Source: a virus. Taken from it: a DNA stretch of 64,000 nt. The translations under genes and the position numbers were made by a program. The notes under the pieces were generated by a model, which was not told the DNA's origin, ran no database searches, and saw only the letters and a list, made by a program, of their open reading frames with translations. The stretch lies in the IMG/VR virus record IMGVR_UViG_3300036828_000142, positions 8,423 through 72,422 of that record. One strand, written 5' to 3'. Shown piece after piece: positions 1 to 64,000 of the stretch; positions within the stretch are counted from its first letter, which is position 1, and the number at the start of each line of letters is the position of its first letter.

Positions 1-242
1 CCCGCGCACCAACCGGACCGTCTACGAGGAGTTGGCGCACGACGGCCGGGTCGAACTGGACGCACCGCTGCTGGCGCTGCCGGAGACAGTTGGGTGAACG
101 TCCGCTTCGAGCACCGCTCGATCTGGATTCGCGTCGGTCCGTGGCTCGGTCGGATAGCGTGGGGCCCAGGCTGGTTTGAGCACTCCAAGCACTGGAGCGG
201 CTGGCACCGCTGGAACGATCCGACAACGTGGGGAGACTGCTG

Positions 243-806
243 ATGAGCCAAACCGAAGCTCAAGCACGCGCCATCGAGTTCGCTGTCGAGAAGCGCGTGC
301 CGTTGCTCGCGCTCGACATCGACGGCACCGTCCGCCAAGGCAAGGACGACCCGCTCGGCCGGTTCGTGAACGGGCCGGAGGATGTCGTCGTGTTCCCCGA
401 GGCGGTCGAGCAGATGCGCCGGTGGAAACGCAACGGCGGCAGGATCATCGGCGTGAGCAACCAGGGCGGGATCGCGCTCGGGCTCGTCACCTACGCGAAG
501 GTGCAGCAGGCGATGACCGAGACGTACAACCAGGCCGACAAGCTGTTCGACAAGCTCGCGTGGTGCAGCCATCACCCCAACGCTGAGAACCCCGAGATGG
601 CGTGGTGCTGGTGTCGCAAACCATCGCCAGGGCTGCTGATCGAAGCCGCGCTCGACATCGCCCACCGCTACGACGAGATGTACCCGCCGCACCTCGGCCT
701 GTTCGTCGGTGACCGCTCCGAGGATGAGGAATGCGCGCGGCTGGCTGGGTTCCCGTTCATGTGGGCAGCCGACTGGCGGGCCCAGTCACACCGGTCCGAG
801 CTGTGA
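243..806 (+). CDS. HAD-IIIA phosphatase, GmhB/histidinol-phosphatase-like
   Basis: LDIDGT, VSNQGG, CSHHP...CWCRKPSPG, FVGD motifs. Confidence 0.85.
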   Translation: MSQTEAQARAIEFAVEKRVPLLALDIDGTVRQGKDDPLGRFVNGPEDVVVFPEAVEQMRRWKRNGGRIIGVSNQGGIALGLVTYAKVQQAMTETYNQADKLFDKLAWCSHHPNAENPEMAWCWCRKPSPGLLIEAALDIAHRYDEMYPPHLGLFVGDRSEDEECARLAGFPFMWAADWRAQSHRSEL

Positions 807-1825
807 CGATTGCACTCGTAATGATCGTCCGTGACGAAGCTGACACCATCGTTCGCTGCCTGGAGTCTGTGCGGGGGCTGGTGGACGGCTACGTGATCGT
901 TGACACCGGCTCAACCGATGACACCGAAGCGCTGATCGCAAGCTGCGGCATTCCCGGCGAGCTGCACGAACGCGAATGGGTGAACTTCGGTCACAACCGC
1001 ACCGAACTGATGCAACTCGCGCACGGCACGGCCGACTGGCTGCTGCTGCTCGACGCCGACCACACTGTTACGCACGACGGCCCACCCGAACTGAACCTCG
1101 CGGCTGACAGCTACATGCTCCGTCACGCCGACGAGCCCGAGTATTGGATCAAACGGCTCGTGACTGGTGACAAGCACTGGCATTTCGTGGGCGCGACACA
1201 CGAGTTCATCGCGACCGACGAGGCGGAGCGCCCGTCGCAACGCCTGGAGTCGATCACCGTTCACCACCACGGCGATGGTGGGCACCGGTCGGAGAAGTTC
1301 GAGCGCGACCTGGTGCTGCTCCGCGACGAGCATCAGCGCGAGCCCGAGAACGCCCGCACGGTGTTCTACCTCGCGAACACGCTCCGTGACCTTGGCCGCA
1401 ACGACGAGGCCGTTGACTTCTACCTCCAGCGTGCGCACATGGACGGGTGGGACGAGGAGGAATACTGTGCGATGTACGAGGCCGGGAAGCTGCGCGGGAA
1501 CATCGAACTGCTGCTGAGCGCGTGGAGTTTCCGCCCGACCCGCGCGGAGCCGCTGTACGAGATCGCGTGGCGGATGCGACGCCGCCGGTACTGGGCTGCT
1601 GCGTACATGGTCGCGGAGCGCTCCCAGCGCATCCCGATGACCCAGGACGCGCTGTTCGTCCACCGCTGGGTGTACGAGTGGGGTTGCGAGTTCGAGCTGT
1701 CGATTGCCGCGTGGCACGTCGGCGAGATCGAGCAGGCACGCGAGTCGTCCGACCGGCTGCTGGAGTGTCCGACGTTGCCGCCGAGCTACCGCGAGCAGGT
1801 GATCGAGAACCGGGAGTATCTGTGA
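803..1825 (+). CDS. Family 2 glycosyltransferase with TPR-like C-terminus
   Basis: IALVMIVRDE..CLES, IVDTGSTD, WVNFGHNR, LLLDAD, GATHE, FYLANT helical repeats; GTG overlaps upstream TGA. Confidence 0.85.
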   Translation: MTIALVMIVRDEADTIVRCLESVRGLVDGYVIVDTGSTDDTEALIASCGIPGELHEREWVNFGHNRTELMQLAHGTADWLLLLDADHTVTHDGPPELNLAADSYMLRHADEPEYWIKRLVTGDKHWHFVGATHEFIATDEAERPSQRLESITVHHHGDGGHRSEKFERDLVLLRDEHQREPENARTVFYLANTLRDLGRNDEAVDFYLQRAHMDGWDEEEYCAMYEAGKLRGNIELLLSAWSFRPTRAEPLYEIAWRMRRRRYWAAAYMVAERSQRIPMTQDALFVHRWVYEWGCEFELSIAAWHVGEIEQARESSDRLLECPTLPPSYREQVIENREYL

Positions 1826-2256
1826 GCGGCCCGCCGCCCGCCGATCTGATGGACTGGCCGAAGGCCGAGCTGGTTCGCGAGCTAGAGCGTCTGCGCGCTG
1901 TGATGCGCGAGCACTCCGAGCAACTGCACGATCCGGCGCGCAGCGGCGGCGACAGCGTCGGCGGCTCCCCGCACGGTCGGGGCGATTCGCTGCTGGACAC
2001 GCGCGGAGCGGTGCTGCTCGACTACAACGAGGTGATCCTGGTGGACACCAAGCAGGTCGATGTTCCGTCGATGGCGATGATTCTGGAGGGGCGCGTCAAC
2101 TACTCCGCGCAGCGCGTCAAGCAGATGTACCTGTTCGGCCCTGACGGCGCGGCGGGGATCGTGACGCAGTTGTTCGGACTCGCTGCGCGTGCTGGCGGGA
2201 GGTTCGCGGCAGAGTTCGCAACGTGCGTGGATCAGCGAAGCAAGGAGATGCCGTGA
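1822..2256 (+). CDS. Hypothetical phage protein
   Basis: GTGA overlaps at both ends. Confidence 0.65.
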   Translation: MSGPPPADLMDWPKAELVRELERLRAVMREHSEQLHDPARSGGDSVGGSPHGRGDSLLDTRGAVLLDYNEVILVDTKQVDVPSMAMILEGRVNYSAQRVKQMYLFGPDGAAGIVTQLFGLAARAGGRFAAEFATCVDQRSKEMP

Positions 2257-2693
2257 ACGACACGCAGATGACGCTGGCTGGCAACACCGACGCGCAGGTG
2301 TGGGCGACCGAGTTCCTGAAGGTCATAGTCGATCAGTCCGTGACGATTGACGAAGGGCTGATGCTCGGCTGGTTCGCGAACGCGATCATGTCCGGCTACG
2401 ACGAGGGTGTGCGCGCTGAGCGCAAACGCGGGTTCGATGACCGGGTTCGCGAGATCGCTTACCAGGCGGCTGGCGCGGGGGCGTGGGCGGTGATGCACGA
2501 AGCTCCGCACGTGGTGATGCCCGACCAGGCGGTCACCGAGGGCGTGGAAGCGATCCTCGCCGAGTTTGGTGTCAAGGGCCACAAGTCCGGCAGCTCGTGT
2601 TGCGGCGCGGAGATGCGACTGGAGACGGGCGACGACGGGATGGACTACGGCGTGTGCAGCGCCTGCGGGCGACCGGCGGACGGGAACGCATGA
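2253..2693 (+). CDS. Hypothetical protein with C-terminal Zn ribbon
   Basis: AGGAG SD, coupled start, SCCG...CSAC. Confidence 0.65.
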   Translation: MNDTQMTLAGNTDAQVWATEFLKVIVDQSVTIDEGLMLGWFANAIMSGYDEGVRAERKRGFDDRVREIAYQAAGAGAWAVMHEAPHVVMPDQAVTEGVEAILAEFGVKGHKSGSSCCGAEMRLETGDDGMDYGVCSACGRPADGNA

Positions 2694-2875
2694 GCACAGT
2701 TAGCGAGCGGCCCGTGCCGACATCGAAGGGCTGCTGGTACTTCATCACGATCACGGAGTGCGTCCTGTGTGGCTATGGGACGGAGGACCGGGAGCGGCGC
2801 ACTGACCCTCGTCCTGAGGATTGGAAGGATCGCCACAGGTATGTGCAGGATGCGTGCGGGTGGCATTTCGTATGA
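2690..2875 (+). CDS. Small Cys-containing hypothetical protein
   Basis: ATGA overlaps on both sides; CVLC. Confidence 0.55.
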   Translation: MSTVSERPVPTSKGCWYFITITECVLCGYGTEDRERRTDPRPEDWKDRHRYVQDACGWHFV

Positions 2876-3330
2876 GCGACTACGACAGCCGCCCGGAGAC
2901 GCGCGAGCACATCGCGAAGGTGCAGGAGCTGCTGGAGGAAGCCATCGGCGATCTGCGCTACCGCCTGGCGATGCACGACCTCTCGAAGCTGGAGGAGCCC
3001 GAGCTGGCGACCTTCAACGAGTACACCCCGAAGCTGGCCGACAGCACCTACGGCTCCGAGGAGTACCAGCGGTTCCTGGTTGGGATGGGCGAAGGGTTGA
3101 AGCACCACTACGCCGTCAACGACCATCACCCCGAGCACTTTGAGAACGGGATGCGCGACATGGATCTGATCCAGGTGTTGGAGATGCTCGCCGACTGGAA
3201 GGCAGCGACGCTCCGTCACAAGAACGGGAGCTTGCGACGCTCCATCGAGCAGAACGCCGAGCGGTTTGACTACGGCCCGGAGGTCCGGCTGTTGCTGTTC
3301 AACACCGCAAACCGGCTGGGATGGCTGTGA
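2872..3330 (+). CDS. DUF5662-like HD-superfamily protein
   Basis: H..KV, HDLSKL, HHY..NDHHPEHF, EMLADW. Confidence 0.7.
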   Translation: MSDYDSRPETREHIAKVQELLEEAIGDLRYRLAMHDLSKLEEPELATFNEYTPKLADSTYGSEEYQRFLVGMGEGLKHHYAVNDHHPEHFENGMRDMDLIQVLEMLADWKAATLRHKNGSLRRSIEQNAERFDYGPEVRLLLFNTANRLGWL

Positions 3331-3464
3331 GCTGGCTGCCGTCGATTGCGCTGCTGCTGATGGGCGCGGCCGTGTCGCAGGACATCGAGCTGCACCTGAC
3401 CGCCGGGACGATTCTGGTGGTCGTGGCGCTGCTGCTGATCGCGGTCGGGAAGCGAAGCGCATGA
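3327..3464 (+). CDS. Small two-TM membrane protein
   Basis: Hand-translated VSWLPSIALLLMGAA...TILVVVALLLIAVGKRSA; coupled to both neighbours. Confidence 0.55.
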   Translation: MSWLPSIALLLMGAAVSQDIELHLTAGTILVVVALLLIAVGKRSA

Positions 3465-3748
3465 TCTGCTCGGATTGCGACGGCACGGGCGTGAGTCACG
3501 ACCCCGAGTGGCTGGACGACCCGCCGGTCGATACGTGCGCGACGTGCGGCGGCTCAGGAGTCGTATGCCGACCAGGCCAGCCGGTTCACGACCTCACGCG
3601 ATACCCCGACGGTGTCGCGGTCTGCACCGTTTGCAAGAAAGTGGTCGAGTTCCCAGGGCGCGAAGGTGAGCCGCCGTCGGGGACATGGGCTCGGTGGAAA
3701 GAGGCTGTACGGATGGCCCATCGACAGCCGCTTCGGGGCAGCGGATGA
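3461..3748 (+). CDS. DnaJ-type CxxCxGxG Zn-finger protein
   Basis: CSDCDGTG...CATCGGSG, CTVC. Confidence 0.6.
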   Translation: MICSDCDGTGVSHDPEWLDDPPVDTCATCGGSGVVCRPGQPVHDLTRYPDGVAVCTVCKKVVEFPGREGEPPSGTWARWKEAVRMAHRQPLRGSG

Positions 3749-3960
3749 CCTTCACACAGGACCTCGCTCGCGAGCACGCGCTACGTCGCCTCGACGCTGT
3801 TGCCACTGCTTGCACCAGCCCGCCTGTTGTGATCGGCTCGATTCAGGAGTTCCGAGAGCGGTTCGGACCCTGCGACGACCGGAGCGCACGGCCGATGCCT
3901 CAGCACGGCTCGCGTTGGTACACCGAAAGCCAAGACGAGGAATGGTGGGGCGACGCCTGA
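3745..3960 (+). CDS. Hypothetical protein
   Basis: Translationally coupled ORF. Confidence 0.5.
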   Translation: MTFTQDLAREHALRRLDAVATACTSPPVVIGSIQEFRERFGPCDDRSARPMPQHGSRWYTESQDEEWWGDA

Positions 3961-4127
3961 TGGCCGGTTCGGGATTGCAGGTGCGGCTGCTGGCGTTCAT
4001 CGCTGCGCTGCTCGCTGACGCCGTGTTCGTTCGCCGCCAGCCGTGGCCCGTTGTCGTGGGCTGTGTCGCATACCTGCTGCTGATCCTGCTGCCGATGGCC
4101 CACGCGAGCCGAAGGCGCAACCGGTGA
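3960..4127 (+). CDS. Small membrane protein
   Basis: Two hydrophobic segments; coupled. Confidence 0.5.
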   Translation: MAGSGLQVRLLAFIAALLADAVFVRRQPWPVVVGCVAYLLLILLPMAHASRRRNR

Positions 4128-4969
4128 CCTTGGGACGCCAAGCCGAAGGAGGCGCGGATCGTGGAGAGGACGCTCCCAGCATGCAACGATCCGCGCCGCA
4201 TCTTGGGTGGCTGGTGTGCGGGCTCAACGGCCACGTTTGGGGCGAGTGGACGACCGCGTCAGCAGTTCCGACCAAAGCTCGCGAGTGCTCACGCTGCGGC
4301 AAGCGCGAGACGTTGTGGCTGAGCACCCACGGCGACCGGCGTGCCGAGGCTCGCGTCCCAGCCGTCGAGTTTGACCCCGACCGCCCGACCGTGATCCAAC
4401 GATCCTGGGCCGCGCTGTCGAGGGCGGCACGCTGGTTGGCGGGGTTGGTCGCGGCAGGCGCTCGGATCGTCGCAGGGTGGCTTACAGCAGCCCGCAGAGC
4501 CTCCCGGCCGCACTGGGAGTACGCGAAATACGTCGCCCGGCACAAGCGGTTCGTGTACGTCGCCGGTCGCCAGCTCAAAGCGCCGTGGTGGCGGCTCGTG
4601 ATCCACGACCGCTCGAAGCTGAGCCGCGCGGAGTGGGGGCCGTACGTTCGCATGTTCTACCGCCCCGACATCCCACGCCGCGAGAAGCAGGCGGCGTTTG
4701 ACAAGGCGTGGCTGCACCACCAGCATCACAACCCACACCACTGGCAGCACTGGCGGCTAGCCCAAGATGACGGCGAGCTGATCGTCCTGGAGATGCCGGA
4801 GAAGTTCGCTCGCGAGATGGTCGCGGACTGGTGCGGCGCGGGCCGCGCGATCACCGGCCGCTGGGACGCGCAGGGGTGGTATGCGTCCGGTGCTGGCGGC
4901 AAGATGGAGCTGCATCCCGCCACCCGCAAGCTGGTGGAACGACTACTGACCGAGGAGAGCCCACAATGA
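4124..4969 (+). CDS. Zn-ribbon plus DUF5662-like HD protein (second copy)
   Basis: CGLNGH..CSRC; HKRFV, IHDRSKL, AWLHHQHHNPHHWQHW, EMVADW. Confidence 0.7.
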   Translation: MTLGRQAEGGADRGEDAPSMQRSAPHLGWLVCGLNGHVWGEWTTASAVPTKARECSRCGKRETLWLSTHGDRRAEARVPAVEFDPDRPTVIQRSWAALSRAARWLAGLVAAGARIVAGWLTAARRASRPHWEYAKYVARHKRFVYVAGRQLKAPWWRLVIHDRSKLSRAEWGPYVRMFYRPDIPRREKQAAFDKAWLHHQHHNPHHWQHWRLAQDDGELIVLEMPEKFAREMVADWCGAGRAITGRWDAQGWYASGAGGKMELHPATRKLVERLLTEESPQ

Positions 4970-5382
4970 GTGCCAAGTGCGTGTTCGAGGACGAAGCCAT
5001 CTCGGTGGACAACGACTACCGCTGGGTGAAGGCCGCGTGGGAGAAGATCACCCGCAACGGAGCAGGCGGCACGCACGCGATCCGGCTGGCGGACCGAACC
5101 GCTGAGCGCTACGCCTGCCGCTGGTGCATCGACAAGCGCGCCGTGGCCCACGTGCAGCACACCGACGTGCCGAAGGACTGCCGCTGCATGTTCTGCGACG
5201 GCGCGATCACCATTGCGACCGACTACCGCGAGGTGTCCGGGTGGGAGCGTCTGTGGCGCGGCGGCGCTGGCGGTACGAACGGGCTGCGGCTGCGAGTCAC
5301 GTTGGGGCGCTACGCCTGCCATGAGTGCATCGACAAACAGGCGGACGGCGTGGCGGCGGAGCAGCAGGCGCTCGCGATATAG
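4966..5382 (+). CDS. Hypothetical protein with tandem duplicated Cys domain
   Basis: Two copies of C.F...AI....DYR...WE...GAGGT..(I/L)RL...RYAC..CIDK. Confidence 0.7.
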   Translation: MSAKCVFEDEAISVDNDYRWVKAAWEKITRNGAGGTHAIRLADRTAERYACRWCIDKRAVAHVQHTDVPKDCRCMFCDGAITIATDYREVSGWERLWRGGAGGTNGLRLRVTLGRYACHECIDKQADGVAAEQQALAI

Positions 5383-5436
5383 CGCCTAACGTGCGCTAAG
5401 CTGTCAGGAATCTGACGGCCCGAACGACCGAGGAGA
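5380..5436 (+). promoter_or_regulatory. Palindromic promoter element, -10 box and CGACCGAGGAG RBS
   Basis: TAGCGCCT-AAC-GTGCGCTA overlapping TAAGCT; GTCAG/CTGAC hairpin; CGACCGAGGAGA. Confidence 0.65.
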
Positions 5437-5439
5437 TAC

Positions 5440-5880
5440 ATGACCGTTCTGCAACTAGCTGATGGCGTGCGCTGGTACGTCGAGGCTCGCGAGTATCCGT
5501 CGGCGCTGATGGCCAAGCGCGCGTGGGAGCTTGCAGAGCGCAAGCTGACCCGCCGACCCGGCGACGAGGGCGTCGGCGTAACGCGCCTGGGCCCAAACCC
5601 CGAGTCGGGGGCGATCCCGTCCGGGATGCACCCACCGAAGCCTGCGGTGATCGTCGTGACTCGCTCAGAGCACATGCTGAAGCAGGCGCAGCGGCTGCTC
5701 GGCGGCGAGGCGTGGGAACCGGCGCATCTGCTGTTGGCTGCGCTGATCAGCCGTCGTGTTGAGATCGAGAAGATCGAGAAGCAGGGTGGTGGTCGTGTGA
5801 TCCTGCGGCGACCGGAGGGCAAGGGCGCGCGGATCTTCACGGACGGCAGCGTGGTCGAGCAGCCGCCGGGGCAAGGGTGA
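5440..5880 (+). CDS. Hypothetical protein
   Basis: Strong RBS, ATG start. Confidence 0.7.
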   Translation: MTVLQLADGVRWYVEAREYPSALMAKRAWELAERKLTRRPGDEGVGVTRLGPNPESGAIPSGMHPPKPAVIVVTRSEHMLKQAQRLLGGEAWEPAHLLLAALISRRVEIEKIEKQGGGRVILRRPEGKGARIFTDGSVVEQPPGQG

Positions 5881-6200
5881 AGCCGTGCGCGTCGTGCCCG
5901 TGGCGTGTTGACGCGCACTCGGACGCGATCCCAGGGTTCAATCTCGCGCTCGCCGAGGAACTGGACAGGACGCTTGGCGATCAGCTAGGAGCGCCGATGA
6001 TGGCGTGCCACGGCAGCCACCAAGACCGCGAGGTGATCTGCGTCGGCTGGCTGTGGCGCTACGGCTGGGACAACATCGGCGTGCGGCTGAAGCTGATGCG
6101 CGGCGACCTACGGCCCGAGGACCTCGAACCTGACGACAGCATCGAGCTGCACGCGACGTTCGAGGAGTTCATCGCGAAGCTCCGCGACGACGAGGGCTGA
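5877..6200 (+). CDS. DUF6283-like Cys-rich protein
   Basis: PCASCPWR...MACH...ICVGWL. Confidence 0.6.
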   Translation: MKPCASCPWRVDAHSDAIPGFNLALAEELDRTLGDQLGAPMMACHGSHQDREVICVGWLWRYGWDNIGVRLKLMRGDLRPEDLEPDDSIELHATFEEFIAKLRDDEG

Positions 6201-6257
6201 GCGCACGCCGCCCCACCAGTGTGATCAGCACTACAGGGTGGGGCGGCGCAGCACATC

Positions 6258-6848
6258 CTACGCTGGACGCCAGGTCACGTCACAGAGCCCGCCGCACCCG
6301 AGCGCATCCTTCAGATTGACGTTCAGATCGAACGTCCGACCGGCGACGTACGGCCCGTGGTCATCCATCGTCGCGGTCACGCATGTCGAACCGTTGCAGA
6401 TCACGATGCGCGCTCCGCACGGCAGGATCAACGACGCGAACTGATACCCCGACTGCGCCGGAGCGCCGCACGCGCCGGTGCCGGACAGGTCGTAGTAGCT
6501 CGCGAGCGCCGACTGCATCGCCGGAGCGGGAGCAGGCGCGGGATCTGCCGCTGGCTGGTTCGGGACGAAGTGGTGCGCCACGTGTGTGGCTGCCGGGTAG
6601 GCGACCGGTCCGATCATCCGGTGCAGCACGCTCGTGGACGTAAGCACCCGCTCGTCGGTCGGCGGTTCGTGGCAGGTGCGGTTCGCGCCCATCAGCTTGC
6701 AACCGGCGGCGCGGAGGCCGAGCTGCTGAACCACGTGCGCGTAGGCGTGGTAGTAGGCGTGCTTCTGGGTGTGTGAGAGGCGCGCGTTCGCGGCTCCAGG
6801 CACAGCGACGGCCAGCATGATGCTGGCCGCGAGAGTCAAGCGTTTCAT
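6258..6848 (-). CDS. Secreted RlpA-like double-psi beta-barrel (putative lytic transglycosylase)
   Basis: Signal peptide; ASYY..GACG, LPCG, DDHGPYVAGRTFDL; AGGAG SD. Confidence 0.8.
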   Translation of the reverse strand: MKRLTLAASIMLAVAVPGAANARLSHTQKHAYYHAYAHVVQQLGLRAAGCKLMGANRTCHEPPTDERVLTSTSVLHRMIGPVAYPAATHVAHHFVPNQPAADPAPAPAPAMQSALASYYDLSGTGACGAPAQSGYQFASLILPCGARIVICNGSTCVTATMDDHGPYVAGRTFDLNVNLKDALGCGGLCDVTWRPA

Positions 6849-6992
6849 TCGACTCCTGACGGTCTGAGGTCACTGATCAGCAGCCTGGGTGTAGGCCCTC
6901 TACTCGCTTACGTTCGAGGCACCCGAGCTACATGGCCGTGTGGTGCGGCTCCTTTCGTGTGGCTAAACGGCCGATAACGAAGCGCCGCACTC

Positions 6993-7040
6993 TATCACCA
7001 GTTGTGCGCTATGCTCCAAACCGATTCCGACCGGGAGGAG
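6993..7040 (+). promoter_or_regulatory. Divergent promoter region with half-palindrome GTGCGCTA, TATGCT and CGACCGGGAGGAG RBS
   Basis: Matches the repeated motif; the minus strand has TGaTAGAGT toward the RlpA-like gene. Confidence 0.55.
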
Positions 7041-7044
7041 AGAG

Positions 7045-7278
7045 ATGCCGCCGAAGCCGAAGCAGCGTGTCCATGCGACAGACGGCCAAGGCCGACCGAC
7101 TGACGTGACGTTCACCGGCGACTCTGCGTTGCAGTGCCCGGCGTGCCTCAGCGATCAGGTTGAGTCCATCGGCGCTGTTGGTTTCGTGCCGGTCGGCGAC
7201 TCGCTGAACCCGGATGCTCCGGTGCGCCGGATGCGCTGCCGGGCGTGCGGTGGGCGTTGGTGGAGGCCGGGGCTGTGA
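7045..7278 (+). CDS. Zn-ribbon protein
   Basis: CPAC...CRAC. Confidence 0.6.
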   Translation: MPPKPKQRVHATDGQGRPTDVTFTGDSALQCPACLSDQVESIGAVGFVPVGDSLNPDAPVRRMRCRACGGRWWRPGL

Positions 7279-7505
7279 TGGACGAGTCCAAGATCCCCGC
7301 GATCCACCGCTACCACCCGTGCATCTGGGCGTTCAAATGCCCAACGTGCCGAGCCCGTGTCGGTGAGCAGTGCGTCGGCGGCGAGACACACAAGCGGCGG
7401 ATCAACCTGGGTGACGGGCGACCGCCGAAGCCGATCAAGGGCGATGTCGGGTCCGTGCGTGACATTCCAGGCGGCGCGTTTGAGATGAACCGCAGGCGGC
7501 ACTGA
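7278..7505 (+). CDS. Small Zn-finger protein
   Basis: CPTC.A..GEQC...H..R. Confidence 0.55.
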   Translation: MDESKIPAIHRYHPCIWAFKCPTCRARVGEQCVGGETHKRRINLGDGRPPKPIKGDVGSVRDIPGGAFEMNRRRH

Positions 7506-7759
7506 TGACCCGCCGGTTCTACGCCAGCCACCGTCGAGCGTGGACGCCGCGCTTCTGGCCGAACGCTCTGCTAAGCACAGCGGTCGTGCTTAGCACCCTG
7601 ACGTTCGCGAGCCTGACGCCGCTCGAAGGGGTCGCGGCCGGGTTCGGCGTCGGGGTCGTGTTCGGTGTGGGACGCTGGGAGCTGTGGAAGTGGATGCACC
7701 CCGTGATCGAGCCCGCCGAGTACATCTCCGATCTGCGCCGCAACGCGCACCTGAACTGA
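7505..7759 (+). CDS. Small membrane protein
   Basis: Two hydrophobic segments; TGATG coupling. Confidence 0.55.
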   Translation: MTRRFYASHRRAWTPRFWPNALLSTAVVLSTLTFASLTPLEGVAAGFGVGVVFGVGRWELWKWMHPVIEPAEYISDLRRNAHLN

Positions 7760-8037
7760 TGCCTCAACCGCCAGCGATGAGAGCGGCTGAGCGCGTGATT
7801 GCCGACTTGACCGCCGAGAACGAGCGGCTGAAAACAGAGGCCGTATGGCTGAACCAGTTCGTGCGCTGGGTTGCGGGCCACAAGTTGATCGACGGCGTGT
7901 ACGCCGACGACGAGCACCCGTACGAGGAATGGGTCACGCCGGACGGTGACGAGGAGGACTTCAACAACACGCACGACCGCGCGGTGGAGTTGTTGAGATT
8001 GCTTGAGGTATCGGCCCGTCAGCAGAGCAGTGAGTGA
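7759..8037 (+). CDS. Hypothetical protein
   Basis: TGATG coupling. Confidence 0.55.
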   Translation: MPQPPAMRAAERVIADLTAENERLKTEAVWLNQFVRWVAGHKLIDGVYADDEHPYEEWVTPDGDEEDFNNTHDRAVELLRLLEVSARQQSSE

Positions 8038-8495
8038 TGGCGTTTAGACAGACCGGCATCTGCGTGGAGTGTGGTAACGAGCGCCGGATCAAGGCTCGTG
8101 GTCTGTGCGGTGCCTGCTACAACCGCGACTGGGCTAGGGACCACAAGGACGAGTACCAAGCCAGCAACCGGCGCTGGAAGGCTGCGAACTACGACAAGGT
8201 GCTGGAGGAGCGGCAGCAGCGGATACGCGACCCAGCGAAGCGCAGGGCACATGTGGCGGTGCAGCACGCCATTGAGGAGGGTCGCTTACAGCGCCAGTCG
8301 TGCAGGATCTGCGGGGCCGAACTAGCCGAGGCGCACCACGCCGACTACTCCAAGCCACTTGAAGTAGATTGGCTCTGCCCTCTGTGCCACGTAGCTGAGC
8401 ACGTTCGCTTACGAGATGTTGCCCGGTCAGCAGGGCAACGGACGGATGGGAACCGTCTAGGCGGGGTTAGGGTGATGAACCGAGATGAAGGCTGA
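8034..8495 (+). CDS. HNH-type endonuclease-like protein
   Basis: CVEC..ARGLCGACY; CRICG..AEAHHADYSKPLEVDWLCPLCH. Confidence 0.7.
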   Translation: MMAFRQTGICVECGNERRIKARGLCGACYNRDWARDHKDEYQASNRRWKAANYDKVLEERQQRIRDPAKRRAHVAVQHAIEEGRLQRQSCRICGAELAEAHHADYSKPLEVDWLCPLCHVAEHVRLRDVARSAGQRTDGNRLGGVRVMNRDEG

Positions 8496-8796
8496 CCGCT
8501 CTCCCGGCGAAGCCCGCCCCGCTGCTACCGCTGACGACACTGTGGTCTTCCGGATGCCGGAGATGGATGCCACGCTGTCCGACGTGCCGCCGAGACAGCC
8601 GCGCCGCCTGGGTAGACGCGCCAGTCGCAGGCGTTGGGAAGGGTTCAGCAGCGTCGAGGTGTACTGCCTGCTCGACATCCTCAAGGAGCTGGATCGTCGC
8701 CACCAGTTCGCTCGTGGGATCGAGCCCGAGCGGTCGCTGATGGCGGAGCTTGAACGCGAATGCCGACGGCGTGGGATCGTCGGCGAGGATGAGTAG
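8485..8796 (+). CDS. Hypothetical protein
   Basis: ORF track; operon context. Confidence 0.5.
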   Translation: MKADRSPGEARPAATADDTVVFRMPEMDATLSDVPPRQPRRLGRRASRRRWEGFSSVEVYCLLDILKELDRRHQFARGIEPERSLMAELERECRRRGIVGEDE

Positions 8797-8798
8797 CT

Positions 8799-9080
8799 GT
8801 GAGCGAGTCGCTGACGGTCACGCACTGGCGCGAACGCGCGCAACGCGCCGAGGCGCAGCTAACCCGGCAGAAGGAAGACTCGTTCCGGGTGCTCGTCAGC
8901 CAGCGAATCGAGCTTGAGGCCGAGATCCCGTTGACGGACGCGGAACGCCGGGCTGTGCTGCACGCCATCGACCGGATGCTGTGGCTGCATGCGCGCGATC
9001 CCGAGCGCGACGTGCTTGAGGCCGGTCGCAGAAAGATCGCCGAGCCGAACACGCTCAGGAAGTTCGTCAATGGCCGATGA
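8799..9080 (+). CDS. Hypothetical protein
   Basis: ORF track; operon context. Confidence 0.55.
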   Translation: MSESLTVTHWRERAQRAEAQLTRQKEDSFRVLVSQRIELEAEIPLTDAERRAVLHAIDRMLWLHARDPERDVLEAGRRKIAEPNTLRKFVNGR

Positions 9081-9267
9081 GGACAAGGGCTGGGTGATCG
9101 CCGAGCAGGTCTGGGGCGACGGGACACGCGAACGCCAACGCCGCGTGCTGGTCGTGTACCGCGCGAACGGCGGAACAGCCGACAGCGAAGGACCGGCGCT
9201 CTACTCGCGCGAGGAGGTTGAGGAGTTCATCGCTGACCTTCGCGCCGCTGCTGAGGGGCTGTGGTGA
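9070..9267 (+). CDS. Hypothetical protein
   Basis: MADEDKGW start overlapping the upstream gene. Confidence 0.5.
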   Translation: MADEDKGWVIAEQVWGDGTRERQRRVLVVYRANGGTADSEGPALYSREEVEEFIADLRAAAEGLW

Positions 9268-9554
9268 TGCTCGTCATCGAGGTGTGGAACGGCTACTGCT
9301 GGAAGGTCGTGGGGCGGATGAAACCGGGGGTGCGGCACACCGTGCTTGATCACAACCGAGGGGTGCTGCTGCACCTCGTGATCGAGCCGGAGCGCACCAC
9401 GGTCCGCGCCACCACCGAGCCGTACGAGGTGCTGCTCGAACTGGGCCCGGCCGACGAGCCGTGGGAGCGTCTGCTGCGCGCGAACTGGATGCCCGAGTCG
9501 ATGCTCTGCCGCCTGCATCACCAGAAGCAAAAGATTCACACGCCTCCAGTCTGA
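9261..9554 (+). CDS. Hypothetical protein
   Basis: Coupled ORF. Confidence 0.5.
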   Translation: MVMLVIEVWNGYCWKVVGRMKPGVRHTVLDHNRGVLLHLVIEPERTTVRATTEPYEVLLELGPADEPWERLLRANWMPESMLCRLHHQKQKIHTPPV

Positions 9555-9764
9555 GAGCGGTAAGCTGCCCCGGCCGCGAGAGCACCGTGGCAACTCTGAA
9601 TAGCTGACTAGTACCACTGTCTGTGTGTCGAGTGGTGAACGTCTGGGTGCACAGACAAAGTGGCGGGATTGGAGGGGGCCGATAGCTGAGGTTTCGGGGC
9701 AGGACCAAGTAGTCCGGGGGATGTAGGACCAACAGTCCGGGGGAAACCAAATCGAAAGGGCAAG

Positions 9765-10547
9765 ATGAACCTGAAGCACAATCTCAGGCTGCTCCTGGTT
9801 GGAGTAGTCAGCACTGGCGTGATCGTGGCCGGTGTCGCGAGCGCGGACGCGCATACCACCGCCCATCACAAGGCCGCAGTCGCTCACAAGACCTTCAAGG
9901 GACCGAAGGGTGATCGTGGTCCAGCGGGTCCTCCCGGCCCCGCAGGTCCGAAGGGTGACACTGGTCCCGCAGGTCCGGCAGGCCCGGCAGGTCCGGCGGG
10001 CGCGATGGGGCTGATTGGTCCAGTCGGTCCAGTCGGTCCGGCAGGCGGAATCGGTCCGGTTGGTCCGGCGGGCCCCGCAGGTCCAGCAGGTCCGAAGGGT
10101 GATACCGGCGCGGCTGGTCCAGCAGGTCCGCAGGGCGCTACCGGTCCGGCAGGCCCGAGCAACACCTCGGAGTTCACGTTCAAGGGCGACACCAGCACGC
10201 CGACCACGCTCGTGTCAATGGACGATGGCGTGAAGCTGAACGCCTCGTGTGACGCGCTTGGGCGTGTGACGCTGATCGCCGTGGCGACGAACGTCGCACC
10301 GGGCATTCTGACTGAGCGTGACGGGCTGAACTTCAACATCACGCCGAGGTTCGGCACCGCGAACACCACCGCTGTCGTGCTGCTCTCGCCGCTCAGCTCG
10401 GCAAGCTCACGCGCTGACGTGACGGTGCACTACGTCTCCAACGCAGGACAGGACACCACCATCAACGTCGCAGCGGTCGATCTGGCCGACGGGCCGAACG
10501 GCCTGAGCGAGGCTTGCGTCGTGTTCGGAACGGCAACCACGTTCTGA
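9765..10547 (+). CDS. Secreted collagen-like protein
   Basis: Signal peptide (..VASADA), long G-P-X run, beta-rich C-terminal domain. Confidence 0.8.
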
Positions 10548-10559
10548 GCAAATGACCCC

Positions 10560-10594
10560 GACCCCCAGGATGCAAGTGGACCTTCCTGGGGGTC
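10560..10594 (+). terminator. GC-rich hairpin terminator
   Basis: GACCCCCAGGA...TCCTGGGGGTC right after the stop. Confidence 0.6.
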
Positions 10595-10796
10595 GCGTGG
10601 TCGCCGACTGAGCGGTAGGGTCCAGCGCGTTGGATGAGCGCTACAACACCACAGCGAGGGACGGGGCTCTGCTGTGGCGCGAGTCGCGAATGACCGTGGA
10701 CGGACGCTGGGTGTGGCGGTGGATCAGCGAGTGGAAGCCCCGGCCCGAGCAGCAGCACCGCACGATCTTGATACCGGTCGCGGAGGAGCGCACGAC

Positions 10797-11039
10797 GTGA
10801 GCAGCATGCGGCTGTTCTACTCGCCGCTGGACGAGGAGACGGACCGCCACCAAGCGCGCGTCTACCGCGCCCTGTTCCAATGCCGCTGCCGGTGTTGCGG
10901 ACGGTTCGCGAGAGAGCGGCTGTTGCAGTTCGGCGCGATCTGCGACTACTGCGTCTACGAGGACCAGCGCCCTGCGATCAGACAGAAAGTGGAGCAGGCT
11001 CGTCGGTGGTGGAAACTGGTCGGCCGTGATACTGCCTGA
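10797..11039 (+). CDS. Small Cys-rich protein
   Basis: GGAGGAG SD; CRCC..CDYC. Confidence 0.5.
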   Translation: MSSMRLFYSPLDEETDRHQARVYRALFQCRCRCCGRFARERLLQFGAICDYCVYEDQRPAIRQKVEQARRWWKLVGRDTA

Positions 11040-11192
11040 CCGATCACGCCGTCTGTAGCGTTACCATGCCGCACAAATGGCGCTGGGCGACGCAACTCCC
11101 AGAGAGGGGTAGAGGGGACGGGCGCGGTGCTGGAAAGAGGTCTTGCGGCTGACTTGCCGCGAGGTCATCCCGACGAGTTCACAGGGTTGGCG

Positions 11193-11432
11193 ATGACACC
11201 GGCAGAGCAGATTCGCGTCCTCTTGCAGCGCAAAAAGTCGCAGGGGATCACCGACTGGCAGGTTGTCTGGCCGTGGGCTGTCGCGCGGATACGCTGGCCG
11301 CACGACCGTGACGAGCGGCACGAGTGGAAGCTCACGATCCAGTGGGCGGAGCCCGCGTACCACTCCGCGTTCGAGGGCAGGCTGTGGGTCGTGGACATGG
11401 GCGCGCTGATCGTCTACCCAGTCACCCTGTAA
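11193..11432 (+). CDS. Hypothetical Trp-rich protein
   Basis: ORF track; start uncertain. Confidence 0.45.
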   Translation: MTPAEQIRVLLQRKKSQGITDWQVVWPWAVARIRWPHDRDERHEWKLTIQWAEPAYHSAFEGRLWVVDMGALIVYPVTL

Positions 11433-11475
11433 GCCTAAGTCGTGTGCTATCCTCGGGGGAAACCTGACCGAGGAG
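11431..11475 (+). promoter_or_regulatory. Palindrome-type promoter and GACCGAGGAG RBS
   Basis: GTGTGCTA-TCCT; GACCGAGGAG. Confidence 0.55.
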
Positions 11476-11481
11476 GATGCA

Positions 11482-12027
11482 GTGACCAAAGACGAGATGA
11501 TCGACGCCGCCGTCGCGGTGGTCGAGCAAGAAGCTCGGGAGGCGTTAGCCAAACCGAGGCCGATGACCAACGACGGGTTCGTTACAGCCCACGCTGTCGC
11601 GAGCAAGCTCGTAGCAGCAGGCGTGATCACCCACGACCGTCTGGACAGCAAGGGCATGTGGGAGCGCGAGGCTGCCCGCAAGTCGGTGGACGGCAAAGCC
11701 AAGCGTCTGCTTGACGCCGAGGCCGCGAAGCCGAACGCTCGCGTCCGGCGGTTCTCGTCCACGAAGGACGCGCCGCCCCGGCTGACGGGCACGCGCGGCA
11801 GGGGCTACGGCAGAGAGGTGACGTACACCTCAGCCGAGCTACTCGCCAAGGCGGAGGAAGTGACCGTGCAGGCCGAAGCGAAGGATCAGGCCGACGAGCT
11901 ACGGATGGACAACGCGCTCGAACAAGCAGCGGCGCTGGGACTGCCCGCCGGTCGAGCCCGAGCGCTGACGATCACGTTCACCGTGGACGAGTTCGTGACG
12001 CTGCTCCAGAAGGTGGTGAGCGGCTGA
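11482..12027 (+). CDS. Hypothetical protein
   Basis: Strong RBS, 181 aa. Confidence 0.7.
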   Translation: MTKDEMIDAAVAVVEQEAREALAKPRPMTNDGFVTAHAVASKLVAAGVITHDRLDSKGMWEREAARKSVDGKAKRLLDAEAAKPNARVRRFSSTKDAPPRLTGTRGRGYGREVTYTSAELLAKAEEVTVQAEAKDQADELRMDNALEQAAALGLPAGRARALTITFTVDEFVTLLQKVVSG

Positions 12028-12344
12028 TGTCGCACGACTATCACGAAGGGCTTGAGAACTACGACGCCCGCCAGATCCTTCACGACCGCTGCAAAGAGTG
12101 CGAGCACCGAGGCAAGGACCTCGTGATGGCGCTCGCGCACATGGACAACAACACGTTCGCGAAGGCGTGGAAACGCGCCTACGACTGGCTGGCATCCACC
12201 GGCGACTACGACGCCGTGGGTCCGGTCAGCTTCGCCGAGGTGGACCTCCTGAACGTGCTGTGGGGCGTGCAGGTGCAGCTAGAGCGACGCGGGGTGCCGC
12301 TGACCGGCCAGCCGCCGACCGGAGCGCGCGATGCCTCTGCGTGA
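12027..12344 (+). CDS. Hypothetical protein
   Basis: TGATG coupling. Confidence 0.6.
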   Translation: MSHDYHEGLENYDARQILHDRCKECEHRGKDLVMALAHMDNNTFAKAWKRAYDWLASTGDYDAVGPVSFAEVDLLNVLWGVQVQLERRGVPLTGQPPTGARDASA

Positions 12345-12543
12345 CCAGGACGGCAGCCCGACCAACAGCGTCGGTGTCGTGATCCCCGACGGCGTGACCA
12401 TCGTCCGCATCGAGGTCCGGCACGCCCAGATCAGCTTCTACGACGCCGAGGGTCGCGAGGCGCTGCTCGTCCAACGCCACGAGTATCCCGGTGCGGGGCT
12501 CGCACTCCAGTTGGCCGACCACGTGAAGGTGGCGGAACAATGA
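12331..12543 (+). CDS. Hypothetical protein
   Basis: GGAG SD; coupled. Confidence 0.5.
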   Translation: MPLRDQDGSPTNSVGVVIPDGVTIVRIEVRHAQISFYDAEGREALLVQRHEYPGAGLALQLADHVKVAEQ

Positions 12544-12824
12544 CCGTCGTGGGGCATGGCACCGCCCAGTACGACGACGCCCAGGCCGAACGTCAACGCC
12601 GCCGCGCGCCGGAGCCGGGGCCGGTCGAGCCCGAGCTTGAGCCGATCCCAAAGCCATCACGCCGGGTTGGGCAGACCGCCCAGAAGACCGGGTACGCCTC
12701 GCTGGGATGTGGGTTCTGGATCGTCACGCCGATCCTGGTGACGCTCGGGATCGTGGTGGACGCTCGCATCCTGTGGATCGGGATGATCGCCTACGGGCTG
12801 CTCGTCGGAATGACCCGCAAATAG
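12540..12824 (+). CDS. Membrane protein
   Basis: Two C-terminal hydrophobic helices. Confidence 0.55.
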   Translation: MTVVGHGTAQYDDAQAERQRRRAPEPGPVEPELEPIPKPSRRVGQTAQKTGYASLGCGFWIVTPILVTLGIVVDARILWIGMIAYGLLVGMTRK

Positions 12825-12875
12825 CGGCAAGAACGCACGACGAGCGCTAGCAGACGCTCGCAATCCTGGGAGACT

Positions 12876-13082
12876 GTGGGTCTGATGGACCCCGAGCACA
12901 TCGACGCGATGCTCAGCGAGGGCATCGCGTTCGACACCATCGAGGATCGGATCGAGCAGACGCGGCTGCACGCCGAAGCCAAGAGCGCGCTCTGGCTCTA
13001 TGCCTGGGTGGGGCTGGATCGTGACGAGCAGCGCGAGGTCGTGCGCGAGATGCTTGCGGTTCTCTCCGCCGACTTGTCCTAA
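12876..13082 (+). CDS. Hypothetical protein
   Basis: GGGAG SD; helical small protein. Confidence 0.5.
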   Translation: MGLMDPEHIDAMLSEGIAFDTIEDRIEQTRLHAEAKSALWLYAWVGLDRDEQREVVREMLAVLSADLS

Positions 13083-13141
13083 CACGCATCGTGCGCTATG
13101 ATGTAGGTACAGCCAGTTGGCTGGATTCCCGACCGAGGAGA
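13080..13141 (+). promoter_or_regulatory. Palindrome-type promoter, leader hairpin and TCCCGACCGAGGAGA RBS
   Basis: GTGCGCTA-TGAT; AGCCAGTTGGCT hairpin. Confidence 0.65.
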
Positions 13142-13145
13142 CACG

Positions 13146-13322
13146 ATGAGCACCACCACTACCGAGCGCGTTGTCAGCGCCGCCTACATCGACCAAGCCT
13201 CAGCTTCGCGCAAGCGGACTCCGGACTGGCTGGTGACGGTCAAGCAGGGCTCGACCGTTCAGACCCACCGCTTCCACGACGAAGACAAGGCCAAGGCGTT
13301 CGCCGCCGGTGGCGCGAAATGA
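13146..13322 (+). CDS. Small hypothetical protein (not in ORF track)
   Basis: MSTTTTERVV...GGAK, after the conserved RBS. Confidence 0.6.
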   Translation: MSTTTTERVVSAAYIDQASASRKRTPDWLVTVKQGSTVQTHRFHDEDKAKAFAAGGAK

Positions 13323-13606
13323 GCGCCTACACGACGCGCATCCCCACGGCCGTGTTCGAGCGTTTGCCGATGGTGATGAAAAACCACCAGAACGGCGACC
13401 CGTTCGACGTTCGCATCCAGGCGTTTCCGGGCGACGACGGCGAGTCGATGTTCTCCATCGACGTTTACACCAACGCGGTGACCGTCGATCCAAATGATCG
13501 TCGCCAGAGGTCGTATGTGGAGGCCAAGCGCACGAGCTACTTCTTCAATGAGGACGGCGGCTTCGATGGCGAGCCGCAAGTCACGACCACGAGGTACCAG
13601 GGATGA
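13319..13606 (+). CDS. Hypothetical protein
   Basis: ATGA coupling. Confidence 0.6.
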   Translation: MSAYTTRIPTAVFERLPMVMKNHQNGDPFDVRIQAFPGDDGESMFSIDVYTNAVTVDPNDRRQRSYVEAKRTSYFFNEDGGFDGEPQVTTTRYQG

Positions 13607-13905
13607 GCGCCACCCGCCAACAGCCCAACGCCGCGCACACCAACCCGCGTGTGCTGAACCCGGACACCATCGACCACAGCGCCGTCTACCGTGCGCTGAC
13701 AGCCGACCGGGGCAAGTACAACGCCTCCGAGCAGGAGCTGCACGAGCACTACGCGAGCAACGCCCGCGCATGCGGCCACGCTGACGATTGTCTGAAGGTG
13801 ACGTTGCCGGTCAACTGGCCAACGCTGTGGGGCAAGCCGCTCTGCACGTGCGGTCGCGGCGAGCCGTGGATTCACCCACGCGACCGGGCGGCGATTGCGA
13901 TATGA
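13603..13905 (+). CDS. Hypothetical protein with Cys/His motif
   Basis: ATGA coupling; HADDC..CTCG. Confidence 0.55.
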   Translation: MSATRQQPNAAHTNPRVLNPDTIDHSAVYRALTADRGKYNASEQELHEHYASNARACGHADDCLKVTLPVNWPTLWGKPLCTCGRGEPWIHPRDRAAIAI

Positions 13906-14204
13906 GCGCCGAGTTCTGGGTAGCTGACGCGCCTGTCGTGTACAGGGTTCGCAAGACCGAGGGCGGCGATATGCGCGGCCCCGGCGTTCTAGTCGTCCGC
14001 TGCGAAGACAGCGACGACAACTGTCAGCAGGCGCTGCTGGAGATCCAGCACGACGGCGACACGCTGCGGCTCGTCCAGTTCGACGGTGACCTCGACGCAA
14101 GGAAGGTGATCGAGGTCGATCAGTCCGCGATGCGCTACGCCAACCGACCAGTCAGGATTTGGCGGCGCATCTGGGACGTGGCGATGGGAGGAACCGATGC
14201 CTGA
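13902..14204 (+). CDS. Hypothetical protein
   Basis: ATGA coupling. Confidence 0.55.
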   Translation: MSAEFWVADAPVVYRVRKTEGGDMRGPGVLVVRCEDSDDNCQQALLEIQHDGDTLRLVQFDGDLDARKVIEVDQSAMRYANRPVRIWRRIWDVAMGGTDA

Positions 14205-14553
14205 CTTCCACTACGACCAGGAACCCGACGCGCCGTTTGCTGGTGCTGGCCAGCCGCTGTTCTTCAAGCGCGTGTGGGGCGGGAACCCGCAGGAGCCATT
14301 CGAGCGCGACGGGATCGTGTACGTCTCGATGGCTCCTGCTGAGCCCGTCACGATCTACGGGTACAGCATCCGCCTGACTGGCGAAGATGCCGACGCGGCA
14401 CGCTACGCCTGGTCGATGCGCGAGAGCTTCTGCTCGTGGTGCTACTCCACGATGGAGCCGCGCGGCGAACCGGGGTTCGTGCCGCTCGCCGAGGTGCAGG
14501 AAATCACCCGCGACGAGTTCGAGGCAGCCGCTGCCGAAAGGTGGATGACGTGA
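14197..14553 (+). CDS. Hypothetical protein
   Basis: GGAGG SD. Confidence 0.6.
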   Translation: MPDFHYDQEPDAPFAGAGQPLFFKRVWGGNPQEPFERDGIVYVSMAPAEPVTIYGYSIRLTGEDADAARYAWSMRESFCSWCYSTMEPRGEPGFVPLAEVQEITRDEFEAAAAERWMT

Positions 14554-14936
14554 GAGAGCACTACCAGCTTGCCCGCGAGCCGATCCCCGCCGACCGGTGG
14601 GTGGACGTGTACGGGTGGAGCATCGAGGAAGCCGCGAACATGGACGGCCAGTCCAGTGAGGTGCGGCTCTACCACGTCGCCGCTGACGGCACCAAACGCG
14701 ACCTCGCGCCCAACAAGGACGGCGGCTTCGAGTTCGGCTACGGCGGCACAGGACCGCACGAGAGCGCCCGCGCCATCGTCGGCGACATTCAGGCCACCGA
14801 GCCTGAGCTTTCGCCTCAGGACCTGCGAGAGACGGTCCCAGAGGTGTTTGAGGATGTCCACGACGCCGAGCAGGTGATCGTGTACCTGACGGACGTGCGG
14901 ATGCGGCTGGGTCTAGACCCCGAAGCTGACGGGTAG
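14550..14936 (+). CDS. DUF6166-like protein
   Basis: GFEFGYGGTGP..ARAI motif. Confidence 0.55.
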   Translation: MREHYQLAREPIPADRWVDVYGWSIEEAANMDGQSSEVRLYHVAADGTKRDLAPNKDGGFEFGYGGTGPHESARAIVGDIQATEPELSPQDLRETVPEVFEDVHDAEQVIVYLTDVRMRLGLDPEADG

Positions 14937-14986
14937 CGCACGACGGGCGCTATACTCGCGCCTGTGCAATCCCGACCCGAGGAAGG
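14934..14986 (+). promoter_or_regulatory. Palindrome-type promoter and RBS
   Basis: TAGCGCAC-GAC-GGGCGCTA-TACT; AATCCCGACCCGAGGAAG. Confidence 0.65.
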
Positions 14987-14990
14987 TCCC

Positions 14991-15464
14991 ATGTCCGAAG
15001 ACAACGGCAGCGTTCCGCTGCCGCAGGCGAGCGAGATCGCCTTGCAGCTACACGCGCTGGTCACCGACCGGCAAAACGCGCTTGCGCAACATGACCTCGT
15101 GCGCGACAAGATCGTCACCGAGCTACGCACCTACGAGAAGACGCTGGCAGCGCTCACTGGGGAGCCGAAGAAAGCGGGGAGGCCAAAGGCGAAGGCGGCG
15201 ACCGAGAGCACCGCGAAGAAAGTCGGTGACGAGCGTCTGGCTGCCATCGAGCAGCTTGTACGCGAATACGCCGAAGATCACGAGGAGTTCCGCCAAGTGG
15301 ATCTGCGCAGCGCGTACGGCACGTTGCCGGACGGCGGCTCGTTCACCTCCGGCATGTCAGCCATCGCGTTCGAGGAACTGCGCCAGCGCAACGTGCTGCG
15401 CGTCGCGAGGGTTGACGGCAACTCGAAGTTCTACCGGCTGACCCGCGAAGCGCTGAAGCCATGA
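14991..15464 (+). CDS. Coiled-coil plus putative winged-helix DNA-binding protein
   Basis: Coiled N-terminus, KKAGRPK linker, wing-like C-terminus. Confidence 0.55.
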   Translation: MSEDNGSVPLPQASEIALQLHALVTDRQNALAQHDLVRDKIVTELRTYEKTLAALTGEPKKAGRPKAKAATESTAKKVGDERLAAIEQLVREYAEDHEEFRQVDLRSAYGTLPDGGSFTSGMSAIAFEELRQRNVLRVARVDGNSKFYRLTREALKP

Positions 15465-15928
15465 CCGCCTCACGAAACGGTCGCGTTGACGCGAGCCTGT
15501 TCGGTATCTCCGACTCCGAGATCCTCGGGATCGTGGACGACCTCGCCGACGAGAACGGGTGGACGGCAACCTACGACGTGCGCGTTCAGCTCGGCGAGAA
15601 GATGGACCAGTCCGACCGCAAGTCCGGGATCGGCCCGCGTCTCGCGTGGCTGCGCCGGTACGGGTGGCTGGAGCGTGGTGAGCGGGAGAAGATCGAGCAG
15701 TCTGACGGGACGTGGGTGTGGACGCAGCGGTGGCGGCTGTCGGCGATGGGCCACGCGCTGCTGGACAACCCCGACCTCAGCAAGGCCATCGAGTCTGCGC
15801 TCTCCAAGCTGAACCCGGCGCAGCGTCTGGCGCTCACCCGCGAACTGGGTGACGCTGGTAACACGACCGCCCCGGAGATCCGCGCTGCGCTGCGCCGCCA
15901 GTGGCAACGCTCGATGCACCTGCGATGA
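15461..15928 (+). CDS. Putative winged-helix protein
   Basis: RLAWLRRYGWLER...WRLS..G pattern. Confidence 0.55.
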   Translation: MTASRNGRVDASLFGISDSEILGIVDDLADENGWTATYDVRVQLGEKMDQSDRKSGIGPRLAWLRRYGWLERGEREKIEQSDGTWVWTQRWRLSAMGHALLDNPDLSKAIESALSKLNPAQRLALTRELGDAGNTTAPEIRAALRRQWQRSMHLR

Positions 15929-16314
15929 GTTCGGACCCGACCGTCAGAGCCGACCGGCTGCTCGCGACACGAGCCCACCTCCACCGCAACCACTGGAAGC
16001 AGGTGACGAAGGGCGTGGACGGGCTCGGCTCGTGGATTCACCGGCCCCGCAAGCTCGGAATGATCCACTCGGTTGCCTACGAGATGGACGGCGAGCTGTG
16101 GGAGCACGTGTCGCTGTCACGCGAGGACGGGAAGATGCCGACGTGGGAGCAGACACGAGACGTTTTCCACGAGGTGTGCGGCCCGAACGCGCTCGGGATC
16201 ATCGTGGTCCCCCCGAAAGAGGAACACGTCAACATCGCCGAGGTTGCGCACATCTGGCACTGCCTGACTCGTCGCCCGCTGCCGGACTTCACGCGCGGGC
16301 TCGGGACGATCTGA
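15925..16314 (+). CDS. Conserved phage protein (WEHVS...PTW...HVN...H.W family)
   Basis: WEHVSLS, MPTWEQ, PPKEEHVN, HIWH. Confidence 0.65.
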   Translation: MSSDPTVRADRLLATRAHLHRNHWKQVTKGVDGLGSWIHRPRKLGMIHSVAYEMDGELWEHVSLSREDGKMPTWEQTRDVFHEVCGPNALGIIVVPPKEEHVNIAEVAHIWHCLTRRPLPDFTRGLGTI

Positions 16315-16316
16315 TC

Positions 16317-16535
16317 ATGCAGACATGGCATATACGCATATCCAGGCGCAGGCGCATGTCCAAGCGCGACCGCAACCGCGAACGTGAACTGCTGCTGGAC
16401 ATCGCCCGAGAGGCCGAGTGGGTCGCACGCGGGCGGGCGATCTCCCGGCAGGCGTCGTACAACTGCATCCCCGACCTGCTGACGGCCTTCGCTGCATATC
16501 GGGCGTGGCGTGACAATCTGAGCCATCAAACGTAG
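16317..16535 (+). CDS. Hypothetical protein
   Basis: In-frame ATG just after the upstream stop. Confidence 0.4.
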   Translation: MQTWHIRISRRRRMSKRDRNRERELLLDIAREAEWVARGRAISRQASYNCIPDLLTAFAAYRAWRDNLSHQT

Positions 16536-16671
16536 GCCGCGTCTCTGGCTGATCCTCGCCGCGCCGAGCATGCTGCTCGCGGTGCTGTTTGCTGTCCGTC
16601 TCGCGTTCCTCTGGGCTGCTGTTCTCGCGGTCCTGGCTGTCGCTCTGGTGATGCGCGCGTGGGAGGAGCGC

Positions 16672-16709
16672 AATCCGCCTGACGAATAGCTCGCCAGCGG
16701 CCATACGCT
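16672..16709 (+). promoter_or_regulatory. Putative late promoter AATCCGCCTG-N22-TACGCT
   Basis: Same motif and spacing as at 26712 and 33127. Confidence 0.55.
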
Positions 16710-16716
16710 GTGTGGC

Positions 16717-18498
16717 GTGCCGCTGATCGCGCCCAGACGAACGCAGCCGCCCAAGCCACAGCAGCCGCAGAACCGTGGCGGCGGCACCGCAGGCGGGCAG
16801 TTCGCAGCGCTGCACCCGCGTGGGCGTGGTGGGAAGTGGATCGCCAAGCCCGGCGACGGGTACGGTCCTCAAGGTCCGCATCAGACGACGGCGCAGCTTC
16901 AGCAACGACTGAACCAGCTCGGGTTCCACGTGCCGATAGACGGCAAGTACGGACCAGCGACCGCGAACGCGGTTCAGACCTTCCAAAAGCGCTACGGGCT
17001 GAGTCCGAGCAAGGGCGTGGATGCCGCGACGATGGTGTTCTTGCAGAACCCACCGGCGCAAACGGTCGCGCAGATCCAGAAGTCAAAGGCCACCTCGAAG
17101 TCGTCCTCGAAGTCCACCAGGCGCGTGAGTGCCAGAACCGCCAGCGCGGGCACCCCGAGCACGCGCACGCCGGGCACGAGCACGTCGAGCAGCCGCTCAA
17201 CGAAGACGATCACTCCAGCCCAAGCCGCCCAGCAGCTCACCGTCAGCGCCGACACGAAGGCCGCGATCAAGGCCGAGGTCGCTGCCGCTTCCGAAACGCA
17301 CCAGGCTGGGACGGACACGAACGTCAAGACCGCCCAGCACGACGCTGCGCAGGCGCAGGGCGACGCCGCCCGCGCTCAGAAGCTCGCCAACGCGGCCAAG
17401 GCCGCAGCAGTCGGCGGCACTGCCCAATCGAAGAAGACCGCCAAATCAGCAGAGCGTGTGGCCAAGACCGCTCAGAAAGACGCGAAAGGAGCCATCAAGG
17501 CCGTGAAAGCGCTCAAGCAGCAGATAGCGAAGCAGAAGGCCGCGCGGATCGCGGCCGACCAGGCGCTGATGGCAGGCGAGTACGCGGGGCTGGCCACCGG
17601 GAAGCCGCACAAGCCGAGCGGAGGCAGCAAGACGATGAAGCTGACGGCACCAAAGAAGGGCAGCAAAGCGCCATCGCGGACGGGCAAGGTACAGGTCGCG
17701 ACCTCTGCCGAGAACTCAACCGAGCGGCCCGAGTTGGAGGAAGGCACCTGGACCGGCGGCAACGGTGTCGCTGACACGACCACCGTTGCGTTCGGGTACG
17801 GCGGCGACACGTCAATGTCAATCCCTGACGGGCGTGAGCAGACACCCGACAGTGACCGGCCGATCTGGACGCGATCTGGTATCCGCCTGCTGCCGAGCTA
17901 CACGATCCCTGATGGGCGCACCGAGGCTTCCGTGCCACCGGGCACGAACTTCACGATCCCTGACGGGCGAAACGTGCCGGAGGCCCTGGCCGTCCAGCTA
18001 ATCGAGGCTGTCGCCGCGCGCAAAGCAGCCACGACCGGCCAGGAGTTCACCAGGGCGTTCGCACGCGAGCGTGTGCTTCGCGCCAGGCTGACCGAGGGGC
18101 TGTGGGACGAAGCGAAGCATCCGCGCGGCCGGGGTGGAAAGTGGATGGAGGTGCTGAACAAGCTGATGGGCGGCACTGGAGCCCCGTCGAGGCTGCACGT
18201 CCGGCATCTGGAGGACAGGGGCGACGACTACCTGAACGCTCGCCTGCACCCCAGTAGTGATGCGACCGAGAGCGAGCGCAAGGCGATCCGGGCGATCCAG
18301 GCGAGACGCCGGTCGGTTGCGGGCAGAGTTCGAGCGCTGCCGACCGGAATGACCAGCGCAGCGCGGCCACTGTCCCAAGCCCAACGACCCCTCTCCCAAG
18401 TCCAGCGTCCGCTGTCGCAGGTGCAGAGGCCGCTGTCGAAGATCCAGCGTCCGCCGACGCAGCGGTCGCTCGCGAGCATCCAGAAGCCGTTGTACTGA
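16717..18498 (+). CDS. Putative virion/head protein with peptidoglycan-binding domain and HPRGRGGK motifs
   Basis: LQQRLNQLG..DGKYGPATANAVQTFQ..GL (PG_binding_1-like); two HPRGRGGKW; K/A-rich linker; C-terminal heptad repeats. Confidence 0.7.
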   Translation: MPLIAPRRTQPPKPQQPQNRGGGTAGGQFAALHPRGRGGKWIAKPGDGYGPQGPHQTTAQLQQRLNQLGFHVPIDGKYGPATANAVQTFQKRYGLSPSKGVDAATMVFLQNPPAQTVAQIQKSKATSKSSSKSTRRVSARTASAGTPSTRTPGTSTSSSRSTKTITPAQAAQQLTVSADTKAAIKAEVAAASETHQAGTDTNVKTAQHDAAQAQGDAARAQKLANAAKAAAVGGTAQSKKTAKSAERVAKTAQKDAKGAIKAVKALKQQIAKQKAARIAADQALMAGEYAGLATGKPHKPSGGSKTMKLTAPKKGSKAPSRTGKVQVATSAENSTERPELEEGTWTGGNGVADTTTVAFGYGGDTSMSIPDGREQTPDSDRPIWTRSGIRLLPSYTIPDGRTEASVPPGTNFTIPDGRNVPEALAVQLIEAVAARKAATTGQEFTRAFARERVLRARLTEGLWDEAKHPRGRGGKWMEVLNKLMGGTGAPSRLHVRHLEDRGDDYLNARLHPSSDATESERKAIRAIQARRRSVAGRVRALPTGMTSAARPLSQAQRPLSQVQRPLSQVQRPLSKIQRPPTQRSLASIQKPLY

Positions 18499-18507
18499 GA
18501 GGAAGCC

Positions 18508-18882
18508 ATGACTGTCGTAGAGCTAGCGCCCGACCCCTGGTACCAGCTTCAGGAGGCCGTAGACACACGGCAGGCATCCACCGGCATCGAGTTCGTGCGC
18601 GCCTACGCACGCGAGCGGGTGCTCCGCCGCCATCTCGAAGAACGAGACGTAAGCACCAAGGAGCGCGCGACGCTGGAGAAGAAGGGTCACGCGATGCCCG
18701 GCGGTCGCTACCCGATCAAACACGTCGGCGACCTGAAGGCCGCGATCATGGCGTTCGGCCGGGGCAACCCGCCGGACAAGGCCGCGATCAAGGCGCACAT
18801 CATCAAGCGCGCGAAGGACCTCGGGCTGACGAAGCTGCTGCCAGCGACGTGGGGTGCCGCCGCTGCTACCGCTACTGCCTGA
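18508..18882 (+). CDS. Putative head-associated protein (DUF6582-like C-terminal domain)
   Basis: GHAMPGGRYPI...AI.AFGR...HIIKRAK.LG; N-terminus matches a segment of the 16717 protein. Confidence 0.65.
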   Translation: MTVVELAPDPWYQLQEAVDTRQASTGIEFVRAYARERVLRRHLEERDVSTKERATLEKKGHAMPGGRYPIKHVGDLKAAIMAFGRGNPPDKAAIKAHIIKRAKDLGLTKLLPATWGAAAATATA

Positions 18883-18893
18883 CCATGTGATGA

Positions 18894-19121
18894 ATGATCT
18901 TGGCCGCTATCAGCGACCCGACGCTGCTGGGGCTCGCCGCGATTGTCACTGCTCTCGGCGGGGTGGCTTCGACCGTTATGGCGTTACGCAGGACCCGCAG
19001 CGAGGATCACGAAGCGTGCTTGGAGCACCTCAAGGAAGCTCGCGCCGAGGCCGAGGCGTATGCGCAGGAGCTGCACAAGCTGAAGATGGACAAGCTGGAC
19101 AAGGAGGGGGATGAGGGCTAG
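18894..19121 (+). CDS. Holin-like membrane protein (TM plus coiled coil)
   Basis: N-terminal TM, charged helical tail. Confidence 0.55.
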
Positions 19122-19626
19122 CCGCATATTTGCTGCGACCGGCGGCGCGGCGTTCCTGTCCGCAGGCGGGCTCGCAACGGCCGCAGCAGTGTCAAGCTCC
19201 GCACCGCCGCCGGTCAAGACGGTGACGGTGAGCCTGTCGCCTGGGCCACGCGGACCGCGCGGTGCGACGGGACCGGCGGGACACACTGGCGCAACGGGAC
19301 ATTCTGGCGCGACCGGCGCAGCCGGGACGACCGGTGCGACCGGGCCGCAGGGTTTGCAAGGTCCGCAGGGCCTGAAGGGCGACACGGGTGCGACTGGTCC
19401 AACTGGCCCTGGTGGAACTGGCAGTGGTGCAACTGGTCCAACGGGCCCGGCTGGTGCTACCGGTCCGCAGGGTGCGACTGGTCCTGCTGGTGCCACGGGA
19501 CCACAAGGACCTGCTGGCAGCTTCTCGTGTTACACGGGCTACTCGCCGGGCATCCTGGTGATCAACCAGCCGGGTGGGAAGGTGAGGATCTATACGTGCA
19601 TCGAGGACGGCGCGGGTCGTCGGTGA
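19111..19626 (+). CDS. Membrane-anchored/secreted collagen-like protein
   Basis: Hydrophobic N-terminus, G-X-Y run, C-terminal Cys pair. Confidence 0.7.
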
Positions 19627-19779
19627 GTGGTGATCGAGCATGTCCGAACCGTCATCCTGCTCGTTGCTGCTGTCGGCTGCCTGGTGTACGCATTCATCCC
19701 ACCGGGCAACCCGCAGTGGATCGGCACCGCCGGGGCTCTGCTGGGTGGTGAGGCGCTTGCGCGAGCCCGGCACGCATGA
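19627..19779 (+). CDS. Small two-TM membrane protein (not in ORF track)
   Basis: Hand-translated VVIEHVRTVILLVAAVGCLVYAFIPPGNPQWIGTAGALLGG...; ATGA coupled to next gene. Confidence 0.55.
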   Translation: MVIEHVRTVILLVAAVGCLVYAFIPPGNPQWIGTAGALLGGEALARARHA

Positions 19780-19979
19780 GCAAGAAGGCGTTCCACTGGG
19801 TGCTGCTCGGCTACGTGATCCTCGCGGTCGGCTTCGGGATTGTCGCCGGGCTCGTTGTCTCGGAGATTCACCGTCTCGACGCGACACAGAAGAACCTGCG
19901 CGCGCTGGCGTGCCAGCTCGACCGGCATGTCAACGCCGACGAGCGGGTAATGCCGCCCGACGACCTGTGTCACCGCTGA
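19776..19979 (+). CDS. Small single-TM membrane protein
   Basis: TM plus two Cys. Confidence 0.55.
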   Translation: MSKKAFHWVLLGYVILAVGFGIVAGLVVSEIHRLDATQKNLRALACQLDRHVNADERVMPPDDLCHR

Positions 19980-19983
19980 GGCC

Positions 19984-21642
19984 ATGAGACGCATCCGCCG
20001 CCTGCGCGAGGCCGGGTTCACCGAGCGCCTGCACCCACGTGGGCGCGGCGGGAAGTTCGAGGACGTGCTCGGGAAGCTGGAGCACGAACCGACCGGGCCG
20101 AGGCTGCTCGCGCTCCCGAAGCCCGAGCAGGTCAAACGCGAGGCCGCAGCCCCGAAGTCGCTGTTGCCGGGCGACAAGCCGACGATGTTCGAGTCGCACG
20201 TCTGCTCGAAGTGCGGTGGCGAGGGCAAGATTTGGACGTACTCGAACGTGATGGGCGGCACCTGCTTCAAGTGCGGTGGTCGTGGCCGGACGCTGACCCC
20301 GCGCGGGCAGAAGGCGCAGGCGCACTACCGCGATCTGCTGTCCACCCGCGCTGACGAGCTGAAGCCCGGCAACAAGATTTGGGACAGCGGCGTGCCGGGG
20401 TTCACCAGCTCCGGTTGGAAGACGGTGCAGAGCGTCACTCCCAACAGCGACGGCACCTTCAACGTCAAGGCCGAGGGCGGTGGGCTCACGAACGCGCCTG
20501 CTGGCAAGAAGTGGCGGACGTTGCACACGGCGGAGGAGAAGAAGGTCGCGGCGGACGCAGCGAAGGCGTTCCAGGCGACGCTGCCGGGCCCGAAACCCAA
20601 GAAGCCCAAGCCGAAGGCATCCACAAAACCCAAGAAGCCGCCAGCGCCGAAACCGCCGACCGCGAAGCAGATGGACCTCGTCAAGAAGCTCGCGACCGAG
20701 CATGGCCACGACGTTCCGGAGAGCATGTCGCGGGCCGAGGCGTCGCAGTTCATCGACACGCACCTGGCGCTCCCGAAACCTGGCGCGGCACCGAAGGCCG
20801 ACGTGATCGAGGGCGAGGCGACCAACGTCAAGGGGAAGCTGATCTCCGCCCGGTACAAGGAAGGTCCGTACGGCGCGCAGCCGAAGGCGCTGATCGAGGA
20901 TGAGCGCGGGTTCCGGGTGTACGGCACGCTCCCGGCGAAGCTCGGCGACGAGCTATCGAAGCGGGCTGCCGCGACCGGCGATCCGAACTGGGAGAACTAC
21001 CTGAAGGCGCACCCGACCGGCATCCACCTGACGGGGGCTACGAAGAAGTCGCAGAAGGACTCGGCGTTCGGGTTCTACTCCAAACCGAAGAACGCTGGGT
21101 TCCACGAGATCCAGGAGGCAGCCATGCCGTATAGCTTGCGAGGCACGACCGTGATCCGCGAGGACACTGGCCAGGTCGTCAAGAAGCACCCGGACGAAGC
21201 GCGGGCACTGGCCCACCTGCGCGCTCTGAAGGCCAACGTCGAGAGCCAGGAGGCCGTGTGGCGTGCGCTCGATGAGCACGCGCAGGAGTGGTTGCCAACC
21301 GAGGAGCAGCTCGCGCTCCACGAGTCCGTTCAGACCGCTGCGCTGTCCTCCACACCGTCACCGTTCTCCACGAGCACCACAAGCAACTGGATCGCCCGCG
21401 TCGGAGGACTACCGGCATATATCCAGAACGTCGCGAAGGGCATCATCAAGTCGGGCAAGACCGAATCCCAGGCGATCCAGATGGCGATTGGCGTGATGAA
21501 GAACTGGGCCAGCGGACGCGGCAAGGTCAGCCCCGAGGTGCGCGCCGCCGCAGCGAAGGCGCTCGCCCAGTGGGAAGCGAAGAAGGCCGCGTCGCACGCC
21601 AAGACGGCGGCGAAGGCAGCGGTCGCAGCAGCCAAGTCCTAG
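19984..21642 (+). CDS. Multidomain putative head-cargo protein
   Basis: LREA-HPRGRGGKF N-terminus, CxxCGGxG Zn finger, OB-like domain, MPY...HLRAL module, C-terminal NWI...GGLP.YI helical module. Confidence 0.7.
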   Translation: MRRIRRLREAGFTERLHPRGRGGKFEDVLGKLEHEPTGPRLLALPKPEQVKREAAAPKSLLPGDKPTMFESHVCSKCGGEGKIWTYSNVMGGTCFKCGGRGRTLTPRGQKAQAHYRDLLSTRADELKPGNKIWDSGVPGFTSSGWKTVQSVTPNSDGTFNVKAEGGGLTNAPAGKKWRTLHTAEEKKVAADAAKAFQATLPGPKPKKPKPKASTKPKKPPAPKPPTAKQMDLVKKLATEHGHDVPESMSRAEASQFIDTHLALPKPGAAPKADVIEGEATNVKGKLISARYKEGPYGAQPKALIEDERGFRVYGTLPAKLGDELSKRAAATGDPNWENYLKAHPTGIHLTGATKKSQKDSAFGFYSKPKNAGFHEIQEAAMPYSLRGTTVIREDTGQVVKKHPDEARALAHLRALKANVESQEAVWRALDEHAQEWLPTEEQLALHESVQTAALSSTPSPFSTSTTSNWIARVGGLPAYIQNVAKGIIKSGKTESQAIQMAIGVMKNWASGRGKVSPEVRAAAAKALAQWEAKKAASHAKTAAKAAVAAAKS

Positions 21643-21662
21643 CGCACGACCTGCGCTATGAT
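21640..21662 (+). promoter_or_regulatory. Palindrome-type promoter
   Basis: TAGCGCAC-GAC-CTGCGCTA-TGAT. Confidence 0.65.
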
Positions 21663-21734
21663 GTAGGGCGGTTGTGGTTCGGGGTGGGTACCCAACGGGC
21701 GGCACCCCGATCAACCACAACCAAGGGAGGCACG

Positions 21735-21887
21735 ATGACCCTGAGGGTCTACTACGTGCTGGCATCCGGCCGCACGAAGGTCTACCACGGACCGAGCTGC
21801 TTGTGCTTGAGAATGCACGGGCCGTACAACGGGACGGTCACGCAGCCACCGGGTCTGCGGGCCTGCGGCTACTGCGGCGGCAAGTAG
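21735..21887 (+). CDS. Small Ada-like metal-binding protein
   Basis: GGAGG SD; KVYH..SC...LRAC..C. Confidence 0.55.
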   Translation: MTLRVYYVLASGRTKVYHGPSCLCLRMHGPYNGTVTQPPGLRACGYCGGK

Positions 21888-21893
21888 CGCAAG

Positions 21894-21915
21894 GCGGGGG
21901 TCCTCGGACCCCCGC
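21894..21915 (+). terminator. Perfect inverted repeat, probable terminator
   Basis: GCGGGGGTCC-TC-GGACCCCCGC. Confidence 0.6.
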
Positions 21916-21916
21916 T

Positions 21917-21975
21917 AAGCGCACGATCTGTGCTAGTATTGTTGGTGCGGGCAGGTGTCCGCATCGACCGAGGAG
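21917..21975 (+). promoter_or_regulatory. Palindrome-type promoter, hairpin and CGACCGAGGAG RBS
   Basis: AAGCGCAC-GAT-CTGTGCTA-GTATT; TGCGG...CCGCA hairpin. Confidence 0.65.
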
Positions 21976-21981
21976 CAGAGC

Positions 21982-23538
21982 ATGACCCCCACACTCAAGA
22001 CCGTTTACGAGCGCCAGCAGGACGCCGCCGAAGCGCAGCGCCAAGTGTCCGCTCTCTACGAAGACATCTACTGGAGCCTGGAGCCCAAGGCACGCGCGAG
22101 CGCCAACCTCCACGAGCACCCCGACGTGCTCATGGCGCAGGCCGCTGCTGAGAAGCTGGCCGTCGAGGTTGCGCACCTGCGCGACCTCGTGGGTGGGCGC
22201 GTGTTCCGCGTCGTTGACTCGAAGCTGAGCGCGCTGAACGAGCGGATCGCCAAGCTGAACAAGAAAGCCGTCAAGCTCGGGACCGACCCGATCCTGCTGA
22301 CCGCCAGCTACGAGAAGGACCAGATCAAGCGCATGGTCATCACCAACCCCGAGAGCTACCAGGCGGTTGGGTTCATGGACGGCATCAACGGCCACGACGA
22401 GGTCATCGACTTCACGTACGTCACCGTTGACGGACCCACGCCGATGCTCCCCGGATTCGTGTTCATCGCGACCCTCGATCACGACACCGACGACGACGAA
22501 AACGTCGGCATCCGCCGCGCGCCAGTCGGCACCGGACTGATCAACCACATCGGCGAGGAAGCCGCCAAGGCCGTCGAAGCAGCCGACCTGACCGCCTACC
22601 GGCACGCCGACCCCGACTGCGACCACTGCAAGCTGGACCGCAAGCGCAAGCAGACGTACGTGCTGTTCGAGGTCGCGACCGGCGAACTGCGGCAGATCGG
22701 CACCAACTGCGTCAAGGACTACATCCCCGGCGCGAACAACCCCGAGCGCGTCGCAGCGTGGGCAGAGTGGCTCCACGGCCTGTACGCCGACCTCGGCTTC
22801 GAGAGCGGCGACGACGGGTTCGGCGACATCGGCGTCGGCGGTGGACGGATCGCGATTCCCACGCAGAGCTACCTGAACAACGTCGCGGCGGTCATCCGCG
22901 AGATCGGGTGGACACCCCGGTGGAACAAAGACGGCTACGGCGACTTCGCCCGCAACTACGGCGCGACCGCTGACCGCGCGAAGGACAACTACCTGGAGCG
23001 CAACGCGAAGCTGCGGATCGAGGTGATCTCCGCTGATGTTGAGCTTGCGACCGTGGCGCTGACATGGGTCCGGGACGACCTCGCTGAGCGCGACGAACTG
23101 AACGAGTTCGAGCACAACCTCACGACGTACGCCAAGAGCGACTATCTGCCCGAGAAGGGCGACGGGTTCATCGCGTCGATCATCGGCGCGTACCAGCGCG
23201 AACTGGCTCGCAAGCTGGAGGCCGAGCAGGCCGCGAACTCCGAGTGGATCGGCCAGGTCGGAGATCGGATCAAGGGACTGAGGTTCACCGTCACGTTCGT
23301 CCGGGGCTTCGAGGGTCAGTACGGCACCCGCTGGATGACCAAGGGCTACGACGCGGACGGCAACGGTCTGATCTGGTGGGGTGCCGGTGGAATGGACCAG
23401 GGCGTCACGTACACGTGCTCCGCGACGGTCAAGGCGCACGAGATGGACAAGTTCAATGGCGGCGGGAAGGTCACGCAGGTCACGAACCTGCGCTCGATCA
23501 CCCCGGTTGAGGCAGACCCGGCGCAACAGACCCTCTGA
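21982..23538 (+). CDS. Phage protein with Zn-binding motif and C-terminal OB-like fold
   Basis: CDHC..RKRKQTY...QIGTNC; EWIGQVGDR...FEGQYG...DADGN..W. Confidence 0.7.
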   Translation: MTPTLKTVYERQQDAAEAQRQVSALYEDIYWSLEPKARASANLHEHPDVLMAQAAAEKLAVEVAHLRDLVGGRVFRVVDSKLSALNERIAKLNKKAVKLGTDPILLTASYEKDQIKRMVITNPESYQAVGFMDGINGHDEVIDFTYVTVDGPTPMLPGFVFIATLDHDTDDDENVGIRRAPVGTGLINHIGEEAAKAVEAADLTAYRHADPDCDHCKLDRKRKQTYVLFEVATGELRQIGTNCVKDYIPGANNPERVAAWAEWLHGLYADLGFESGDDGFGDIGVGGGRIAIPTQSYLNNVAAVIREIGWTPRWNKDGYGDFARNYGATADRAKDNYLERNAKLRIEVISADVELATVALTWVRDDLAERDELNEFEHNLTTYAKSDYLPEKGDGFIASIIGAYQRELARKLEAEQAANSEWIGQVGDRIKGLRFTVTFVRGFEGQYGTRWMTKGYDADGNGLIWWGAGGMDQGVTYTCSATVKAHEMDKFNGGGKVTQVTNLRSITPVEADPAQQTL

Positions 23539-23639
23539 CGCGCCCGCAGCCTCCCTACGGGCACGCGGCTCCCCAGGCTGGCACCTACTACCTGTTGCCT
23601 TCCTGGGGACGCCTGCGCAGCGCGTAAGCTGAAGCGGCC

Positions 23640-23894
23640 ATGAGCGTGCTCCAGTCAGATCCATCCCAGGTCTGGCTGGAGCTTCCGCTGTACGTGGACA
23701 TGGAGAACCCTCGCTTGTACGTGGACCTCGCGCCGACCGCGAACCCAGCCGCAGCGCAGCCTCCCGCCGGACCGACCGGACCCACAGGACCGACCGGACC
23801 TACTGGCCCTGCCCCAGACCCAGCCGGGCAGTGGGTGTGGAGCATGACGAACCTCTCCTGGGAGCCGTACCCCTACGATCCATCTGGGAACTAG
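23640..23894 (+). CDS. Small protein with GPT collagen repeat
   Basis: (GPT)4. Confidence 0.55.
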   Translation: MSVLQSDPSQVWLELPLYVDMENPRLYVDLAPTANPAAAQPPAGPTGPTGPTGPTGPAPDPAGQWVWSMTNLSWEPYPYDPSGN

Positions 23895-23921
23895 CGGGCA
23901 ACCACGCCTTAGCATCCGGGC

Positions 23922-24623
23922 ATGGCCGTCAGCCTAACCGGCCCGTGGCTTATGAAGCGCGGCGCGCTCACACCGGCCTACCGGGGAACGTTGCGGAACG
24001 CTGACGGGTCGCCCATCGACCTCTCCGGCGTCGATCACGTGGACTTCGTGATGCGCGAGCGGCGCACGTTGACCCCGGTCGTGGAGGCGCAGGCCAGCGT
24101 GTTGCAGGAGGGCGACGCGGTGACCGGCACGGACGTGGGGCTCTGCGAGTACGACTGGTCGCTGGGCGACACCGACTCCTCCGGGGTCTTCAACGCCGAG
24201 TTCGCGCTCTACGACGCCAACGGCAACGTGATCGCCAGAGTCCCGAGCGACGGCTACCAGGAGATCCAGATACTCGGCAACCTGTCCGCCGCTCCGGTCC
24301 CGGACACCAATCTGCCGGTCACGTTCGACTTCCACATCTACTACGGCGACGTGTGGAGTCAGGCGTACCGCCTGCTTCAGCAGGGCATCCCGGTCGATCT
24401 GACGGGCTCGACGGTCGCCTCGTCCGTGGTCGATGCGCAGGAGGTCGTGACGCCGCTAACAGTCACGATCCTCGACGCCACCGACGGCCAGCTCCAAATC
24501 TCCGCGCTACCGGGCGCGCTCGCGGTCGGTAGCTACGACTACGACATCCAGGTGACGGACGCCACCGGACCCATCACCTGGATCAAGGGCCAGCTCGTGG
24601 TCGATCCGGATGTAACCCCATGA
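23922..24623 (+). CDS. BppU_N-like tandem-domain virion protein
   Basis: Two PIDLSG/PVDLTG beta-sandwich units (KRG..P; YYGD.W). Confidence 0.65.
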
Positions 24624-25186
24624 GCACCGGCAGCGTCCAGGTGATCGGCTCCGACGCGACCGTCGAGGTCACCCCGGCCGTGCGCGCGGAGGTCGAGATC
24701 GTCAAGTCCGCCGGTCCGCAGGGTCCGCCCGGCCCGACCGGCCCGACCGGACCGCAGGGCTTCGCCGGACCGACGGGACCGGCTGGACCAACTGGACCTG
24801 GAGCAGAGTTCGGACCGTGGGTGCCGCTGACGCTTGCTAACGGGTGGGCCATTCAGCCCAATGTAGGCGGCGGCATCGCTCCCGCCTATCGCTTAGAACC
24901 GGGCGGCGTTGTCCGACTGAAGGGGAGCCTCGACCCGAGCAAGTCAACCAGCCAGGAGTTCGTTGTCGATCTACCTCTCACGGCCGTTCCAAAGGCTCCG
25001 AGCAGCCCGTTCCAGACCTGCATGGCACTGGACGCAGCCGGAACAACCATGATGCTCGCGATGGTCAACCCTTACGACAACGGTGATGGCACGGGACACA
25101 TCTGGTTGGGGCACGTTGATCAGTCGCCTCTGACCGACATGATGTGGGTGGGGTTGGATGGCATAGCCCCCTGGGTTTCTGCGTGA
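24620..25186 (+). CDS. Short collagen fibre protein
   Basis: GPT repeats followed by W..LTL.NGW...[10 protein letters not shown] fibre domain. Confidence 0.7.
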
Positions 25187-25203
25187 GCACGCAGGTCGCG
25201 ATC

Positions 25204-25266
25204 TAGCGCATAGCGTGTGCTAGGTTGTTGGTGCGCACGACATTGGTGCGACATCGACCGAGGAGA
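25204..25266 (+). promoter_or_regulatory. Palindrome-type promoter and CGACCGAGGAGA RBS
   Basis: TAGCGCAT-AGC-GTGTGCTA-GGTT. Confidence 0.65.
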
Positions 25267-25271
25267 TTCAG

Positions 25272-25496
25272 ATGACCGACGAGAACTGCACCTGGCTGAT
25301 CGAGGTCGCGTCCGGCAACCCCGAGCCCGACTTCCCCGAGGACCTATACCGCACCGTCGAGTGCGGCGGCAAGTTGACCTTCAACGAGTACGGCTCCTGG
25401 ACCTGCGAGTACGGCCACGAACACGTCAGCTACGACGACCCGGCACGCGACGCTTACGAGGCCGAGCAGGTCTTTCGGGAGCGCCAAGAGGGCTGA
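25272..25496 (+). CDS. Small acidic hypothetical protein
   Basis: Conserved RBS; Cys/His residues. Confidence 0.65.
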   Translation: MTDENCTWLIEVASGNPEPDFPEDLYRTVECGGKLTFNEYGSWTCEYGHEHVSYDDPARDAYEAEQVFRERQEG

Positions 25497-25498
25497 GC

Positions 25499-25546
25499 TA
25501 GCGCACGATTGGTGCTAAACTGTAAGGCGTGACCACGACCGAGGAG
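25499..25546 (+). promoter_or_regulatory. Palindrome-type promoter and CGACCGAGGAG RBS
   Basis: TAGCGCAC-GAT-TGGTGCTA-AACT. Confidence 0.65.
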
Positions 25547-25552
25547 CACGCA

Positions 25553-25879
25553 ATGAGCTTTGACGAGTACGACCCCCGCGACGGCGACGATGTCTACGAC
25601 GCCTGGGTCGAAGCGCAGCACGAGAAGTGGGCGGACACCGCCACCGAGTGCGGCAACTGCGGCGAGCTTTGGCAGGCGGGCGAGCACCGCGCGACCAGGA
25701 TCGACCCCGGCTACTACGAGCAGCCGACCTGCCCGCGCTGCGGCGAGTGGAGCATCGGCGACCCGGAGAAGGAAGACGACGAGTCGGACGACGAGCCGGT
25801 CCCAGCCGACACTGGGTGGATCAAAGACCTGTTCGCTGAGCAGTTCCCCGCCGACCCGTCCGAGGAGAAGCCGTTCTGA
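25553..25879 (+). CDS. Acidic Zn-ribbon protein
   Basis: CGNC...CPRC; D/E-rich. Confidence 0.65.
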   Translation: MSFDEYDPRDGDDVYDAWVEAQHEKWADTATECGNCGELWQAGEHRATRIDPGYYEQPTCPRCGEWSIGDPEKEDDESDDEPVPADTGWIKDLFAEQFPADPSEEKPF

Positions 25880-26199
25880 TGGGCTACGACATCGTCACTC
25901 TCGAAGATTGCGCGTCGTGCTTCGGCGTCTACGACGTTGAGGGCTCGAAGGGCGACACGTACGTTGTCCAGTTCCACGGCGAGACGGGCGTGCACTGCAC
26001 CTGCCCCGGCTTCAAGTACCGCCAGGACTGCAAGCACGTCAGCTACGTCTACAAGACCGCGTGCATGCAAAACCCCCAGTACAACAGCGGCAAGCCTGAC
26101 CCGGCGATCCGCCCACGCGACTACACGTACGACGCCTTCTCGAAGACGCCGTGCCCCGCGTGCGGCGGACCGACGGTCTACGTCCGGCGAGCCGTCTGA
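25879..26199 (+). CDS. SWIM zinc-finger protein
   Basis: GSKGDTYVV...CTCPGF...CKHV. Confidence 0.75.
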   Translation: MGYDIVTLEDCASCFGVYDVEGSKGDTYVVQFHGETGVHCTCPGFKYRQDCKHVSYVYKTACMQNPQYNSGKPDPAIRPRDYTYDAFSKTPCPACGGPTVYVRRAV

Positions 26200-26200
26200 C

Positions 26201-26419
26201 TTAGGCGACGCGCCCGTTGGTGATCTGCGTGATCACCTGTTCGAGCACCTCGGCCTGGGTGAACGGCTTCGCGTCGCTCGGCCAGTTGCTCCAGCGTTGC
26301 GCCGAGGATGAGCGCTTGAACCGACGCCACACGCCGGGCTCGGTCCGCTCGTAGAGCACTTCGGTCGTGCCCTGGGTGGGGTGTCGAACGCTGATCGACA
26401 CGTCTGCCTCGTAAGCCAT
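26201..26419 (-). CDS. Small hypothetical protein
   Basis: AAGGAG SD before MAYEADV. Confidence 0.6.
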   Translation of the reverse strand: MAYEADVSISVRHPTQGTTEVLYERTEPGVWRRFKRSSSAQRWSNWPSDAKPFTQAEVLEQVITQITNGRVA

Positions 26420-26500
26420 GTGGGCTCCTTGGTAGTTGGGGTGCCTCGACCCGTTGGGTCTGGGCTGGATCGGTGAGGCTAGCAGTAGAGTCGCCGGTCG

Positions 26501-26704
26501 GTGGTGACCGACACGCCGTTCTACATCCTGCTCACGGTCGTCGTCTACAACGCGCTTGTGTTCGGGGGTGGGTGGTACGGCGAAAAGCTGCTCTACCGCC
26601 ACCGGCACCGCATCGCTCGCACGGTGCTCCAGGAGTCGCGGCTGCCGTGGCGCTGGCGTGAACGGATCGTCGGCGCGCTCTACTGGCTGTACCCGCAGCA
26701 CTAA
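26501..26704 (+). CDS. Small membrane protein
   Basis: Hydrophobic N-terminus. Confidence 0.45.
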   Translation: MVTDTPFYILLTVVVYNALVFGGGWYGEKLLYRHRHRIARTVLQESRLPWRWRERIVGALYWLYPQH

Positions 26705-26711
26705 AGCGCCA

Positions 26712-26751
26712 AATCCGTCTGTGGCAGCGCAGAAAACGGGTCTTAGTATCG
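26712..26751 (+). promoter_or_regulatory. Putative late promoter AATCCGTCTG-N22-TAGTAT
   Basis: Directly upstream of the head operon; near-leaderless start at 26757. Confidence 0.6.
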
Positions 26752-26756
26752 CGTCA

Positions 26757-28244
26757 ATGAGCGCTCTCGCTGAAAACACAGAGATCCCTGCTGACGTAAC
26801 CGTCCTGCGAGAGAGCATGTACGCGCTCTCGCGCGACACGGTGGAGTTTCCCGAGGAGCTGGCTGAGCAGCGTGTCGAGCGGCTCGTGAGCCGTGGGCTG
26901 AGCCTGGAGGAAGCGACCTCCGCCGAGGCGGACGAGCGCTCCAAGCTCGTGCCGCTACACATCCTGCGCCCGTGCCTCGGCAAGGGCCGTGGCCGTCACG
27001 TCTACGAAGCGGACATGCTCCAGGAGAACGCGCACAAGTTCTCCGGCTGGCGGCAGTACATCGACCACCTCTCCCCCGAAGCGCGCAAAGCTGCGAAGGG
27101 GCTGCCGCGCTCGATTCGTGACCTTGGCGGCAGGATCGTGGAGAGCTACTGGGACCCGGCTGTTCCGCCTGACGAGTCCAAGGGGTTCGGGCAAGGCGCT
27201 GTCGTTGGGTGGTCGCTCCCGACACCGTTCATCCGCGAGCTTGCTGGAAACGACCCCGAGCTGGTTGAAGCGTCGATCTCCGCGAACGCCACCGGCGTGC
27301 AGCCCACGATGCGCGACGGACGCCGGGCGTGGCTGGTCGAAGGGATCGAGGATCACGGAAGCGTTGACTGGGTGACCGAAGCCGGTGCTGGTGGCCGCGT
27401 CGTCCAACTGATGGAGGCTGCCTACAAGGAGGACGGGATGAGTTTGCTGGAGTCCATGACCGACGAGGAGTTCGTCGCCTACGTCGAAGAAGTTCGCCCG
27501 CACCTGCTGGCAGAGCAGACCGACGCTGCCGACGAGGCCGAGGACGCCGCCGACAGCGGCGACGACGAGCTTGCGGAGATGGTCGCGAAGCTGAAGAAGC
27601 GCAACCCGAAGCTCTCGGACAAGCAAGCGAACGCGCTGGCCAAGCAGGCGCTCAGCAAGGAGTCCAGCGCCAGCAGCACACAGGAAGCCAACACAGAGGA
27701 GACGGATATGGGTGTCACCCCAGAGGCGCTCCAGGAAGCTCTCCACAGTGAGGACTTCCAGGGGTCGCTGAAGACGCTGGTCGAGGCCGCAATCGCCGAC
27801 GAGCGCGAGCTGATCCGGGCTGAGGCGCGTGCCGACGCTGACCGCCAGCTTGCGTTGCGTGACATGCGCGACGCGGCGCACCGGCAGATCGCCGAGGCGA
27901 AGCTCCCGGAGGCGTTCGCGAAGGGCACTCGGTCGCTGTACGAGATCACCGACGACGGGCCGACTCCGGCGCTCGACATCGTGGACGACGTGGACGACGA
28001 CGGCAAGGTGACCAAGAAGGCAGCGGAGAAGCTCACCGAGTCCGTCGCCACCGCAATCGGCGAGCAGCACGATTTGCTGGCGGCAGCGAACCCGACGAAG
28101 GTGCGCGGCCAGGGCGTCGGCGCTCCCGCGAAGCGCAGCGAGGGCGAAGGTGGCGACGAGCCGCCCAAGCCGGGTGAGGGCACGCTTTACGGCGCTGTCC
28201 TCCAGGAAGCAGGAGTCGATCCCGCGACGGCGTGGGACGACTGA
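26757..28244 (+). CDS. Prohead protease fused to scaffold
   Basis: YIDH, RSIRDLGG, SISA, SVDWVTEAGAGG protease-like motifs; acidic helical C-terminus; upstream of cement and capsid. Confidence 0.8.
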   Translation: MSALAENTEIPADVTVLRESMYALSRDTVEFPEELAEQRVERLVSRGLSLEEATSAEADERSKLVPLHILRPCLGKGRGRHVYEADMLQENAHKFSGWRQYIDHLSPEARKAAKGLPRSIRDLGGRIVESYWDPAVPPDESKGFGQGAVVGWSLPTPFIRELAGNDPELVEASISANATGVQPTMRDGRRAWLVEGIEDHGSVDWVTEAGAGGRVVQLMEAAYKEDGMSLLESMTDEEFVAYVEEVRPHLLAEQTDAADEAEDAADSGDDELAEMVAKLKKRNPKLSDKQANALAKQALSKESSASSTQEANTEETDMGVTPEALQEALHSEDFQGSLKTLVEAAIADERELIRAEARADADRQLALRDMRDAAHRQIAEAKLPEAFAKGTRSLYEITDDGPTPALDIVDDVDDDGKVTKKAAEKLTESVATAIGEQHDLLAAANPTKVRGQGVGAPAKRSEGEGGDEPPKPGEGTLYGAVLQEAGVDPATAWDD

Positions 28245-28276
28245 GGCCAACCGGGTAACGGAAAGGAGCACACGAC

Positions 28277-28654
28277 ATGCCGTATAACCGCCCAGGCCCA
28301 GGCGTCTACGTCACCAACGGTGCCACGGCGATCACGCACGGATTGCCGTGCACGGTCGCGAACTTCGTTGGCGTTGCGGTCAAGCAGCAAGCACAGCCGT
28401 GGACAGCGGGATTCCAGTCCCCGGCGATGATCCAGCCGAACGAGCCGTTCTACATGATCACGAAGGGCGTCGTTCAGGTGCCGTCAACCGGGCTGACGAC
28501 CCCCACGAAGGGCGAGGCGGTGTACGTCAACCCCGACGGCAGCCTCGCTGCGACCGGCACGGTCAAGTTCGGCCGCATCACGGAGGTCGGCGGAAACCGT
28601 GGCACTCCGCCAAACAGCGTCCGGATCGACCTCGACGCAAAGGACTCGTTCTAA
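28277..28654 (+). CDS. DUF2190-like capsid cement/decoration protein
   Basis: VGVA, KGVVQV, GEAVY, FG..V; position between protease and capsid. Confidence 0.7.
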   Translation: MPYNRPGPGVYVTNGATAITHGLPCTVANFVGVAVKQQAQPWTAGFQSPAMIQPNEPFYMITKGVVQVPSTGLTTPTKGEAVYVNPDGSLAATGTVKFGRITEVGGNRGTPPNSVRIDLDAKDSF

Positions 28655-28760
28655 GAGCTGAGCAGGACTTCTCGACCCTCCCAGGTTGCCCCCCCTGAGG
28701 ATGTGGCTGACGCCGACAGGCGCTTAGTGGGCTCGGATTGGCCATGAACAAGGAGCAAAG

Positions 28761-29816
28761 ATGAACGGCAACCCATACGGTGAGTTCGGCAGGCCGATCC
28801 GCCTGCTGGAGGCGTACAAGGAGTGGCGCGACGAGCGGATCTTGCAGGAGGCGGACTCGAAGGCTGACTTCGCGTCGTTCCTGTTCGGGCCGGTACGCCA
28901 GTCGATGTGGACTGGCTACAGCCGCGCGCAGGCGCAGTACCAGCGGTACACCCGGCAAGAGAACGCCCCCGACTTCCGCCAGCGGCGGCTGCGCGGCCTG
29001 AACGGCCTGCTCGGGATCGGGTACGTGGGTGACCACGGCAACTACCCAGGGATGAAGCGCACCGAGCGCCCACCGGCCACCCTGTCGGTGGACACGTACG
29101 GCGGCGTCTACCAGATCACCCGCCAGGCAATCATCAACGACGACTCGAACGAGCTGCTGAACCGCAACCCGGCCGACATGGGCTACGCCGCCGGGGTGTT
29201 CATTCTCCAGACCGTGATCGCGATGATCGAGAACCCCGGCAACGCGCCGGACGGCCAGCCGTTCTACTCAACGACCCGTGGCAACCAGGTCGTCACCCCG
29301 CTCGCGGAAGACTCGCTCGCGGACGCGCTCGCGTTCATGGAAGGCCAGATTGACGACGACGGCAACCAGATTGTCGTCACCCCGTCGGTGCTGGTCGTCA
29401 AGAACGCGCGGATGCAGATGATCGCCCAGCGCATCCTGAACTCCACCCAGACCGGCACGAACGTCCAATGGGCGGGAGCGCCCGGCGTGGGCTCGGCAGT
29501 GATGGACAAGGGCACGATCAACCCGCTCGCGGGCATCCTCCCGGCCGACGGGGTGCTGCGTGACCCGTGGTTCCACGACGCCAATGACTGGTATCTGTTC
29601 GCTGACCCGAACGATGTGCCAGGGTTCGCTGTGGGCTTCCTGAACGGTCAGGCAGAGCCTCAGGTGATGTTGCGCGATCCGATGGTCAGGATGGCGCTCG
29701 GTTCAGGAACCGACCCTTACCAGTTCGAGCTGGATTCGGTGGACTTCAAGGTCCGGTCGGACTATGGCGTCGGGGTGATCGACCCGCGCGGCGCGTACCG
29801 CTCAATCGTTCCCTAA
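28761..29816 (+). CDS. Major capsid protein (Mu gpT-like, HK97 fold)
   Basis: PDFR, TYG...ITRQAIINDD, DGQPFY..RGN, WYLFAD, FLNG..EP, KVRSDYG...DPRG. Confidence 0.9.
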   Translation: MNGNPYGEFGRPIRLLEAYKEWRDERILQEADSKADFASFLFGPVRQSMWTGYSRAQAQYQRYTRQENAPDFRQRRLRGLNGLLGIGYVGDHGNYPGMKRTERPPATLSVDTYGGVYQITRQAIINDDSNELLNRNPADMGYAAGVFILQTVIAMIENPGNAPDGQPFYSTTRGNQVVTPLAEDSLADALAFMEGQIDDDGNQIVVTPSVLVVKNARMQMIAQRILNSTQTGTNVQWAGAPGVGSAVMDKGTINPLAGILPADGVLRDPWFHDANDWYLFADPNDVPGFAVGFLNGQAEPQVMLRDPMVRMALGSGTDPYQFELDSVDFKVRSDYGVGVIDPRGAYRSIVP

Positions 29817-29841
29817 GCGCACGCAACGGATACCGGCTGGA

Positions 29842-29879
29842 GTGCCCTAGCAGGCGGCGAGCTGCCGCTTGCAGGGCAC
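29842..29879 (+). terminator. Hairpin after capsid gene
   Basis: GTGCCCT.GCAGGCGGC...GCCGCTTGC AGGGCAC. Confidence 0.55.
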
Positions 29880-29938
29880 GATGGCTCGTTTGTGATCTTG
29901 GCATCGGCCGAGGGTAGCCTTCAGGCGGTATCCCCGAA

Positions 29939-30391
29939 ATGGAGGCGGCAATGAGTCCCAGAGGGTCAGACGCAGAAGCAGCGGGTCAGGAGCTTGAGGC
30001 CCGCACCGGATTCGCGCCGAACGCGGAGCAGATGATCGCGGACAACCAGGAGCGCTTCACCCAGGAGCTTCGCGCTGCGAGCAACCGGCCGCTGAACCAG
30101 GAAGCGACCGACGAGATGGACGAGGACGAGGCGCAAAGCTACCTCGATGACGCGGAGGCGACGGTCCTTGACTACGCCGTTCGTGGCCCGTTCGTGGTCG
30201 TCGTGTCCGAGGACGAGGACGGCGAGATCCACAAGACCGCTCACGTGGTGAAGGGCAAGGAGAAGGCTGCCGAGCGCCTGACCCGCACAGCGGGCCGGGG
30301 GCAGGACGAGACGGACGAGGAAGCCGAGAAGACGACCTCGCGCAGCTCGTCGCGGCGCACCACCGCAGCGGCTTCTTCCAGCAGCGAGTAG
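29939..30391 (+). CDS. Acidic hypothetical virion-module protein
   Basis: Position after capsid; alternative start 29951 with GGAGG SD. Confidence 0.65.
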   Translation: MEAAMSPRGSDAEAAGQELEARTGFAPNAEQMIADNQERFTQELRAASNRPLNQEATDEMDEDEAQSYLDDAEATVLDYAVRGPFVVVVSEDEDGEIHKTAHVVKGKEKAAERLTRTAGRGQDETDEEAEKTTSRSSSRRTTAAASSSSE

Positions 30392-30397
30392 GTCCTG

Positions 30398-30982
30398 TTG
30401 GGCGTCATAGCGCCTCCCTCGATGCTGCCGCCCACGGTGGCGGACATCACGTCGTGGAGCCGGGTGAACTTCGCCGGGCTCGACAACCCGTACAGCGACG
30501 TTGACGTGGCGCGGATGATCGCTCGTGCGTGCGGCTACCTCCAGGCGATCACGGGACGGCCGATTGACGACACGATGCCGCCGAACCTGGTGACCATCGC
30601 CCAGGACGCGGTGCAGCTCCGGGTCGAGCAGGAAGCGATGCAGTCCCAAGAGGACTACGTGGACACGCTCAACGACGACGCGATCCAGAGCTTCACCGCA
30701 GGCAACTACTCCGAGACGCGCAAGGAGCCCGGCCGTCTGCGCTACACGGGCGCGACGACCGGCATCCCGGACATCAACCCGAACGCCGCGCTGAACATGG
30801 ACATGTGGCTGCTGATGACGCCCGACATGCAGGAATACTGGCGCTACGTCATCCAGGGCACCGGCGCTGTCGCGTTCGAGGTCACCGAGGCGGACTGGGC
30901 GAACTACGACGGGCTGTACCCGTACAGCTTCGGGGTCGGCATGGCCAGAGGAGCCTATGACGCGAACACCTGGGGCGCGTAG
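30398..30982 (+). CDS. Putative head-tail adaptor
   Basis: PTVADI...I.RA..YL...TGR; QSFTAGNYSET; synteny. Confidence 0.65.
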   Translation: MGVIAPPSMLPPTVADITSWSRVNFAGLDNPYSDVDVARMIARACGYLQAITGRPIDDTMPPNLVTIAQDAVQLRVEQEAMQSQEDYVDTLNDDAIQSFTAGNYSETRKEPGRLRYTGATTGIPDINPNAALNMDMWLLMTPDMQEYWRYVIQGTGAVAFEVTEADWANYDGLYPYSFGVGMARGAYDANTWGA

Positions 30983-30984
30983 CT

Positions 30985-31383
30985 GTGTCGTTCCAGGGGT
31001 GTCTCGTGGACCGTGCGCGGCGGGTCGTGCGAACCCCAACACCAGTGCGGGTGGAGGGCACCACCCAGTTCGAGACGTTGCACGACCCGTGGTTCAAATG
31101 CCGCTTCGTCTACAACGCCGCGCCGGAAGCTGACGACACGCAGGGCGGTCGCCGCCGGGTGCCGCGCACCGGCACGATCATGTGCGGGCTGCGCGACCAG
31201 GACGGCAACACGCTCGCGATCAACGGCAGCGACCGGCTGGAGGTCAACTCCAGCGAGCTGGGCCGCGCGATCTTCGAGATCACGTCCGACGGCGAACCGA
31301 TCCGCAAGAAGAAGAAGATGCTCGGGTGGATGGCGAACGTCACCAGAGTCGAGGAGCACCAGTTCGAGAGGGCCGAGCCGTAG
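30985..31383 (+). CDS. Putative head closure/stopper protein
   Basis: Synteny; DRLEV...FEI beta pattern. Confidence 0.55.
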   Translation: MSFQGCLVDRARRVVRTPTPVRVEGTTQFETLHDPWFKCRFVYNAAPEADDTQGGRRRVPRTGTIMCGLRDQDGNTLAINGSDRLEVNSSELGRAIFEITSDGEPIRKKKKMLGWMANVTRVEEHQFERAEP

Positions 31384-31907
31384 CCGACCAGGTCAGGTTC
31401 ATCACGAAGTACATCGGGCCGAACCTCTCGGACCTGTTCGACTCCACTCCGGCGGAGCGCGCCGCCAAGCGGATGGCCAACACCGGTGGCAACAGGCTGC
31501 ACGAACGGATCAGAGAGAACACGCCGGTTCGCACCGGGGTGCTGCGCGAAAGCTGGCTTCGCACCCCGACCGAGAACATCGGCAACCGCTACGAAACCCA
31601 CGTGCGCACCGAGGTGGACTACGCGCCGTACGTCAACTACGGCACCGGCCTGTGGGGGCCCGAGCACCGCAAGTACCTGATCGAACCGATCCCCCCGAAT
31701 CAGCTTCTCTCATGGCGTGACCCGGTGAGCGGGCGCAGAGCATACGCACGCTACGTGTGGCATCCCGGCAGCCCCCCGGCGCACATGATCGAGTACGGCG
31801 CAGCGAAGACCGAATCGGAGCTGGGCACGATCATGGACGGCGACCTGCAACTGTTCAAGACCGAGATGGAGGCGCTTGCGGTCAGCGCGCAAGCACGCTC
31901 GCATTGA
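31380..31907 (+). CDS. HK97 gp10-like neck protein (start uncertain)
   Basis: TPVRTGVLRESW, VDYAPYVNYGT, VWHPG. Confidence 0.75.
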   Translation, partial: VADQVRFITKYIGPNLSDLFDSTPAERAAKRMANTGGNRLHERIRENTPVRTGVLRESWLRTPTENIGNRYETHVRTEVDYAPYVNYGTGLWGPEHRKYLIEPIPPNQLLSWRDPVSGRRAYARYVWHPGSPPAHMIEYGAAKTESELGTIMDGDLQLFKTEMEALAVSAQARSH

Positions 31908-32476
31908 GCACCACGACACCACCGCTTGACTCGGGCCGGGCGCACCAGGACGCGCTGCGTAGCGTCAAGCGCTACGTCGCCGTCGCGCTCGGCGACGACT
32001 GGGAAGTGCGGATCTCCCGCGAGGAGGGAGCGTTTGCGAGGCCGTTCGCTCGCGTCTGGCAGGTTGCCGGGACAACGTACCCGCTGACCGGCGGGCGGTG
32101 GGTCGCGGACATGGTCCAGCCGTTCGTGGTCGCCGCCTACCCGGAGCAGGGTCGTAACCCGGACGAGGCGCTGCTGAAAGCGCAGCGGGTCGAGAACTGC
32201 CTGTACCGCGCGTTCCGCGTCGGCGTCGAGAACGGCCGGGCGATGCGCGTGCCGCTGTACAACTACTACCACACGAAGAACTGGGACCAGGGCGTGTGGT
32301 ACCCGAGGGCGTTCATGCGCGTCAATGACCTCTCCACCCAGCCGTTCGTGGACCCGGACGAGGACACGCTGTGGGCTGTGATGTGCGACGTGCGGCTGGC
32401 GTGGCGGCGGGTCGCTGAGACGATCCCCGACTCCCCGATCCTGGAGAGCGTGCAAGTAATCCCATCTGTGGGATGA
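31904..32476 (+). CDS. Putative tail terminator
   Basis: Synteny between gp10 and sheath; TTG start overlapping TGA. Confidence 0.55.
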   Translation: MSTTTPPLDSGRAHQDALRSVKRYVAVALGDDWEVRISREEGAFARPFARVWQVAGTTYPLTGGRWVADMVQPFVVAAYPEQGRNPDEALLKAQRVENCLYRAFRVGVENGRAMRVPLYNYYHTKNWDQGVWYPRAFMRVNDLSTQPFVDPDEDTLWAVMCDVRLAWRRVAETIPDSPILESVQVIPSVG

Positions 32477-32489
32477 GCAAGATCGCGCC

Positions 32490-33095
32490 TTAGCTTCGCA
32501 GGGGGCAGCTCCGGTAGTTGTGATCGGGCTGGTGGCAGACAGAGCACCGTTGCGATCCGCTGCGCCCACCCTGCGGACAGGTCAGGACGTTGTGACCCGT
32601 TCCTCCGCACCCGCTGCATCTCCACGGCTCGAACAGGGGCCCACGCTCCGCTGGGAGCGGATGTCCTCTGCCGCGCATCGTGACTCCCGCCTGATGCAGC
32701 ATTCTGATCACTTCGCTATGTGGTCTTTGTAGGACCGTTCCGATTGCTGGGGTTGCCATCCCTTGTTCGTATAGCTCGATTGCCTGCTTGCAGTCCAGGT
32801 TCCGCTGTGCAGTTTGCGCCGCGATACGGGCGAGGTGCGCGTCGGCGCACGCCTGGCAGTTCTGGCTCGGCACACGGCGCGGGTCTGTGCGTGCGTGGCC
32901 GCAACGATGCCAGTCGTGGGGGTGGGTTAGCCCGGCTGCGGCAAGCGCCGCTCTCCAGCTACCGAAACGTGCCTGAACGACTCGTAGGCTGGGTCGCCAA
33001 CGTGCTCGATCCCACTCCACGCTGGTGGGTGCGCGAGCGTTCACCGCGTGCTGCTGTAGCGCCGTGATGATGTCCGCGTTCGTGTAGTAGTCCAT
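32490..33095 (-). CDS. Homing-endonuclease-associated repeat, HTH and two CCHC zinc knuckles
   Basis: PS...ARFGSWRAALAAAGL; ELYEQG..TPAIG..L HTH; CSGCGGTGHNVLTC; CSVCHQPDHNYRSC. Confidence 0.7.
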   Translation of the reverse strand: MDYYTNADIITALQQHAVNARAPTSVEWDRARWRPSLRVVQARFGSWRAALAAAGLTHPHDWHRCGHARTDPRRVPSQNCQACADAHLARIAAQTAQRNLDCKQAIELYEQGMATPAIGTVLQRPHSEVIRMLHQAGVTMRGRGHPLPAERGPLFEPWRCSGCGGTGHNVLTCPQGGRSGSQRCSVCHQPDHNYRSCPLRS

Positions 33096-33126
33096 TTGGG
33101 GGCATCGTTCCAGATGGCGCGGACTG

Positions 33127-33166
33127 AATCCGTTTGCTGTGTTGGCTGTGAGTGCGCTTAGTATCG
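33127..33166 (+). promoter_or_regulatory. Putative late promoter AATCCGTTTG-N22-TAGTAT
   Basis: CTTAGTATCG and spacing identical to 26712; precedes the tail operon. Confidence 0.6.
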
Positions 33167-33209
33167 GCTCCAGCCCGCCCTGTGGGGTTCACAGAGAGGA
33201 GCACACGAG

Positions 33210-33491
33210 GTGTCAACGGAATCACCAGAGCCGGAAGCTGCGCACACGTCAGCGCGCAGTAGCAAGAGCAAGCAGGAGCAGACCACCAAGGCGGCTGAGA
33301 CGGGCGCACCGAGCCTGCCTGACATGCCGGTCAGCCAGTTGATCGAGGGCGCGACCGCGTACCTCGGGTGCTCGTCGTGGACAGCAAAGGGCGCGCTACG
33401 CGAGCACGAGCCCGACGAGATGATGAGCGTGGACGCGGCCAAGGCCGAGATCGAGAAGTGGCGCACGACGCCACTGGATAAGGGGGAGTAA
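33210..33491 (+). CDS. Small pre-sheath protein
   Basis: GAGGAG SD; position before sheath. Confidence 0.6.
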   Translation: MSTESPEPEAAHTSARSSKSKQEQTTKAAETGAPSLPDMPVSQLIEGATAYLGCSSWTAKGALREHEPDEMMSVDAAKAEIEKWRTTPLDKGE

Positions 33492-33494
33492 CGG

Positions 33495-34979
33495 ATGCCT
33501 GGTTCGTTCTCCAAGGACGCGCGGCCGGTCAGGCCAGGCGCGTACTTCAACTGGGAGGCGCAGCCGACCACCACGATCCCGCCGAACATCGGCTCGGTCG
33601 TGGCGCTGGCCATCATCCACGACTGGGGTCCGACCGAGCAGATCGTTCCGTGCCTGTCGCTCGGGGATTTCCAATCGAAGTTCGGGCCGTCCACCGATAC
33701 CCCCGGCTACGCGGCGGTGATGCAGTGCTTCAAGGGTGAGGGTGTCGGCGGTCGCGGTGGCGCTGGCGAGGTTCTCGCCTACCGGATGATCGGGGCGTCT
33801 GCCGCAGCGGGCACCATCGACCTCGACAACTCGTCTTCGGCTGCTGCGATGAAGCTGACGGCGCTGTACGACGGGTCCTACAGCGACAACCTCGGGGTGC
33901 GGGTGCGCGTCTCCAGCGTGATCACGAGCACCGACGTGCTGATCACCCTGAACGGCACGATCATCGAGCAGCACACAGCCGACGCTTCGGGCACCACGCC
34001 GATCCAGACGATGGTCGATCAGATCAACCAGACCTCGAAGTGGGTCACGGCCGAGGTGACGACAGACGGTACCGCGCTGGACACCACGACCCCTAGCCAG
34101 ATCCAACCGTTCGCCGGTGGCGACGACGGCGCGACGCTGCTGCCCGCCGACTGGATGGACACGCTCGACGCGCTGAGCGCCGCGCGCTTCTCGCTGTTCG
34201 CCCCGTTCGACCTGACGGACTCCTCGATCCTGGCGTCAGTGCAGACGTGGAGCCAGTCGCTGAACACCACCGGCAAGCGGTTTATGACCGTGGTCGGCGG
34301 CGACCTGACCGACACCGCAACCTCCGCCATCGACCGCTCCACCGCAATGTCGGGGCTGCCGGGCGACGGCGGCGGGGAGAACATCGTCAACCTGGGCGTC
34401 GGGTCGCTGGTAGACGACCAGCTCGGCGAGCTTTCAACCTCGCAGCTCGCGCCGCGCATCGCTGGAATCCTCGCTGCTCGCGGCGAGTCGATGAGCCTCA
34501 CGTTCGCCCGCATGCAGGGCACGACCGCCGGGGTGCTGCCTTCGGACTCCGACGTGTCGCTGTGCTTCGACGGTGGCGTGGTCGTGTTCGGGATGGACTC
34601 CAACGCCGCCTCCCCGATCCGTGTCGAGAAGGGCCTGACGACCTACGTCGGCGGCGATGACTCCAAGCCGTACCTGATTTACCGCAACCCGAAGTTCGTG
34701 CGCACGATGCAAGGGATCGAGACGGACATCACCGACTGGGCGACCGCTTCGGCCATCGGCCTGTTGCAGGTCAACGACCAGACCAGAGCGATGGTTGTCG
34801 GCTACGGGCACCAGGTGATGGACGCTCGCGCCGGGCTCGGCGTCATCCAGGACGGGTTCACCGTCGGTGTTGACCCGATCCCGCCGCCGACTGACGACGA
34901 CGAGTTCATCGCGGTGGTGTACGGGATCGCGTTCGGCCGCTCGGTCGAGCAGATTTACAACACCGTGTACATAACGTGA
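33495..34979 (+). CDS. Contractile tail sheath protein (XkdK-like)
   Basis: RPGAYFN, WGP, VLAYR, TALYDG, GGDDG, IRVEKGLTT, K.VRTM. Confidence 0.9.
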   Translation: MPGSFSKDARPVRPGAYFNWEAQPTTTIPPNIGSVVALAIIHDWGPTEQIVPCLSLGDFQSKFGPSTDTPGYAAVMQCFKGEGVGGRGGAGEVLAYRMIGASAAAGTIDLDNSSSAAAMKLTALYDGSYSDNLGVRVRVSSVITSTDVLITLNGTIIEQHTADASGTTPIQTMVDQINQTSKWVTAEVTTDGTALDTTTPSQIQPFAGGDDGATLLPADWMDTLDALSAARFSLFAPFDLTDSSILASVQTWSQSLNTTGKRFMTVVGGDLTDTATSAIDRSTAMSGLPGDGGGENIVNLGVGSLVDDQLGELSTSQLAPRIAGILAARGESMSLTFARMQGTTAGVLPSDSDVSLCFDGGVVVFGMDSNAASPIRVEKGLTTYVGGDDSKPYLIYRNPKFVRTMQGIETDITDWATASAIGLLQVNDQTRAMVVGYGHQVMDARAGLGVIQDGFTVGVDPIPPPTDDDEFIAVVYGIAFGRSVEQIYNTVYIT

Positions 34980-35001
34980 GCTAAGAAGGAGGTGAGCTTC
35001 T

Positions 35002-35550
35002 ATGGCTGAGGTTGGATCAAGTGAGGGCCTATATCGCATCTCAGGGATGTACGGCTACGCGATCATGGACGGTTTCGTGAGAGCGGAGATAACGAACGTG
35101 GTAGCGACGATCACGATTGCGAAGGTCGAGATCCCGCTCGTTGGCGCGACCCGCATGGGCATCAAGCCGGGCCGGGAGACGCGCGACGGCACGTTCAACA
35201 TCCAGAAGATCGACACGCACTGGGAGAAGTACATCCACAGCTACATGTCCCAGAGCCTTGCGCAACGCCGGGCGCTGCGCGGGACGCAGGCGGGCTCGAT
35301 GCGGTCGTTCTCGATGCAGGTGTGGTTGGACGACCCGGATGCGCTCGGTGCCGAGGTGTGGCAACTCAACGGCTGCATGCTGTGGGACCTGCCGTTGGGG
35401 TTCGACATCACCGTTGACGTGATCGACCGTTCGCTCAGCTTCGGCTGGGAGACAGAGAAGCCGTTGCAGAGCTTCGAGATCATCGAGGGGCAGACAAACC
35501 CGATCACCGGCCAGCCCGCGATCCGGTACCTCGACACGCTGAGCGGCTAG
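35002..35550 (+). CDS. Tail tube protein (XkdM-like)
   Basis: RISG..G, LDDPDALGAE..L.GC; follows sheath. Confidence 0.8.
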   Translation: MAEVGSSEGLYRISGMYGYAIMDGFVRAEITNVVATITIAKVEIPLVGATRMGIKPGRETRDGTFNIQKIDTHWEKYIHSYMSQSLAQRRALRGTQAGSMRSFSMQVWLDDPDALGAEVWQLNGCMLWDLPLGFDITVDVIDRSLSFGWETEKPLQSFEIIEGQTNPITGQPAIRYLDTLSG

Positions 35551-35557
35551 GTCCGTC

Positions 35558-36025
35558 GTGATCGTTGATTACGAGAGGGACGCCTGGCTCGCCGGATTCG
35601 CTGACGGCGAGGGCTGTTTCATGCTGGTGCAGAAGCGCCAGGATGTTCAGCAAGGAGGCAAGATCGTCCGGTATGACGTGATCGGCGTGCAGCCGTGGTT
35701 CCAGCTTGGACTACGGGCCGACGACCACGCTGTGCTGTTGACGCTTTCGGAGGTCTTCGGCGGGTGCGTGAACTACGCACGACGCGCCGACGGAGACGCA
35801 AGGAGAGCGCGGCAGATTTGGACGGTCAGCGGCAAGGCCGACCTCCAACGACTCGTGGACTACTTCGAGCGCTTCCCATTGCGTACGAAGAAGGCCCGTG
35901 ACTTCGAGGTTTGGCGACAGGCGGTCGATATCTACTGTGCCGAGGGCGCTCGTGATAGCAGGCTCCCCCCGCTACGGCAGGCACTGATGGAAGGCCGCGC
36001 GTTCATCGAACAGGTAGCTGCCTGA
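35558..36025 (+). CDS. Free-standing LAGLIDADG homing endonuclease
   Basis: WLAGFADGEGCF, LVDYFERFPLRTKKARDF..W. Confidence 0.9.
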   Translation: MIVDYERDAWLAGFADGEGCFMLVQKRQDVQQGGKIVRYDVIGVQPWFQLGLRADDHAVLLTLSEVFGGCVNYARRADGDARRARQIWTVSGKADLQRLVDYFERFPLRTKKARDFEVWRQAVDIYCAEGARDSRLPPLRQALMEGRAFIEQVAA

Positions 36026-36231
36026 TGATCGTGGACTATGAAAGAGCCTGGCTGGAGTTGAAAGCCTATGTCGTGGAGAAGAACTCGCACGGTCAACGGG
36101 ACCTTCTCTCAAAGATGAGCCGCATCGAGGTGCAGTGCCGCCTGCCTGAAGGCGAGCGCAACTTCGACCCGACCCCCCTGGAACAACGGCCCTCTGCACG
36201 AGCACTCCGCGAGGTGACGCGGCATGGCTGA
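36025..36231 (+). CDS. Small hypothetical protein
   Basis: TGATG coupling; N-terminus duplicated in the upstream endonuclease. Confidence 0.6.
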   Translation: MIVDYERAWLELKAYVVEKNSHGQRDLLSKMSRIEVQCRLPEGERNFDPTPLEQRPSARALREVTRHG

Positions 36232-36276
36232 TCTGTCAAACCGTCGCGAGGCCATGCGCCCCGAAGGAGCAGTCCC

Positions 36277-36906
36277 ATGCCAGACACTGAGGACGTTCGC
36301 GTCCAAGAGCCTCCTGAGCCGCCCCAGCGGCCCGTAGCAGGCCGTCAACGGCAGCAGGAGCAGGAGCAGGCGCTGCCGCCACCGACCGCCCTTAGGGGGC
36401 GGGAGGAGCGCTCACAGGACGAGGAGCGCACCACGTCGGAGGTGCTGGCGGAACTCGCCGCCGACAAGCAGGTGTCCGAGAGCGAGGTGACCTCCGCGCT
36501 GGAGTGGTTCCTGTCGGAGGAGCCCGACGAGGAAGCCGAGCCGACGCACGTCATCGAGATCAACGTCGGGGTGGGTGACAACCCGAAGTGGGTGCAGTGG
36601 ATCGTCCGGCCCGTGGACTCCGACGAGCTGCGCCGGATTCAGCGCACCACGTCAGCGCTGCGTCGTCGTGGCCGTCAGGACGACCTCGCTATCGACCAGC
36701 TCGGGAACCTGAAGGTGATCATGGCCGGGTCTGTCGATCCTGACGTGGAAGCGCTCGCGCGGAGTCGCGGCGTCACGCCGGAGGCGCTGCTCCAGACGCA
36801 GTTCCGCCGCAAGCCTGGGCTGATCGCCCAGCTCGCGAACCAGATCATGGCTCTGTCCGGGTTCGATGACGAGGACGTGCGGGACGCGCTGAGCGCAAAA
36901 AACTGA
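36277..36906 (+). CDS. Tail assembly chaperone (XkdN-like)
   Basis: PG.I.QLA..I..LSGF; ends in a slippery site. Confidence 0.75.
   Translation: MPDTEDVRVQEPPEPPQRPVAGRQRQQEQEQALPPPTALRGREERSQDEERTTSEVLAELAADKQVSESEVTSALEWFLSEEPDEEAEPTHVIEINVGVGDNPKWVQWIVRPVDSDELRRIQRTTSALRRRGRQDDLAIDQLGNLKVIMAGSVDPDVEALARSRGVTPEALLQTQFRRKPGLIAQLANQIMALSGFDDEDVRDALSAKN
36897..36903 (+). other. -1 programmed frameshift site A AAA AAC
   Basis: X XXY YYZ directly before TGA; the -1 frame stays open to 37163. Confidence 0.75.
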
Positions 36907-37163
36907 TCAAGGCCGGGGGCGAAGCACAGATGCTGTTCCTGGCCTGGAGGTACGGCGGTGAGGACCCCTATAGGACGTACAACGGCCTTGACGTGGACTA
37001 CCGCCCGCTCGGCCATCCAGACCAGGAGCCGCGTTTGCCGCGCTACCCATCGCGGCTGCGGCACTTCCTGTACGGCGCGGGGCTGTACGCCTCCGAGATC
37101 GAAGCGAAGCTCGCTGCCGGTGGCCAGACCGCGAGGGTCGCGAAGGCGATGGGGAGGGGCTAG
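36904..37163 (+). CDS. Frameshift extension of chaperone (GT-like)
   Basis: -1 frame reads LIKAGGEAQMLFLAWRYG... up to the tape measure gene. Confidence 0.65.
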
Positions 37164-37166
37164 CTA

Positions 37167-40100
37167 GTGGCCGTCAGCCTCGAAGCGACGTTCATCCTCG
37201 TTGACAAGGCGTCGTCAAAGCTGAAGGAGATCGCGGCGCAGGCGAAGCTGACCGACAAGGCGCTGCGGGACATGGGCGGCGGCGGCAGCACCGGCATGGC
37301 TGGGTACCAGCGAACGTTCGCGCCTGTGACTCAGGGCATCGGCAAGATCACCTCGGCCACCGAGGACCTGAACGCTGCGACCAAGGACACGCAGAAGACA
37401 GCGGACGACACCAGCAAAACGGTGCGGGTGCTGGGCATGAACTTCGACCGCACGAGAGGGCTGCTCAGCAACCTCACGTCCCAGTTCCGCAAACACCGTG
37501 ACGAGTCCGGGCGGCTGTCGGGCATCTTCAAAACGCTCATAGGCCACGTCACGAACTTCGGCAAGGGGATCGACAACGCCGCGCGGAACATGCTGAAGAA
37601 CCACCCGGCGCTGGTCAACTTCGCATCGAGCCTCGGCGGGGTCGCCGGAGGGGTGAAGGGGCTCGTCACCGCGCTGCCGCTGCTGGCGACCGCTGCTATC
37701 GCGGCGGCACCGGCGATAGTCGCGCTCGGCGGTGCGATTGGTGCGCTCGCGGGGTCGCTCAGCTTCGCGGCTGGTGGCGGGGCGCTACTCGGCGGCGGGC
37801 TGCTCGGCAGCTTCGCGGTGGGGCTCGGCTCCGTCGTGGCTGTCGCGAAACCCGCGATCACGCAGCTAACGAACTACCGCAAGGCTGTGACGCAGCTCCA
37901 GACGGCGGAGCAGACGGGGAACGTGACGGCGATCAAGACCGCCCAGACGCGGCTCGATGCGATCAGCAAGCTGAACCCTGGCGTCCAGCAGCTCTCCCAG
38001 AACCTGAGCGGGATGGAAGCGGCGTGGAAGAAAGCGACCGCGCCCGGCCGCGCCGCGTTCTTCGACCTGGCGAACACCGCTATCGGCACGTTGCGCAAGA
38101 ACATGGGGTTCTTCGCGACCGAGGCGGACAAGAACACCAAGGCGGTCGCGGACGCTTTCAAGAAGAACCTCGGGCCGCTCGTGGACACGCTCAAGCCGAT
38201 GGTCACGATGCTCGGGAGCATCTTCCGCACGAACCTGCCCGGCTTCATGGCCGGGGTCACGAACATCTTCAGGGGGCTCTCGAACATCCTGAAGGTCCTG
38301 GAGCCGCAGCTCAAAACGTTCGGTGGCGGCTTTGACCGCATGACGAAACGGTTCGATGAGTGGACCAGCTCAGCCAAGGGCCGGTCGTCAATCAAGCTGA
38401 TGGGCGAGGAGTTCAAGCAGTGGGGGCGCATCCTCGGTGGGGTCGCGCGCATCCTCGGTGACGTGCTCGGAGCCGGAGCCCGCGCGAGCCAGGGAACCAT
38501 CAAGAACTGGGCGGACTCGATCCAGAAGTTCGCCAACGCGCTGGGTGGCAAGGGCGGCACCAAGGGTGTCCAGAACTTCTTCCAGGAGGCGATGAAGAAC
38601 GCCGGGAAGCTCGTCAAGCCGCTGGAGAACATCGCCAAGTCGCTCGCTCAGATGTACACGATCTACAAGCCGTTCGGAAACGTGCTGATCAGCGTGCTCG
38701 GCAAGTTCCCGCCAGCCCTGATCACCGGCCTGGCGACGGTGTTCCTGGCTTCAAAAGCGGCGATTGGCGCGAAGGCGGGGTACAGCGGCGTGCGCGGCGC
38801 GCTGTCCGGCTTTGCGGGCAAGGGCACACCAACGGACCCGATGTGGGTCAGGATCATCGGCAGCGGCGGCTCAGGGCTCAGCGGGCTTACCTCGACCAAG
38901 GAGGAGGCGGTAGCCGAGCAAGAAGCGAAGGGCGGGTTCTTTAGCCGGATGAGGAGCCGTGTCGGCGGCCTGTTCGGACGAGGCACGGCAGCGGAGACGG
39001 CGGTCAGCGAAGCAGAGCCGCTGCTCGCCTCTGGCGTGGCGGCGGAGGGTGGTGGGCTGTTCTCCAAGCTGCTTGGTGGAGCCAAGGGGCTGTTCAGTGG
39101 CGGCGCGTTGATGCGCGGTCTTCGCGGCGGGGCCACCGGGCTTGCGCTGTCGGCTGGGATTCCGCTGGTCGAATCGCTGCTTCCCAAGGGCGTCAAGAAC
39201 GTGCTGAACACGAAGGTCGGCAGAGGGCTCACAACGGTCGGTACGGACGCGGCGACTGGTTTGGCAATTGGCGGTCCGTGGGGCGCGGCGGCAGGCGCGG
39301 CGCTCGGTGGCGTCCAGGCGATGGGGTGGAACCCGCTCTCCGCGAAGGGGCGCGACAAGTTCGTCAAGGACATGGGCACCATGTGGGGCGGGATCAAGAA
39401 GGGCGCGGGTGCCGCGTGGTCGGGGATCACCAGCGTCGCCGGTACCGCTGCCGGGTTCGTCAAGAAGCACTGGGAGATCGCCGGGGCGCTCGCCGGACCC
39501 ATCGGGCTTGGTGTCACCGAGGGGATCAAGCACTTCGGGGCGATCAAGAAGTTCGCGTCGGGCATCCCCAGCTTCTTCAGCCACATCTTCGGCGGGCTCG
39601 CGGGGATCATCACCGCTCCGTTCAAAGCAGCGTTCGGGTTCCTGTCAGGGCTGCCGAGCAAGATCGGCGGGGTCGCGAAGAACATCGGCAAGGCAGCCTG
39701 GGGCGGGATCAAGTCCGGCGCGCAAACGGTCGCGCACGCTGCCAGTGGCGGCTTCCACGCGGCCACCCACGCGGTCGGTGGGGCTGTCAGCGGTGGGCTC
39801 CATGCCATCTCTAGCTTCTTCGGGGCGGACGGCGGCAGGGTGCCGTTCTCCGCGCCGGTCCTGGTCGGCGAAGCGGGGCCCGAGGTGCTGCACCTGCCGA
39901 CCGGCTCGCGGGTGACGCCGCTGAGCGGCCCGCACGCGGGTGGGTCGTGGCCGATGTTCGGGATGCAGACCGGGTCGCCGGTGCGACTGCCGCAACCAGG
40001 CCCAACCCCTGGCGGCGGTGGACTTGGTGGAGGTCTGGGAGGAGTCCTCGGGGTTGACCTGTCGCCGCAGGGAATCGGGCAGCTTGTCAGATCCATCAAC

Positions 40101-42002
40101 ACGCTGACGGACGCGCTGACGGGCCGCAACAGCTTGCAAAGCGCGCTGCAAGACGTGGGGACCGCGTTCGATGACACCAGCCAGAGCGCCCAGAACGACT
40201 GGCAGGCCATCGAGACGGCGACCAAGACCGCGCTGGACAACATCTCCGGGCAGCTCACGACAGCCAACGACACGCTCTCCAAGAGCTACGACACGCTCGT
40301 CTCGAACATCCAGAAGGCGATGAACAACGGGGTCAACGCCACCGAAGCCGGGGTCAACAAAATCTTCGAGGCGATGGCGAAGGCGTTCCAAACGCTTGGT
40401 GTCAGCACCAGCGCGTCGAAGCGTCTCTCGAAAGCCGGGTTTGGTGGCAAGGCGAAGAAGAACGCGACCGGAGGACGCCTCCCCGGCGAGCCCCAGGGTG
40501 ACCACCTGCCGCTGCTCGGGCGCGGCGGGACTCTGCTCGGGATCGCCGACGGTGGCGAACTGGTCGTCAACCGGCACACCGAGAAGCGCGTGGACTCGAA
40601 GCTCGCGGCGTACGGCACCACCCTCGGCCGCGAGGTCGCCGGAGAAACCAGGCCGCACTTCGCTGAGGGCGGGCGCGTCCCCGGCTACGCGACCGGCGGT
40701 GTCGTTGGCCAGGTGAACCAGTTCTTCAGCAAACGTGGGTGGAGCAAAGCGGCCATCGCGGGCATCCTCGGCAACGCCTGGCAGGAGTCCACCGGCAACC
40801 CGAACACGGCCGGTGGCGGAATGTGGCAGCAAATCTCCAACTTCGGCAGTGGAACCGGCGGCTCGCTGGAACACCAGATGGAGACGATGTACCCGCAGAT
40901 CGCGAGCCTGCGCGGGTCGATGAACTCCGCGACCCCGGCCGGAGCGGCAACGATCTTCGAGTCGCAGTTCGAGCGGGCCGGGATACCAGCGCTGTCGAAC
41001 CGCATCCGCTACGCGCAGGAGGCGTTCGCGGGGAAGCTCGGCGCGGGACTGACCGGCGGCAGCGGGTCGTTCGCAGGCTCCGTCCCAACGATCAGAGCCC
41101 CGAAGATCGGCGGGTTGCTGCCAGGCGAGATTGCGCAGTTGGGCCAGCAGGGGATCAACCTGGTCGCCGCTGCCGCGAACTCAACGATCCAGGCAGCGGG
41201 ACTCCGGGCAGGCGGCGGCATGGGCGGCGCGGGCGCAGCACCAATGACCGGGCCGAAGGCGGTGCAGGCGATGGTCCGCGAGGCCGACAAGATCGCAAGC
41301 CGCCGGTACAACTACGAGTGGGGCGGCGGGCATGGTGCCATCGGTGTACCCGGCCACGGCACCGGCCACGGGTCAGGACCCGGCGTTGGGTTTGACTGCT
41401 CAGGCACCGTCTCGGCGGTGCTGCACGCAGCGGGGCTGCTGAACACGCCGCTGACCTCCGGGCCGCTGATGAGCTGGGGTGCCCCCGGACCTGGCAAGCA
41501 CGTCACGATCTGGGCGTCGCCGGTCCACACGTTCATGGCGATGAACGGCCACTACTTCGGCACCAGCGGCTCGAACCAAGGCGGCGGCGCTGGGTGGATC
41601 GGACAGTTCCCCGAGTCGATGCCCGCCGTTCGCCACCCGCCGGGGCTCGCGACGGGCGGACGGGTCAGCGACCGGTGGGCCGGGCTTGACCCCGTCGAAC
41701 AGATGCGCCAGAAGCGCAACCCGTACGCGATCCTGCCCGACAAGGGGTTCGCGGGCGGTGGTCGCATCCCGTGGTTCGCGTCCGGCGCGGACTTCATCGC
41801 CCGGCGTCCGCAACTGATCGGGGTGGGGGACCATCCCAGCGGCGAGCGGGTTCAGGTCACGCCGCAGAACCAAAACCCCACGACGGGCCGTCCGGTCAGC
41901 ATCACGATCCAGAGCATCGTCGTGAACCGCAAGGGTGACGTGAAGAAGATCGTGGACGAGGAGATGCGGCTGCTCGCGCAAAGCCTCGGAGGTGAGGCCT
42001 GA
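37167..42002 (+). CDS. Tape measure protein with tail-lysozyme and NlpC/P60 domains
   Basis: Ala/Gly-rich helical body; AIAGILGNAWQES...FERAG; YEWGGGH..GFDCSG...HTFM. Confidence 0.9.
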   Translation: MAVSLEATFILVDKASSKLKEIAAQAKLTDKALRDMGGGGSTGMAGYQRTFAPVTQGIGKITSATEDLNAATKDTQKTADDTSKTVRVLGMNFDRTRGLLSNLTSQFRKHRDESGRLSGIFKTLIGHVTNFGKGIDNAARNMLKNHPALVNFASSLGGVAGGVKGLVTALPLLATAAIAAAPAIVALGGAIGALAGSLSFAAGGGALLGGGLLGSFAVGLGSVVAVAKPAITQLTNYRKAVTQLQTAEQTGNVTAIKTAQTRLDAISKLNPGVQQLSQNLSGMEAAWKKATAPGRAAFFDLANTAIGTLRKNMGFFATEADKNTKAVADAFKKNLGPLVDTLKPMVTMLGSIFRTNLPGFMAGVTNIFRGLSNILKVLEPQLKTFGGGFDRMTKRFDEWTSSAKGRSSIKLMGEEFKQWGRILGGVARILGDVLGAGARASQGTIKNWADSIQKFANALGGKGGTKGVQNFFQEAMKNAGKLVKPLENIAKSLAQMYTIYKPFGNVLISVLGKFPPALITGLATVFLASKAAIGAKAGYSGVRGALSGFAGKGTPTDPMWVRIIGSGGSGLSGLTSTKEEAVAEQEAKGGFFSRMRSRVGGLFGRGTAAETAVSEAEPLLASGVAAEGGGLFSKLLGGAKGLFSGGALMRGLRGGATGLALSAGIPLVESLLPKGVKNVLNTKVGRGLTTVGTDAATGLAIGGPWGAAAGAALGGVQAMGWNPLSAKGRDKFVKDMGTMWGGIKKGAGAAWSGITSVAGTAAGFVKKHWEIAGALAGPIGLGVTEGIKHFGAIKKFASGIPSFFSHIFGGLAGIITAPFKAAFGFLSGLPSKIGGVAKNIGKAAWGGIKSGAQTVAHAASGGFHAATHAVGGAVSGGLHAISSFFGADGGRVPFSAPVLVGEAGPEVLHLPTGSRVTPLSGPHAGGSWPMFGMQTGSPVRLPQPGPTPGGGGLGGGLGGVLGVDLSPQGIGQLVRSINTLTDALTGRNSLQSALQDVGTAFDDTSQSAQNDWQAIETATKTALDNISGQLTTANDTLSKSYDTLVSNIQKAMNNGVNATEAGVNKIFEAMAKAFQTLGVSTSASKRLSKAGFGGKAKKNATGGRLPGEPQGDHLPLLGRGGTLLGIADGGELVVNRHTEKRVDSKLAAYGTTLGREVAGETRPHFAEGGRVPGYATGGVVGQVNQFFSKRGWSKAAIAGILGNAWQESTGNPNTAGGGMWQQISNFGSGTGGSLEHQMETMYPQIASLRGSMNSATPAGAATIFESQFERAGIPALSNRIRYAQEAFAGKLGAGLTGGSGSFAGSVPTIRAPKIGGLLPGEIAQLGQQGINLVAAAANSTIQAAGLRAGGGMGGAGAAPMTGPKAVQAMVREADKIASRRYNYEWGGGHGAIGVPGHGTGHGSGPGVGFDCSGTVSAVLHAAGLLNTPLTSGPLMSWGAPGPGKHVTIWASPVHTFMAMNGHYFGTSGSNQGGGAGWIGQFPESMPAVRHPPGLATGGRVSDRWAGLDPVEQMRQKRNPYAILPDKGFAGGGRIPWFASGADFIARRPQLIGVGDHPSGERVQVTPQNQNPTTGRPVSITIQSIVVNRKGDVKKIVDEEMRLLAQSLGGEA

Positions 42003-43192
42003 TGGCCGACTACGACCTCGGGACCGGCGCGGGGCTGCACTACATGGGGGTGGTCGAGAACTACAACGCGCTGCCGGACACGGCCAAGACCGGACAGTGG
42101 TACGTCACGACCCACAACGTGATGTGGGTGTGGGAGGGCGCTGCTTGGCAGATCGCCGGGCGCTACAACCAGTACACCTGGGGGGCCCGCTACAAGGCGG
42201 GCATCGCGTCGGACCAGTATTACTTCAACCAGATCACGAAGGGCAAGAAGTCCTCCGCCGCCAAGCGCTACGAGCGCGAGGTCAAGGAAGGCAAGAAGCT
42301 GAGCCGCCGCGACCCGCCGCCAGCGCCAGCGGACGGGTTGAAGGTCATCCTGACGGGGATCGGCAACGGGCTGACGGTGGATCAGAACGGCCGGGCGCTG
42401 CTCCCCCAAGCGTTCGTGTTCCAGTGCTCCCCGCTGGAGCAGTACACGCTCGCGCACACGTTCAACTTCGGGACCTACGACACCGTGGACGACGACCAGT
42501 TCGCGCGGCGTGGCTCCCGGCAGCTCAGCACCTGGCAGTTCGACACGATGGTGATGTACCTCGGCGCGACCGCACACGACAAGCACTACCTGCCGGGCTG
42601 GGTGCCGTATCCGATCAAAGAACCGGGCGGGCAGCAGATGCAACGCCCCGAGTGGTATGTCGATCAGCTTCGCAACCTGTTCGTCGCCGGAGCACCGTTC
42701 CGCTACGTCGCGACGTTCAAGGGCTCGACCACGATCCACCGCACGTACGCGGTGCTGACCGCCTTCAACGAGGACTACCGCCACGGTGAGGGCGACGCGA
42801 TCTACCTGTCCGCCGTCAGCTTCATGGAGTGGCGCGACCCCAGAGGCACCCCGCCGCGCCACGGCGCGAGGCTCCCGGCGCACATCCGCTTCCGTGAGAC
42901 AGGCGGGCGTTACCTCGCCTACGACGTGAAAACGAACCGGATGGTCAAGACCCGCTCGAAGACGAACGGCACGACGTTCATGGACCTCGCACGCGACTTC
43001 TACGGCGACGCGGGGGACTGGCGCACCATCGCGAAGGCGAACAAGTGCCACGGCGGCTCGGGCAGCCTCCCGATCTTCAAGCAGTGGTTCCCGCACCGCC
43101 TGGCGAAAGGCAAACCGAACGTCACCGTCGTCGTGCCGACCAGCCCGACCCGCAAACCCGCTGAGCGCCGGACGGCGCAGAAGAAGGGGTGA
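42002..43192 (+). CDS. XkdP-like tail tube initiator with LysM-like domain
   Basis: TFMDLARDFYGDAGDWRTIAKAN; follows TMP. Confidence 0.7.
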   Translation: MADYDLGTGAGLHYMGVVENYNALPDTAKTGQWYVTTHNVMWVWEGAAWQIAGRYNQYTWGARYKAGIASDQYYFNQITKGKKSSAAKRYEREVKEGKKLSRRDPPPAPADGLKVILTGIGNGLTVDQNGRALLPQAFVFQCSPLEQYTLAHTFNFGTYDTVDDDQFARRGSRQLSTWQFDTMVMYLGATAHDKHYLPGWVPYPIKEPGGQQMQRPEWYVDQLRNLFVAGAPFRYVATFKGSTTIHRTYAVLTAFNEDYRHGEGDAIYLSAVSFMEWRDPRGTPPRHGARLPAHIRFRETGGRYLAYDVKTNRMVKTRSKTNGTTFMDLARDFYGDAGDWRTIAKANKCHGGSGSLPIFKQWFPHRLAKGKPNVTVVVPTSPTRKPAERRTAQKKG

Positions 43193-43195
43193 GCG

Positions 43196-44848
43196 GTGCC
43201 TGCGGTCAAAGCCAAGGATCGTCACAAGGAGGTCCAGCGCCACAAGAAGGTGACCGCTGCTGACGTGGGGTTGACTGACGAGGACGCCGCCAGGGTTCAC
43301 CGCAACCAGAAGCGGGCGACGAGCCACCTCCAGGATGAGCTTCGAGCCCCGGACTTCTGGAAGACGAGGCTGCGGACGTTGGTGCGGTGGGAGGGGCACA
43401 CCATCGACATCTCCCGGCTGTGCGACACGCTGACGTGGCAGGATCAGTCCTCCGACGATCTGCGGAACATCAACACGCAGGCGGCGATGACGGGCTCGCT
43501 GACGCTGCACAAACCAGCGTTGCGGGAGTACGACCGGCTCGCGCCGTTGATCTTCCCCGGCGAGTCGTTCTCCGCCCGGATAACGAAGGACCGCACGTAC
43601 CTCAAACCTGGTGCGATGGGCTCGCAGATCATCTGCCAGGTGGGGTACGGCAACACGTACACGAACCTGTGGGTGATGCGGGTCGTGCCGGGCTACAACG
43701 CCAACACGGCCGAGCAGGTCACCCTGTCGGACGGGTCGTGGACGCTGTCGCTCGCCGACGAGCTGTGGAACCTCGCTCAGAACGTCGCGGACTACAAGTA
43801 CACGAAGGGCAAGAAGATCCGCCCGAACGGGTGGCGCTGCGACGAGATCGCGCACGACCTGTGCCGCCGCTACCGCATCCCCGTGCGGTTCCTCGCCCAA
43901 GGCACCGCGTACTTCGGGCTCACGCACGCGCAGACGACGCTGACCTCCCCGATCCACGTCATCACCGAGGCGTACCACGAGGAGACGAAACGCACCGGCC
44001 GGACGTTCATCATCCGCTGGGGCGCTCCGAACAAGCAGTTCCCCGTCGGCGCTCTGGAGGTCGTTCCGATGCGCCGCAACCGGCTGCTGTACGCGCTGCG
44101 CGAGCAGCTTCTCGAAGCGACGCTCGGTCGCAGCCAGAGCGCTGACTTCGCGACGGTGATCGAAGCACGCGGCCAGATCGTCACCGGCACCAAGAAGAAG
44201 AAGACGAAGAAGGTCACCTACACCGCTTTGAACAAGCGCGCGATCCGGCGCAACGGGTGGGTGCGCAAGACGATCAACTTCGGGAAGGTCGAGTCCGAGG
44301 CGGAGCTGAAAATCCTCGCGACCCGGATGCTCGCGGTCAGGCTGACGCCGGTGCGCACGGCCGAGCTGACGAACCCTGGGATCGCGACGATCCGACGCGG
44401 CGACGCGGTGCGGATCAACCTGCCGGAGGAGGGCTACACCAGCGTCAAGCTGCTGCCGTACGCCGAAGTGCAGGCCAAGATCAGCCCGGCGCTTCGCCAG
44501 GCCGAGAAGCTCGACCCGTCGCTGTTTGACCTGGCCACCGCAAGCGTCGGCGCATTGGCCCCAAACACCTCCCAGAAGCTCCTGGACGCCAACGTGCCCG
44601 CCCGGCTGCCCGTCGCCGACCAGGGAATCGCGTTCGTCACCTCCGCCGTCCACAGCGCCTCAGCGGGGTCCTACACGATGGACCTTCAGATGGGATTCAT
44701 CGACGTGCTCGACCCTGCCGAGATCCGCGCGCAGGTTGACCAGGCCGTCCGCCGGTACAAGGCCGGTCAGAAGAACGCGGTGTGGACCGCGAAGCAGAAG
44801 GCGGCGGCGGCAGCCAAGAAGAAAGCCCAGGAGAAGAAGGGCGGCTGA
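43196..44848 (+). CDS. Baseplate hub (XkdQ/YqbQ-like)
   Basis: Synteny; IRRGDAVRI, SAVHS...YTMDL. Confidence 0.7.
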   Translation: MPAVKAKDRHKEVQRHKKVTAADVGLTDEDAARVHRNQKRATSHLQDELRAPDFWKTRLRTLVRWEGHTIDISRLCDTLTWQDQSSDDLRNINTQAAMTGSLTLHKPALREYDRLAPLIFPGESFSARITKDRTYLKPGAMGSQIICQVGYGNTYTNLWVMRVVPGYNANTAEQVTLSDGSWTLSLADELWNLAQNVADYKYTKGKKIRPNGWRCDEIAHDLCRRYRIPVRFLAQGTAYFGLTHAQTTLTSPIHVITEAYHEETKRTGRTFIIRWGAPNKQFPVGALEVVPMRRNRLLYALREQLLEATLGRSQSADFATVIEARGQIVTGTKKKKTKKVTYTALNKRAIRRNGWVRKTINFGKVESEAELKILATRMLAVRLTPVRTAELTNPGIATIRRGDAVRINLPEEGYTSVKLLPYAEVQAKISPALRQAEKLDPSLFDLATASVGALAPNTSQKLLDANVPARLPVADQGIAFVTSAVHSASAGSYTMDLQMGFIDVLDPAEIRAQVDQAVRRYKAGQKNAVWTAKQKAAAAAKKKAQEKKGG

Positions 44849-45216
44849 TGCTCCCACCAGAACCGTTCGTGCTCGACGCACGCCAGGCGCTGCTTGACGC
44901 CCAAGCACTGTTCGCGGGGTCGGCGGTGCCGCGCGGGTTCTTCGCCGTGAGCTGGTACGGCACCGCGACCTCCGACGAACGCGGAAGCTTCGGGATCGTT
45001 GACCCGGTGATGGGGCTCGCTGACTGTGTGGGCGAGGTCGTGGAGGTGACGTACTCGTCGCTGTTCGTCCGCCAGGGCCAGAAGACCGTGCGGGTGTACG
45101 TGATCGGCTCCGAACAGAACCTCGGCACGGACCTCTCGATCACCCGGCGCTGCTACCTGGAGCTGGAGCGGCTCGCGCTCGACCCGATCAACGCGAGCGT
45201 CGGGATCGTGCAGTGA
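44848..45216 (+). CDS. Hypothetical baseplate-region protein
   Basis: TGATG coupling. Confidence 0.6.
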   Translation: MLPPEPFVLDARQALLDAQALFAGSAVPRGFFAVSWYGTATSDERGSFGIVDPVMGLADCVGEVVEVTYSSLFVRQGQKTVRVYVIGSEQNLGTDLSITRRCYLELERLALDPINASVGIVQ

Positions 45217-48200
45217 GCGGACGGCTGCAACTCAAAGACGCCCTGAAGTCCCACGGCGAGCAGATCACCCGCCGCCACAAGTCCGTCCGCCGCGCGAACG
45301 TCACCGGGATCAACCCGCTGACGGTGGAGCTACAGGACCACGACGTGCCGCTGATCGAAGGCGAGGACTTCGAGCTGTCGCAGTGGGCCGAGGCGTACCA
45401 GACCTCCGTGAAGCTCGATGTCGGCGACGTGGTGCTGCTGCACATGGAGGAGCACGACTGGGTGCTGCTCGACATCGTGTCCGACAAGGACATCGGCACC
45501 ATCGGCGGCAGCGGCAACGGCAAGACCGGACCGACAGGGCCAGCGGGCCCACGCGGACCGACCGGCGACCAGGGGATTCAGGGATACCAGGGAGCGACGG
45601 GACCGACCGGACCCGCCTCGAACGTCCCCGGTCCCACCGGACCAACGGGTCCCGGCTCGACGGTCCCAGGGCCCACGGGCCCAACCGGACCGACCGGCGG
45701 CACGGGACCGCAGGGCAACATCGGAGGAGGCTGGGCGGAGGTCAGCGGCACCCCACCAAACCCCAACACGCCCAACCCGGCCCCACCGATGGGGTACCTG
45801 TGGGTTGACTCCGCCGAGGCCGTCCAGACCGGCGACACTGGGCCCACAGGACCGACTGGGCCAACGGGTCCTCCGGGGACGCCGGGCACGGCGGTGCTGA
45901 TGGACAAGTGGCATTACGTCGGCGGGACGGGCGAGCCGACGTTCCAGAACGGCTGGACGAACTACAGCGGCTTCCAGTCAGCATCGTTCCGCAAGTACCC
46001 GGACGGCACGGTCCTGGTACGAGGGCTCGTGCAGAGCGGCACGGCCGCACCGTCGCTGATCTTCACCCTGCCGACCGGCTACCGCCCGCTGGGACGGCAG
46101 ATTTTCGTCAACGACGCCAACTCGGACGTGCACGCCCGTGTCGATGTGGACGTGACCGGCGCGGTGACCTGGATGTTCGGCGGCACCAACGCCTACGTGG
46201 CGATCAACGCCTACTTCGACACCGAGTCGGTCACCTCGTGGCTGACCGGACCCCCAGGAGCGACCGGAGCGACCGGACCTGCCGGGCCGACCGGCGCAGC
46301 CTCAACCGTGCCCGGACCAACGGGACCGACGGGTCCGACTGGAGCTACAGGCGCGATGGGACCGGCCGGACCGACCGGCGCAGCTTCGACAACGCCCGGT
46401 CCTCCCGGACCGACCGGCGGACCCGGACCGATAGGCGATACCGGACCAGCGGGACCAGCAGGAGGCCCGACAGGCCCGCCAGGGGGGACGGGACCTGCCG
46501 GACCCACAGGACCAACGGGTCCAACGGGGTCGGTTGGTACGTCCTACGCCGCACGACTTACTAGAAGCGCGAGCATCACCACCTCGGCCAATGTCTGGCA
46601 ACGAGTTCCGTTTGACGCGACTGATTTCGATAGCACCTCGTCCGTGCAGATTGCTAACAGCCGGTACGTCTGCCCAATAGCCGGGACATACGACGTGACT
46701 GTCACCGTTGGAGTCGGTGCGACAGGAGGCTCCCCGAATACGGTCGTGGCCGCTCTGTACAAGAACGGCGCACTTGACTCGTTCGGCACCCAACAGCAGG
46801 CTGCCAGCACAAACCAAACGATCTCGGCTGTCTACGCAGGCAGCACGCACTGCAACGCGGGGGATTACCTCGAAGGGTGGACGTACACCAACGCCGCGCT
46901 CCCGCTTTACACCGGCGGCTACACGCACATGGAGGTGGCGCTCACGAGCGGCGGCGGACCCACCGGGCCGACCGGCCCGCCAGGACCAACCGGACCGGCG
47001 GGCACAGGCACCACGGGCATCTCGGGCGCGTACGTCGAGGTGGTCGCCGTACCGCCTGACGCCAACAACCCGAAGCCCGCCCCGCCAGAGGGGTATCTGT
47101 GGCTCGACACGTCCGACGTTGCCGCGACCAGGCCGGTGTACGACACCGACCAGATCGGGACCGTCAAGTCGTTCAGCGGTCAGACGATCCCGGTGAACTG
47201 GCTGCTCGCCGATGGAAGCTCGCTGCCGCGCGGCAGCTACCCAGACCTGTTCGCCGCTATCGGCACCACCTACGGGTCGGTGGACGGCACGCACTTCAAT
47301 CTGCCTGACCTGCGCAACCGGTTCATCTACGGAGCGAACACTCTGAGCGCGGCAGGCGGGGTGGGCGGCGAGACGACGCACACGCTGTTGGCGAGTGAGG
47401 TGCCCTCGAACTTCGCTTCCAGCGCGCAGTCAGTTTGGAACGCCATATCAGGGGCAGCGCCCCCAGCGGGATCGACCTACTGGTACCCGTTGGTGCCCGC
47501 TGCTAATGGGGTGACTCAGGGCGGCGGCGCGGCGCACAACAACCTGCCGCCGTACGTGCTGATGGCGCAGATCATCAAGGCCACCGGGGTGCAGCTCGAC
47601 TCGGGCTCCGCGCTCGTTGGAGCGACGGGGAAGCGCGGGGCGATTTGGTACATGTACAACGGCACCGGCACGCCGTCTGCTGGCACGTTCGCGGGGGAAC
47701 TTGACGGGGATTGGTGCATCCGCAAGACGGACGGGGAGAACTTCGAGCGCGTCGGCGGCGTGTGGGTAGACCAGGGGTTCACCAACCGGACCACGGCAAC
47801 AGTCTCAGCGGCGCGGGCCAACCACCAGGCAGCGTTCACGATCTCTACTGCGAACACCTGGATGAAGGTTCCGCTCGACACGTTGCAGTTCGATACCACG
47901 GGCAGCAGCATGGTGCAGCTATCGAACGGACGGATCGTCTGCCCCGTGGCTGGCTGTTATCAGGTCGAGGGGCAACTGATGATCAACAACGCAGCAAGCA
48001 GCGGGAATCGTGTCCTGGTGGGGGTTGGAAAGAACGGCACGGTATTGAGCGAGGCCGGAGCTACTCCTCCGGCTGGGTGGATGGACCCGTGCGTCGCTGA
48101 TGTGGTTCAGTGCAACGCGGGCGACTACTTTGAACTGTTCGCGTACGCGAACACCGCCGGTACAGCGCTTTACACCGCTGCTGGGAACACGCAGGTCAAC

Positions 48201-48692
48201 TACTTGTCTGTCGCGCTGATCTCGGCAGGACCAGGGCCGCAGGGACCGCAGGGACCGCAGGGCACCATGTACTCAACGCAGCGCGTCCTCGGCAAGAGCG
48301 GCGCTTTGCAAAACGTCACGTTCGACGCAACCGTGTCTGACGGAGCAGGTGGCCTGATGCAGTTGTCGATCACACCCACCATCCCGGTGTGGTGGGAAGT
48401 CTCGGGCCAGGTTGGCTACGTGCTGAAGGTGGACGCTGCATACAACTACCTGTGCGGCTCGCTGAACCTGTCGCCCACCGACCAGGACGGGCAGTCCGCG
48501 ATGTACCAGTACGTCGAGCAGCACAACTCGGTCAACAAGTTCGAGGGTCGTTCGGTCACGCACCTCTATCGGCTGTCGGCTGGGACGACCTACACCGTGG
48601 CCCTGAGGCTCGGTAACTCCGACGGCGGGACTTGGCAGTATTACTCAGGCCCATCGCAGCTCTTGTTGACCGGGAAGGCGTGGGCACAGTGA
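45213..48692 (+). CDS. Spike-like N-terminus (XkdR/DUF2577-like) fused to a collagen, C1q-like and tail-collar fibre
   Basis: VTGINPLTV..LDVGDVVLL..WVLLD; GPT runs; two C1q-like domains; collar GTVKSF..WLLADG..YPDLFAAIG..FNLPDLR. Confidence 0.8.
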   Translation: MSGRLQLKDALKSHGEQITRRHKSVRRANVTGINPLTVELQDHDVPLIEGEDFELSQWAEAYQTSVKLDVGDVVLLHMEEHDWVLLDIVSDKDIGTIGGSGNGKTGPTGPAGPRGPTGDQGIQGYQGATGPTGPASNVPGPTGPTGPGSTVPGPTGPTGPTGGTGPQGNIGGGWAEVSGTPPNPNTPNPAPPMGYLWVDSAEAVQTGDTGPTGPTGPTGPPGTPGTAVLMDKWHYVGGTGEPTFQNGWTNYSGFQSASFRKYPDGTVLVRGLVQSGTAAPSLIFTLPTGYRPLGRQIFVNDANSDVHARVDVDVTGAVTWMFGGTNAYVAINAYFDTESVTSWLTGPPGATGATGPAGPTGAASTVPGPTGPTGPTGATGAMGPAGPTGAASTTPGPPGPTGGPGPIGDTGPAGPAGGPTGPPGGTGPAGPTGPTGPTGSVGTSYAARLTRSASITTSANVWQRVPFDATDFDSTSSVQIANSRYVCPIAGTYDVTVTVGVGATGGSPNTVVAALYKNGALDSFGTQQQAASTNQTISAVYAGSTHCNAGDYLEGWTYTNAALPLYTGGYTHMEVALTSGGGPTGPTGPPGPTGPAGTGTTGISGAYVEVVAVPPDANNPKPAPPEGYLWLDTSDVAATRPVYDTDQIGTVKSFSGQTIPVNWLLADGSSLPRGSYPDLFAAIGTTYGSVDGTHFNLPDLRNRFIYGANTLSAAGGVGGETTHTLLASEVPSNFASSAQSVWNAISGAAPPAGSTYWYPLVPAANGVTQGGGAAHNNLPPYVLMAQIIKATGVQLDSGSALVGATGKRGAIWYMYNGTGTPSAGTFAGELDGDWCIRKTDGENFERVGGVWVDQGFTNRTTATVSAARANHQAAFTISTANTWMKVPLDTLQFDTTGSSMVQLSNGRIVCPVAGCYQVEGQLMINNAASSGNRVLVGVGKNGTVLSEAGATPPAGWMDPCVADVVQCNAGDYFELFAYANTAGTALYTAAGNTQVNYLSVALISAGPGPQGPQGPQGTMYSTQRVLGKSGALQNVTFDATVSDGAGGLMQLSITPTIPVWWEVSGQVGYVLKVDAAYNYLCGSLNLSPTDQDGQSAMYQYVEQHNSVNKFEGRSVTHLYRLSAGTTYTVALRLGNSDGGTWQYYSGPSQLLLTGKAWAQ

Positions 48693-51600
48693 GCCCCGTC
48701 CTCAAATACTGGGATGCGGCGAGCAGTGCGTACCTGCCCGTCAGCATCGCGGGACCACCCGGACCGACCGGGCCGATTGGACCTCCGAACATCCAGGGGG
48801 TGCTGACCGACCCGTCGCAGCTTCCGGCGAACGGCAACACTGGTGACGCCTACGTGGTGCTCCGCACCGCTCCGGGCGGCCCAGGACCTACGGGACCGAC
48901 CGGACCAACAGGACCTCCTGCGACCGTTGCGGTCACGGCCGCGCGGGGGTACCGGAACACTGCGTTTACGCTCGTGGCGAGCGGGAACAGCTACATACCG
49001 TTGGACACGGCGAGCTTCGACACGGGCGGGATGCTCGACCTGCCGAACGGACGCATCGTCGCGAAGGTCGCGGGCTACTACGCGGTTGAAGCGAATCTCT
49101 ACTTCTCTGCCGCTGCCAGCGGCTGCGTCGTCACGATAACGAAGAACCACGCCCAACAGATGACGGTAGGCGTGAATACGCCAGGGCAGGTTTCCTCGAC
49201 TGCGGCCGATGTCCTTTACCTCAACGCTGGGGATTACCTCGAACTGAGCTGCTACAACCAGGGCGCTGCGGTAGCCGTAACGAACGTTGCTGGCGGCAAC
49301 TACCTCGCGGTGACAATGATCACCGCAGGCGCGGGACCGGTAGGCCCGACCGGAGCGACAGGGGCGACCGGGCCAGCCGTCACCCCGCCGTCGGTCGTTG
49401 CAGCACACGCCTACCGAGCCGCTGCGTACACGCTGACCTCCCAGGCGTGGCAGGCGATCCCGCTTGACACCAAGGCATACGACACCGGGAACAACTTCAA
49501 CACGGCCACCGGCAAGTTCGTCGCTCCGGTGGCGGGCTACTACCTGTGCACCGGGATGGTGGGGTCCACGCCGGGTACGACGGGAATCCTTGTCGGGCTT
49601 CAGCTCAACTCGACCACGCCTGCTACTCGTGGCTCGGCCGCAGCCGCTGTTGGTGCCCCGCTCGGGATCATGGCGGGCAACGTCGCCGAGGTGATCCACT
49701 GCAACGCGGGGGATACGCTCGCACTGGCGTGCTTCCCGGCGGCAGGTGACGTGCTCTACAGCGGGACTGCTGCCACGTACCTGACGGTGGTGCTGATCAC
49801 CGCTGGTGCGGGACCCACCGGACCCGTCGGACCAGCATCGACGGTCCCAGGACCTACTGGTCCCTCGGGGCCTACCGGTCCAGGAGCTAGCGGGCTGAAG
49901 CTCGTGCGGCCAAACGCCAACTACCTGGCGCGACCGAACGATCTCGTGGTCCCGAACAGCAGCATCACCGTCACGCTCCCCGACGACACGAGCAACGGCG
50001 GGTCCGGCACGGTGCCAGACGGGGCGATCATCCAAGTGGTGGGCAACTCCGACTACGGGCAGTGGATCTCGCTGGCGGTCGAGGGTTACAGCGGGATCTA
50101 CGGCCCCGACAGTGCGCCGATCAACTACCTGCAAGGCCGGTGGTCGCAGAGCTACACGTTCCTGTATTCCCTCAGTGACGCGATGTGGATGGTGCTCGAC
50201 ACCACCGTGCCCGCGATGGGTGTTGCGCAGGTGCAATCCCCGGCAGGAACGGGAGCGGCCGTGCAGGCTCGCGTCGGCGACTTGGTGATGCCTCGTGGCA
50301 CGGGTGCGACTGTGACGCTGCCGTCGGGCGGGACGGTCGCTGGCTACACGACGGCGTACACGGGCTCGGTGGTCGAGGTCGTTGCGCTCGCGGACAACGT
50401 GCCTGTCACGCCCGCGCGATCCAACGACCCGCTGGTCCTGCTCGACGGCACCATCTTGCCTGCGGGCGCGGCGTACACGGTGCCGATGGGTACGAGCGCG
50501 ACCTTCCAGTGTGCTGCTGGCTGGGGTCGCTGGCAGGTCGTGAGGCAATCACAGCCGCCCGTGTCGTTCGGTATGACCGCACCCAACCCCCGGAACGGGT
50601 CCACGGTATGGGTGCAAGGGCAGCCAACCGCTCTGTCGGCGATCCAGACCATTGGTGCGAACTCGGCCAGCGGTACGTCCGTATCGTTGGGCACCCACCA
50701 GCCGGGGGACATGATCATCATGGTCGCGCGGCGGGCGAACAACACGCCGCCAACGATCCCGGCTGCGGGCGGCACCGTGCCGCCGTGGACGCAGATTTTC
50801 GGGGCTACCGGCGTGAACACCCTGAGCCACGTCGTCGCCTTCACGATTGCGACAGCCAGCAACCATACGTCGGGCACGTGGACGAACGCGGCCAACGTCG
50901 GGATGATGGTGTTGCGCGGCAACCGTGCGCTGAGCATCGGGGCGAGCGCCTCGGGCTCGGGCGCGACTTCCGCCGTCACCTTCCCAGCGCTGACGTTGCA
51001 AAGAGCCGACGGCACATCGTGGGGTCTGCGTATCCACAACCGGGCCGGGACCGGTAACACGATGGTGAACCCGCCTGCGCCGTGGCTGAACGTGTGGACG
51101 CAGCCTTCCGGTTCAAGCGCCCTCCTGGGACTGTGGGTCGCGGCACCGATCAGCGCCAACCCGACCGCCGACCTGGTGACGGGCGGGTCGAACGCTGCGT
51201 GGGAGGCCGACACCATCGAGATCCTCGTCGCGCCGCCACCGACACCGCCCGTGCCGGTGCTCAACCTGTGGGATGGGCTGAAGTGGGAGGTGGCGTCGCC
51301 GTCCGGCACAGCGAGCGGCGACCTGGGTGGAAGCTACCCGAGCCCGACGCTGGCGATTCCCCGCGCCAGATCAAAGACGCTCTCCATTCCGGCTTCGATG
51401 ACGAATGGCAGTGTGACCGTCACGACTTCGGGGTGGACGCTGGGCAACGGCATGGCGGTCAGCGGCAACGGCATCGCAGTTCCACGCGCCGGTTATTACA
51501 GAATCTGGGGCCAAGTCACGATTGCACCCGTGGCTTCGGGTACTGGTGCCTACATACAGCTCACACCACAACTGAACGGAGCCAACACCCAAGATGGCAT

Positions 51601-51766
51601 CGGCACAATGGCGCTCACCCCGAACACTTCATACGCCAGCGTGACCTGTTTCGATGAGGTCCACTGCAACGCTGGCGACGTGCTGACGCTCCAGTTCACC
51701 AACGCAACGGGTGTAGCGCTCAACTCAAACGGCGGCGTGTTTGTCGCGGAGTATGTGGGGCAATGA
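48689..51766 (+). CDS. Collagen/C1q-like multidomain tail fibre
   Basis: Three C1q-like domains (e.g. FDTGGM..NGRIVAKVAGYY; YDTGNNFNTATGKFVAPVAGYY) with GPT linkers. Confidence 0.8.
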   Translation: MSPVLKYWDAASSAYLPVSIAGPPGPTGPIGPPNIQGVLTDPSQLPANGNTGDAYVVLRTAPGGPGPTGPTGPTGPPATVAVTAARGYRNTAFTLVASGNSYIPLDTASFDTGGMLDLPNGRIVAKVAGYYAVEANLYFSAAASGCVVTITKNHAQQMTVGVNTPGQVSSTAADVLYLNAGDYLELSCYNQGAAVAVTNVAGGNYLAVTMITAGAGPVGPTGATGATGPAVTPPSVVAAHAYRAAAYTLTSQAWQAIPLDTKAYDTGNNFNTATGKFVAPVAGYYLCTGMVGSTPGTTGILVGLQLNSTTPATRGSAAAAVGAPLGIMAGNVAEVIHCNAGDTLALACFPAAGDVLYSGTAATYLTVVLITAGAGPTGPVGPASTVPGPTGPSGPTGPGASGLKLVRPNANYLARPNDLVVPNSSITVTLPDDTSNGGSGTVPDGAIIQVVGNSDYGQWISLAVEGYSGIYGPDSAPINYLQGRWSQSYTFLYSLSDAMWMVLDTTVPAMGVAQVQSPAGTGAAVQARVGDLVMPRGTGATVTLPSGGTVAGYTTAYTGSVVEVVALADNVPVTPARSNDPLVLLDGTILPAGAAYTVPMGTSATFQCAAGWGRWQVVRQSQPPVSFGMTAPNPRNGSTVWVQGQPTALSAIQTIGANSASGTSVSLGTHQPGDMIIMVARRANNTPPTIPAAGGTVPPWTQIFGATGVNTLSHVVAFTIATASNHTSGTWTNAANVGMMVLRGNRALSIGASASGSGATSAVTFPALTLQRADGTSWGLRIHNRAGTGNTMVNPPAPWLNVWTQPSGSSALLGLWVAAPISANPTADLVTGGSNAAWEADTIEILVAPPPTPPVPVLNLWDGLKWEVASPSGTASGDLGGSYPSPTLAIPRARSKTLSIPASMTNGSVTVTTSGWTLGNGMAVSGNGIAVPRAGYYRIWGQVTIAPVASGTGAYIQLTPQLNGANTQDGIGTMALTPNTSYASVTCFDEVHCNAGDVLTLQFTNATGVALNSNGGVFVAEYVGQ

Positions 51767-53808
51767 GCAGCGGCAATCTATACGTGGGGGATCTCTACAT
51801 CCGGGAGGGTGGCACCTGGCAGGAGGCCGGGCTAATCCAGGGCGGACCTGGACCGTCTGGACCGACTGGGCCGACGGGACCGGCCGGTCCGTCGAGCCTG
51901 GGGCTGTCCTATGCGGCCAGGGCGTACCGCGCGGGGGCGTTCACAGTGAGCACAGGCAGCGCCTGGACCGCCATCCCGGTGGACACCATCAGCCACGACG
52001 CCAACGGCTGCATTGCCACCAACAACGGCTGGTACACATGCCCGGTGGCCGGGGTCTACGACGTGGCCGTCAACCTATACATCAACACTCCTGGCACGAC
52101 CTACGTCAACCAGGCGGTCGGCATCTTCCTGAACGGCTCTGTAGTCAGCATGTTCAACATCGACGTAGCGATGAGTTCGTACGGCGGACTGAGTCATTCC
52201 GACAAGATCAAGTGCAACGCGGGCGACCGCCTGCAACTGGCGGCGTTCATCTCGTCCGCACCACAGGCACTGCTTATCAACGGGGCCTGCAACTTCCTGT
52301 CCGTGTCGCTCGCGAGCGGCGGCGGACCCACTGGACCCACCGGACCGGCGGGAGGGCCAGCAGGCCCAACGGGACCGACAGGACCGACCGGCCCGGCTGC
52401 AACGACGACCGCCGCGCGGGCGTATCGCCAGGCGGCGTTCACCACCACCGCAAGTTGGACGAAGGTGCCGCTGGATACCGCCAGCTTCGACACCCAGGGC
52501 AACATGCTCAACCTCGTGAACGGCCGGATCGTCTGTCCGGTGGCAGGCATCTACGCGGTGGACGCGAACCTTCTCGTCCCAACCAGCGCTACCGGGACGT
52601 ATACCAACATCGCTGTCGGGATCAACAAGAACGGCAGCCAGATCGCGCAGAACTACTCCACGCCTGCGATTGCGAACTTCGGGTCAGCAACGATCTCGGA
52701 CAAGGTTCAGTGCAACGCTGGGGACTACCTCGAACTGTTCGTAATCGACTCGCAGGGCGGCGCGCTATGGCAAGGCTCGCCAGCGAACTACCTGTCCGTC
52801 GCGCTGCTCACAGCGGGGCAAGGACCGACAGGACCAGCGGGACCGGCGGTAGGACCAACAGGCCCGACTGGACCGACTGGGCCGACGGGTCCGCCAGCGA
52901 CCGTCACAGTCACGGCGGCGCGCGCATACCGGAACGCGGCGTTCACGCTTCCTGCTGGAGCGTGGACGAAGATTCCGCTGGACACTGCCAACTACGACGT
53001 GGCCAACAACATGCTGAACCTTGTCAACGGCCGATTGGTGTGTCCGACGACAGGGCTCTACGACATTGCTGCTATGGCCCAGCTAAACATGCCGGGGACC
53101 GCCACGCAAGTAACTATGGGCGCTGCGATCTACAAGAACGGTGGCGTGGTTACGGAGTCGGCGTCCATCGTCACGATGTCGGGCTACGCAACTGCTGTTG
53201 TCTCCGACAAGATCCAGTGCAACGCAGGGGATTACCTCGAACTGTGGGCGTACAACCAGCAAGGTCTGGGTGTCGGGGCCTATACGATGACTACGTTCCT
53301 CGCGGCGGCGCTGATCACAGCGGGCGCAGGACCGCCTGGCCCGCCGGGACCGCCCGGTGGGGTGCAGCCAGCGATGAGGATGACGCTTGCGAACAGCATG
53401 GCGATAGCGCTGAACGTCGCGACGATGCTTGCGTTCGACACTCCCGGTTGGGCGCAGGGCGGAATGATCCGCTCGCCGAACGGTGGCTTCATCGTGCCGG
53501 TCGCTGGGGTCTACCAGGTCATCTGCAACATGCTCTGGAACACAGACATCGCGACTGGGCGCGTGGACTACATGATCGTCAACTACACCCAGCAGGGGCT
53601 GGCTGGTGGCGACGTATCCAGCGCCTTTGGCGGCGGCGGCATTTTCGCTCACGTCAACGGCCAGTATCAGTCGAGTAGTTTCTCCGGGCTCGTACAAGCC
53701 AACGCGGGCGATGTGCTCGGCGTGGTGCTGATGAACCGTGCGGGGGCGGGGACGATCTACGGCGTCGGTAACTGGACGATGGCGCACTGTGTCCGAGTGA
53801 GCAGCTAA
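51763..53808 (+). CDS. Tail fibre with four tandem collagen/C1q-like units
   Basis: Repeated AARAYR...P.DT..D...NG...CP..G.Y...CNAGDYLEL. Confidence 0.8.
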   Translation: MSSGNLYVGDLYIREGGTWQEAGLIQGGPGPSGPTGPTGPAGPSSLGLSYAARAYRAGAFTVSTGSAWTAIPVDTISHDANGCIATNNGWYTCPVAGVYDVAVNLYINTPGTTYVNQAVGIFLNGSVVSMFNIDVAMSSYGGLSHSDKIKCNAGDRLQLAAFISSAPQALLINGACNFLSVSLASGGGPTGPTGPAGGPAGPTGPTGPTGPAATTTAARAYRQAAFTTTASWTKVPLDTASFDTQGNMLNLVNGRIVCPVAGIYAVDANLLVPTSATGTYTNIAVGINKNGSQIAQNYSTPAIANFGSATISDKVQCNAGDYLELFVIDSQGGALWQGSPANYLSVALLTAGQGPTGPAGPAVGPTGPTGPTGPTGPPATVTVTAARAYRNAAFTLPAGAWTKIPLDTANYDVANNMLNLVNGRLVCPTTGLYDIAAMAQLNMPGTATQVTMGAAIYKNGGVVTESASIVTMSGYATAVVSDKIQCNAGDYLELWAYNQQGLGVGAYTMTTFLAAALITAGAGPPGPPGPPGGVQPAMRMTLANSMAIALNVATMLAFDTPGWAQGGMIRSPNGGFIVPVAGVYQVICNMLWNTDIATGRVDYMIVNYTQQGLAGGDVSSAFGGGGIFAHVNGQYQSSSFSGLVQANAGDVLGVVLMNRAGAGTIYGVGNWTMAHCVRVSS

Positions 53809-53818
53809 AGGAGATCGC

Positions 53819-54475
53819 ATGATCCTCGCCCAACTCGACCTCGATCAAGACCCGGCCGTGGTTCTGGTGCTCTACGACTACGCGAACGACACTCCGCCGT
53901 CGAACATGGTCGAGCCCGAATACGTGGACGTGACCGACGTGAGCCCGATGCCGCAGCCGGGGTTCACGTACGACGGCGAAACGTGGACTCCGGGGGTTCC
54001 GCAACAGCGAGCGGACAACCGCGACTCCATCGAGAACGAGCTGCGCAAGGAGCACGCAGCCAACGAAGCGTTCCTCGTCTTGGAAGCGCCCACCAGCGAC
54101 GAGCTGGCCGCGCAGGTGACCGCGCTGACGGTGCAGTGCCAGGGGTTCATCCGCACCTCGTTGCAGGAGTACGACGAAACCGTTCCGCCGCCAGCGCGAG
54201 TTCCCGGCGAGCGCGCTCTCGATTCCGTGAGCCCGAGCGAAGGTCCAGCCGCAGGCGGTACCGAGGTCACGCTGCGCGGCTCCGGGTTCACGAACATTGG
54301 CGGGGTCAGGTTCGAGGGAGTCGGGCAGACGGGCTGGGCGTGGTCGTTTGAGGTTGTTGACGACGAGACGATCACGTGCCCCACGCCGCCGATGCCGGTC
54401 GGAACGGTGGACGTGATCGCGTTTGACGGCGATCCCGGTGACGCGGTGCTGGAGAACGGGTTCACATACACATGA
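53819..54475 (+). CDS. Fibre chaperone-like N-terminus plus IPT/TIG domain
   Basis: VDVTD..P.PQPGFTYDG; VSPSEGPAAGGTEVTLRGSGF...GFTY. Confidence 0.75.
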   Translation: MILAQLDLDQDPAVVLVLYDYANDTPPSNMVEPEYVDVTDVSPMPQPGFTYDGETWTPGVPQQRADNRDSIENELRKEHAANEAFLVLEAPTSDELAAQVTALTVQCQGFIRTSLQEYDETVPPPARVPGERALDSVSPSEGPAAGGTEVTLRGSGFTNIGGVRFEGVGQTGWAWSFEVVDDETITCPTPPMPVGTVDVIAFDGDPGDAVLENGFTYT

Positions 54476-55272
54476 GCCCCGTAATGAAATACTGGGACGA
54501 GAACGCCCAGGCGTACGTCGAGCTGGGGCTACGCGGCGTTCAAGGTCCGCCAGGTCCCGCAGGTGACGCGATCCCAGCGGGGCACATCATGGCGTTCGGG
54601 GGCGTGTCTCCTGCGACCGGGTGGCTGATGTGCGACGGCTCGGCGGTGCTGCGCTCCGCGTACCCGGCGCTGTTCGCCGCGATCTCCACTCGGTTCGGCG
54701 CGGGCGATGGCTCGACCACGTTCAATCTGCCGAACCTCCAGGACCGCGTGCCGGTCGGTGCCAGCGGCACCAAGGCGGTCGGGTCTACGGGGGGCGAATC
54801 GGCGCACACGACCACCATCACCGAGTTGCCCTTGCACAGCCACAACGGGGTGACGGCTGGTGGTACGACCGGCGGCGGCACGTCGGGCAACACCGACGTG
54901 GACCACTACCACGCGGGCACCACCAACGCCGCCGACCGCAGCCTCGCGCACGACCACACGCTCGGCAACAACGCCTGGGCGACCCTGTTCGACCGGGTTG
55001 TCGGCTCTGGCAACTACGCGCAGCTCCAGACCGTCAGCGGCGGCGCTGCCTGGTGGAGCGGCGCGAACTGGACCAACGGACAGTCCATCTCAATCGACCA
55101 CCTCCACTCGTTCACGACGAACTGGCAGTCGCAGCAGTACGCCACGAACAACCACAGCCACTCGATCCCCGGCCTGTCGGTACCGGGGCTTGGTATCGCT
55201 GCGCAGGGGGGTGGCGCGGCCCACAACAACATGCAGCCGTACGTCGCGATGAACTACGTCATCAAATACTGA
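54472..55272 (+). CDS. Tail-collar domain fibre protein
   Basis: PAGHIMAF..GWLMCDG..YPALFAAI..GDGSTTFNLP; HxH repeats; HNNMQPY. Confidence 0.85.
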   Translation: MSPVMKYWDENAQAYVELGLRGVQGPPGPAGDAIPAGHIMAFGGVSPATGWLMCDGSAVLRSAYPALFAAISTRFGAGDGSTTFNLPNLQDRVPVGASGTKAVGSTGGESAHTTTITELPLHSHNGVTAGGTTGGGTSGNTDVDHYHAGTTNAADRSLAHDHTLGNNAWATLFDRVVGSGNYAQLQTVSGGAAWWSGANWTNGQSISIDHLHSFTTNWQSQQYATNNHSHSIPGLSVPGLGIAAQGGGAAHNNMQPYVAMNYVIKY

Positions 55273-55285
55273 CTGAGGAGCCCGA

Positions 55286-55744
55286 ATGCCCAACCTCTAC
55301 TACGTCGGGATGCAGCTCTTGGCCGACGACCCGGATGCGCTGCTTGAACGGCTGTCGGCGCTGACCCTCGAAGATGGCGAAGGGATCACCTCGATCACCC
55401 AGCAGCCGGAGAGCGTCCCGGTACCACCCCACCTGTCGCCCATCGTGCCGCCGCCGCCGCCGCTGACCGGACGGACCCTCAGCCTGGTGAACCCGTCCGA
55501 AGGCCCGGTCAGCGGTGGCATCACGATCACGCTGCATGGCAGCGGCTTCACGGGCATCGGCGGTGTTCGCTTCGAGCGCGGCGGGCAGACCGGCTGGGCG
55601 GATGCGTTCGAGGTCATTGACGACCAGACGATGACTTGCAACACCCCGCAAATGTCGGCTGGTCCGGTCGATGTGATTGCGTTCGACGGCGACCCTGGCG
55701 ATGCGGTTCTTGCGAACGGGTTCACCTACATCGAGGAGGCATGA
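55286..55744 (+). CDS. IPT/TIG domain protein (paralogue of 53819)
   Basis: VNPSEGPVSGG..GSGF..GGVRFE..VDVIAFDGDPGDAVL.NGFTY. Confidence 0.75.
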   Translation: MPNLYYVGMQLLADDPDALLERLSALTLEDGEGITSITQQPESVPVPPHLSPIVPPPPPLTGRTLSLVNPSEGPVSGGITITLHGSGFTGIGGVRFERGGQTGWADAFEVIDDQTMTCNTPQMSAGPVDVIAFDGDPGDAVLANGFTYIEEA

Positions 55745-55745
55745 A

Positions 55746-55946
55746 ATGACGACGTTCATGGTTGGGTTGCGGCTGGATGGCGACAGCGCCGAGGAGGTGC
55801 TCCAGCGCGTCCAGGAGTGGCGGCTCAGGCCACCCGAGGGCGTGGTGATGGTCAACCCGGTACCAGACCCGGTCGAGGTGCCGTCGGAGCTACAGGCGGG
55901 GATGCCGGGGATGCTGCCGCCGCAGCCAGCGCCAACGGAGACGTGA
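55746..55946 (+). CDS. Small protein similar to the N-terminus of 55286
   Basis: MVGLRLDGDSAEEVLQR vs YVGMQLLADDPDALLER. Confidence 0.55.
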   Translation: MTTFMVGLRLDGDSAEEVLQRVQEWRLRPPEGVVMVNPVPDPVEVPSELQAGMPGMLPPQPAPTET

Positions 55947-55951
55947 CGTAA

Positions 55952-56485
55952 GTGAGCGCCATCGAACCCGACGCGCTGGACTACGACCTGCTGCCAGCCG
56001 ACCCTGGGCTGATCAACCCCGATCTCGCGCTCGACGCGGCGCTCGCCCCGGTCGAGGACATCGAGACGGACGCGCCCGCGCCGTTCGGCCGGTCGTGGCG
56101 GTTCGACTTCCAGGCCGGGCAGTTCCTGCGCGACGGGACCATCCCGAAGGTCGTCTACGAGCTGGACACGCTGATCGTGTGGATCGAGAAGACGTTGCGG
56201 ACCGCGCAGATCGCGCATCCGATCTACGCCGACGAGTACGGGGTGGACAACCCCGACGAGCTGATCGGCCAGACGCTCAGCGGCGAGGAGGACCTGTCCG
56301 CGTACGAGGAGTCGATCACAGCGGCGCTGACCTACCACGACCGGATCATCTCCGTCGAGGGATTCAGCTTCGACCAAGACCCGTTTGAGGAAACGGTCCA
56401 AGCATCGTTCACAGTGATGGTCGATGCCGCACCACCGTTGGAAGCCCAGCCACTTGAGTTCTCGGGTGTGCCCGTAGGAGGCTGA
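55952..56485 (+). CDS. Baseplate wedge/sheath initiator (XkdS/DUF2634-like)
   Basis: WRFDF..G.F, WIEKTLRT, IY..EYG, AL..HDRI.SV. Confidence 0.8.
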   Translation: MSAIEPDALDYDLLPADPGLINPDLALDAALAPVEDIETDAPAPFGRSWRFDFQAGQFLRDGTIPKVVYELDTLIVWIEKTLRTAQIAHPIYADEYGVDNPDELIGQTLSGEEDLSAYEESITAALTYHDRIISVEGFSFDQDPFEETVQASFTVMVDAAPPLEAQPLEFSGVPVGG

Positions 56486-56488
56486 TGG

Positions 56489-57970
56489 ATGACCGACCTC
56501 GCTGAGTTCACCGAACTGTTCTCAGAGACGCTCGCGCGGGTTCGCGCCCGGCTGGACGCTGACGCGAACGCGGGGTTGACGGACGACATGCCCGCGTGGA
56601 TCGACGTTCGCGAGGGCGGCTTCTACTGGGATGTGACGCAACCCCCGGCGATGGAGATGGCGAGGCTGTGGGACGCGATGACGGAAACGGCGGCGGCGGC
56701 GTTCCCGTCCACCGCGTGGGGCGACTACCTCGATGAGCATGGGCTGACGTTCAACCTGACGCGCGACCCGGCCATCGCCGCGCTCGGGTCGCTGGTGTTT
56801 GTCGCGACCGCCGTGGTGCTGATCGCCGCCGGAACCCAGGCGTCCTCGACCGCTTCGCAGACCGGCGACGTGATCACCTTCCAGACGCTTGAGTCCGGGA
56901 CGACGTGCGCTCAGCTCGTCACCCCGTCGAACGTGGTCGCTGCCGCTGCCGCCACGGGCGGGACGCTGACCGCCGCGACGCGCTACTACCACGTCACCGC
57001 GCTCAACGAGTTCGGGGAGACGGTCGGGTCGGCGGACAAGGCTGCGGTCACCTCCTCCAACACGGGCCGGAACACGATCACGTGGAACCCGGTGGCTGGC
57101 GCGTCGTCCTACCAGGTGTACGTTACCCAGGTCCAAGCGACGCTCGGGTTTCTGGTCGGCTCGACCGTCGCGACGACGTTCATTGACGACGGCACGATCA
57201 ACCCGTCAGACCCAGAGCCGACGCTGAACACCACGTCCGGAGTCACGCTCGCGTCCGGGGCGGTCACCGCTGGCACCGCCGGGAACGTCGCGGCCGGGGC
57301 CGTCACGTCGCTGAACACCGTGATCCCGGAGGTCTACTCCGTCAACAACCCCGCTCCGTTCCAGGGCGGGCAGGAGGAGGAGTCAGACGACGACTTCCGC
57401 GACCGCATCCTCGGCCAGTACGTCGGCACGTCCGGCGGCGGCAACCAGGCCGACTACCGCCGCTGGTGCGTGGCGCAGGGCGTCGAGCGCGTGGCTGTCG
57501 TGCCTGTCTGGGATGGGCCGGGAACGGTGCTGGTGATCATCATGCAAACGGACGGGTCGCCGGTTCTGGCGTCGTTGGTCACCACGATCCAGACCTTCCT
57601 CGACCCGGTGGCGGGGCAGGGCTCGGGCCAGGCTCCGATAGGTGCGACCGTGACGGTCACGACCTCGACGGTGCTGCCCATCGACATCACTTGCGAGGTG
57701 ATCCCGCAGCCCGGCTACTCGCTCGATGGCACCGGGGCCACCATCGCGTACCGCACCGCGATCCTGACGGCGCTCAGCAACTACCTCGGGTCGCTGGACC
57801 CAGGCGGTTCGGTGGTCTTCGAGCACGTCCAGGCGTGCTTCTTCGTGCCGGGCGTGCAGGACATCTCGGGCACCGTCGTGAACGGCATCACCAGCGGTTC
57901 GATCCCGCTGGCGAGCGGCACCCAACCCCAGGTCGCCCGACTCGGGACGATCAACTTCACCGAGCCGTAG
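56489..57970 (+). CDS. Baseplate J/gp47-like protein with inserted beta domain
   Basis: REGGFYWD, GDYLD, G..GNV..G, GG.EEESDD..R.R, GN..DY..W, GPGTV, PIGA. Confidence 0.9.
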   Translation: MTDLAEFTELFSETLARVRARLDADANAGLTDDMPAWIDVREGGFYWDVTQPPAMEMARLWDAMTETAAAAFPSTAWGDYLDEHGLTFNLTRDPAIAALGSLVFVATAVVLIAAGTQASSTASQTGDVITFQTLESGTTCAQLVTPSNVVAAAAATGGTLTAATRYYHVTALNEFGETVGSADKAAVTSSNTGRNTITWNPVAGASSYQVYVTQVQATLGFLVGSTVATTFIDDGTINPSDPEPTLNTTSGVTLASGAVTAGTAGNVAAGAVTSLNTVIPEVYSVNNPAPFQGGQEEESDDDFRDRILGQYVGTSGGGNQADYRRWCVAQGVERVAVVPVWDGPGTVLVIIMQTDGSPVLASLVTTIQTFLDPVAGQGSGQAPIGATVTVTTSTVLPIDITCEVIPQPGYSLDGTGATIAYRTAILTALSNYLGSLDPGGSVVFEHVQACFFVPGVQDISGTVVNGITSGSIPLASGTQPQVARLGTINFTEP

Positions 57971-57978
57971 GAGGAGCC

Positions 57979-58686
57979 GTGAGCTACCAGCCAGGCCGAC
58001 CGCCGTACCTGACGCCGAACTACGACTTCCCGGTGCCGGGCGGCACGGGCCTGGCTGACTACATCTCCTCGTTGGAGGCGTTCGGGAACGCGGTGGACGC
58101 GCAACTGAAGGTCTTCGAGAACATCCTCGACCCGCTGAACGCGGCGCAGCCGCTGCTGGTCGCGGCGCTGCCGACCACCAACCTCGTGGACGGCATGGAG
58201 GTCTACCTCCAAACCTCAACGATGGCGACCAACGGAACCGCGTGGCACCTGCGCTACCGCGCGGCAGCGCCAGCAGCGACCCGCTGGGAGTTCGTTGGTG
58301 GTGCGCCTATGCAGCAGACGGTCAACGGTGGTGCTGGTGGCGGCGGCACGTACGTCGGACCGCTCGCCTCGGGGCTGAACCCCGTGCCGGGCGGACCGAG
58401 CGTCGTGGTGCCACGCCCCGGCGATTACATCGTCGCCTTCGGAGCGACCGTCCAGTGCGACAGCAACGACACCGTGCACATCGGGATCGACGGTGGTGGG
58501 CTGACCGCGACCGCTGCCCCGATGATCGAGGTTGCTGACAACGTGTCGCTGGACACCAGCTCGCTGTCCGTCCGCCGGAACGTCGCGACCGCGACCTCGA
58601 CGCTGGCGATGTTCGCCGACACGGCTAGCAGCGACGTGTACGTCGGCGCTCGCTACCTCGCGGTCACCCCGATCAGGCTCGGCTGA
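57979..58686 (+). CDS. Fibre/baseplate-associated protein
   Basis: GGAGGAG SD; TPNY..P.P N-terminus; beta-sandwich C-terminus. Confidence 0.65.
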   Translation: MSYQPGRPPYLTPNYDFPVPGGTGLADYISSLEAFGNAVDAQLKVFENILDPLNAAQPLLVAALPTTNLVDGMEVYLQTSTMATNGTAWHLRYRAAAPAATRWEFVGGAPMQQTVNGGAGGGGTYVGPLASGLNPVPGGPSVVVPRPGDYIVAFGATVQCDSNDTVHIGIDGGGLTATAAPMIEVADNVSLDTSSLSVRRNVATATSTLAMFADTASSDVYVGARYLAVTPIRLG

Positions 58687-58687
58687 G

Positions 58688-59926
58688 ATGCCGAACACCT
58701 GGGACAGCCTCCGGGCGCTCGGGACCTGGGACTACATCGCCCAGCTATACGCCACCTGGGACGACCTCTACAACGACGTGCGGCAGCCCGCGCCGCCGCC
58801 AGGACCGATCCCAGGACCGCAGGCCGGAGTCACCCCAGACCTCGCTGGACTGAGCCTCGGCGGCGCGTACCAGGCGGGGCTCGCAGCGGGGTTTGAGAAC
58901 TTCAAGGTGGTCGCCTACCGGCAGACGTGGATGCTCGATGAGGCGTACTGGTTCCGGGAGGTGTCCCCAGCCGTCGGGTACGTCGCGCAGGTCGTGTCGC
59001 CGGGCGACGGCCCAAGCAGTCCGAGAACCGCGTCGGACGGGTCGTTCTACACCACCGTGGCTACGGTCGGAGTGCCCGACCAGCTCCCCGATCCCGGCGA
59101 TACGGTCGCGACCAACGCGACCCTCTGCTTCGTCTTTCAGATAGCCGACGACCGCGCGCAGCCGAACGATATCGTGGACTCCGGCGTCGATCCCGTGACC
59201 GGGGTGATGGCGTGGTGGGAATACTCGTTCGCTGCCAGCGCCGTGCCCGGCACCTTGCAGGCCGACATGACGCTGTACAACGGTCCGCCGATGACCCCGG
59301 TGGACGTGGCCGACGCCGAATGGCCGCAGGTCGCGGTGGACCCGCTGTTGATCTTCACCGCCCCGCCGCCGGTCATCCCCGACGACCTGATCAGCGACGT
59401 GCCGCCGTTCGAGCAGGAGAGCTACGAGATCACCGCCGTGCTGCGCGTCGTTGCGAACGAGCTGGGACGGATCGCCGCTGCGCAGGGCGGAGCCACCCTT
59501 GGGAATGATGGCAAGATCATCGTGACCGGGCTGGCCGCACAGTGGTTCCCGCTGAGCGCCGACGTGCTCCTCGGAACGTTCGAGGCGATGCTCGGGCTGC
59601 CGGTCGATCCACCCGACGTGCAACTGAACGTTCGGCGCAACCTGGTGCTGGCGTACCTGCGCCGACTCCGGGTCGAAGGCACCGGACTTGACTGGATCGC
59701 GAGCATGAACTCGCTCGCGGGCACCGCGTGGGACTACGCCGAACACGACCCCGCGAACCCGTCCTCACCGGCGGCGTACACGCTCAACGTGAACATCCCC
59801 GAGGTGCTCGCACGGGTCGGGTGGAACTTCGTGCGGGACATCACCCCGGCGCACATCGGCATCAACGAGGGCTACACCGGCGGCTGGCTCGTTGGCATCT
59901 CCGACATCGGCATCGACCTGTTGTGA
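58688..59926 (+). CDS. Baseplate wedge protein (XkdU/tail I-like C-terminus)
   Basis: QWF..SA..L..FE..LGL...RR; PAH. Confidence 0.65.
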   Translation: MPNTWDSLRALGTWDYIAQLYATWDDLYNDVRQPAPPPGPIPGPQAGVTPDLAGLSLGGAYQAGLAAGFENFKVVAYRQTWMLDEAYWFREVSPAVGYVAQVVSPGDGPSSPRTASDGSFYTTVATVGVPDQLPDPGDTVATNATLCFVFQIADDRAQPNDIVDSGVDPVTGVMAWWEYSFAASAVPGTLQADMTLYNGPPMTPVDVADAEWPQVAVDPLLIFTAPPPVIPDDLISDVPPFEQESYEITAVLRVVANELGRIAAAQGGATLGNDGKIIVTGLAAQWFPLSADVLLGTFEAMLGLPVDPPDVQLNVRRNLVLAYLRRLRVEGTGLDWIASMNSLAGTAWDYAEHDPANPSSPAAYTLNVNIPEVLARVGWNFVRDITPAHIGINEGYTGGWLVGISDIGIDLL

Positions 59927-59944
59927 CCGAAAGGCTGTGAGAAC

Positions 59945-61075
59945 GTGAGCAAACACCGACAGCTCCTCTACGGGCAGCCTGTGCCGCAGAGCTTCCTGGA
60001 CGCCATGCAGGAGTTCATCGGCACGCTGGCCTCAAACTTCGCGTTGACGATCCCGCAGGGCTCGATGAACCAGGTGCAGGTCGTGGCGGGAGCCGACAAC
60101 ACCCAGGTGGGCATCGGGATCAACGGGCTGTGGCGCTACATCACAGCGACGATCACGACCGTCGTCAGCGGCGCGGCGGGCACCTACGACCTGTATGTCA
60201 CGACCGGCAACAACTCGTTCCCGGTCAACCCGACACCACCCCCACCCGAGCTTGACCAGACGAGCTACGGGTTCGCGCTGACCGCCGTCGCGACCGGAAC
60301 GCAACCGACCGGCGTCGCGCACTTCCGGATGGTCGGCCAGGCGCTCACCGACGGCACCCGGATCATCGCGCTGCGCCAGCTTGTCGGCGGGGCCGTGGAC
60401 GGCCAACAGCTCCTGCAACCCGGCATGATCCAGACGACCGCAGCCACGACCATTCCGCCCGGCTGGCTGCTGTGCAACGGGCTCGCGGTGTCGCGCACCA
60501 CCTACTCCGCGTTGTACGCGGCGCTCGGCGGGCCGAACTCCCCGTGGGGGCAAGGCGACGGGTCCACCACCTTCAACGTGCCGGACCTACGCGGCAAGGT
60601 GCAGGTCGGAGCCGGTGCGGGCCCTGGGCTCACGAACCGCGCGCTCGCCGCTCAGGCCGGTGTCGAAGCGGTCGCGCTCAACGACCTCCAGTCGGGTGTC
60701 AACCGCTACGGCTCGACGGGCTACGTCAGCAACGACCACTCCCACGCCGTTCCCGGCCAGTGGACCGGCGGGCAGAACCAGAGCCACATCCACACGTTCT
60801 ACGGCGGGCAACTGACGATCCCGGTCGCCGGATCGTGGAGCTACAGCTCCGGTAACCCGGCCGGGCCCTGGACGGGGGTTTACGTCGCCTCGGGCGGCTA
60901 CACGTACGTCAGCGGCACCGACGGCAACAGCGTGGACCACCAGCACTACGTCAACCAGGTCCAGTCCGGTGGCATCAGCGCCAACCACAACCACGCCTTC
61001 AACGCCCGCAACGCTGACCAGTCGCACGACAACATGCCGCCGTTCGCAGCGGTCAACGTGCTCATAAAGACCTGA
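59945..61075 (+). CDS. Tail fibre with collar domain
   Basis: PGMI...PPGWLLCNG..VSRTTY..L...GDGSTTFNVPDLRG; HxH repeats; HDNMPPF. Confidence 0.85.
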   Translation: MSKHRQLLYGQPVPQSFLDAMQEFIGTLASNFALTIPQGSMNQVQVVAGADNTQVGIGINGLWRYITATITTVVSGAAGTYDLYVTTGNNSFPVNPTPPPPELDQTSYGFALTAVATGTQPTGVAHFRMVGQALTDGTRIIALRQLVGGAVDGQQLLQPGMIQTTAATTIPPGWLLCNGLAVSRTTYSALYAALGGPNSPWGQGDGSTTFNVPDLRGKVQVGAGAGPGLTNRALAAQAGVEAVALNDLQSGVNRYGSTGYVSNDHSHAVPGQWTGGQNQSHIHTFYGGQLTIPVAGSWSYSSGNPAGPWTGVYVASGGYTYVSGTDGNSVDHQHYVNQVQSGGISANHNHAFNARNADQSHDNMPPFAAVNVLIKT

Positions 61076-61089
61076 CTAAGCTATGCAGC

Positions 61090-61509
61090 GTGAAAGACAT
61101 AGCCGAGGTGCAGGCAGCATGGTTGGCAGGCTTCTACGAGGGCGAAGGCTCGTTTCACATGGGCGCAAAGAGTGGTGGCAAGTACAAGCAGTTGATGGTG
61201 CAGATCGCCCAGCACGATCACGAATGCCCGGAAACGTTGACCCGGCTCGTGGAGTGGACCGGCTTCGGAAGGATCTACGGGCCGTATCGCAGTAACGGCT
61301 TCCACACTCGTCTCGACCGCCCGCTAAAGGATCGCTGGTTCTGGCAGTTGTCGGGAGAACGTGACGTACGGGCTTTCTTTGATGCGACCCGTCCGTGGCT
61401 GTCAGCGTGGCGGTGTGAACAGATTGATCGCGTGCTGGCGGACTGGAGCGCTTATCGCGGAACGCTCAAGTATCCGAACAAGGGCTTCAAGAAGCCTGAT
61501 CAGACCTAG
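61090..61509 (+). CDS. Free-standing LAGLIDADG homing endonuclease
   Basis: AWLAGFYEGEGSF, GFGRIYGP, W.W, PWL. Confidence 0.85.
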   Translation: MKDIAEVQAAWLAGFYEGEGSFHMGAKSGGKYKQLMVQIAQHDHECPETLTRLVEWTGFGRIYGPYRSNGFHTRLDRPLKDRWFWQLSGERDVRAFFDATRPWLSAWRCEQIDRVLADWSAYRGTLKYPNKGFKKPDQT

Positions 61510-61550
61510 CTCCGTGCTGATCAAGACGTAGCTCCTGTTATGCTCTAAGC

Positions 61551-61660
61551 CGCCGCTGGGCAAGTCGAGTATCCCCTCTCCTCGGTCGGGATTGGTCAAG
61601 CTCGACACCCAGCTTCGCGAAACGGCCTTCCTGGGTTCTCTCCAGGTGGGCCGTTTCCTG
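61551..61660 (+). ncRNA. Predicted small RNA with anti-RBS loop
   Basis: TGtTATGCT extended -10 at 61536-61544; nested stem with loop CTCTCCTCGGTC; terminator hairpin; no plausible ORF. Confidence 0.55.
61619..61657. terminator. Hairpin terminator between convergent transcription units
   Basis: GAAACGGCC.TCCTGG...CCAGG.GGGCCGTTTC. Confidence 0.7.
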
Positions 61661-61675
61661 TGTAGTGGGGTGCGC

Positions 61676-61771
61676 TCAGATCGCGCCGACGTGTGATGCG
61701 GTGATGATCGTGAAGACCAGCACCGCGATCAGCATGGCGAACGAGAGCCACCAGAGTTCTTTGGAGGGCAT
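61676..61771 (-). CDS. 31-aa single-TM peptide
   Basis: GGAGG SD; MPSKELWWLSFAMLIAVLVFTIITASHVGAI. Confidence 0.45.
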   Translation of the reverse strand: MPSKELWWLSFAMLIAVLVFTIITASHVGAI

Positions 61772-61798
61772 ACCCCTCCCACTACCCGCCGAATGGCG

Positions 61799-62089
61799 TT
61801 AGGGAGCCTCCACGGAGCCCACAGGGGTCCTTCCGAACGCTTTGCGCGCCTTCTCTCGGCTCCCGGCGACTGTCCAGACCGTGACGTTGTGCAGCGTCTC
61901 GTACGCCCGGCAGATGCCGTCGGTCGTCAGCGCTTCCAGCCGGGGGCGTCCGTCGCGGTCCTGGAGGTCGAGCGGGTCAAGGCAGTACGGCCACCCGTTC
62001 TTGTCGTGCGCCTTGTGCAGATCGAAGCTGTCAATCGAGTGGAAGTGCCTGCCGCAACTCGCGCAGTGGTAGGTGCAGGTGGTGCTCAT
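61799..62089 (-). CDS. FDxH(R/K)-type Zn-binding protein
   Basis: HCASCGRHF.S..SFDLHK...CLDP. Confidence 0.65.
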   Translation of the reverse strand: MSTTCTYHCASCGRHFHSIDSFDLHKAHDKNGWPYCLDPLDLQDRDGRPRLEALTTDGICRAYETLHNVTVWTVAGSREKARKAFGRTPVGSVEAP

Positions 62090-62328
62090 GCGTCCCTGAA
62101 CGTACCGCACGTCCAGCAGCGCTTGCACGCCGACCCGCCGAAGCTCCCGGTCGAGCCCGTTGCGGCCCTGCGACGGTGACCGCACCGGCACATCGTCGTC
62201 CACTCCCGCTCCCCGGCGATGATGTCCTGGTCGTAGTCCGGGTGCGCTGTCAGGTGCTCGAACGGCGTCTCGACCTCGGGCGCAAGCTCCACGTCAGCGT
62301 CCCAGGCGGGCCGACGGCGCTCGGGCAC
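62086..62328 (-). CDS. Small Cys-rich protein (start uncertain)
   Basis: CRCGH...C..C..C..F. Confidence 0.45.
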   Translation of the reverse strand: MPERRRPAWDADVELAPEVETPFEHLTAHPDYDQDIIAGEREWTTMCRCGHRRRAATGSTGSFGGSACKRCWTCGTFRDA

Positions 62329-63241
62329 TGAGCGGCTGCTCCTCGACTACCTCACCCTCGATGGGGATGCTGCCGCCGTTCTTGAGCACGAAGTCCACCA
62401 CCTGCTGAAGGATCTCGGTGCGCTTCATCTGATCCACCCCCGCGAGCGTCAGCCGGATCTTCTGCGGCAGGAAGCTCCCCGGCCGCACCCGGTTCGCTTC
62501 ATCGAACGCGATCTGCAACCGCTTCGCGAGGTCCTCGTCCGAACCCCAGTCGGGCTCCTGGCTGACGACATCCTGCTCCACGATCCCACCAAGGTCCGGG
62601 TCATACCGCGCGCCGACCTCGTCCTCGGGGATCAGCCCCGTGATCGAGAACGCCTTGCGCAACGCCATCGACTCGGCGACCTTCAGGATCATCGCGTCCG
62701 GGTACTGCGTCCACGACTTCACGCCCCGCCGGTAGCTGGAGAACTTAGCCAGGAAGAACGTTGGCCTGCGCCCCTCGCGGAACACGCGGCACCACGCGCC
62801 GATGATGTCCTGCTTCATCCGCTTCTCAGCCTCCACCGCCGCGTACGTGTGCTCAAACCCCTCAGGGGTGCGGGCGATGATGTCCGAGGCGTAGATCACG
62901 TCCCCCTCCATCCCCCCGAACGCCTCGTAGCGGTTCGCGATCACCAGCAGCCCATCCCGCGCGATGATCGTCTTGAACGTCGGCGGCTCCCCGTCGCGCC
63001 CCGGCATCTTCGCCAGGTACACCTGACCGGCAAACGGGTCGAGCTTGTACCGGCCCACGAGTTCAAGGAACAGCAGAAACTCGCTGTCACCCGCTCCCCT
63101 CGCGACGGTGCGCTTCATCAACGCAAGCTGCTCGTTGTCGAACGCGAACCGTGCGGGGCTCGTCAACGGTGTCGGCAGGTGAACCACCTGACGGCCGGGC
63201 GGCTGCGCCGTCCCATCTGGCTGTACCTCGGTCTTAGCCAT
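62294..63241 (-). CDS. Bet/RecT-like single-strand annealing protein
   Basis: EF.LFL..LDPF..QVY, RDG...IA, GAWC.V, W..YP.AM..KVAE..ALRKAF. Confidence 0.85.
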   Translation of the reverse strand: MAKTEVQPDGTAQPPGRQVVHLPTPLTSPARFAFDNEQLALMKRTVARGAGDSEFLLFLELVGRYKLDPFAGQVYLAKMPGRDGEPPTFKTIIARDGLLVIANRYEAFGGMEGDVIYASDIIARTPEGFEHTYAAVEAEKRMKQDIIGAWCRVFREGRRPTFFLAKFSSYRRGVKSWTQYPDAMILKVAESMALRKAFSITGLIPEDEVGARYDPDLGGIVEQDVVSQEPDWGSDEDLAKRLQIAFDEANRVRPGSFLPQKIRLTLAGVDQMKRTEILQQVVDFVLKNGGSIPIEGEVVEEQPLSARAPSARLGR

Positions 63242-64000
63242 CTTGCTGCTTCCTCTCATTGGCGAGCGCTATCGAGCGCTCCAGTCGGTCAAGCAGGTCC
63301 GGGTCCTCCTCGGGCTCCACGTCCGGCTTCGGGATATGCACCGTGAACTGTGTGCCCACTGTCTCACGATACAGGTCATCCAACGTCTCGCCGGTCTGTA
63401 GCGCGCGTTCCATCTGCTCACGGGTTGGGCGCTCTACACGATGGATCACGCGGTGTCCGTATACGCGGTTCGCCTTCGCGTCCTTCACGGGGATCGGGCC
63501 GTGGGTGCCCGCCCATACCTTCAGCGCCTCCTTGTTCTGCTTGATCGCCGCCTCGGCGACAAGCACCTGCGCCGCGACCGTCGCAGCCTCGTCGCCCGAC
63601 GCGATCCTGCCGGTGCGCTTCGCGGTCGGGAAGATCGGACACTTGGTCGGCCGGGGGCAGTAGGAGCAGTGCCCGCCCGGTGACGGCGACCAGTGCGACT
63701 CCTGCACCGAGCGGTCGAAGCGTTCCACGAGCGCGGTGACCGCCTCCTCGATCTCCTCCAACTGGTCGCGGTACAGCGTCGCCTCGCGCGACTGCGAGTA
63801 GCGCGGGTAGAACTCCCGCAACGTCACCGAGTTCAAAGTCGGGTGGTTGCGCATCACCAACAGCCCGTAGAACCGCTGCTGGAAGAACCCGCCTTCGCTG
63901 ATCTCCGACGGCGGCGGCAGCCACCAGCCCGTCTTGTAGTCGATCACGACCCCGCGATCCAGGTCCGCACCCTCGGCGAACAGCACGTCGAGCTGGCAGG
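63234..64000 (-). CDS. PD-(D/E)XK RecB/Cas4-like exonuclease (5' end outside window)
   Basis: LDVL...VIDYKTG, QQRFY, C..C.....CP; adjacent to Bet. Confidence 0.8.
   Translation of the reverse strand, partial: CQLDVLFAEGADLDRGVVIDYKTGWWLPPPSEISEGGFFQQRFYGLLVMRNHPTLNSVTLREFYPRYSQSREATLYRDQLEEIEEAVTALVERFDRSVQESHWSPSPGGHCSYCPRPTKCPIFPTAKRTGRIASGDEAATVAAQVLVAEAAIKQNKEALKVWAGTHGPIPVKDAKANRVYGHRVIHRVERPTREQMERALQTGETLDDLYRETVGTQFTVHIPKPDVEPEEDPDLLDRLERSIALANERKQQDG

What the first reader, a model, noticed from the sequence alone, without database searches (positions are those of the whole stretch)
45740..54530. Fibre beta-motifs split between genes suggest branched assembly by strand complementation
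Known: fibre proteins often contain contiguous motifs P..G.LW.DT....LK.W.G..W and LP..G..GDAY.V.GDLY.W.G..W...G.I.GP. Seen: 45213 has two first halves with no second half (PPMGYLWVDS ~45790; PPEGYLWLDTS ~47090), and two proteins begin with the second half (48689 SPVLKYWD; 54472 SPVMKYWD). 48689 has an orphan LPANGNTGDAYVV (~48840), and 51763 begins with GDLYIREGGTWQEAGLIQG. Within 48689 another pair (GSTVWVQ ~50600; PVLNLWDGLKW ~51260) brackets an inserted domain. Counts match 2:2 and 1:1. Inference: a plug-and-socket code that builds a branched multi-adhesin tree.
Basis: partly seen in the sequence, partly recalled or inferred. Interest (0 to 1): 0.72.

Follow-up and report, generated by a model that had tools for sequence, protein, structure and literature searches.

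The report
Split beta-hairpin code in phage fibres
Tail-fibre genes of an uncultured high-GC phage carry matching halves of one small beta-sheet motif on different proteins, and related phages keep the same pairing, which suggests but does not prove that short N-terminal hairpins clip side fibres onto a parent fibre.

Summary
The region is the tail-fibre cluster of a contractile-tail phage (IMG/VR record, GC 66%), inserted between the needle (YQBQ-like) and sheath-initiator genes.

- gA has two orphan "a-strand" modules after collagen (PPxGYLWxD[ST]).
- gB and gE begin with the b-c hairpin (SPV[LM]KYWD..Y..[VL]) followed by collagen.
- gB carries an orphan first part of the related motif (LP..G..GDAYVV), and gC begins with its last part.

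- 18 of 19 socket-bearing contig groups encode at least one N-terminal plug protein nearby; counts are equal in 12 of 19.
- Seven loci of close relatives with a single giant gA have neither element.
- A diverged metagenome relative (L216) repeats 2:2 and 1:1 on different fibre bodies.
- AlphaFold2 folds the contiguous motif as one three-stranded meander (pLDDT 82).

Physical docking is not shown; my single complex prediction gave no verdict. The contigs are related, so the counts are not independent.

Verdict: observation confirmed, interpretation partly supported. It is a new variant of the known "branching site plus docking peptide" principle. Confidence in docking is about 0.5.

The parts
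45213..48692 (+). gA, 1159-aa collagen-like multi-domain fibre, the proposed root. Order of parts: N-domain (aa 1-95), collagen runs, socket 1, beta-rich domain, C1q/BclA-like head, socket 2, tail-collar domain, contiguous motif-2 unit, second head, C-terminal domain.
   Evidence: ORF. Pfam Collar 72.6 bits, Collagen 38.2 bits, weak BclA_C. PHROG tail-fibre families. Collagen runs. It sits between the YQBQ-like and sheath-initiator genes, where phiCD508 has its needle tip.
45723..45812 (+). Socket 1: GGGWAEV, a Pro-rich loop, then PPMGYLWVDS. It is an interruption between two collagen runs.
   Evidence: the same module type occurs in 19 contig groups
47022..47111 (+). Socket 2: SGAYVEV, a Pro-rich loop, then PPEGYLWLDT, lying between collagen and the collar domain. 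Relatives L007, L008 and L026 go straight from collagen to VYDTDQIGT at this place.
47706..47777 (+). Contiguous motif-2-like unit inside gA (GDWCIRKTDGENFERVGGVWVDQG)
48689..51766 (+). gB, 1025-aa fibre. Order of parts: plug, short collagen, orphan a' strand, C1q/BclA-like heads, an unassigned middle part, the a-strand / inserted domain / b-c module, C-terminal head.
   Evidence: start supported by ATG in L010
48689..48751 (+). gB N-terminal plug (V/M)SPVLKYWDAASSAYLPVSIA, followed at once by G-X-Y triplets
   Evidence: 24-sequence plug alignment A2
48788..48859 (+). Orphan first part of motif 2 in gB: NIQGVLTDPSQLPANGNTGDAYVV, then LRTAPGG and collagen. Conserved in L216 ORF4 (LPPTAPDGDAYVVLR).
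50582..51286 (+). Cis module in gB: a-strand PNPRNGSTVWVQ, an inserted roughly 212-aa minor-tail-type domain, then the b-c hairpin PVLNLWDGLKW.
   Evidence: phrog_13352 match at gB aa 654-762; 46% identity to L216 ORF2 including both flanks; module boundary in L010
51763..53808 (+). gC, 681-aa fibre of four C1q/TNF-like heads joined by short collagen runs
51763..51852 (+). gC N-terminal plug' MSSGNLYVGDLYIREGGTWQEAGLIQGGPG, the last part of motif 2, followed by collagen
   Evidence: 60% identity over 20 aa to the N-terminus of the otherwise unrelated L216 ORF5
53819..54475 (+). gD, 218 aa. The N-terminal part is conserved next to gA homologues in relatives; the C-terminus is an IPT/TIG domain. 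Its stop overlaps the gE start (ATGA).
54472..55272 (+). gE, 266 aa: plug, four to five collagen triplets, then a tail-collar domain
   Evidence: Pfam Collar 77.2 bits; homologue P0009 has the same N-terminus
54472..54534 (+). gE N-terminal plug MSPVMKYWDENAQAYVELGLR
55286..55744 (+). gF, 152 aa, with a C-terminal IPT/TIG domain; role unknown
42002..45216 (+). Upstream baseplate context. A LysM-type protein whose N-terminus holds a contiguous motif-2 copy (42071-42160), the YQBQ-like needle/hub protein (43196-44848), and a 123-aa ORF with no family (44845-45216).
55952..61075 (+). Downstream baseplate context. Sheath initiator (55952-56485), Baseplate J (56489-57970), a 238-aa protein, a weak Mu gp48-like protein (58682-59926), and a further collar-domain fibre (59945-61075).

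Best explanation
The cluster encodes a hierarchically assembled set of collagen-like, C1q-headed tail fibres.

gA is the root. Its N-domain lies at the needle-tip position of the baseplate operon. Its stalk shows two orphan a-strand modules (sockets).

gB and gE each start with a b-c beta-hairpin (plug) that runs straight into G-X-Y triplets. gB in turn shows an orphan a' strand of the sister motif, and gC starts with the matching b'-c' hairpin.

Proposed mechanism: the N-terminal hairpin of a child fibre docks on the orphan strand of its parent. This rebuilds the three-stranded meander that is one contiguous unit in other phage fibres. The wiring would be gA to gB to gC, and gA to gE.

What is shown: the motifs, their rarity, their co-occurrence and count relation in relatives, the conservation of the N-terminal cassettes on swapped bodies, and the predicted single-sheet fold of the contiguous unit.

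What is inferred: that plug and socket touch, that they do so by sheet completion, the stoichiometry, and which plug goes to which socket.
For: 1. Specificity. There are exactly 2 sockets and 2 plugs in the 72 kb record, and 0 of 5000 shuffles reach that.

2. Presence and absence in close relatives. The window lineage (L010, L013) has both. Seven loci of relatives with 68-79% identical baseplate proteins (L007, L008, L009, L024, L026, L027, L028) have a single giant or short gA, no socket and no plug.

3. Independent scans of IMG/VR. The socket DNA pattern gave 40 stretches and the plug pattern 14; 8 loci are shared.

4. Counts. 18 of 19 socket-bearing contig groups have at least one N-terminal plug ORF in the fetched locus, usually the next gene. 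Counts are equal in 12 of 19.

5. Apparent exceptions that dissolve. L072 and L211 have variant sockets in the upstream gene.

6. L216, a metagenome contig whose shared domain is 46% identical. It has two sockets (ORF1 and ORF3), two plugs (ORF3 and ORF4), an orphan GDAYVVLR in ORF4, and a next gene that starts MSTTEYTGDLWIRVDGDWQLAGLMRGGPPGP. That start has a GTGA overlap and a GGAGG ribosome site.

7. Swapped bodies. gC and L216 ORF5 share only the first roughly 20 residues. A conserved anchor on swapped bodies is what attachment modules show.

8. One structural unit. AF2 of the contiguous motif gives strands LWQD, ELKMW and WVR with pLDDT about 90 in that part. Domains are inserted between strand a and strands b-c in L030, gB and L216 ORF2.

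9. Motif 2 is otherwise contiguous. There were 109 occurrences in the 80 loci I read, and only one lay near an ORF start, at a locus edge.

10. The same plug occurs in long-tail and contractile-tail contexts (L030 and the window). The socket is the only similarly shared element found in an all-against-all comparison of locus ORFs.
Against: No physical or structural evidence of contact exists.

The contig groups share fibre head domains, so they are relatives. Co-occurrence may partly be common descent of one cassette, and no correction for relatedness was made.

Counts are not always equal. There is a plug excess in 5 of 19 groups: L030 2:3, L036/L051 2:3, L037 1:2, L062 1:3, L064 1:3. There is a socket excess in 2 of 19: L053 and L055.

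Many proteins carry plug and socket in the same chain. They lie 6-30 residues apart in L045, L053, L047, L037 and L071, so self-completion or independent roles are possible.

The socket has its own upstream strand (YVEV) and could be a closed hairpin. The plug is also a hairpin. Each may fold alone as a cap of a collagen run.

Geometry is awkward. gA continues on both sides of each socket, so a trimeric plug cannot stack coaxially. Docking would need splayed N-terminal arms.

Four short metagenome loci with plugs show no socket in the span held (L215, L217, L223, L233). Two IMG/VR loci do the same (L070, L075).
Confidence: 0.5

Rival explanations
1. Autonomous caps. The plug is an N-terminal trimerisation or registration cap of a collagen run. 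The socket is a C-terminal cap or spacer. The so-called contiguous motif is merely two neighbouring caps. They co-occur because fibre cassettes are inherited and shuffled together, not because they bind.
For: Plugs are always followed within 0-3 residues by G-X-Y triplets or a Gly-rich stretch. Sockets begin right where a collagen run ends. The usual order within one chain is plug, then collagen or Gly spacer, then socket. The loci share head domains, so they are related.
Against: gB and gC have many collagen-to-head junctions without any socket, so a socket is not needed to end collagen. Relatives with long collagen runs in gA (L008, L026) have no socket and no plug. This view does not explain why small proteins such as gE have no other candidate attachment part. 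It also does not explain why the split motif-2 pair recurs in L216 on unrelated bodies. AF2 sees strands a, b and c as one sheet.
Confidence: 0.25
2. The plug is a virion anchor, but for another partner: a baseplate protein, or the TIG-domain proteins gD and gF. Sockets would be unrelated stalk elements.
For: N-termini of receptor-binding proteins usually bind baseplate or adaptor proteins (established knowledge; mycobacteriophage examples in PMC13252515, passages read). gD ends in a TIG domain and its stop overlaps the gE start. In L030 a TIG-like domain directly precedes an internal LKYWDG in one chain.
Against: The same plug occurs with non-homologous tail tips: the long-tail-type locus L030 and the contractile window. 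No non-fibre family is shared by the plug loci. Relatives with 68-79% identical baseplate proteins have no plug proteins.
Confidence: 0.15
3. Recombination scars. Conserved short motifs are the crossover points of module shuffling. Half motifs are leftovers of illegitimate exchanges and have no pairing role.
For: Right after PVLNLWDGLKW, the C-terminal domain of gB differs between the window and its 99% twin L010. N-terminal cassettes are conserved while bodies are swapped. Fibre genes differ strongly among close relatives.
Against: Scars would not keep matched numbers of complementary halves across diverged contigs. They would not sit precisely at N-termini with intact starts and ribosome sites. 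They would not be conserved at protein level over GC 0.54-0.68.
Confidence: 0.1

Closest known systems
Branched receptor-binding-protein systems of Klebsiella podophages KP32, K11 and KP34: a branching domain on RBP1 and a conserved docking peptide on RBP2. Sources: PMC13352976, abstract start seen in the listing; PMC6872550, listing only.
   Same: A short conserved N-terminal element on a secondary fibre, with variable bodies behind it. The parent fibre carries the receiving site. Gene order is parent then child.
   Different: No T4gp10-like branching domain was found in gA. Here the receiving site would be a roughly 30-aa strand module inside a collagen stalk. The proposed contact is completion of a split beta-meander. 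The system has up to three tiers and occurs in high-GC phages.
Contiguous fibre repeats in other uncultured phages. These are PP.G.LW.DT....LK.W.G..W and LP..GN..[GN]DAYIV...GDLYVW.G..W...G.IVGP, found here's scans, not taken from a named family.
   Same: The same residues and order. L092 repeats (GDQYLDTATGDVYEWDGAQWVPTGNIQGP) bridge the two motifs, so they are one family.
   Different: There the three strands lie in one chain. In the window they are divided between proteins, or separated by an inserted domain.
Donor-strand complementation of chaperone-usher pili (recalled; not looked up)
   Same: An incomplete beta-sheet of one subunit is completed by an N-terminal extension of the next, which gives ordered chains.
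   Different: Pilins are Ig-like monomers assembled at an usher. Here the subunits are trimeric collagen-like phage fibres, with no chaperone or usher, and no evidence yet of the contact.
Central fibre proteins of mycobacteriophages Claus, Corndog and Mysterious (PMC13252515, passages read)
   Same: A long flexible trimeric fibre whose N-terminal segment is anchored in the centre of the baseplate. gA sits at the equivalent gene position.
   Different: Those are long-tailed phages, and only the N-terminal 63-93 residues are resolved. No side-fibre docking on the central fibre is described in the passages I read.
PBSX / phiCD508-type contractile baseplate module (record OR295560.1, annotation seen)
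   Same: The same gene order: tube initiator, needle, needle tip, sheath initiator, triplex 1, triplex 2, fibre. Pfam YQBQ, Sheath_initiator and Baseplate_J are all above their cut-offs.
   Different: About 10.5 kb of fibre genes lie between the needle and the sheath initiator. The candidate needle-tip domain is fused to a 1,060-residue fibre. Homology to the phiCD508 needle tip is not significant.
Collagen stalk plus C1q/TNF-like head proteins (BclA of Bacillus, C1q)
   Same: G-X-Y runs followed by jelly-roll heads. PDB 1wck BclA matches at E 1.7e-10. Pfam C1q is above its cut-off in gB and gC.
   Different: Here many heads are strung on one chain, combined with tail-collar domains and the split hairpin motifs.

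Membership tests
Branched RBP system of the Klebsiella-phage type (branching domain plus docking peptide) | T4gp10-like branching domain on the primary fibre | tested here: not met
   Pfam (E<=0.01) and PHROG scans of gA list only collar, collagen, BclA_C and generic tail-fibre families.
Branched RBP system of the Klebsiella-phage type (branching domain plus docking peptide) | Short conserved N-terminal peptide on secondary fibres with variable bodies | tested here: met
   Plug alignment A2 of 24 N-termini. gC and L216 ORF5 share only residues 7-26.
Branched RBP system of the Klebsiella-phage type (branching domain plus docking peptide) | Demonstrated binding of the peptide to the primary fibre | not testable with these tools
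   Needs pull-down or a structure.
Phage tail collar domain proteins (PF07484) | Pfam Collar above the gathering score | tested here: met
   gA 72.6 bits, gE 77.2 bits and the 59945 fibre 63.6 bits, against a cut-off of 24.
Collagen-like / C1q-headed proteins | G-X-Y runs and a C1q-type head | tested here: met
   Collagen 38.2 bits (cut-off 27.2) in gA. C1q 36.3 bits in gB and 39.9 bits in gC (cut-off 23.7). BclA_C is below its cut-off. G-X-Y runs. BclA structure 1wck matches at E 1.7e-10.
PBSX / phiCD508-type contractile baseplate | YQBQ-like needle/hub, gp25-like sheath initiator and Baseplate J in that order | tested here: met
   34.6 bits (cut-off 27), 65 bits (32.9) and 148 bits (21.1). 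Order compared with the phiCD508 annotation. Mu gp48-like 33 bits is below its cut-off of 37.4.
PBSX / phiCD508-type contractile baseplate | gA N-domain is a needle-tip (XkdR-type) homologue | tested here: inconclusive
   No Pfam hit at E<=10. hhalign against the phiCD508 needle tip gives probability 2.6%. The AF2 model has pLDDT 45. Only gene position and conservation in five relatives support it.
Donor-strand complementation systems | An incomplete sheet in one subunit completed by the N-terminal strand(s) of the next | tested here: inconclusive
   The contiguous unit is predicted as one three-stranded sheet, and split forms exist. No structure of a split pair is available.

The most novel reading that the evidence does not exclude
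A sequence-readable wiring grammar for the fibres of uncultured high-GC phages. A three-stranded beta-meander is split so that orphan a-strands on a parent fibre receive the N-terminal b-c hairpins of child fibres. From gene sequences alone one could then read which fibre hangs on which.

The forms seen would be linear chains as in L216, a branched tree here, cis-closed units, and triplets of about 150-aa plug paralogues that may form heterotrimers. Phages would evolve new adhesin sets by moving roughly 20-60-aa cassettes.
Probability: 0.35. Interest if true: 0.8.

Novelty: new variant of a known kind. Interest (0 to 1): 0.64.

Why it matters
If the pairing is physical, it gives a simple, testable rule for how multi-adhesin fibre networks are built in a large group of uncultured high-GC (presumably actinobacterial) phages.

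It would let assembly topology be predicted from metagenomic sequence. It would also identify small portable anchor cassettes for swapping receptor-binding bodies, as is already done with docking peptides in Klebsiella phages.

It would add a second, mechanistically different solution to fibre branching: completion of a split beta-sheet at interruptions of a collagen stalk. If it is not physical, the motifs are still useful markers of module boundaries in these fibres.

Tried and rejected
- Complex prediction. Chains were gA aa 580-794 x3 (alignment A1) with gE aa 1-40 x3 (alignment A2). Score 0.02 against a mark of 0.32; controls were not run. The tool's verdict is no answer, so I do not count it for or against binding.
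- AF2 of the gA N-domain from a 5-sequence alignment: pLDDT 45, unusable.
- hhalign of that alignment against the phiCD508 needle tip: probability 2.6%.
- Pfam at E<=10 on the gA N-domain and the 123-aa ORF: nothing.
- Megablast of the cluster against 50,697 phage records: no match. tblastn of the L045 cis protein against the same records: no match.
- PDB sequence searches. gA matched only BclA, collagens and a hyaluronidase's collagen part. gB matched nothing. The profile of the contiguous motif gave 0 hits at E<=10.
- Foldseek of the 52-aa motif model against the PDB: no hit at E<=0.001.
- First plug DNA pattern, with Leu as NTG only: 12 stretches, of which only L013 is a relative.
- Plug pattern in 185,579 species genomes: 14 stretches. 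Thirteen are out-of-frame or short unrelated ORFs and one is a 92-aa ORF without collagen (L080). So there is no prophage copy and no host clue.
- Literature. 'tail fiber' + 'strand complementation' + phage + trimer gave 0 papers. The motif strings LKYWD, LLWVDT, YLWVDT and LWxDT gave 2 unrelated papers. Nothing on these motifs appeared in the listings.
- Rejected idea: that gD and gE are one protein joined by a frameshift. There is only an ATGA overlap and no further evidence.
- Rejected idea: that the socket is an obligatory neck between collagen and head. gB and gC have such junctions without it.

Full report
WHAT THE REGION IS. The window is bases 8423-72422 of a 72.4 kb IMG/VR virus record, estimated 58% complete, GC about 66%.

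Around the finding lies a contractile-tail baseplate operon:
- a LysM-type protein (42002-43192)
- a YQBQ-like needle/hub protein (43196-44848, Pfam 34.6 bits)
- a 123-aa ORF without family
- six genes I call gA to gF (45213-55744)
- the sheath initiator (65 bits)
- Baseplate J (148 bits)
- a weak Mu gp48-like protein
- a further collar-domain fibre

In Clostridioides phage phiCD508 the annotated order is tube initiator, needle, needle tip, sheath initiator, triplex 1, triplex 2, fibre. So about 10.5 kb of fibre genes sit where that phage has only a needle tip. The conserved 95-aa N-domain of gA is the candidate needle-tip part. This rests on gene position and conservation only; sequence and fold tests were inconclusive.

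The fibre proteins:
- gA (1159 aa), gB (1025 aa) and gC (681 aa) are beads on a string. Short G-X-Y runs alternate with C1q/BclA/TNF-like heads, tail-collar domains and other beta-rich domains.
- gE is a 266-aa collar-domain protein.
- gD and gF end in IPT/TIG domains.

No cultured phage in the 50,697-record collection is similar at DNA level.

THE OBSERVATION. All eight strings are at the stated coordinates. A six-frame scan of the whole record finds two sockets and two N-terminal plugs and no others. None of 5000 shuffles reaches these counts.

The gB start at 48689 (GTG, overlapping the gA stop) is supported by an ATG at the same place in the 99% twin L010.

The socket is larger than described. 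Directly after a collagen run comes a short strand (WAEV or YVEV), a roughly 13-residue Pro-rich loop, and then PP.GYLW.D[ST].

THE MOTIFS ELSEWHERE. A degenerate DNA pattern for PP.G.LW.DT found 40 stretches in IMG/VR. Their translations fall into two classes.
- In lower-GC phages the strand is followed at once by the hairpin, for example PPLGQLWQDTSQTPDELKMWDGANWVRV.
- In 23 high-GC loci it has the window's form: collagen or a Gly-rich stretch, .Y..V, a Pro-rich loop, PP.GLLWVDTS, and no hairpin after it.

AlphaFold2 on a contiguous unit, using ten units as the alignment, gives mean pLDDT 81.7. It predicts three strands, LWQD, ELKMW and WVR, with about 90 pLDDT over that part. So strands a, b and c are predicted to form one small meander. 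No solved structure matched by sequence profile or by Foldseek.

A scan for the last part of the second motif returned 120 stretches. I read 80 of them (L091-L170) and found 109 occurrences, all internal. The one occurrence near an ORF start lay at a locus edge. My strict first-half regex found a first half in 45 of the 109. In the 46 rows printed from those it missed, a [GN][DE].Y..-type first half is visible by eye in all but that edge case.

The L092 repeats (GDQYLDTATGDVYEWDGAQWVPTGNIQGP) combine features of both motifs.

THE PLUG IS A WIDESPREAD N-TERMINUS. Twenty-four N-termini from the window and fetched loci align to MP.LKYWD.A...Y..L.G followed by G-X-Y. A gE homologue of 42% identity (P0009) begins MTPVLKYWDENLKEY.

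A DNA pattern for MP.LKYWD found 14 stretches in IMG/VR. Eight of them had already been fetched by the socket pattern.

The same pattern over 596 Gb of species genomes gave 14 stretches with no collagen-linked plug: 13 out-of-frame or short unrelated ORFs and one 92-aa ORF without collagen (L080). So the phage hits are specific, and no prophage copy or host clue emerged.

(a) Close relatives. Baseplate proteins 68-79% identical to the window's occur in loci L007, L008, L009, L024, L026, L027 and L028. There gA is a single giant protein (1414-1651 aa where complete) or a short one (L027). Those loci contain no socket and no plug. At the place of socket 2 these relatives go straight from collagen to VYDTDQIGT.

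(b) Socket-bearing contigs. After merging duplicates there are 19 groups including the window.
- 18 have at least one ORF starting with a plug in the fetched locus. That is 16, plus L038 and L039, whose plug ORFs are cut by the locus end.
- Counts are equal in 12 of 19.
- Plugs exceed sockets in 5: L030, L036/L051, L037, L062 and L064. These are mostly tandem triplets of about 150-170-aa paralogues.
- Sockets exceed plugs in 2: L053 at a contig end, and L055, whose strand is probably followed by a variant hairpin.

(c) Plug-first sampling. Of 14 high-GC metagenome loci with a plug ORF:
- 7 have a socket by the strict regex
- 3 more have variants (LWIDP or LWINP in L214/L227; ELLWVDT in L211)
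- 4 show none in the span held: three are short or cut upstream (L215, L217, L223), and L233 is the small L071-type ORF

L072, which looked like an exception, has ALWVDV in the gene just upstream.

(d) L216, a metagenome contig whose shared domain is 46% identical to gB, repeats the whole grammar in another arrangement:
- ORF1 (at least 1174 aa) has the socket PPMGYLWISP.
- ORF3 starts VSPILRYWDEELQAY and carries PPMGYLWIDT.
- ORF4 starts MPVLKYWDEDLQEY and carries LPPTAPDGDAYVVLR with nothing after it, as in gB.
- ORF5 starts at a GTG overlapping the ORF4 stop, behind GGAGG. It reads MSTTEYTGDLWIRVDGDWQLAGLMRGGPPGP, as in gC.

gC and ORF5 are alike only in these 20 residues. Their bodies are four C1q-like heads in one, and a beta-rich domain plus collar in the other.

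PNPRNGSTVWVQ, domain, PVLNLWDGLKW in gB aligns with PSPRGQYTLWIQ, domain, IPKLWFWDGTEW in L216 ORF2 (E 4e-57). L030 has the same logic with a TIG-like insert.

In L216 one gene even ends ...GYIIDGELWIYQGPSGG, followed by TAA. The next gene, behind its own GGAGG, begins MSVGGWSNVGNIRGPTGPQG. There the motif is cut at a gene boundary.

HOW IT MOST LIKELY WORKS. I commit, at about even odds, to hierarchical docking. The N-terminal hairpins of gB and gE bind the orphan strand modules of gA. The hairpin of gC binds the orphan strand of gB. Each contact rebuilds the meander seen in contiguous units.

The reasons:
- the coupled gain and loss of both elements
- the count relation
- conservation of 20-60-aa N-terminal cassettes on swapped bodies
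- the lack of any other attachment candidate in gE
- the use of the same plug in phages with non-homologous tail tips, with no other shared family found

Because gA continues past each socket, a child trimer cannot stack coaxially. The short triplet runs after the plugs (4-5 triplets) would have to splay so that three arms grip the parent. This is inference.

WHAT WEAKENS IT. Nothing shows contact.

The contig groups share head domains and are relatives, so k-of-n figures overstate independence.

Counts are unequal in 7 of 19 groups.

Plug and socket often lie in one chain 6-30 residues apart (L045, L053, L047, L037, L071). There they may close on themselves or act as links in a chain; both readings fit the counts.

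Both halves are hairpins that might fold alone as caps of collagen runs.

One apparent covariation is confined to four similar fibres (L038, L039, L065, L069) and may be a single event: sockets with PYAPV go with short-hairpin plugs Y[WY]DG..Y..L.

COMPARISON WITH THE KNOWN. The principle of a parent fibre with a receiving site and a child fibre with a conserved docking peptide is established for Klebsiella podophages (PMC13352976 abstract start; PMC6872550 listing). gA lacks the T4gp10-like domain that defines those systems.

Central fibres anchored in the hub are described for mycobacteriophages (PMC13252515, passages).

Completion of an incomplete sheet by the next subunit's N-terminus is how chaperone-usher pili work (recalled).

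I found nothing in print on these motifs or on strand complementation in tail fibres.

I therefore rate this a new variant of a known kind.

Noticed in passing
window 45213-45497 (gA aa 1-95): The gA N-domain is conserved (41-69% identity) in five relatives. It occupies the gene position of the phiCD508 needle tip. A contractile-tail phage may thus carry a fibre of more than 1000 residues on its central needle. Homology and fold tests were inconclusive.
   Followed up: partly
window 42071-42160: The LysM-type protein upstream of the needle gene begins with a contiguous copy of the second motif (LPDTAKTGQWYVTTHNVMWVWEGAAWQIAG). The motif is therefore not confined to fibres.
   Followed up: no
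L216 10370-10480: A fibre motif is cut by a gene boundary. One ORF ends ...GYIIDGELWIYQGPSGG with TAA. The next starts at ATG behind GGAGG, in the same frame, with MSVGGWSNVGNIRGPTGPQG. This may be an end-to-end joint between two proteins, or a read-through site.
   Followed up: partly
L030 7515-8905; L064 (minus strand; reverse-complement nt 8887-10400); L062 (minus strand; reverse-complement nt 698-2770): Tandem triplets of about 150-200-aa paralogues follow one socket-bearing fibre gene. Each has a plug, a short collagen run and a small C-terminal domain. They may form heterotrimers, like the three chains of C1q or gp35/36/37 of phage Mysterious.
   Followed up: no
L010 15479-19084 versus window 48689-51766: In a contig 99% identical in the needle/hub protein, gB has an extra beta-rich domain. 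It also has a different C-terminal domain starting right after PVLNLWDGLKW, so this hairpin marks a module boundary.
   Followed up: partly
L007, L009, L010, L013, L023, L024, L026, L028: Contigs of this phage group tend to end inside the fibre genes, probably because collagen-like repeats break assemblies. Counts from such fragments are lower bounds.
   Followed up: no
window 53819-54475 and L008 9753-10445, L028 1104-2051: The gD family keeps its N-terminal half next to gA homologues but swaps the C-terminal domain. It is IPT/TIG in the window, and apparently also in L028 (by eye). In L008 and L024 it is a different Ig-like domain that looks PKD-like by eye; that was not tested.
   Followed up: no
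window 61090-61509: A small ORF right after the last fibre gene has weak LAGLIDADG endonuclease matches (19.1 and 17.8 bits, below the cut-offs).
   Followed up: partly
window 62294-63986, minus strand: A RecT-family protein (81 bits) and a PD-(D/E)XK nuclease (36 bits) lie side by side on the opposite strand, marking the start of a recombination module.
   Followed up: partly
L038, L039, L065, L069: Sockets with the strand PYAPV go with short-hairpin plugs (Y[WY]DG..Y..L). All other sockets (AY..V) go with long-hairpin plugs. This may be covariation, but the four loci are closely related.
   Followed up: partly

What the first reader, a model, noticed from the sequence alone, without database searches (positions are those of the whole stretch)
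61536..61660. Predicted phage sRNA displaying an anti-RBS loop against a whole gene class
Seen: extended -10 TGtTATGCT, then nested stems GCTGGG/CCCAGC (61555/61608), GTCGAG/CTCGAC (61564/61601) and ATCCC/GGGAT (61571/61588) around a 12-nt loop CTCTCCTCGGTC, then a terminator. 61577-61592 is the reverse complement of ATCCCGACCGAGGAGA. Perfect pairing is 15 nt to 13127-13141; 12 nt to 4948, 5425 and 25255; 11 nt to 21965 and 25536; 10 nt to 11466; bulged to 14968 and 7026. Most targets also carry the palindromic promoter. Inference: a trans-acting multi-target antisense RNA at the end of the late operon that shuts off translation of early genes through a shared RBS tag, or decoys a factor that binds it. 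I know of no described system of this form.
Basis: partly seen in the sequence, partly recalled or inferred. Interest (0 to 1): 0.87.

Follow-up and report, generated by a model that had tools for sequence, protein, structure and literature searches.

The report
Phage small RNA mirroring ribosome-site tag
An uncultured soil phage and ten relatives keep a small folded RNA whose unchanging tip is the mirror image of a private ribosome-binding tag on a set of their non-structural genes, so one RNA probably switches that gene set off, though the RNA itself has not been seen.

Summary
An extended -10 box (61536-61544), a three-stem hairpin (61555-61613) and a GC-rich terminator hairpin (61619-61657) lie between the last plus-strand gene and a convergent minus-strand operon. 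The module occurs in 10 related viral contigs. The -10 box and a 15-nt core, CTCCTCGGTCGGGAT (61578-61592), are kept in 11 of 11 sequences. All 11 pairs of the two outer stems show compensatory changes. No conserved minus-strand ORF follows the site.

The core is the complement of the tag (C)CGACCGAGGAG. This tag sits 3-6 nt before the start codon of 9 genes in this contig, and three weaker variants exist. It also occurs about 35 times in four relatives' records; two further copies there are the RNA locus itself.

Best reading, about 0.5: a roughly 105-nt trans-acting RNA that covers these ribosome sites and represses a set of non-structural genes. No RNA data could be found, and seed and tag are both invariant, so co-variation cannot be tested.

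Cluster K mycobacteriophage start-associated sequences are the closest described parallel. Their single reverse copy also sits in a hairpin loop.

This scan has noted the same design on other genomes. I found no published description.

The parts
61536..61544 (+). Extended -10 promoter box TGTTATGCT (TGn + TATGCT)
   Evidence: Kept in 11 of 11 related sequences: TGTTATGCT in 8, TGTATGCT in 2, TGTATCCT in 1. The sequence between the upstream stop codon and the box differs among them. It has the same -10 type (TAnnnT after TG) as the operator-linked promoters before tagged genes. No -35 box was found by the consensus scan.
61551..61660 (+). Predicted small RNA of about 105-110 nt. The 5' end is inferred from the -10 box and the 3' end from the terminator.
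   Evidence: Inference. No transcript data were available.
61555..61613 (+). Three-stem hairpin that carries the seed
   Evidence: Fold. All 11 pairs of the two outer helices show compensatory changes across 11 sequences. G-U cells outnumber A-C cells 28 to 6, which favours the plus strand.
61578..61592 (+). Invariant 15-nt core CTCCTCGGTCGGGAT (seed), complement of the tag ATCCCGACCGAGGAG
   Evidence: Identical in 11 of 11 sequences. That count includes 7 contigs found without using the core: 5 by protein only, and 2 more reached by protein as well as by the core pattern. The first 10 nt have a predicted mean unpaired probability of 0.50-0.63.
61619..61657 (.). GC-rich terminator hairpin between two convergent transcription units, probably bidirectional
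   Evidence: The stem is conserved with 3 compensatory pairs. It is not followed by a T run, so the consensus scan does not call it.
13127..13141 (+). Tag TCCCGACCGAGGAGA, 15 nt complementary to the seed, 4 nt before the ATG of a 58-aa ORF (13146-13322)
   Evidence: Duplex energy -33.6 kcal/mol.
4948..4959 (+). Tag of 12 nt before ORF 4966-5382. The upstream ORF's TGA stop lies inside the tag.
5425..5436 (+). Tag of 12 nt before ORF 5440-5880
11466..11475 (+). Tag of 10 nt before ORF 11482-12027 (GTG start)
21965..21975 (+). Tag of 11 nt before ORF 21982-23538 (518 aa, phrog_2319, unknown function)
25255..25266 (+). Tag of 12 nt before ORF 25272-25496
25536..25546 (+). Tag of 11 nt before ORF 25553-25879
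25860..25868 (+). Weaker tag CCGAGGAGA (9 nt) before ORF 25879-26199 (SWIM zinc-finger hit at the Pfam cut-off)
14969..14986 (+). Bulged tag variant ATCCCGACCcGAGGAAGG before ORF 14991-15464
7026..7044 (+). Bulged tag variant TCCGACCggGAGGAGAGAG directly before an ATG at 7045

Best explanation
The locus is a small-RNA gene. The parts that are shown:
- A conserved extended -10 box, a hairpin whose outer stems change by compensatory substitutions, an unchanging 15-nt apical sequence, and a conserved terminator hairpin.
- The apical sequence is the exact complement of a private, extended ribosome-binding tag, (C)CGACCGAGGAG. Of this, GAGGAG is the Shine-Dalgarno part. The CCGACC extension cannot pair with the 3' end of 16S rRNA; that rests on my recalled knowledge of the actinobacterial 16S 3' end.
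- The tag stands 3-8 nt before the start codons of a set of small non-structural genes in this phage and in its relatives.

The parts that are inferred:
- The RNA, about 105 nt, is transcribed from its own promoter. It is probably also present on read-through of the structural-gene operon that ends just upstream.
- Its seed pairs with 10-15 nt of each tagged ribosome site and covers the Shine-Dalgarno sequence.
- Pairing blocks initiation, with likely secondary mRNA decay. One RNA thereby lowers translation of the whole tagged set while untagged structural genes go on being translated.

The logic is that of a global translational repressor of early messages, here carried out by RNA.
For: 1. 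The module is conserved.
- An exact search for the loop found 3 related viral contigs with the same layout. A search that did not use the loop, using only the -10 box and the terminator, found the same 3.
- Protein-led searches with the RecT-like and tail-fibre proteins reached 15 distinct contigs. Ten of them carry the element; 5 of those were reached by protein only. A covariance model scores 31.7-149.7 bits on the ten relatives that I searched with it.
- The other 5 contigs are uninformative or unrelated. Three end before the region. Two are lower-GC phages that share only a fibre domain and have neither the element nor the tag.

2. There is selection on RNA structure.
- On 11 sequences, 15 of 33 pairs have changes on both sides, against 4.8 +/- 1.6 in shuffles (0 of 500 reach it) and 2-5 in slid controls.
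- 92.9% of cells are paired, against 30-48% when slid. Helices 2 and 3 covary at 11 of 11 pairs.
- G-U cells number 28 and A-C cells 6, which favours the plus strand.

3. The core is invariant. CTCCTCGGTCGGGAT is kept in 11 of 11 sequences while the flanking stems differ. One relative has a roughly 49-nt insertion just 5' of the core and still keeps it.

4. There is no conserved minus-strand ORF. Five of 11 have no start codon within 30 nt. Among the six with a start codon, most reading frames stop within about 20 codons; three frames run past the stretch I examined.

5. The tag has a matching distribution.
- In this contig, 9 plus-strand sites of 10 nt or more containing GGAG all lie 3-6 nt before start codons.
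- In the relatives' records GACCGAGGAG occurs 6, 25, 1, 7 and 2 times, and the reversed control pattern 0 times in each.
- Of 44 distinct sites pooled from this contig and the fetched loci, 34 have a start codon 2-10 nt downstream. Five of the other 10 are the RNA loci themselves.
- Positions -1 and -2 of the tag are C in 31 and 22 of 34 sites, matching the GG of the seed.
- Each record that spans the region has one anti-tag copy only.

6. Predicted seed duplexes of -25 kcal/mol or better occur at 14 of 87 roughly called gene starts. Shuffled seeds give a mean of 1.48 and a maximum of 5 (0 of 100 reach 14).

7. Tags also occur at internal ribosome sites. At 4948 the upstream stop codon lies inside the tag. 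The tag is therefore not merely part of a copied promoter cassette.
Against: - No transcript evidence of any kind was available.
- The consensus scan finds no two-hexamer sigma-70 promoter and no T-tailed terminator here. Promoter and terminator rest on conservation only.
- Seed and tag are both invariant in all relatives, so pairing is supported by joint conservation and not by compensatory change between partners.
- The seed is predicted to be only about half accessible: 0.50-0.63 for the first 10 nt. GGGAT is mostly paired, and the core can fold on itself.
- Any C-rich loop gives strong predicted duplexes with G-rich ribosome sites. At -18 kcal/mol, 36 genes pass against 25 for shuffled seeds.
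- The covariation counts were made on an alignment fitted to the model, which leans towards the structure.
- One relative's 35.6-kb fragment carries the RNA but no exact tag. This may only mean the fragment holds structural genes.
- The timing class of the tagged genes is inferred. Eight of the 9 I scanned have no informative family hit, one is in a phrog of unknown function, and the tenth tagged ORF, before the window, was not scanned.
Confidence: 0.5

Rival explanations
1. Pairing between the RNA and the tags is real but the effect is not repression. The RNA might protect or stabilise tagged messages, tune them in a graded way, or act only as the 3' untranslated end of the structural-gene transcript rather than as a separate small RNA.
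For: The element follows directly on the last gene of the plus-strand operon in every relative, so read-through transcripts would carry it. The promoter is not called by a consensus scan.
Against: The complementarity covers the whole Shine-Dalgarno part of the tag, which in known cases blocks initiation. The -10 box is kept in 11 of 11 sequences. It stays attached to the hairpin even where an endonuclease gene has been inserted upstream in this phage.
Confidence: 0.17
2. The hairpin is a conserved structural or protein-binding RNA element, for example a 3'-end stabiliser or processing site. Its loop would be conserved for a partner other than the tags, and the complementarity would be incidental.
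For: The position beside a terminator between convergent operons is typical of 3'-end elements. The core can form its own small hairpin.
Against: From base composition I estimate about 0.15 chance copies of the 10-mer complement, and about 0.005 of the 13-mer, on one strand of a 72-kb contig. This is my own arithmetic, not a tool result. The match is to the most repeated start-site motif of the phage, and both are kept in relatives with RecT identity down to 71% and fibre identity down to 49%.
Confidence: 0.13
3. The tag and its single inverted copy are double-stranded DNA sites for one DNA-binding protein, so orientation would not matter and no RNA pairing is involved.
For: Many tagged genes also carry a palindromic operator-like promoter, so DNA-level control exists in this phage.
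Against: A DNA site does not explain compensatory changes in the stems around it or the excess of G-U over A-C cells. Of 39 tags outside the RNA loci, 34 have a start codon 2-10 nt downstream, the spacing of a Shine-Dalgarno sequence.
Confidence: 0.08
4. The site is the ribosome-binding site, or a relic of one, of a minus-strand gene.
For: On the minus strand the sequence reads as a perfect tag. In this phage a TTG lies 14 nt downstream.
Against: Five of 11 relatives have no start codon within 30 nt. Among the six with a start codon, most reading frames stop within about 20 codons; three run past the examined stretch. The site lies beyond the minus-strand operon's terminator. In this phage the ORF would be antisense to the endonuclease gene.
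Confidence: 0.02

Closest known systems
Start-associated sequences (SAS/ESAS) of Cluster K mycobacteriophages (Pope et al. 2011, PMC3203893, passages read; Adephagia paper PMC11373665, passages read; 2025 survey PMC12699233, passages read)
   Same: - Both are private asymmetric motifs that contain the Shine-Dalgarno core plus conserved bases that cannot pair with 16S rRNA.
- Both lie 3-9 nt before start codons and are restricted to non-structural genes.
- About half of the SAS are linked to an upstream inverted-repeat promoter element.
[quoted passage not shown]
- Tested here: that reverse copy lies in the apical loop of a conserved hairpin in Anaya, Angelica, Peanam and SgtBeansprout. In Adephagia it lies in the gene 92-93 gap. 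The paper says late transcription appears to start there.
   Different: - The motif is different: GGGATAGGAGCCC against CCGACCGAGGAG.
- The phages are unrelated: siphoviruses of Mycobacterium against an uncultured soil phage with a tail sheath.
- In Cluster K the anti-motif lies near the start of the late transcript, not after the last tail gene.
- Of the 9 Cluster K phages I looked at, Ekdilam, Krueger and Unicorn have only C/U-rich loops, and Hurricane and KiSi differ altogether.
- The papers leave the role of SAS open and do not propose an antisense RNA in the passages I read.
6C/B11 small RNA of Actinobacteria (PMC10470900, passages read, which cites Mai et al. 2019)
   Same: It is a trans-acting RNA with cytosine-rich hairpin loops that pair with G-rich ribosome-binding sites of many messages and repress translation, in high-GC Gram-positive bacteria.
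   Different: - It is a host gene, with two loops of plain C runs pairing with about 6 nt.
- It has no private extended tag on its targets.
- No Rfam family matches this locus at gathering score. The best weak hit is an unrelated family at E = 1.4.
c4 antisense RNA of phages P1 and P7 (review PMC12197685, passages read)
   Same: It is a phage-encoded RNA acting in trans on a phage message around its ribosome-binding site, with the complementary sequences thought to be displayed in loops.
   Different: It has one target operon (the antirepressor) and serves immunity, and it comes from enterobacterial phages. Here 10-25 dispersed genes share the target. No Rfam hit was found.
RegA translational repressor of phage T4 (review PMC3014915 seen only in the search listing; the description is recalled)
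   Same: The logic is the same: one phage product lowers translation of many early messages by occupying their initiation regions.
   Different: RegA is a protein. Here the effector would be an RNA, with specificity written into a tag on the targets.

Membership tests
Trans-acting base-pairing small RNA (general class) | Own promoter | tested here: inconclusive
   An extended -10 box is kept in 11 of 11 sequences. There is no -35 box, no consensus-scan hit and no mapped transcription start.
Trans-acting base-pairing small RNA (general class) | Conserved secondary structure with compensatory changes | tested here: met
   15 of 33 pairs have changes on both sides, against 4.8 in shuffles (0 of 500) and 2-5 in slid controls.
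Trans-acting base-pairing small RNA (general class) | Conserved, at least partly single-stranded seed | tested here: met
   The 15-nt core is invariant in 11 of 11 sequences. Predicted unpaired probability of its first 10 nt is 0.50-0.63.
Trans-acting base-pairing small RNA (general class) | Several targets with complementarity at functional sites | tested here: met
   Nine sites of 10-15 nt in this contig lie 3-6 nt before start codons. Of 44 distinct sites pooled from this contig and the fetched loci, 34 have a start codon 2-10 nt downstream.
Trans-acting base-pairing small RNA (general class) | The RNA is expressed and regulates its targets | not testable with these tools
   No RNA holder was listed for this DNA. 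The host is unknown.
6C/B11 RNA family (Rfam) | Match to the family covariance model; two hairpins with C-run loops | tested here: not met
   There are no Rfam matches at gathering score in the window. At E up to 10 the only hit is an unrelated family, at 15.3 bits against a threshold of 72.2. Only one hairpin carries a C-rich loop.
Cluster K SAS system | Motif GGGATAGGAGCCC | tested here: not met
   The tag here is (C)CGACCGAGGAG, a different sequence in an unrelated phage.
Cluster K SAS system | Asymmetric motif 3-9 nt before start codons of non-structural genes, extending beyond the Shine-Dalgarno core, with one reverse copy not at a gene start | tested here: met
   for this phage. The description of the family comes from the passages read.
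Intrinsic terminator | GC-rich stem-loop followed by a U tract | tested here: inconclusive
   A stable conserved stem is present. The tail is only partly U-rich and the consensus scan does not call it.

The most novel reading that the evidence does not exclude
Private ribosome-site tags paired with a single anti-tag hairpin RNA may be a general, repeatedly evolved timing device of actinobacterial phages. Genes to be silenced carry the tag, and an RNA made with or beside the late transcript carries its mirror image. This would be the long-sought function of the Cluster K start-associated sequences, whose lone reverse copy sits in a hairpin loop in the gap where late transcription is reported to begin.
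Probability: 0.35. Interest if true: 0.87.

Novelty: new variant of a known kind. Interest (0 to 1): 0.77.

Why it matters
If true, a phage controls a whole class of its own genes after transcription with one small RNA. The specificity comes from a private tag added to the ribosome-binding sites of the genes to be controlled. That is a compact, programmable way of switching translation.

It would also give a concrete, testable answer to a question left open since 2011: what the start-associated sequences of Cluster K mycobacteriophages are for. Those phages are cultured, can be engineered and already have RNA-seq data, so the idea can be tested directly even though this phage's host is unknown.

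The tag and anti-tag pair could also serve as an orthogonal translation switch in high-GC bacteria.

Tried and rejected
- tRNA or tmRNA: none in the window.
- Known RNA family: none.
- Cultured relatives: no nucleotide match for 60900-62300 in the phage collection. The fibre and RecT proteins give only distant hits below 60% identity. Records near the window's own may have been left out of these searches.
- Expression: no RNA holder was listed among 8 runs, all soil DNA. I did not lay reads.
None of them has both the promoter box and the terminator. These look like chance hits.
- L004 and L005, found with the 18-mer, are chance matches. One is a terminator region of an unrelated phage and the other is inside a coding sequence. 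My own rough estimate is about 2-3 chance hits for an 18-mer in a collection of that size.
- The metagenome scan with RecT added only one new contig, whose element is the same as L001's.
- A duplex threshold of -18 kcal/mol did not discriminate: 36 genes against 25 for shuffled seeds. I used -25 instead.
- Lifestyle: no tyrosine or serine recombinase in the contig. The contig is an estimated 58% of a genome, so nothing follows from this.
- Literature: three searches (and a poorly aimed) and the review read gave no description of a phage RNA aimed at a shared tag on its own genes. The ZoeJ paper was not held. The supplementary figures of Pope et al. that list the reverse SAS sites were not open to me.
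- My gene list of 87 ORFs is a crude GC3-based call. It misses real genes and includes antisense ORFs in collagen-like regions, so counts 'of 87' are approximate.

Full report
**What is there**

The window is the right-hand 64 kb of a single 72,422-bp viral contig. The contig is estimated to be 58% of a genome, so the window's end is a contig end and not a genome end.

The flagged stretch lies between two convergent transcription units.
- Upstream is the last plus-strand ORF, 61090-61509. It gives weak LAGLIDADG hits and a PHROG labelled 'HNH endonuclease'.
- Downstream is a minus-strand unit that ends with a 31-aa membrane-like ORF (61676-61771). It also contains a RecT-like gene and a large ORF at 63234-63986, which I did not scan against any family library.

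- TGTTATGCT at 61536-61544.
- Three nested stems at 61555-61613 around the loop CTCTCCTCGGTC.
- A second GC-rich hairpin at 61619-61657.

Either strand folds far better than shuffled sequence: z = -4.97 for the plus strand and -5.46 for the minus strand. No tRNA, tmRNA or Rfam family matches.

**The complementary sites**

They are more frequent than for shuffled seeds: 8 matches of 11 nt or more, against a mean of 0.58 and a maximum of 3. The reversed seed gives none.

All nine plus-strand sites of 10 nt or more that contain GGAG lie 3-6 nt before a start codon. Two of these nine lie in the part of the contig before the window.

The motif is an extended ribosome-binding site. GAGGAG can pair with the 3' end of 16S rRNA. 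The conserved CCGACC in front of it cannot; that rests on my recalled knowledge of the actinobacterial 16S 3' end.

Seven of the ten core sites follow a promoter of the TAGCGC-N7-GCGCTA / TAnnnT type. Three are internal sites in operons, and at 4948 the upstream stop codon lies inside the tag. So the tag is not simply part of a copied promoter cassette.

The tagged genes are small and mostly without family hits. They lie among non-structural genes upstream of the capsid, sheath and fibre genes. 'Early' is an inference.

**Relatives**

No cultured relative was found. Uncultured relatives were found in three ways.
- An exact search for the loop found three related viral contigs with the same layout directly after the fibre gene's stop codon.
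- A pattern that used only the -10 box and the terminator found the same three.
- Searches with the RecT-like and fibre proteins reached 15 distinct contigs.

Of those 15 contigs:
- Ten carry the element.
- Three end before the region.
- Two are lower-GC phages that share only a fibre domain and have neither the element nor the tag.

Across the 11 sequences, window included:
- The -10 box is kept: TGTTATGCT in 8, TGTATGCT in 2, TGTATCCT in 1.
- The 15-nt core CTCCTCGGTCGGGAT is identical in all. One sequence has a roughly 49-nt insertion immediately 5' of the core and still keeps it.
- The terminator stem is kept.
- The sequence of the two outer stems differs freely.

**Structure and strand**

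On the model-fitted alignment, 15 of 33 pairs show changes on both sides. Shuffles give 4.8 +/- 1.6 (0 of 500 reach 15), and controls with the partner slid by 1-3 columns give 2-5. The two outer helices covary at all 11 pairs.

The alignment was fitted to the structure, which favours it. Even so, the stems can be read by eye in the raw sequences.

G-U cells outnumber A-C cells 28 to 6. Ten of the 28 come from one invariant pair of doubtful reality. The excess points to the plus strand as the functional RNA.

The inner stem (ATCCC/GGGAT) lies within or against the invariant core, so it gives no covariation evidence. It is unpaired in three or four sequences.

**The minus-strand alternative**

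Five of 11 sequences have no start codon within 30 nt downstream on that strand. Among the six with a start codon, most reading frames stop within about 20 codons; three frames run past the examined stretch. I reject this reading.

**The tag in relatives**

In five relatives' records the 10-mer GACCGAGGAG occurs 6, 25, 1, 7 and 2 times. The reversed control pattern occurs 0 times in each.

Of 44 distinct sites pooled from this contig and the fetched loci, 34 have a start codon 2-10 nt downstream. Five of the other 10 are the RNA loci themselves.

The two bases before the 10-mer are C in 31 and 22 of 34 sites, so the tags match 12-13 nt of the seed.

Each record that spans the region has exactly one anti-tag. 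The most complete record, 110 kb and estimated 89% complete, has 24 other copies of the 10-mer on both strands and one anti-tag.

One 35.6-kb fragment has the RNA and no exact tag. It may hold only structural genes.

**How it most likely works**

Shown: a conserved, structured, plus-strand RNA module whose invariant tip mirrors a private ribosome-site tag.

Inferred:
- It is transcribed from its own extended -10 promoter, and also on read-through of the structural operon.
- Its seed pairs with the tags and covers the Shine-Dalgarno sequence.
- This lowers translation of the tagged set while untagged structural genes continue.

Predicted duplexes of -25 kcal/mol or better occur at 14 of 87 crudely called gene starts, against 1.48 for shuffled seeds. 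Looser thresholds do not discriminate, because any C-rich loop binds G-rich sites.

Against the reading:
- There are no RNA data.
- The promoter and terminator are not called by consensus scans.
- Seed accessibility is only about 0.5-0.6.
- Both partners are invariant, so only joint conservation supports pairing, not co-variation.

**Comparison with known systems**

The mechanism class is known. RNAs with C-rich loops that pair with ribosome sites of many messages include 6C/B11 in Actinobacteria. A phage RNA acting in trans at a ribosome site is known from c4 of P1/P7. This locus belongs to neither family.

The closest described parallel for the tag is the start-associated sequence of Cluster K mycobacteriophages. 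In the passages I read, its role is still called unknown in 2024 and 2025.

Pope et al. note a single reverse-oriented copy, not at a gene start, in the K1 phages. I checked this.
- In Anaya, Angelica, Peanam and SgtBeansprout the reverse copy lies in the apical loop of a conserved hairpin.
- In Adephagia it lies in the gene 92-93 gap. The Adephagia paper says late transcription appears to start there.
- The parallel is incomplete. Of the nine Cluster K phages examined, three (Ekdilam, Krueger, Unicorn) have only C/U-rich loops and two (Hurricane, KiSi) differ.

**Earlier notes of this scan**

Notes on the same genome describe the operator, promoter and tag cassette and the endonuclease insertion. 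I checked both in part.

A word search shows that this scan has reported the same design on at least eight other genomes: a private tag plus one mirror-image hairpin. Those are unchecked AI notes on other DNA. I do not count them as evidence, but they fit the idea that the design is widespread.

**Verdict**

- A conserved plus-strand RNA element: about 0.9.
- Pairing with the tags is its function: about 0.6.
- The full repression model: about 0.5.

It is a new variant of a known kind of regulation. I found no published description.

Noticed in passing
window 61090-61509 (+), with 61058-61075 and 61514-61531: A homing-endonuclease-like ORF, with weak LAGLIDADG hits and a PHROG labelled 'HNH endonuclease', lies between the fibre gene and the RNA's -10 box. 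It is absent from the near-identical relative L002, where the fibre stop is followed directly by the -10 box. A second copy of the fibre's last codons remains after the insertion.
   Followed up: partly
L175:39871-39883 (Anaya, record 59870-59882); L184:2683-2695 (Adephagia, record 58682-58694); L176, L179, L183: The single reverse-oriented start-associated sequence of K1 mycobacteriophages sits in the 10-nt apical loop of a conserved long hairpin, in a roughly 400-bp gene-free gap near the right genome end. In Adephagia that gap is where late transcription is reported to begin. Other subclusters have C/U-rich but inexact loops at the same place.
   Followed up: partly
window 5380-25521 and earlier in the contig (for example before 5425, 13127, 21965, 25255 and 25536): Palindromic TAGCGC-N7-GCGCTA elements are fused to a TAnnnT -10 box before most tagged genes, often with a short 5' hairpin. 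The RNA's own -10 box is of the same type but has no palindrome, so it would escape whatever binds the palindrome.
   Followed up: partly
window 61676-61771 (-): A 31-aa hydrophobic ORF with a strong GGGAGGGG ribosome site closes the minus-strand operon just before the shared terminator. It has no family assignment.
   Followed up: no
L010:5365-5541 (-): One relative carries a roughly 49-nt insertion inside the hairpin, just 5' of the invariant core. The insertion forms extra small hairpins, while the core and outer stems are kept.
   Followed up: no
window 4948-4959: The TGA stop of the upstream ORF lies inside the tag (cTGACCGAGGAG). Tagging therefore also occurs at internal ribosome sites of operons, not only in promoter-proximal leaders.
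   Followed up: no
whole contig (G000): The contig is estimated at 58% of a genome and a relative's record is 110 kb. The minus-strand operon at 61.7-64 kb is therefore cut by the contig end, and more tagged genes probably lie beyond it.
   Followed up: no
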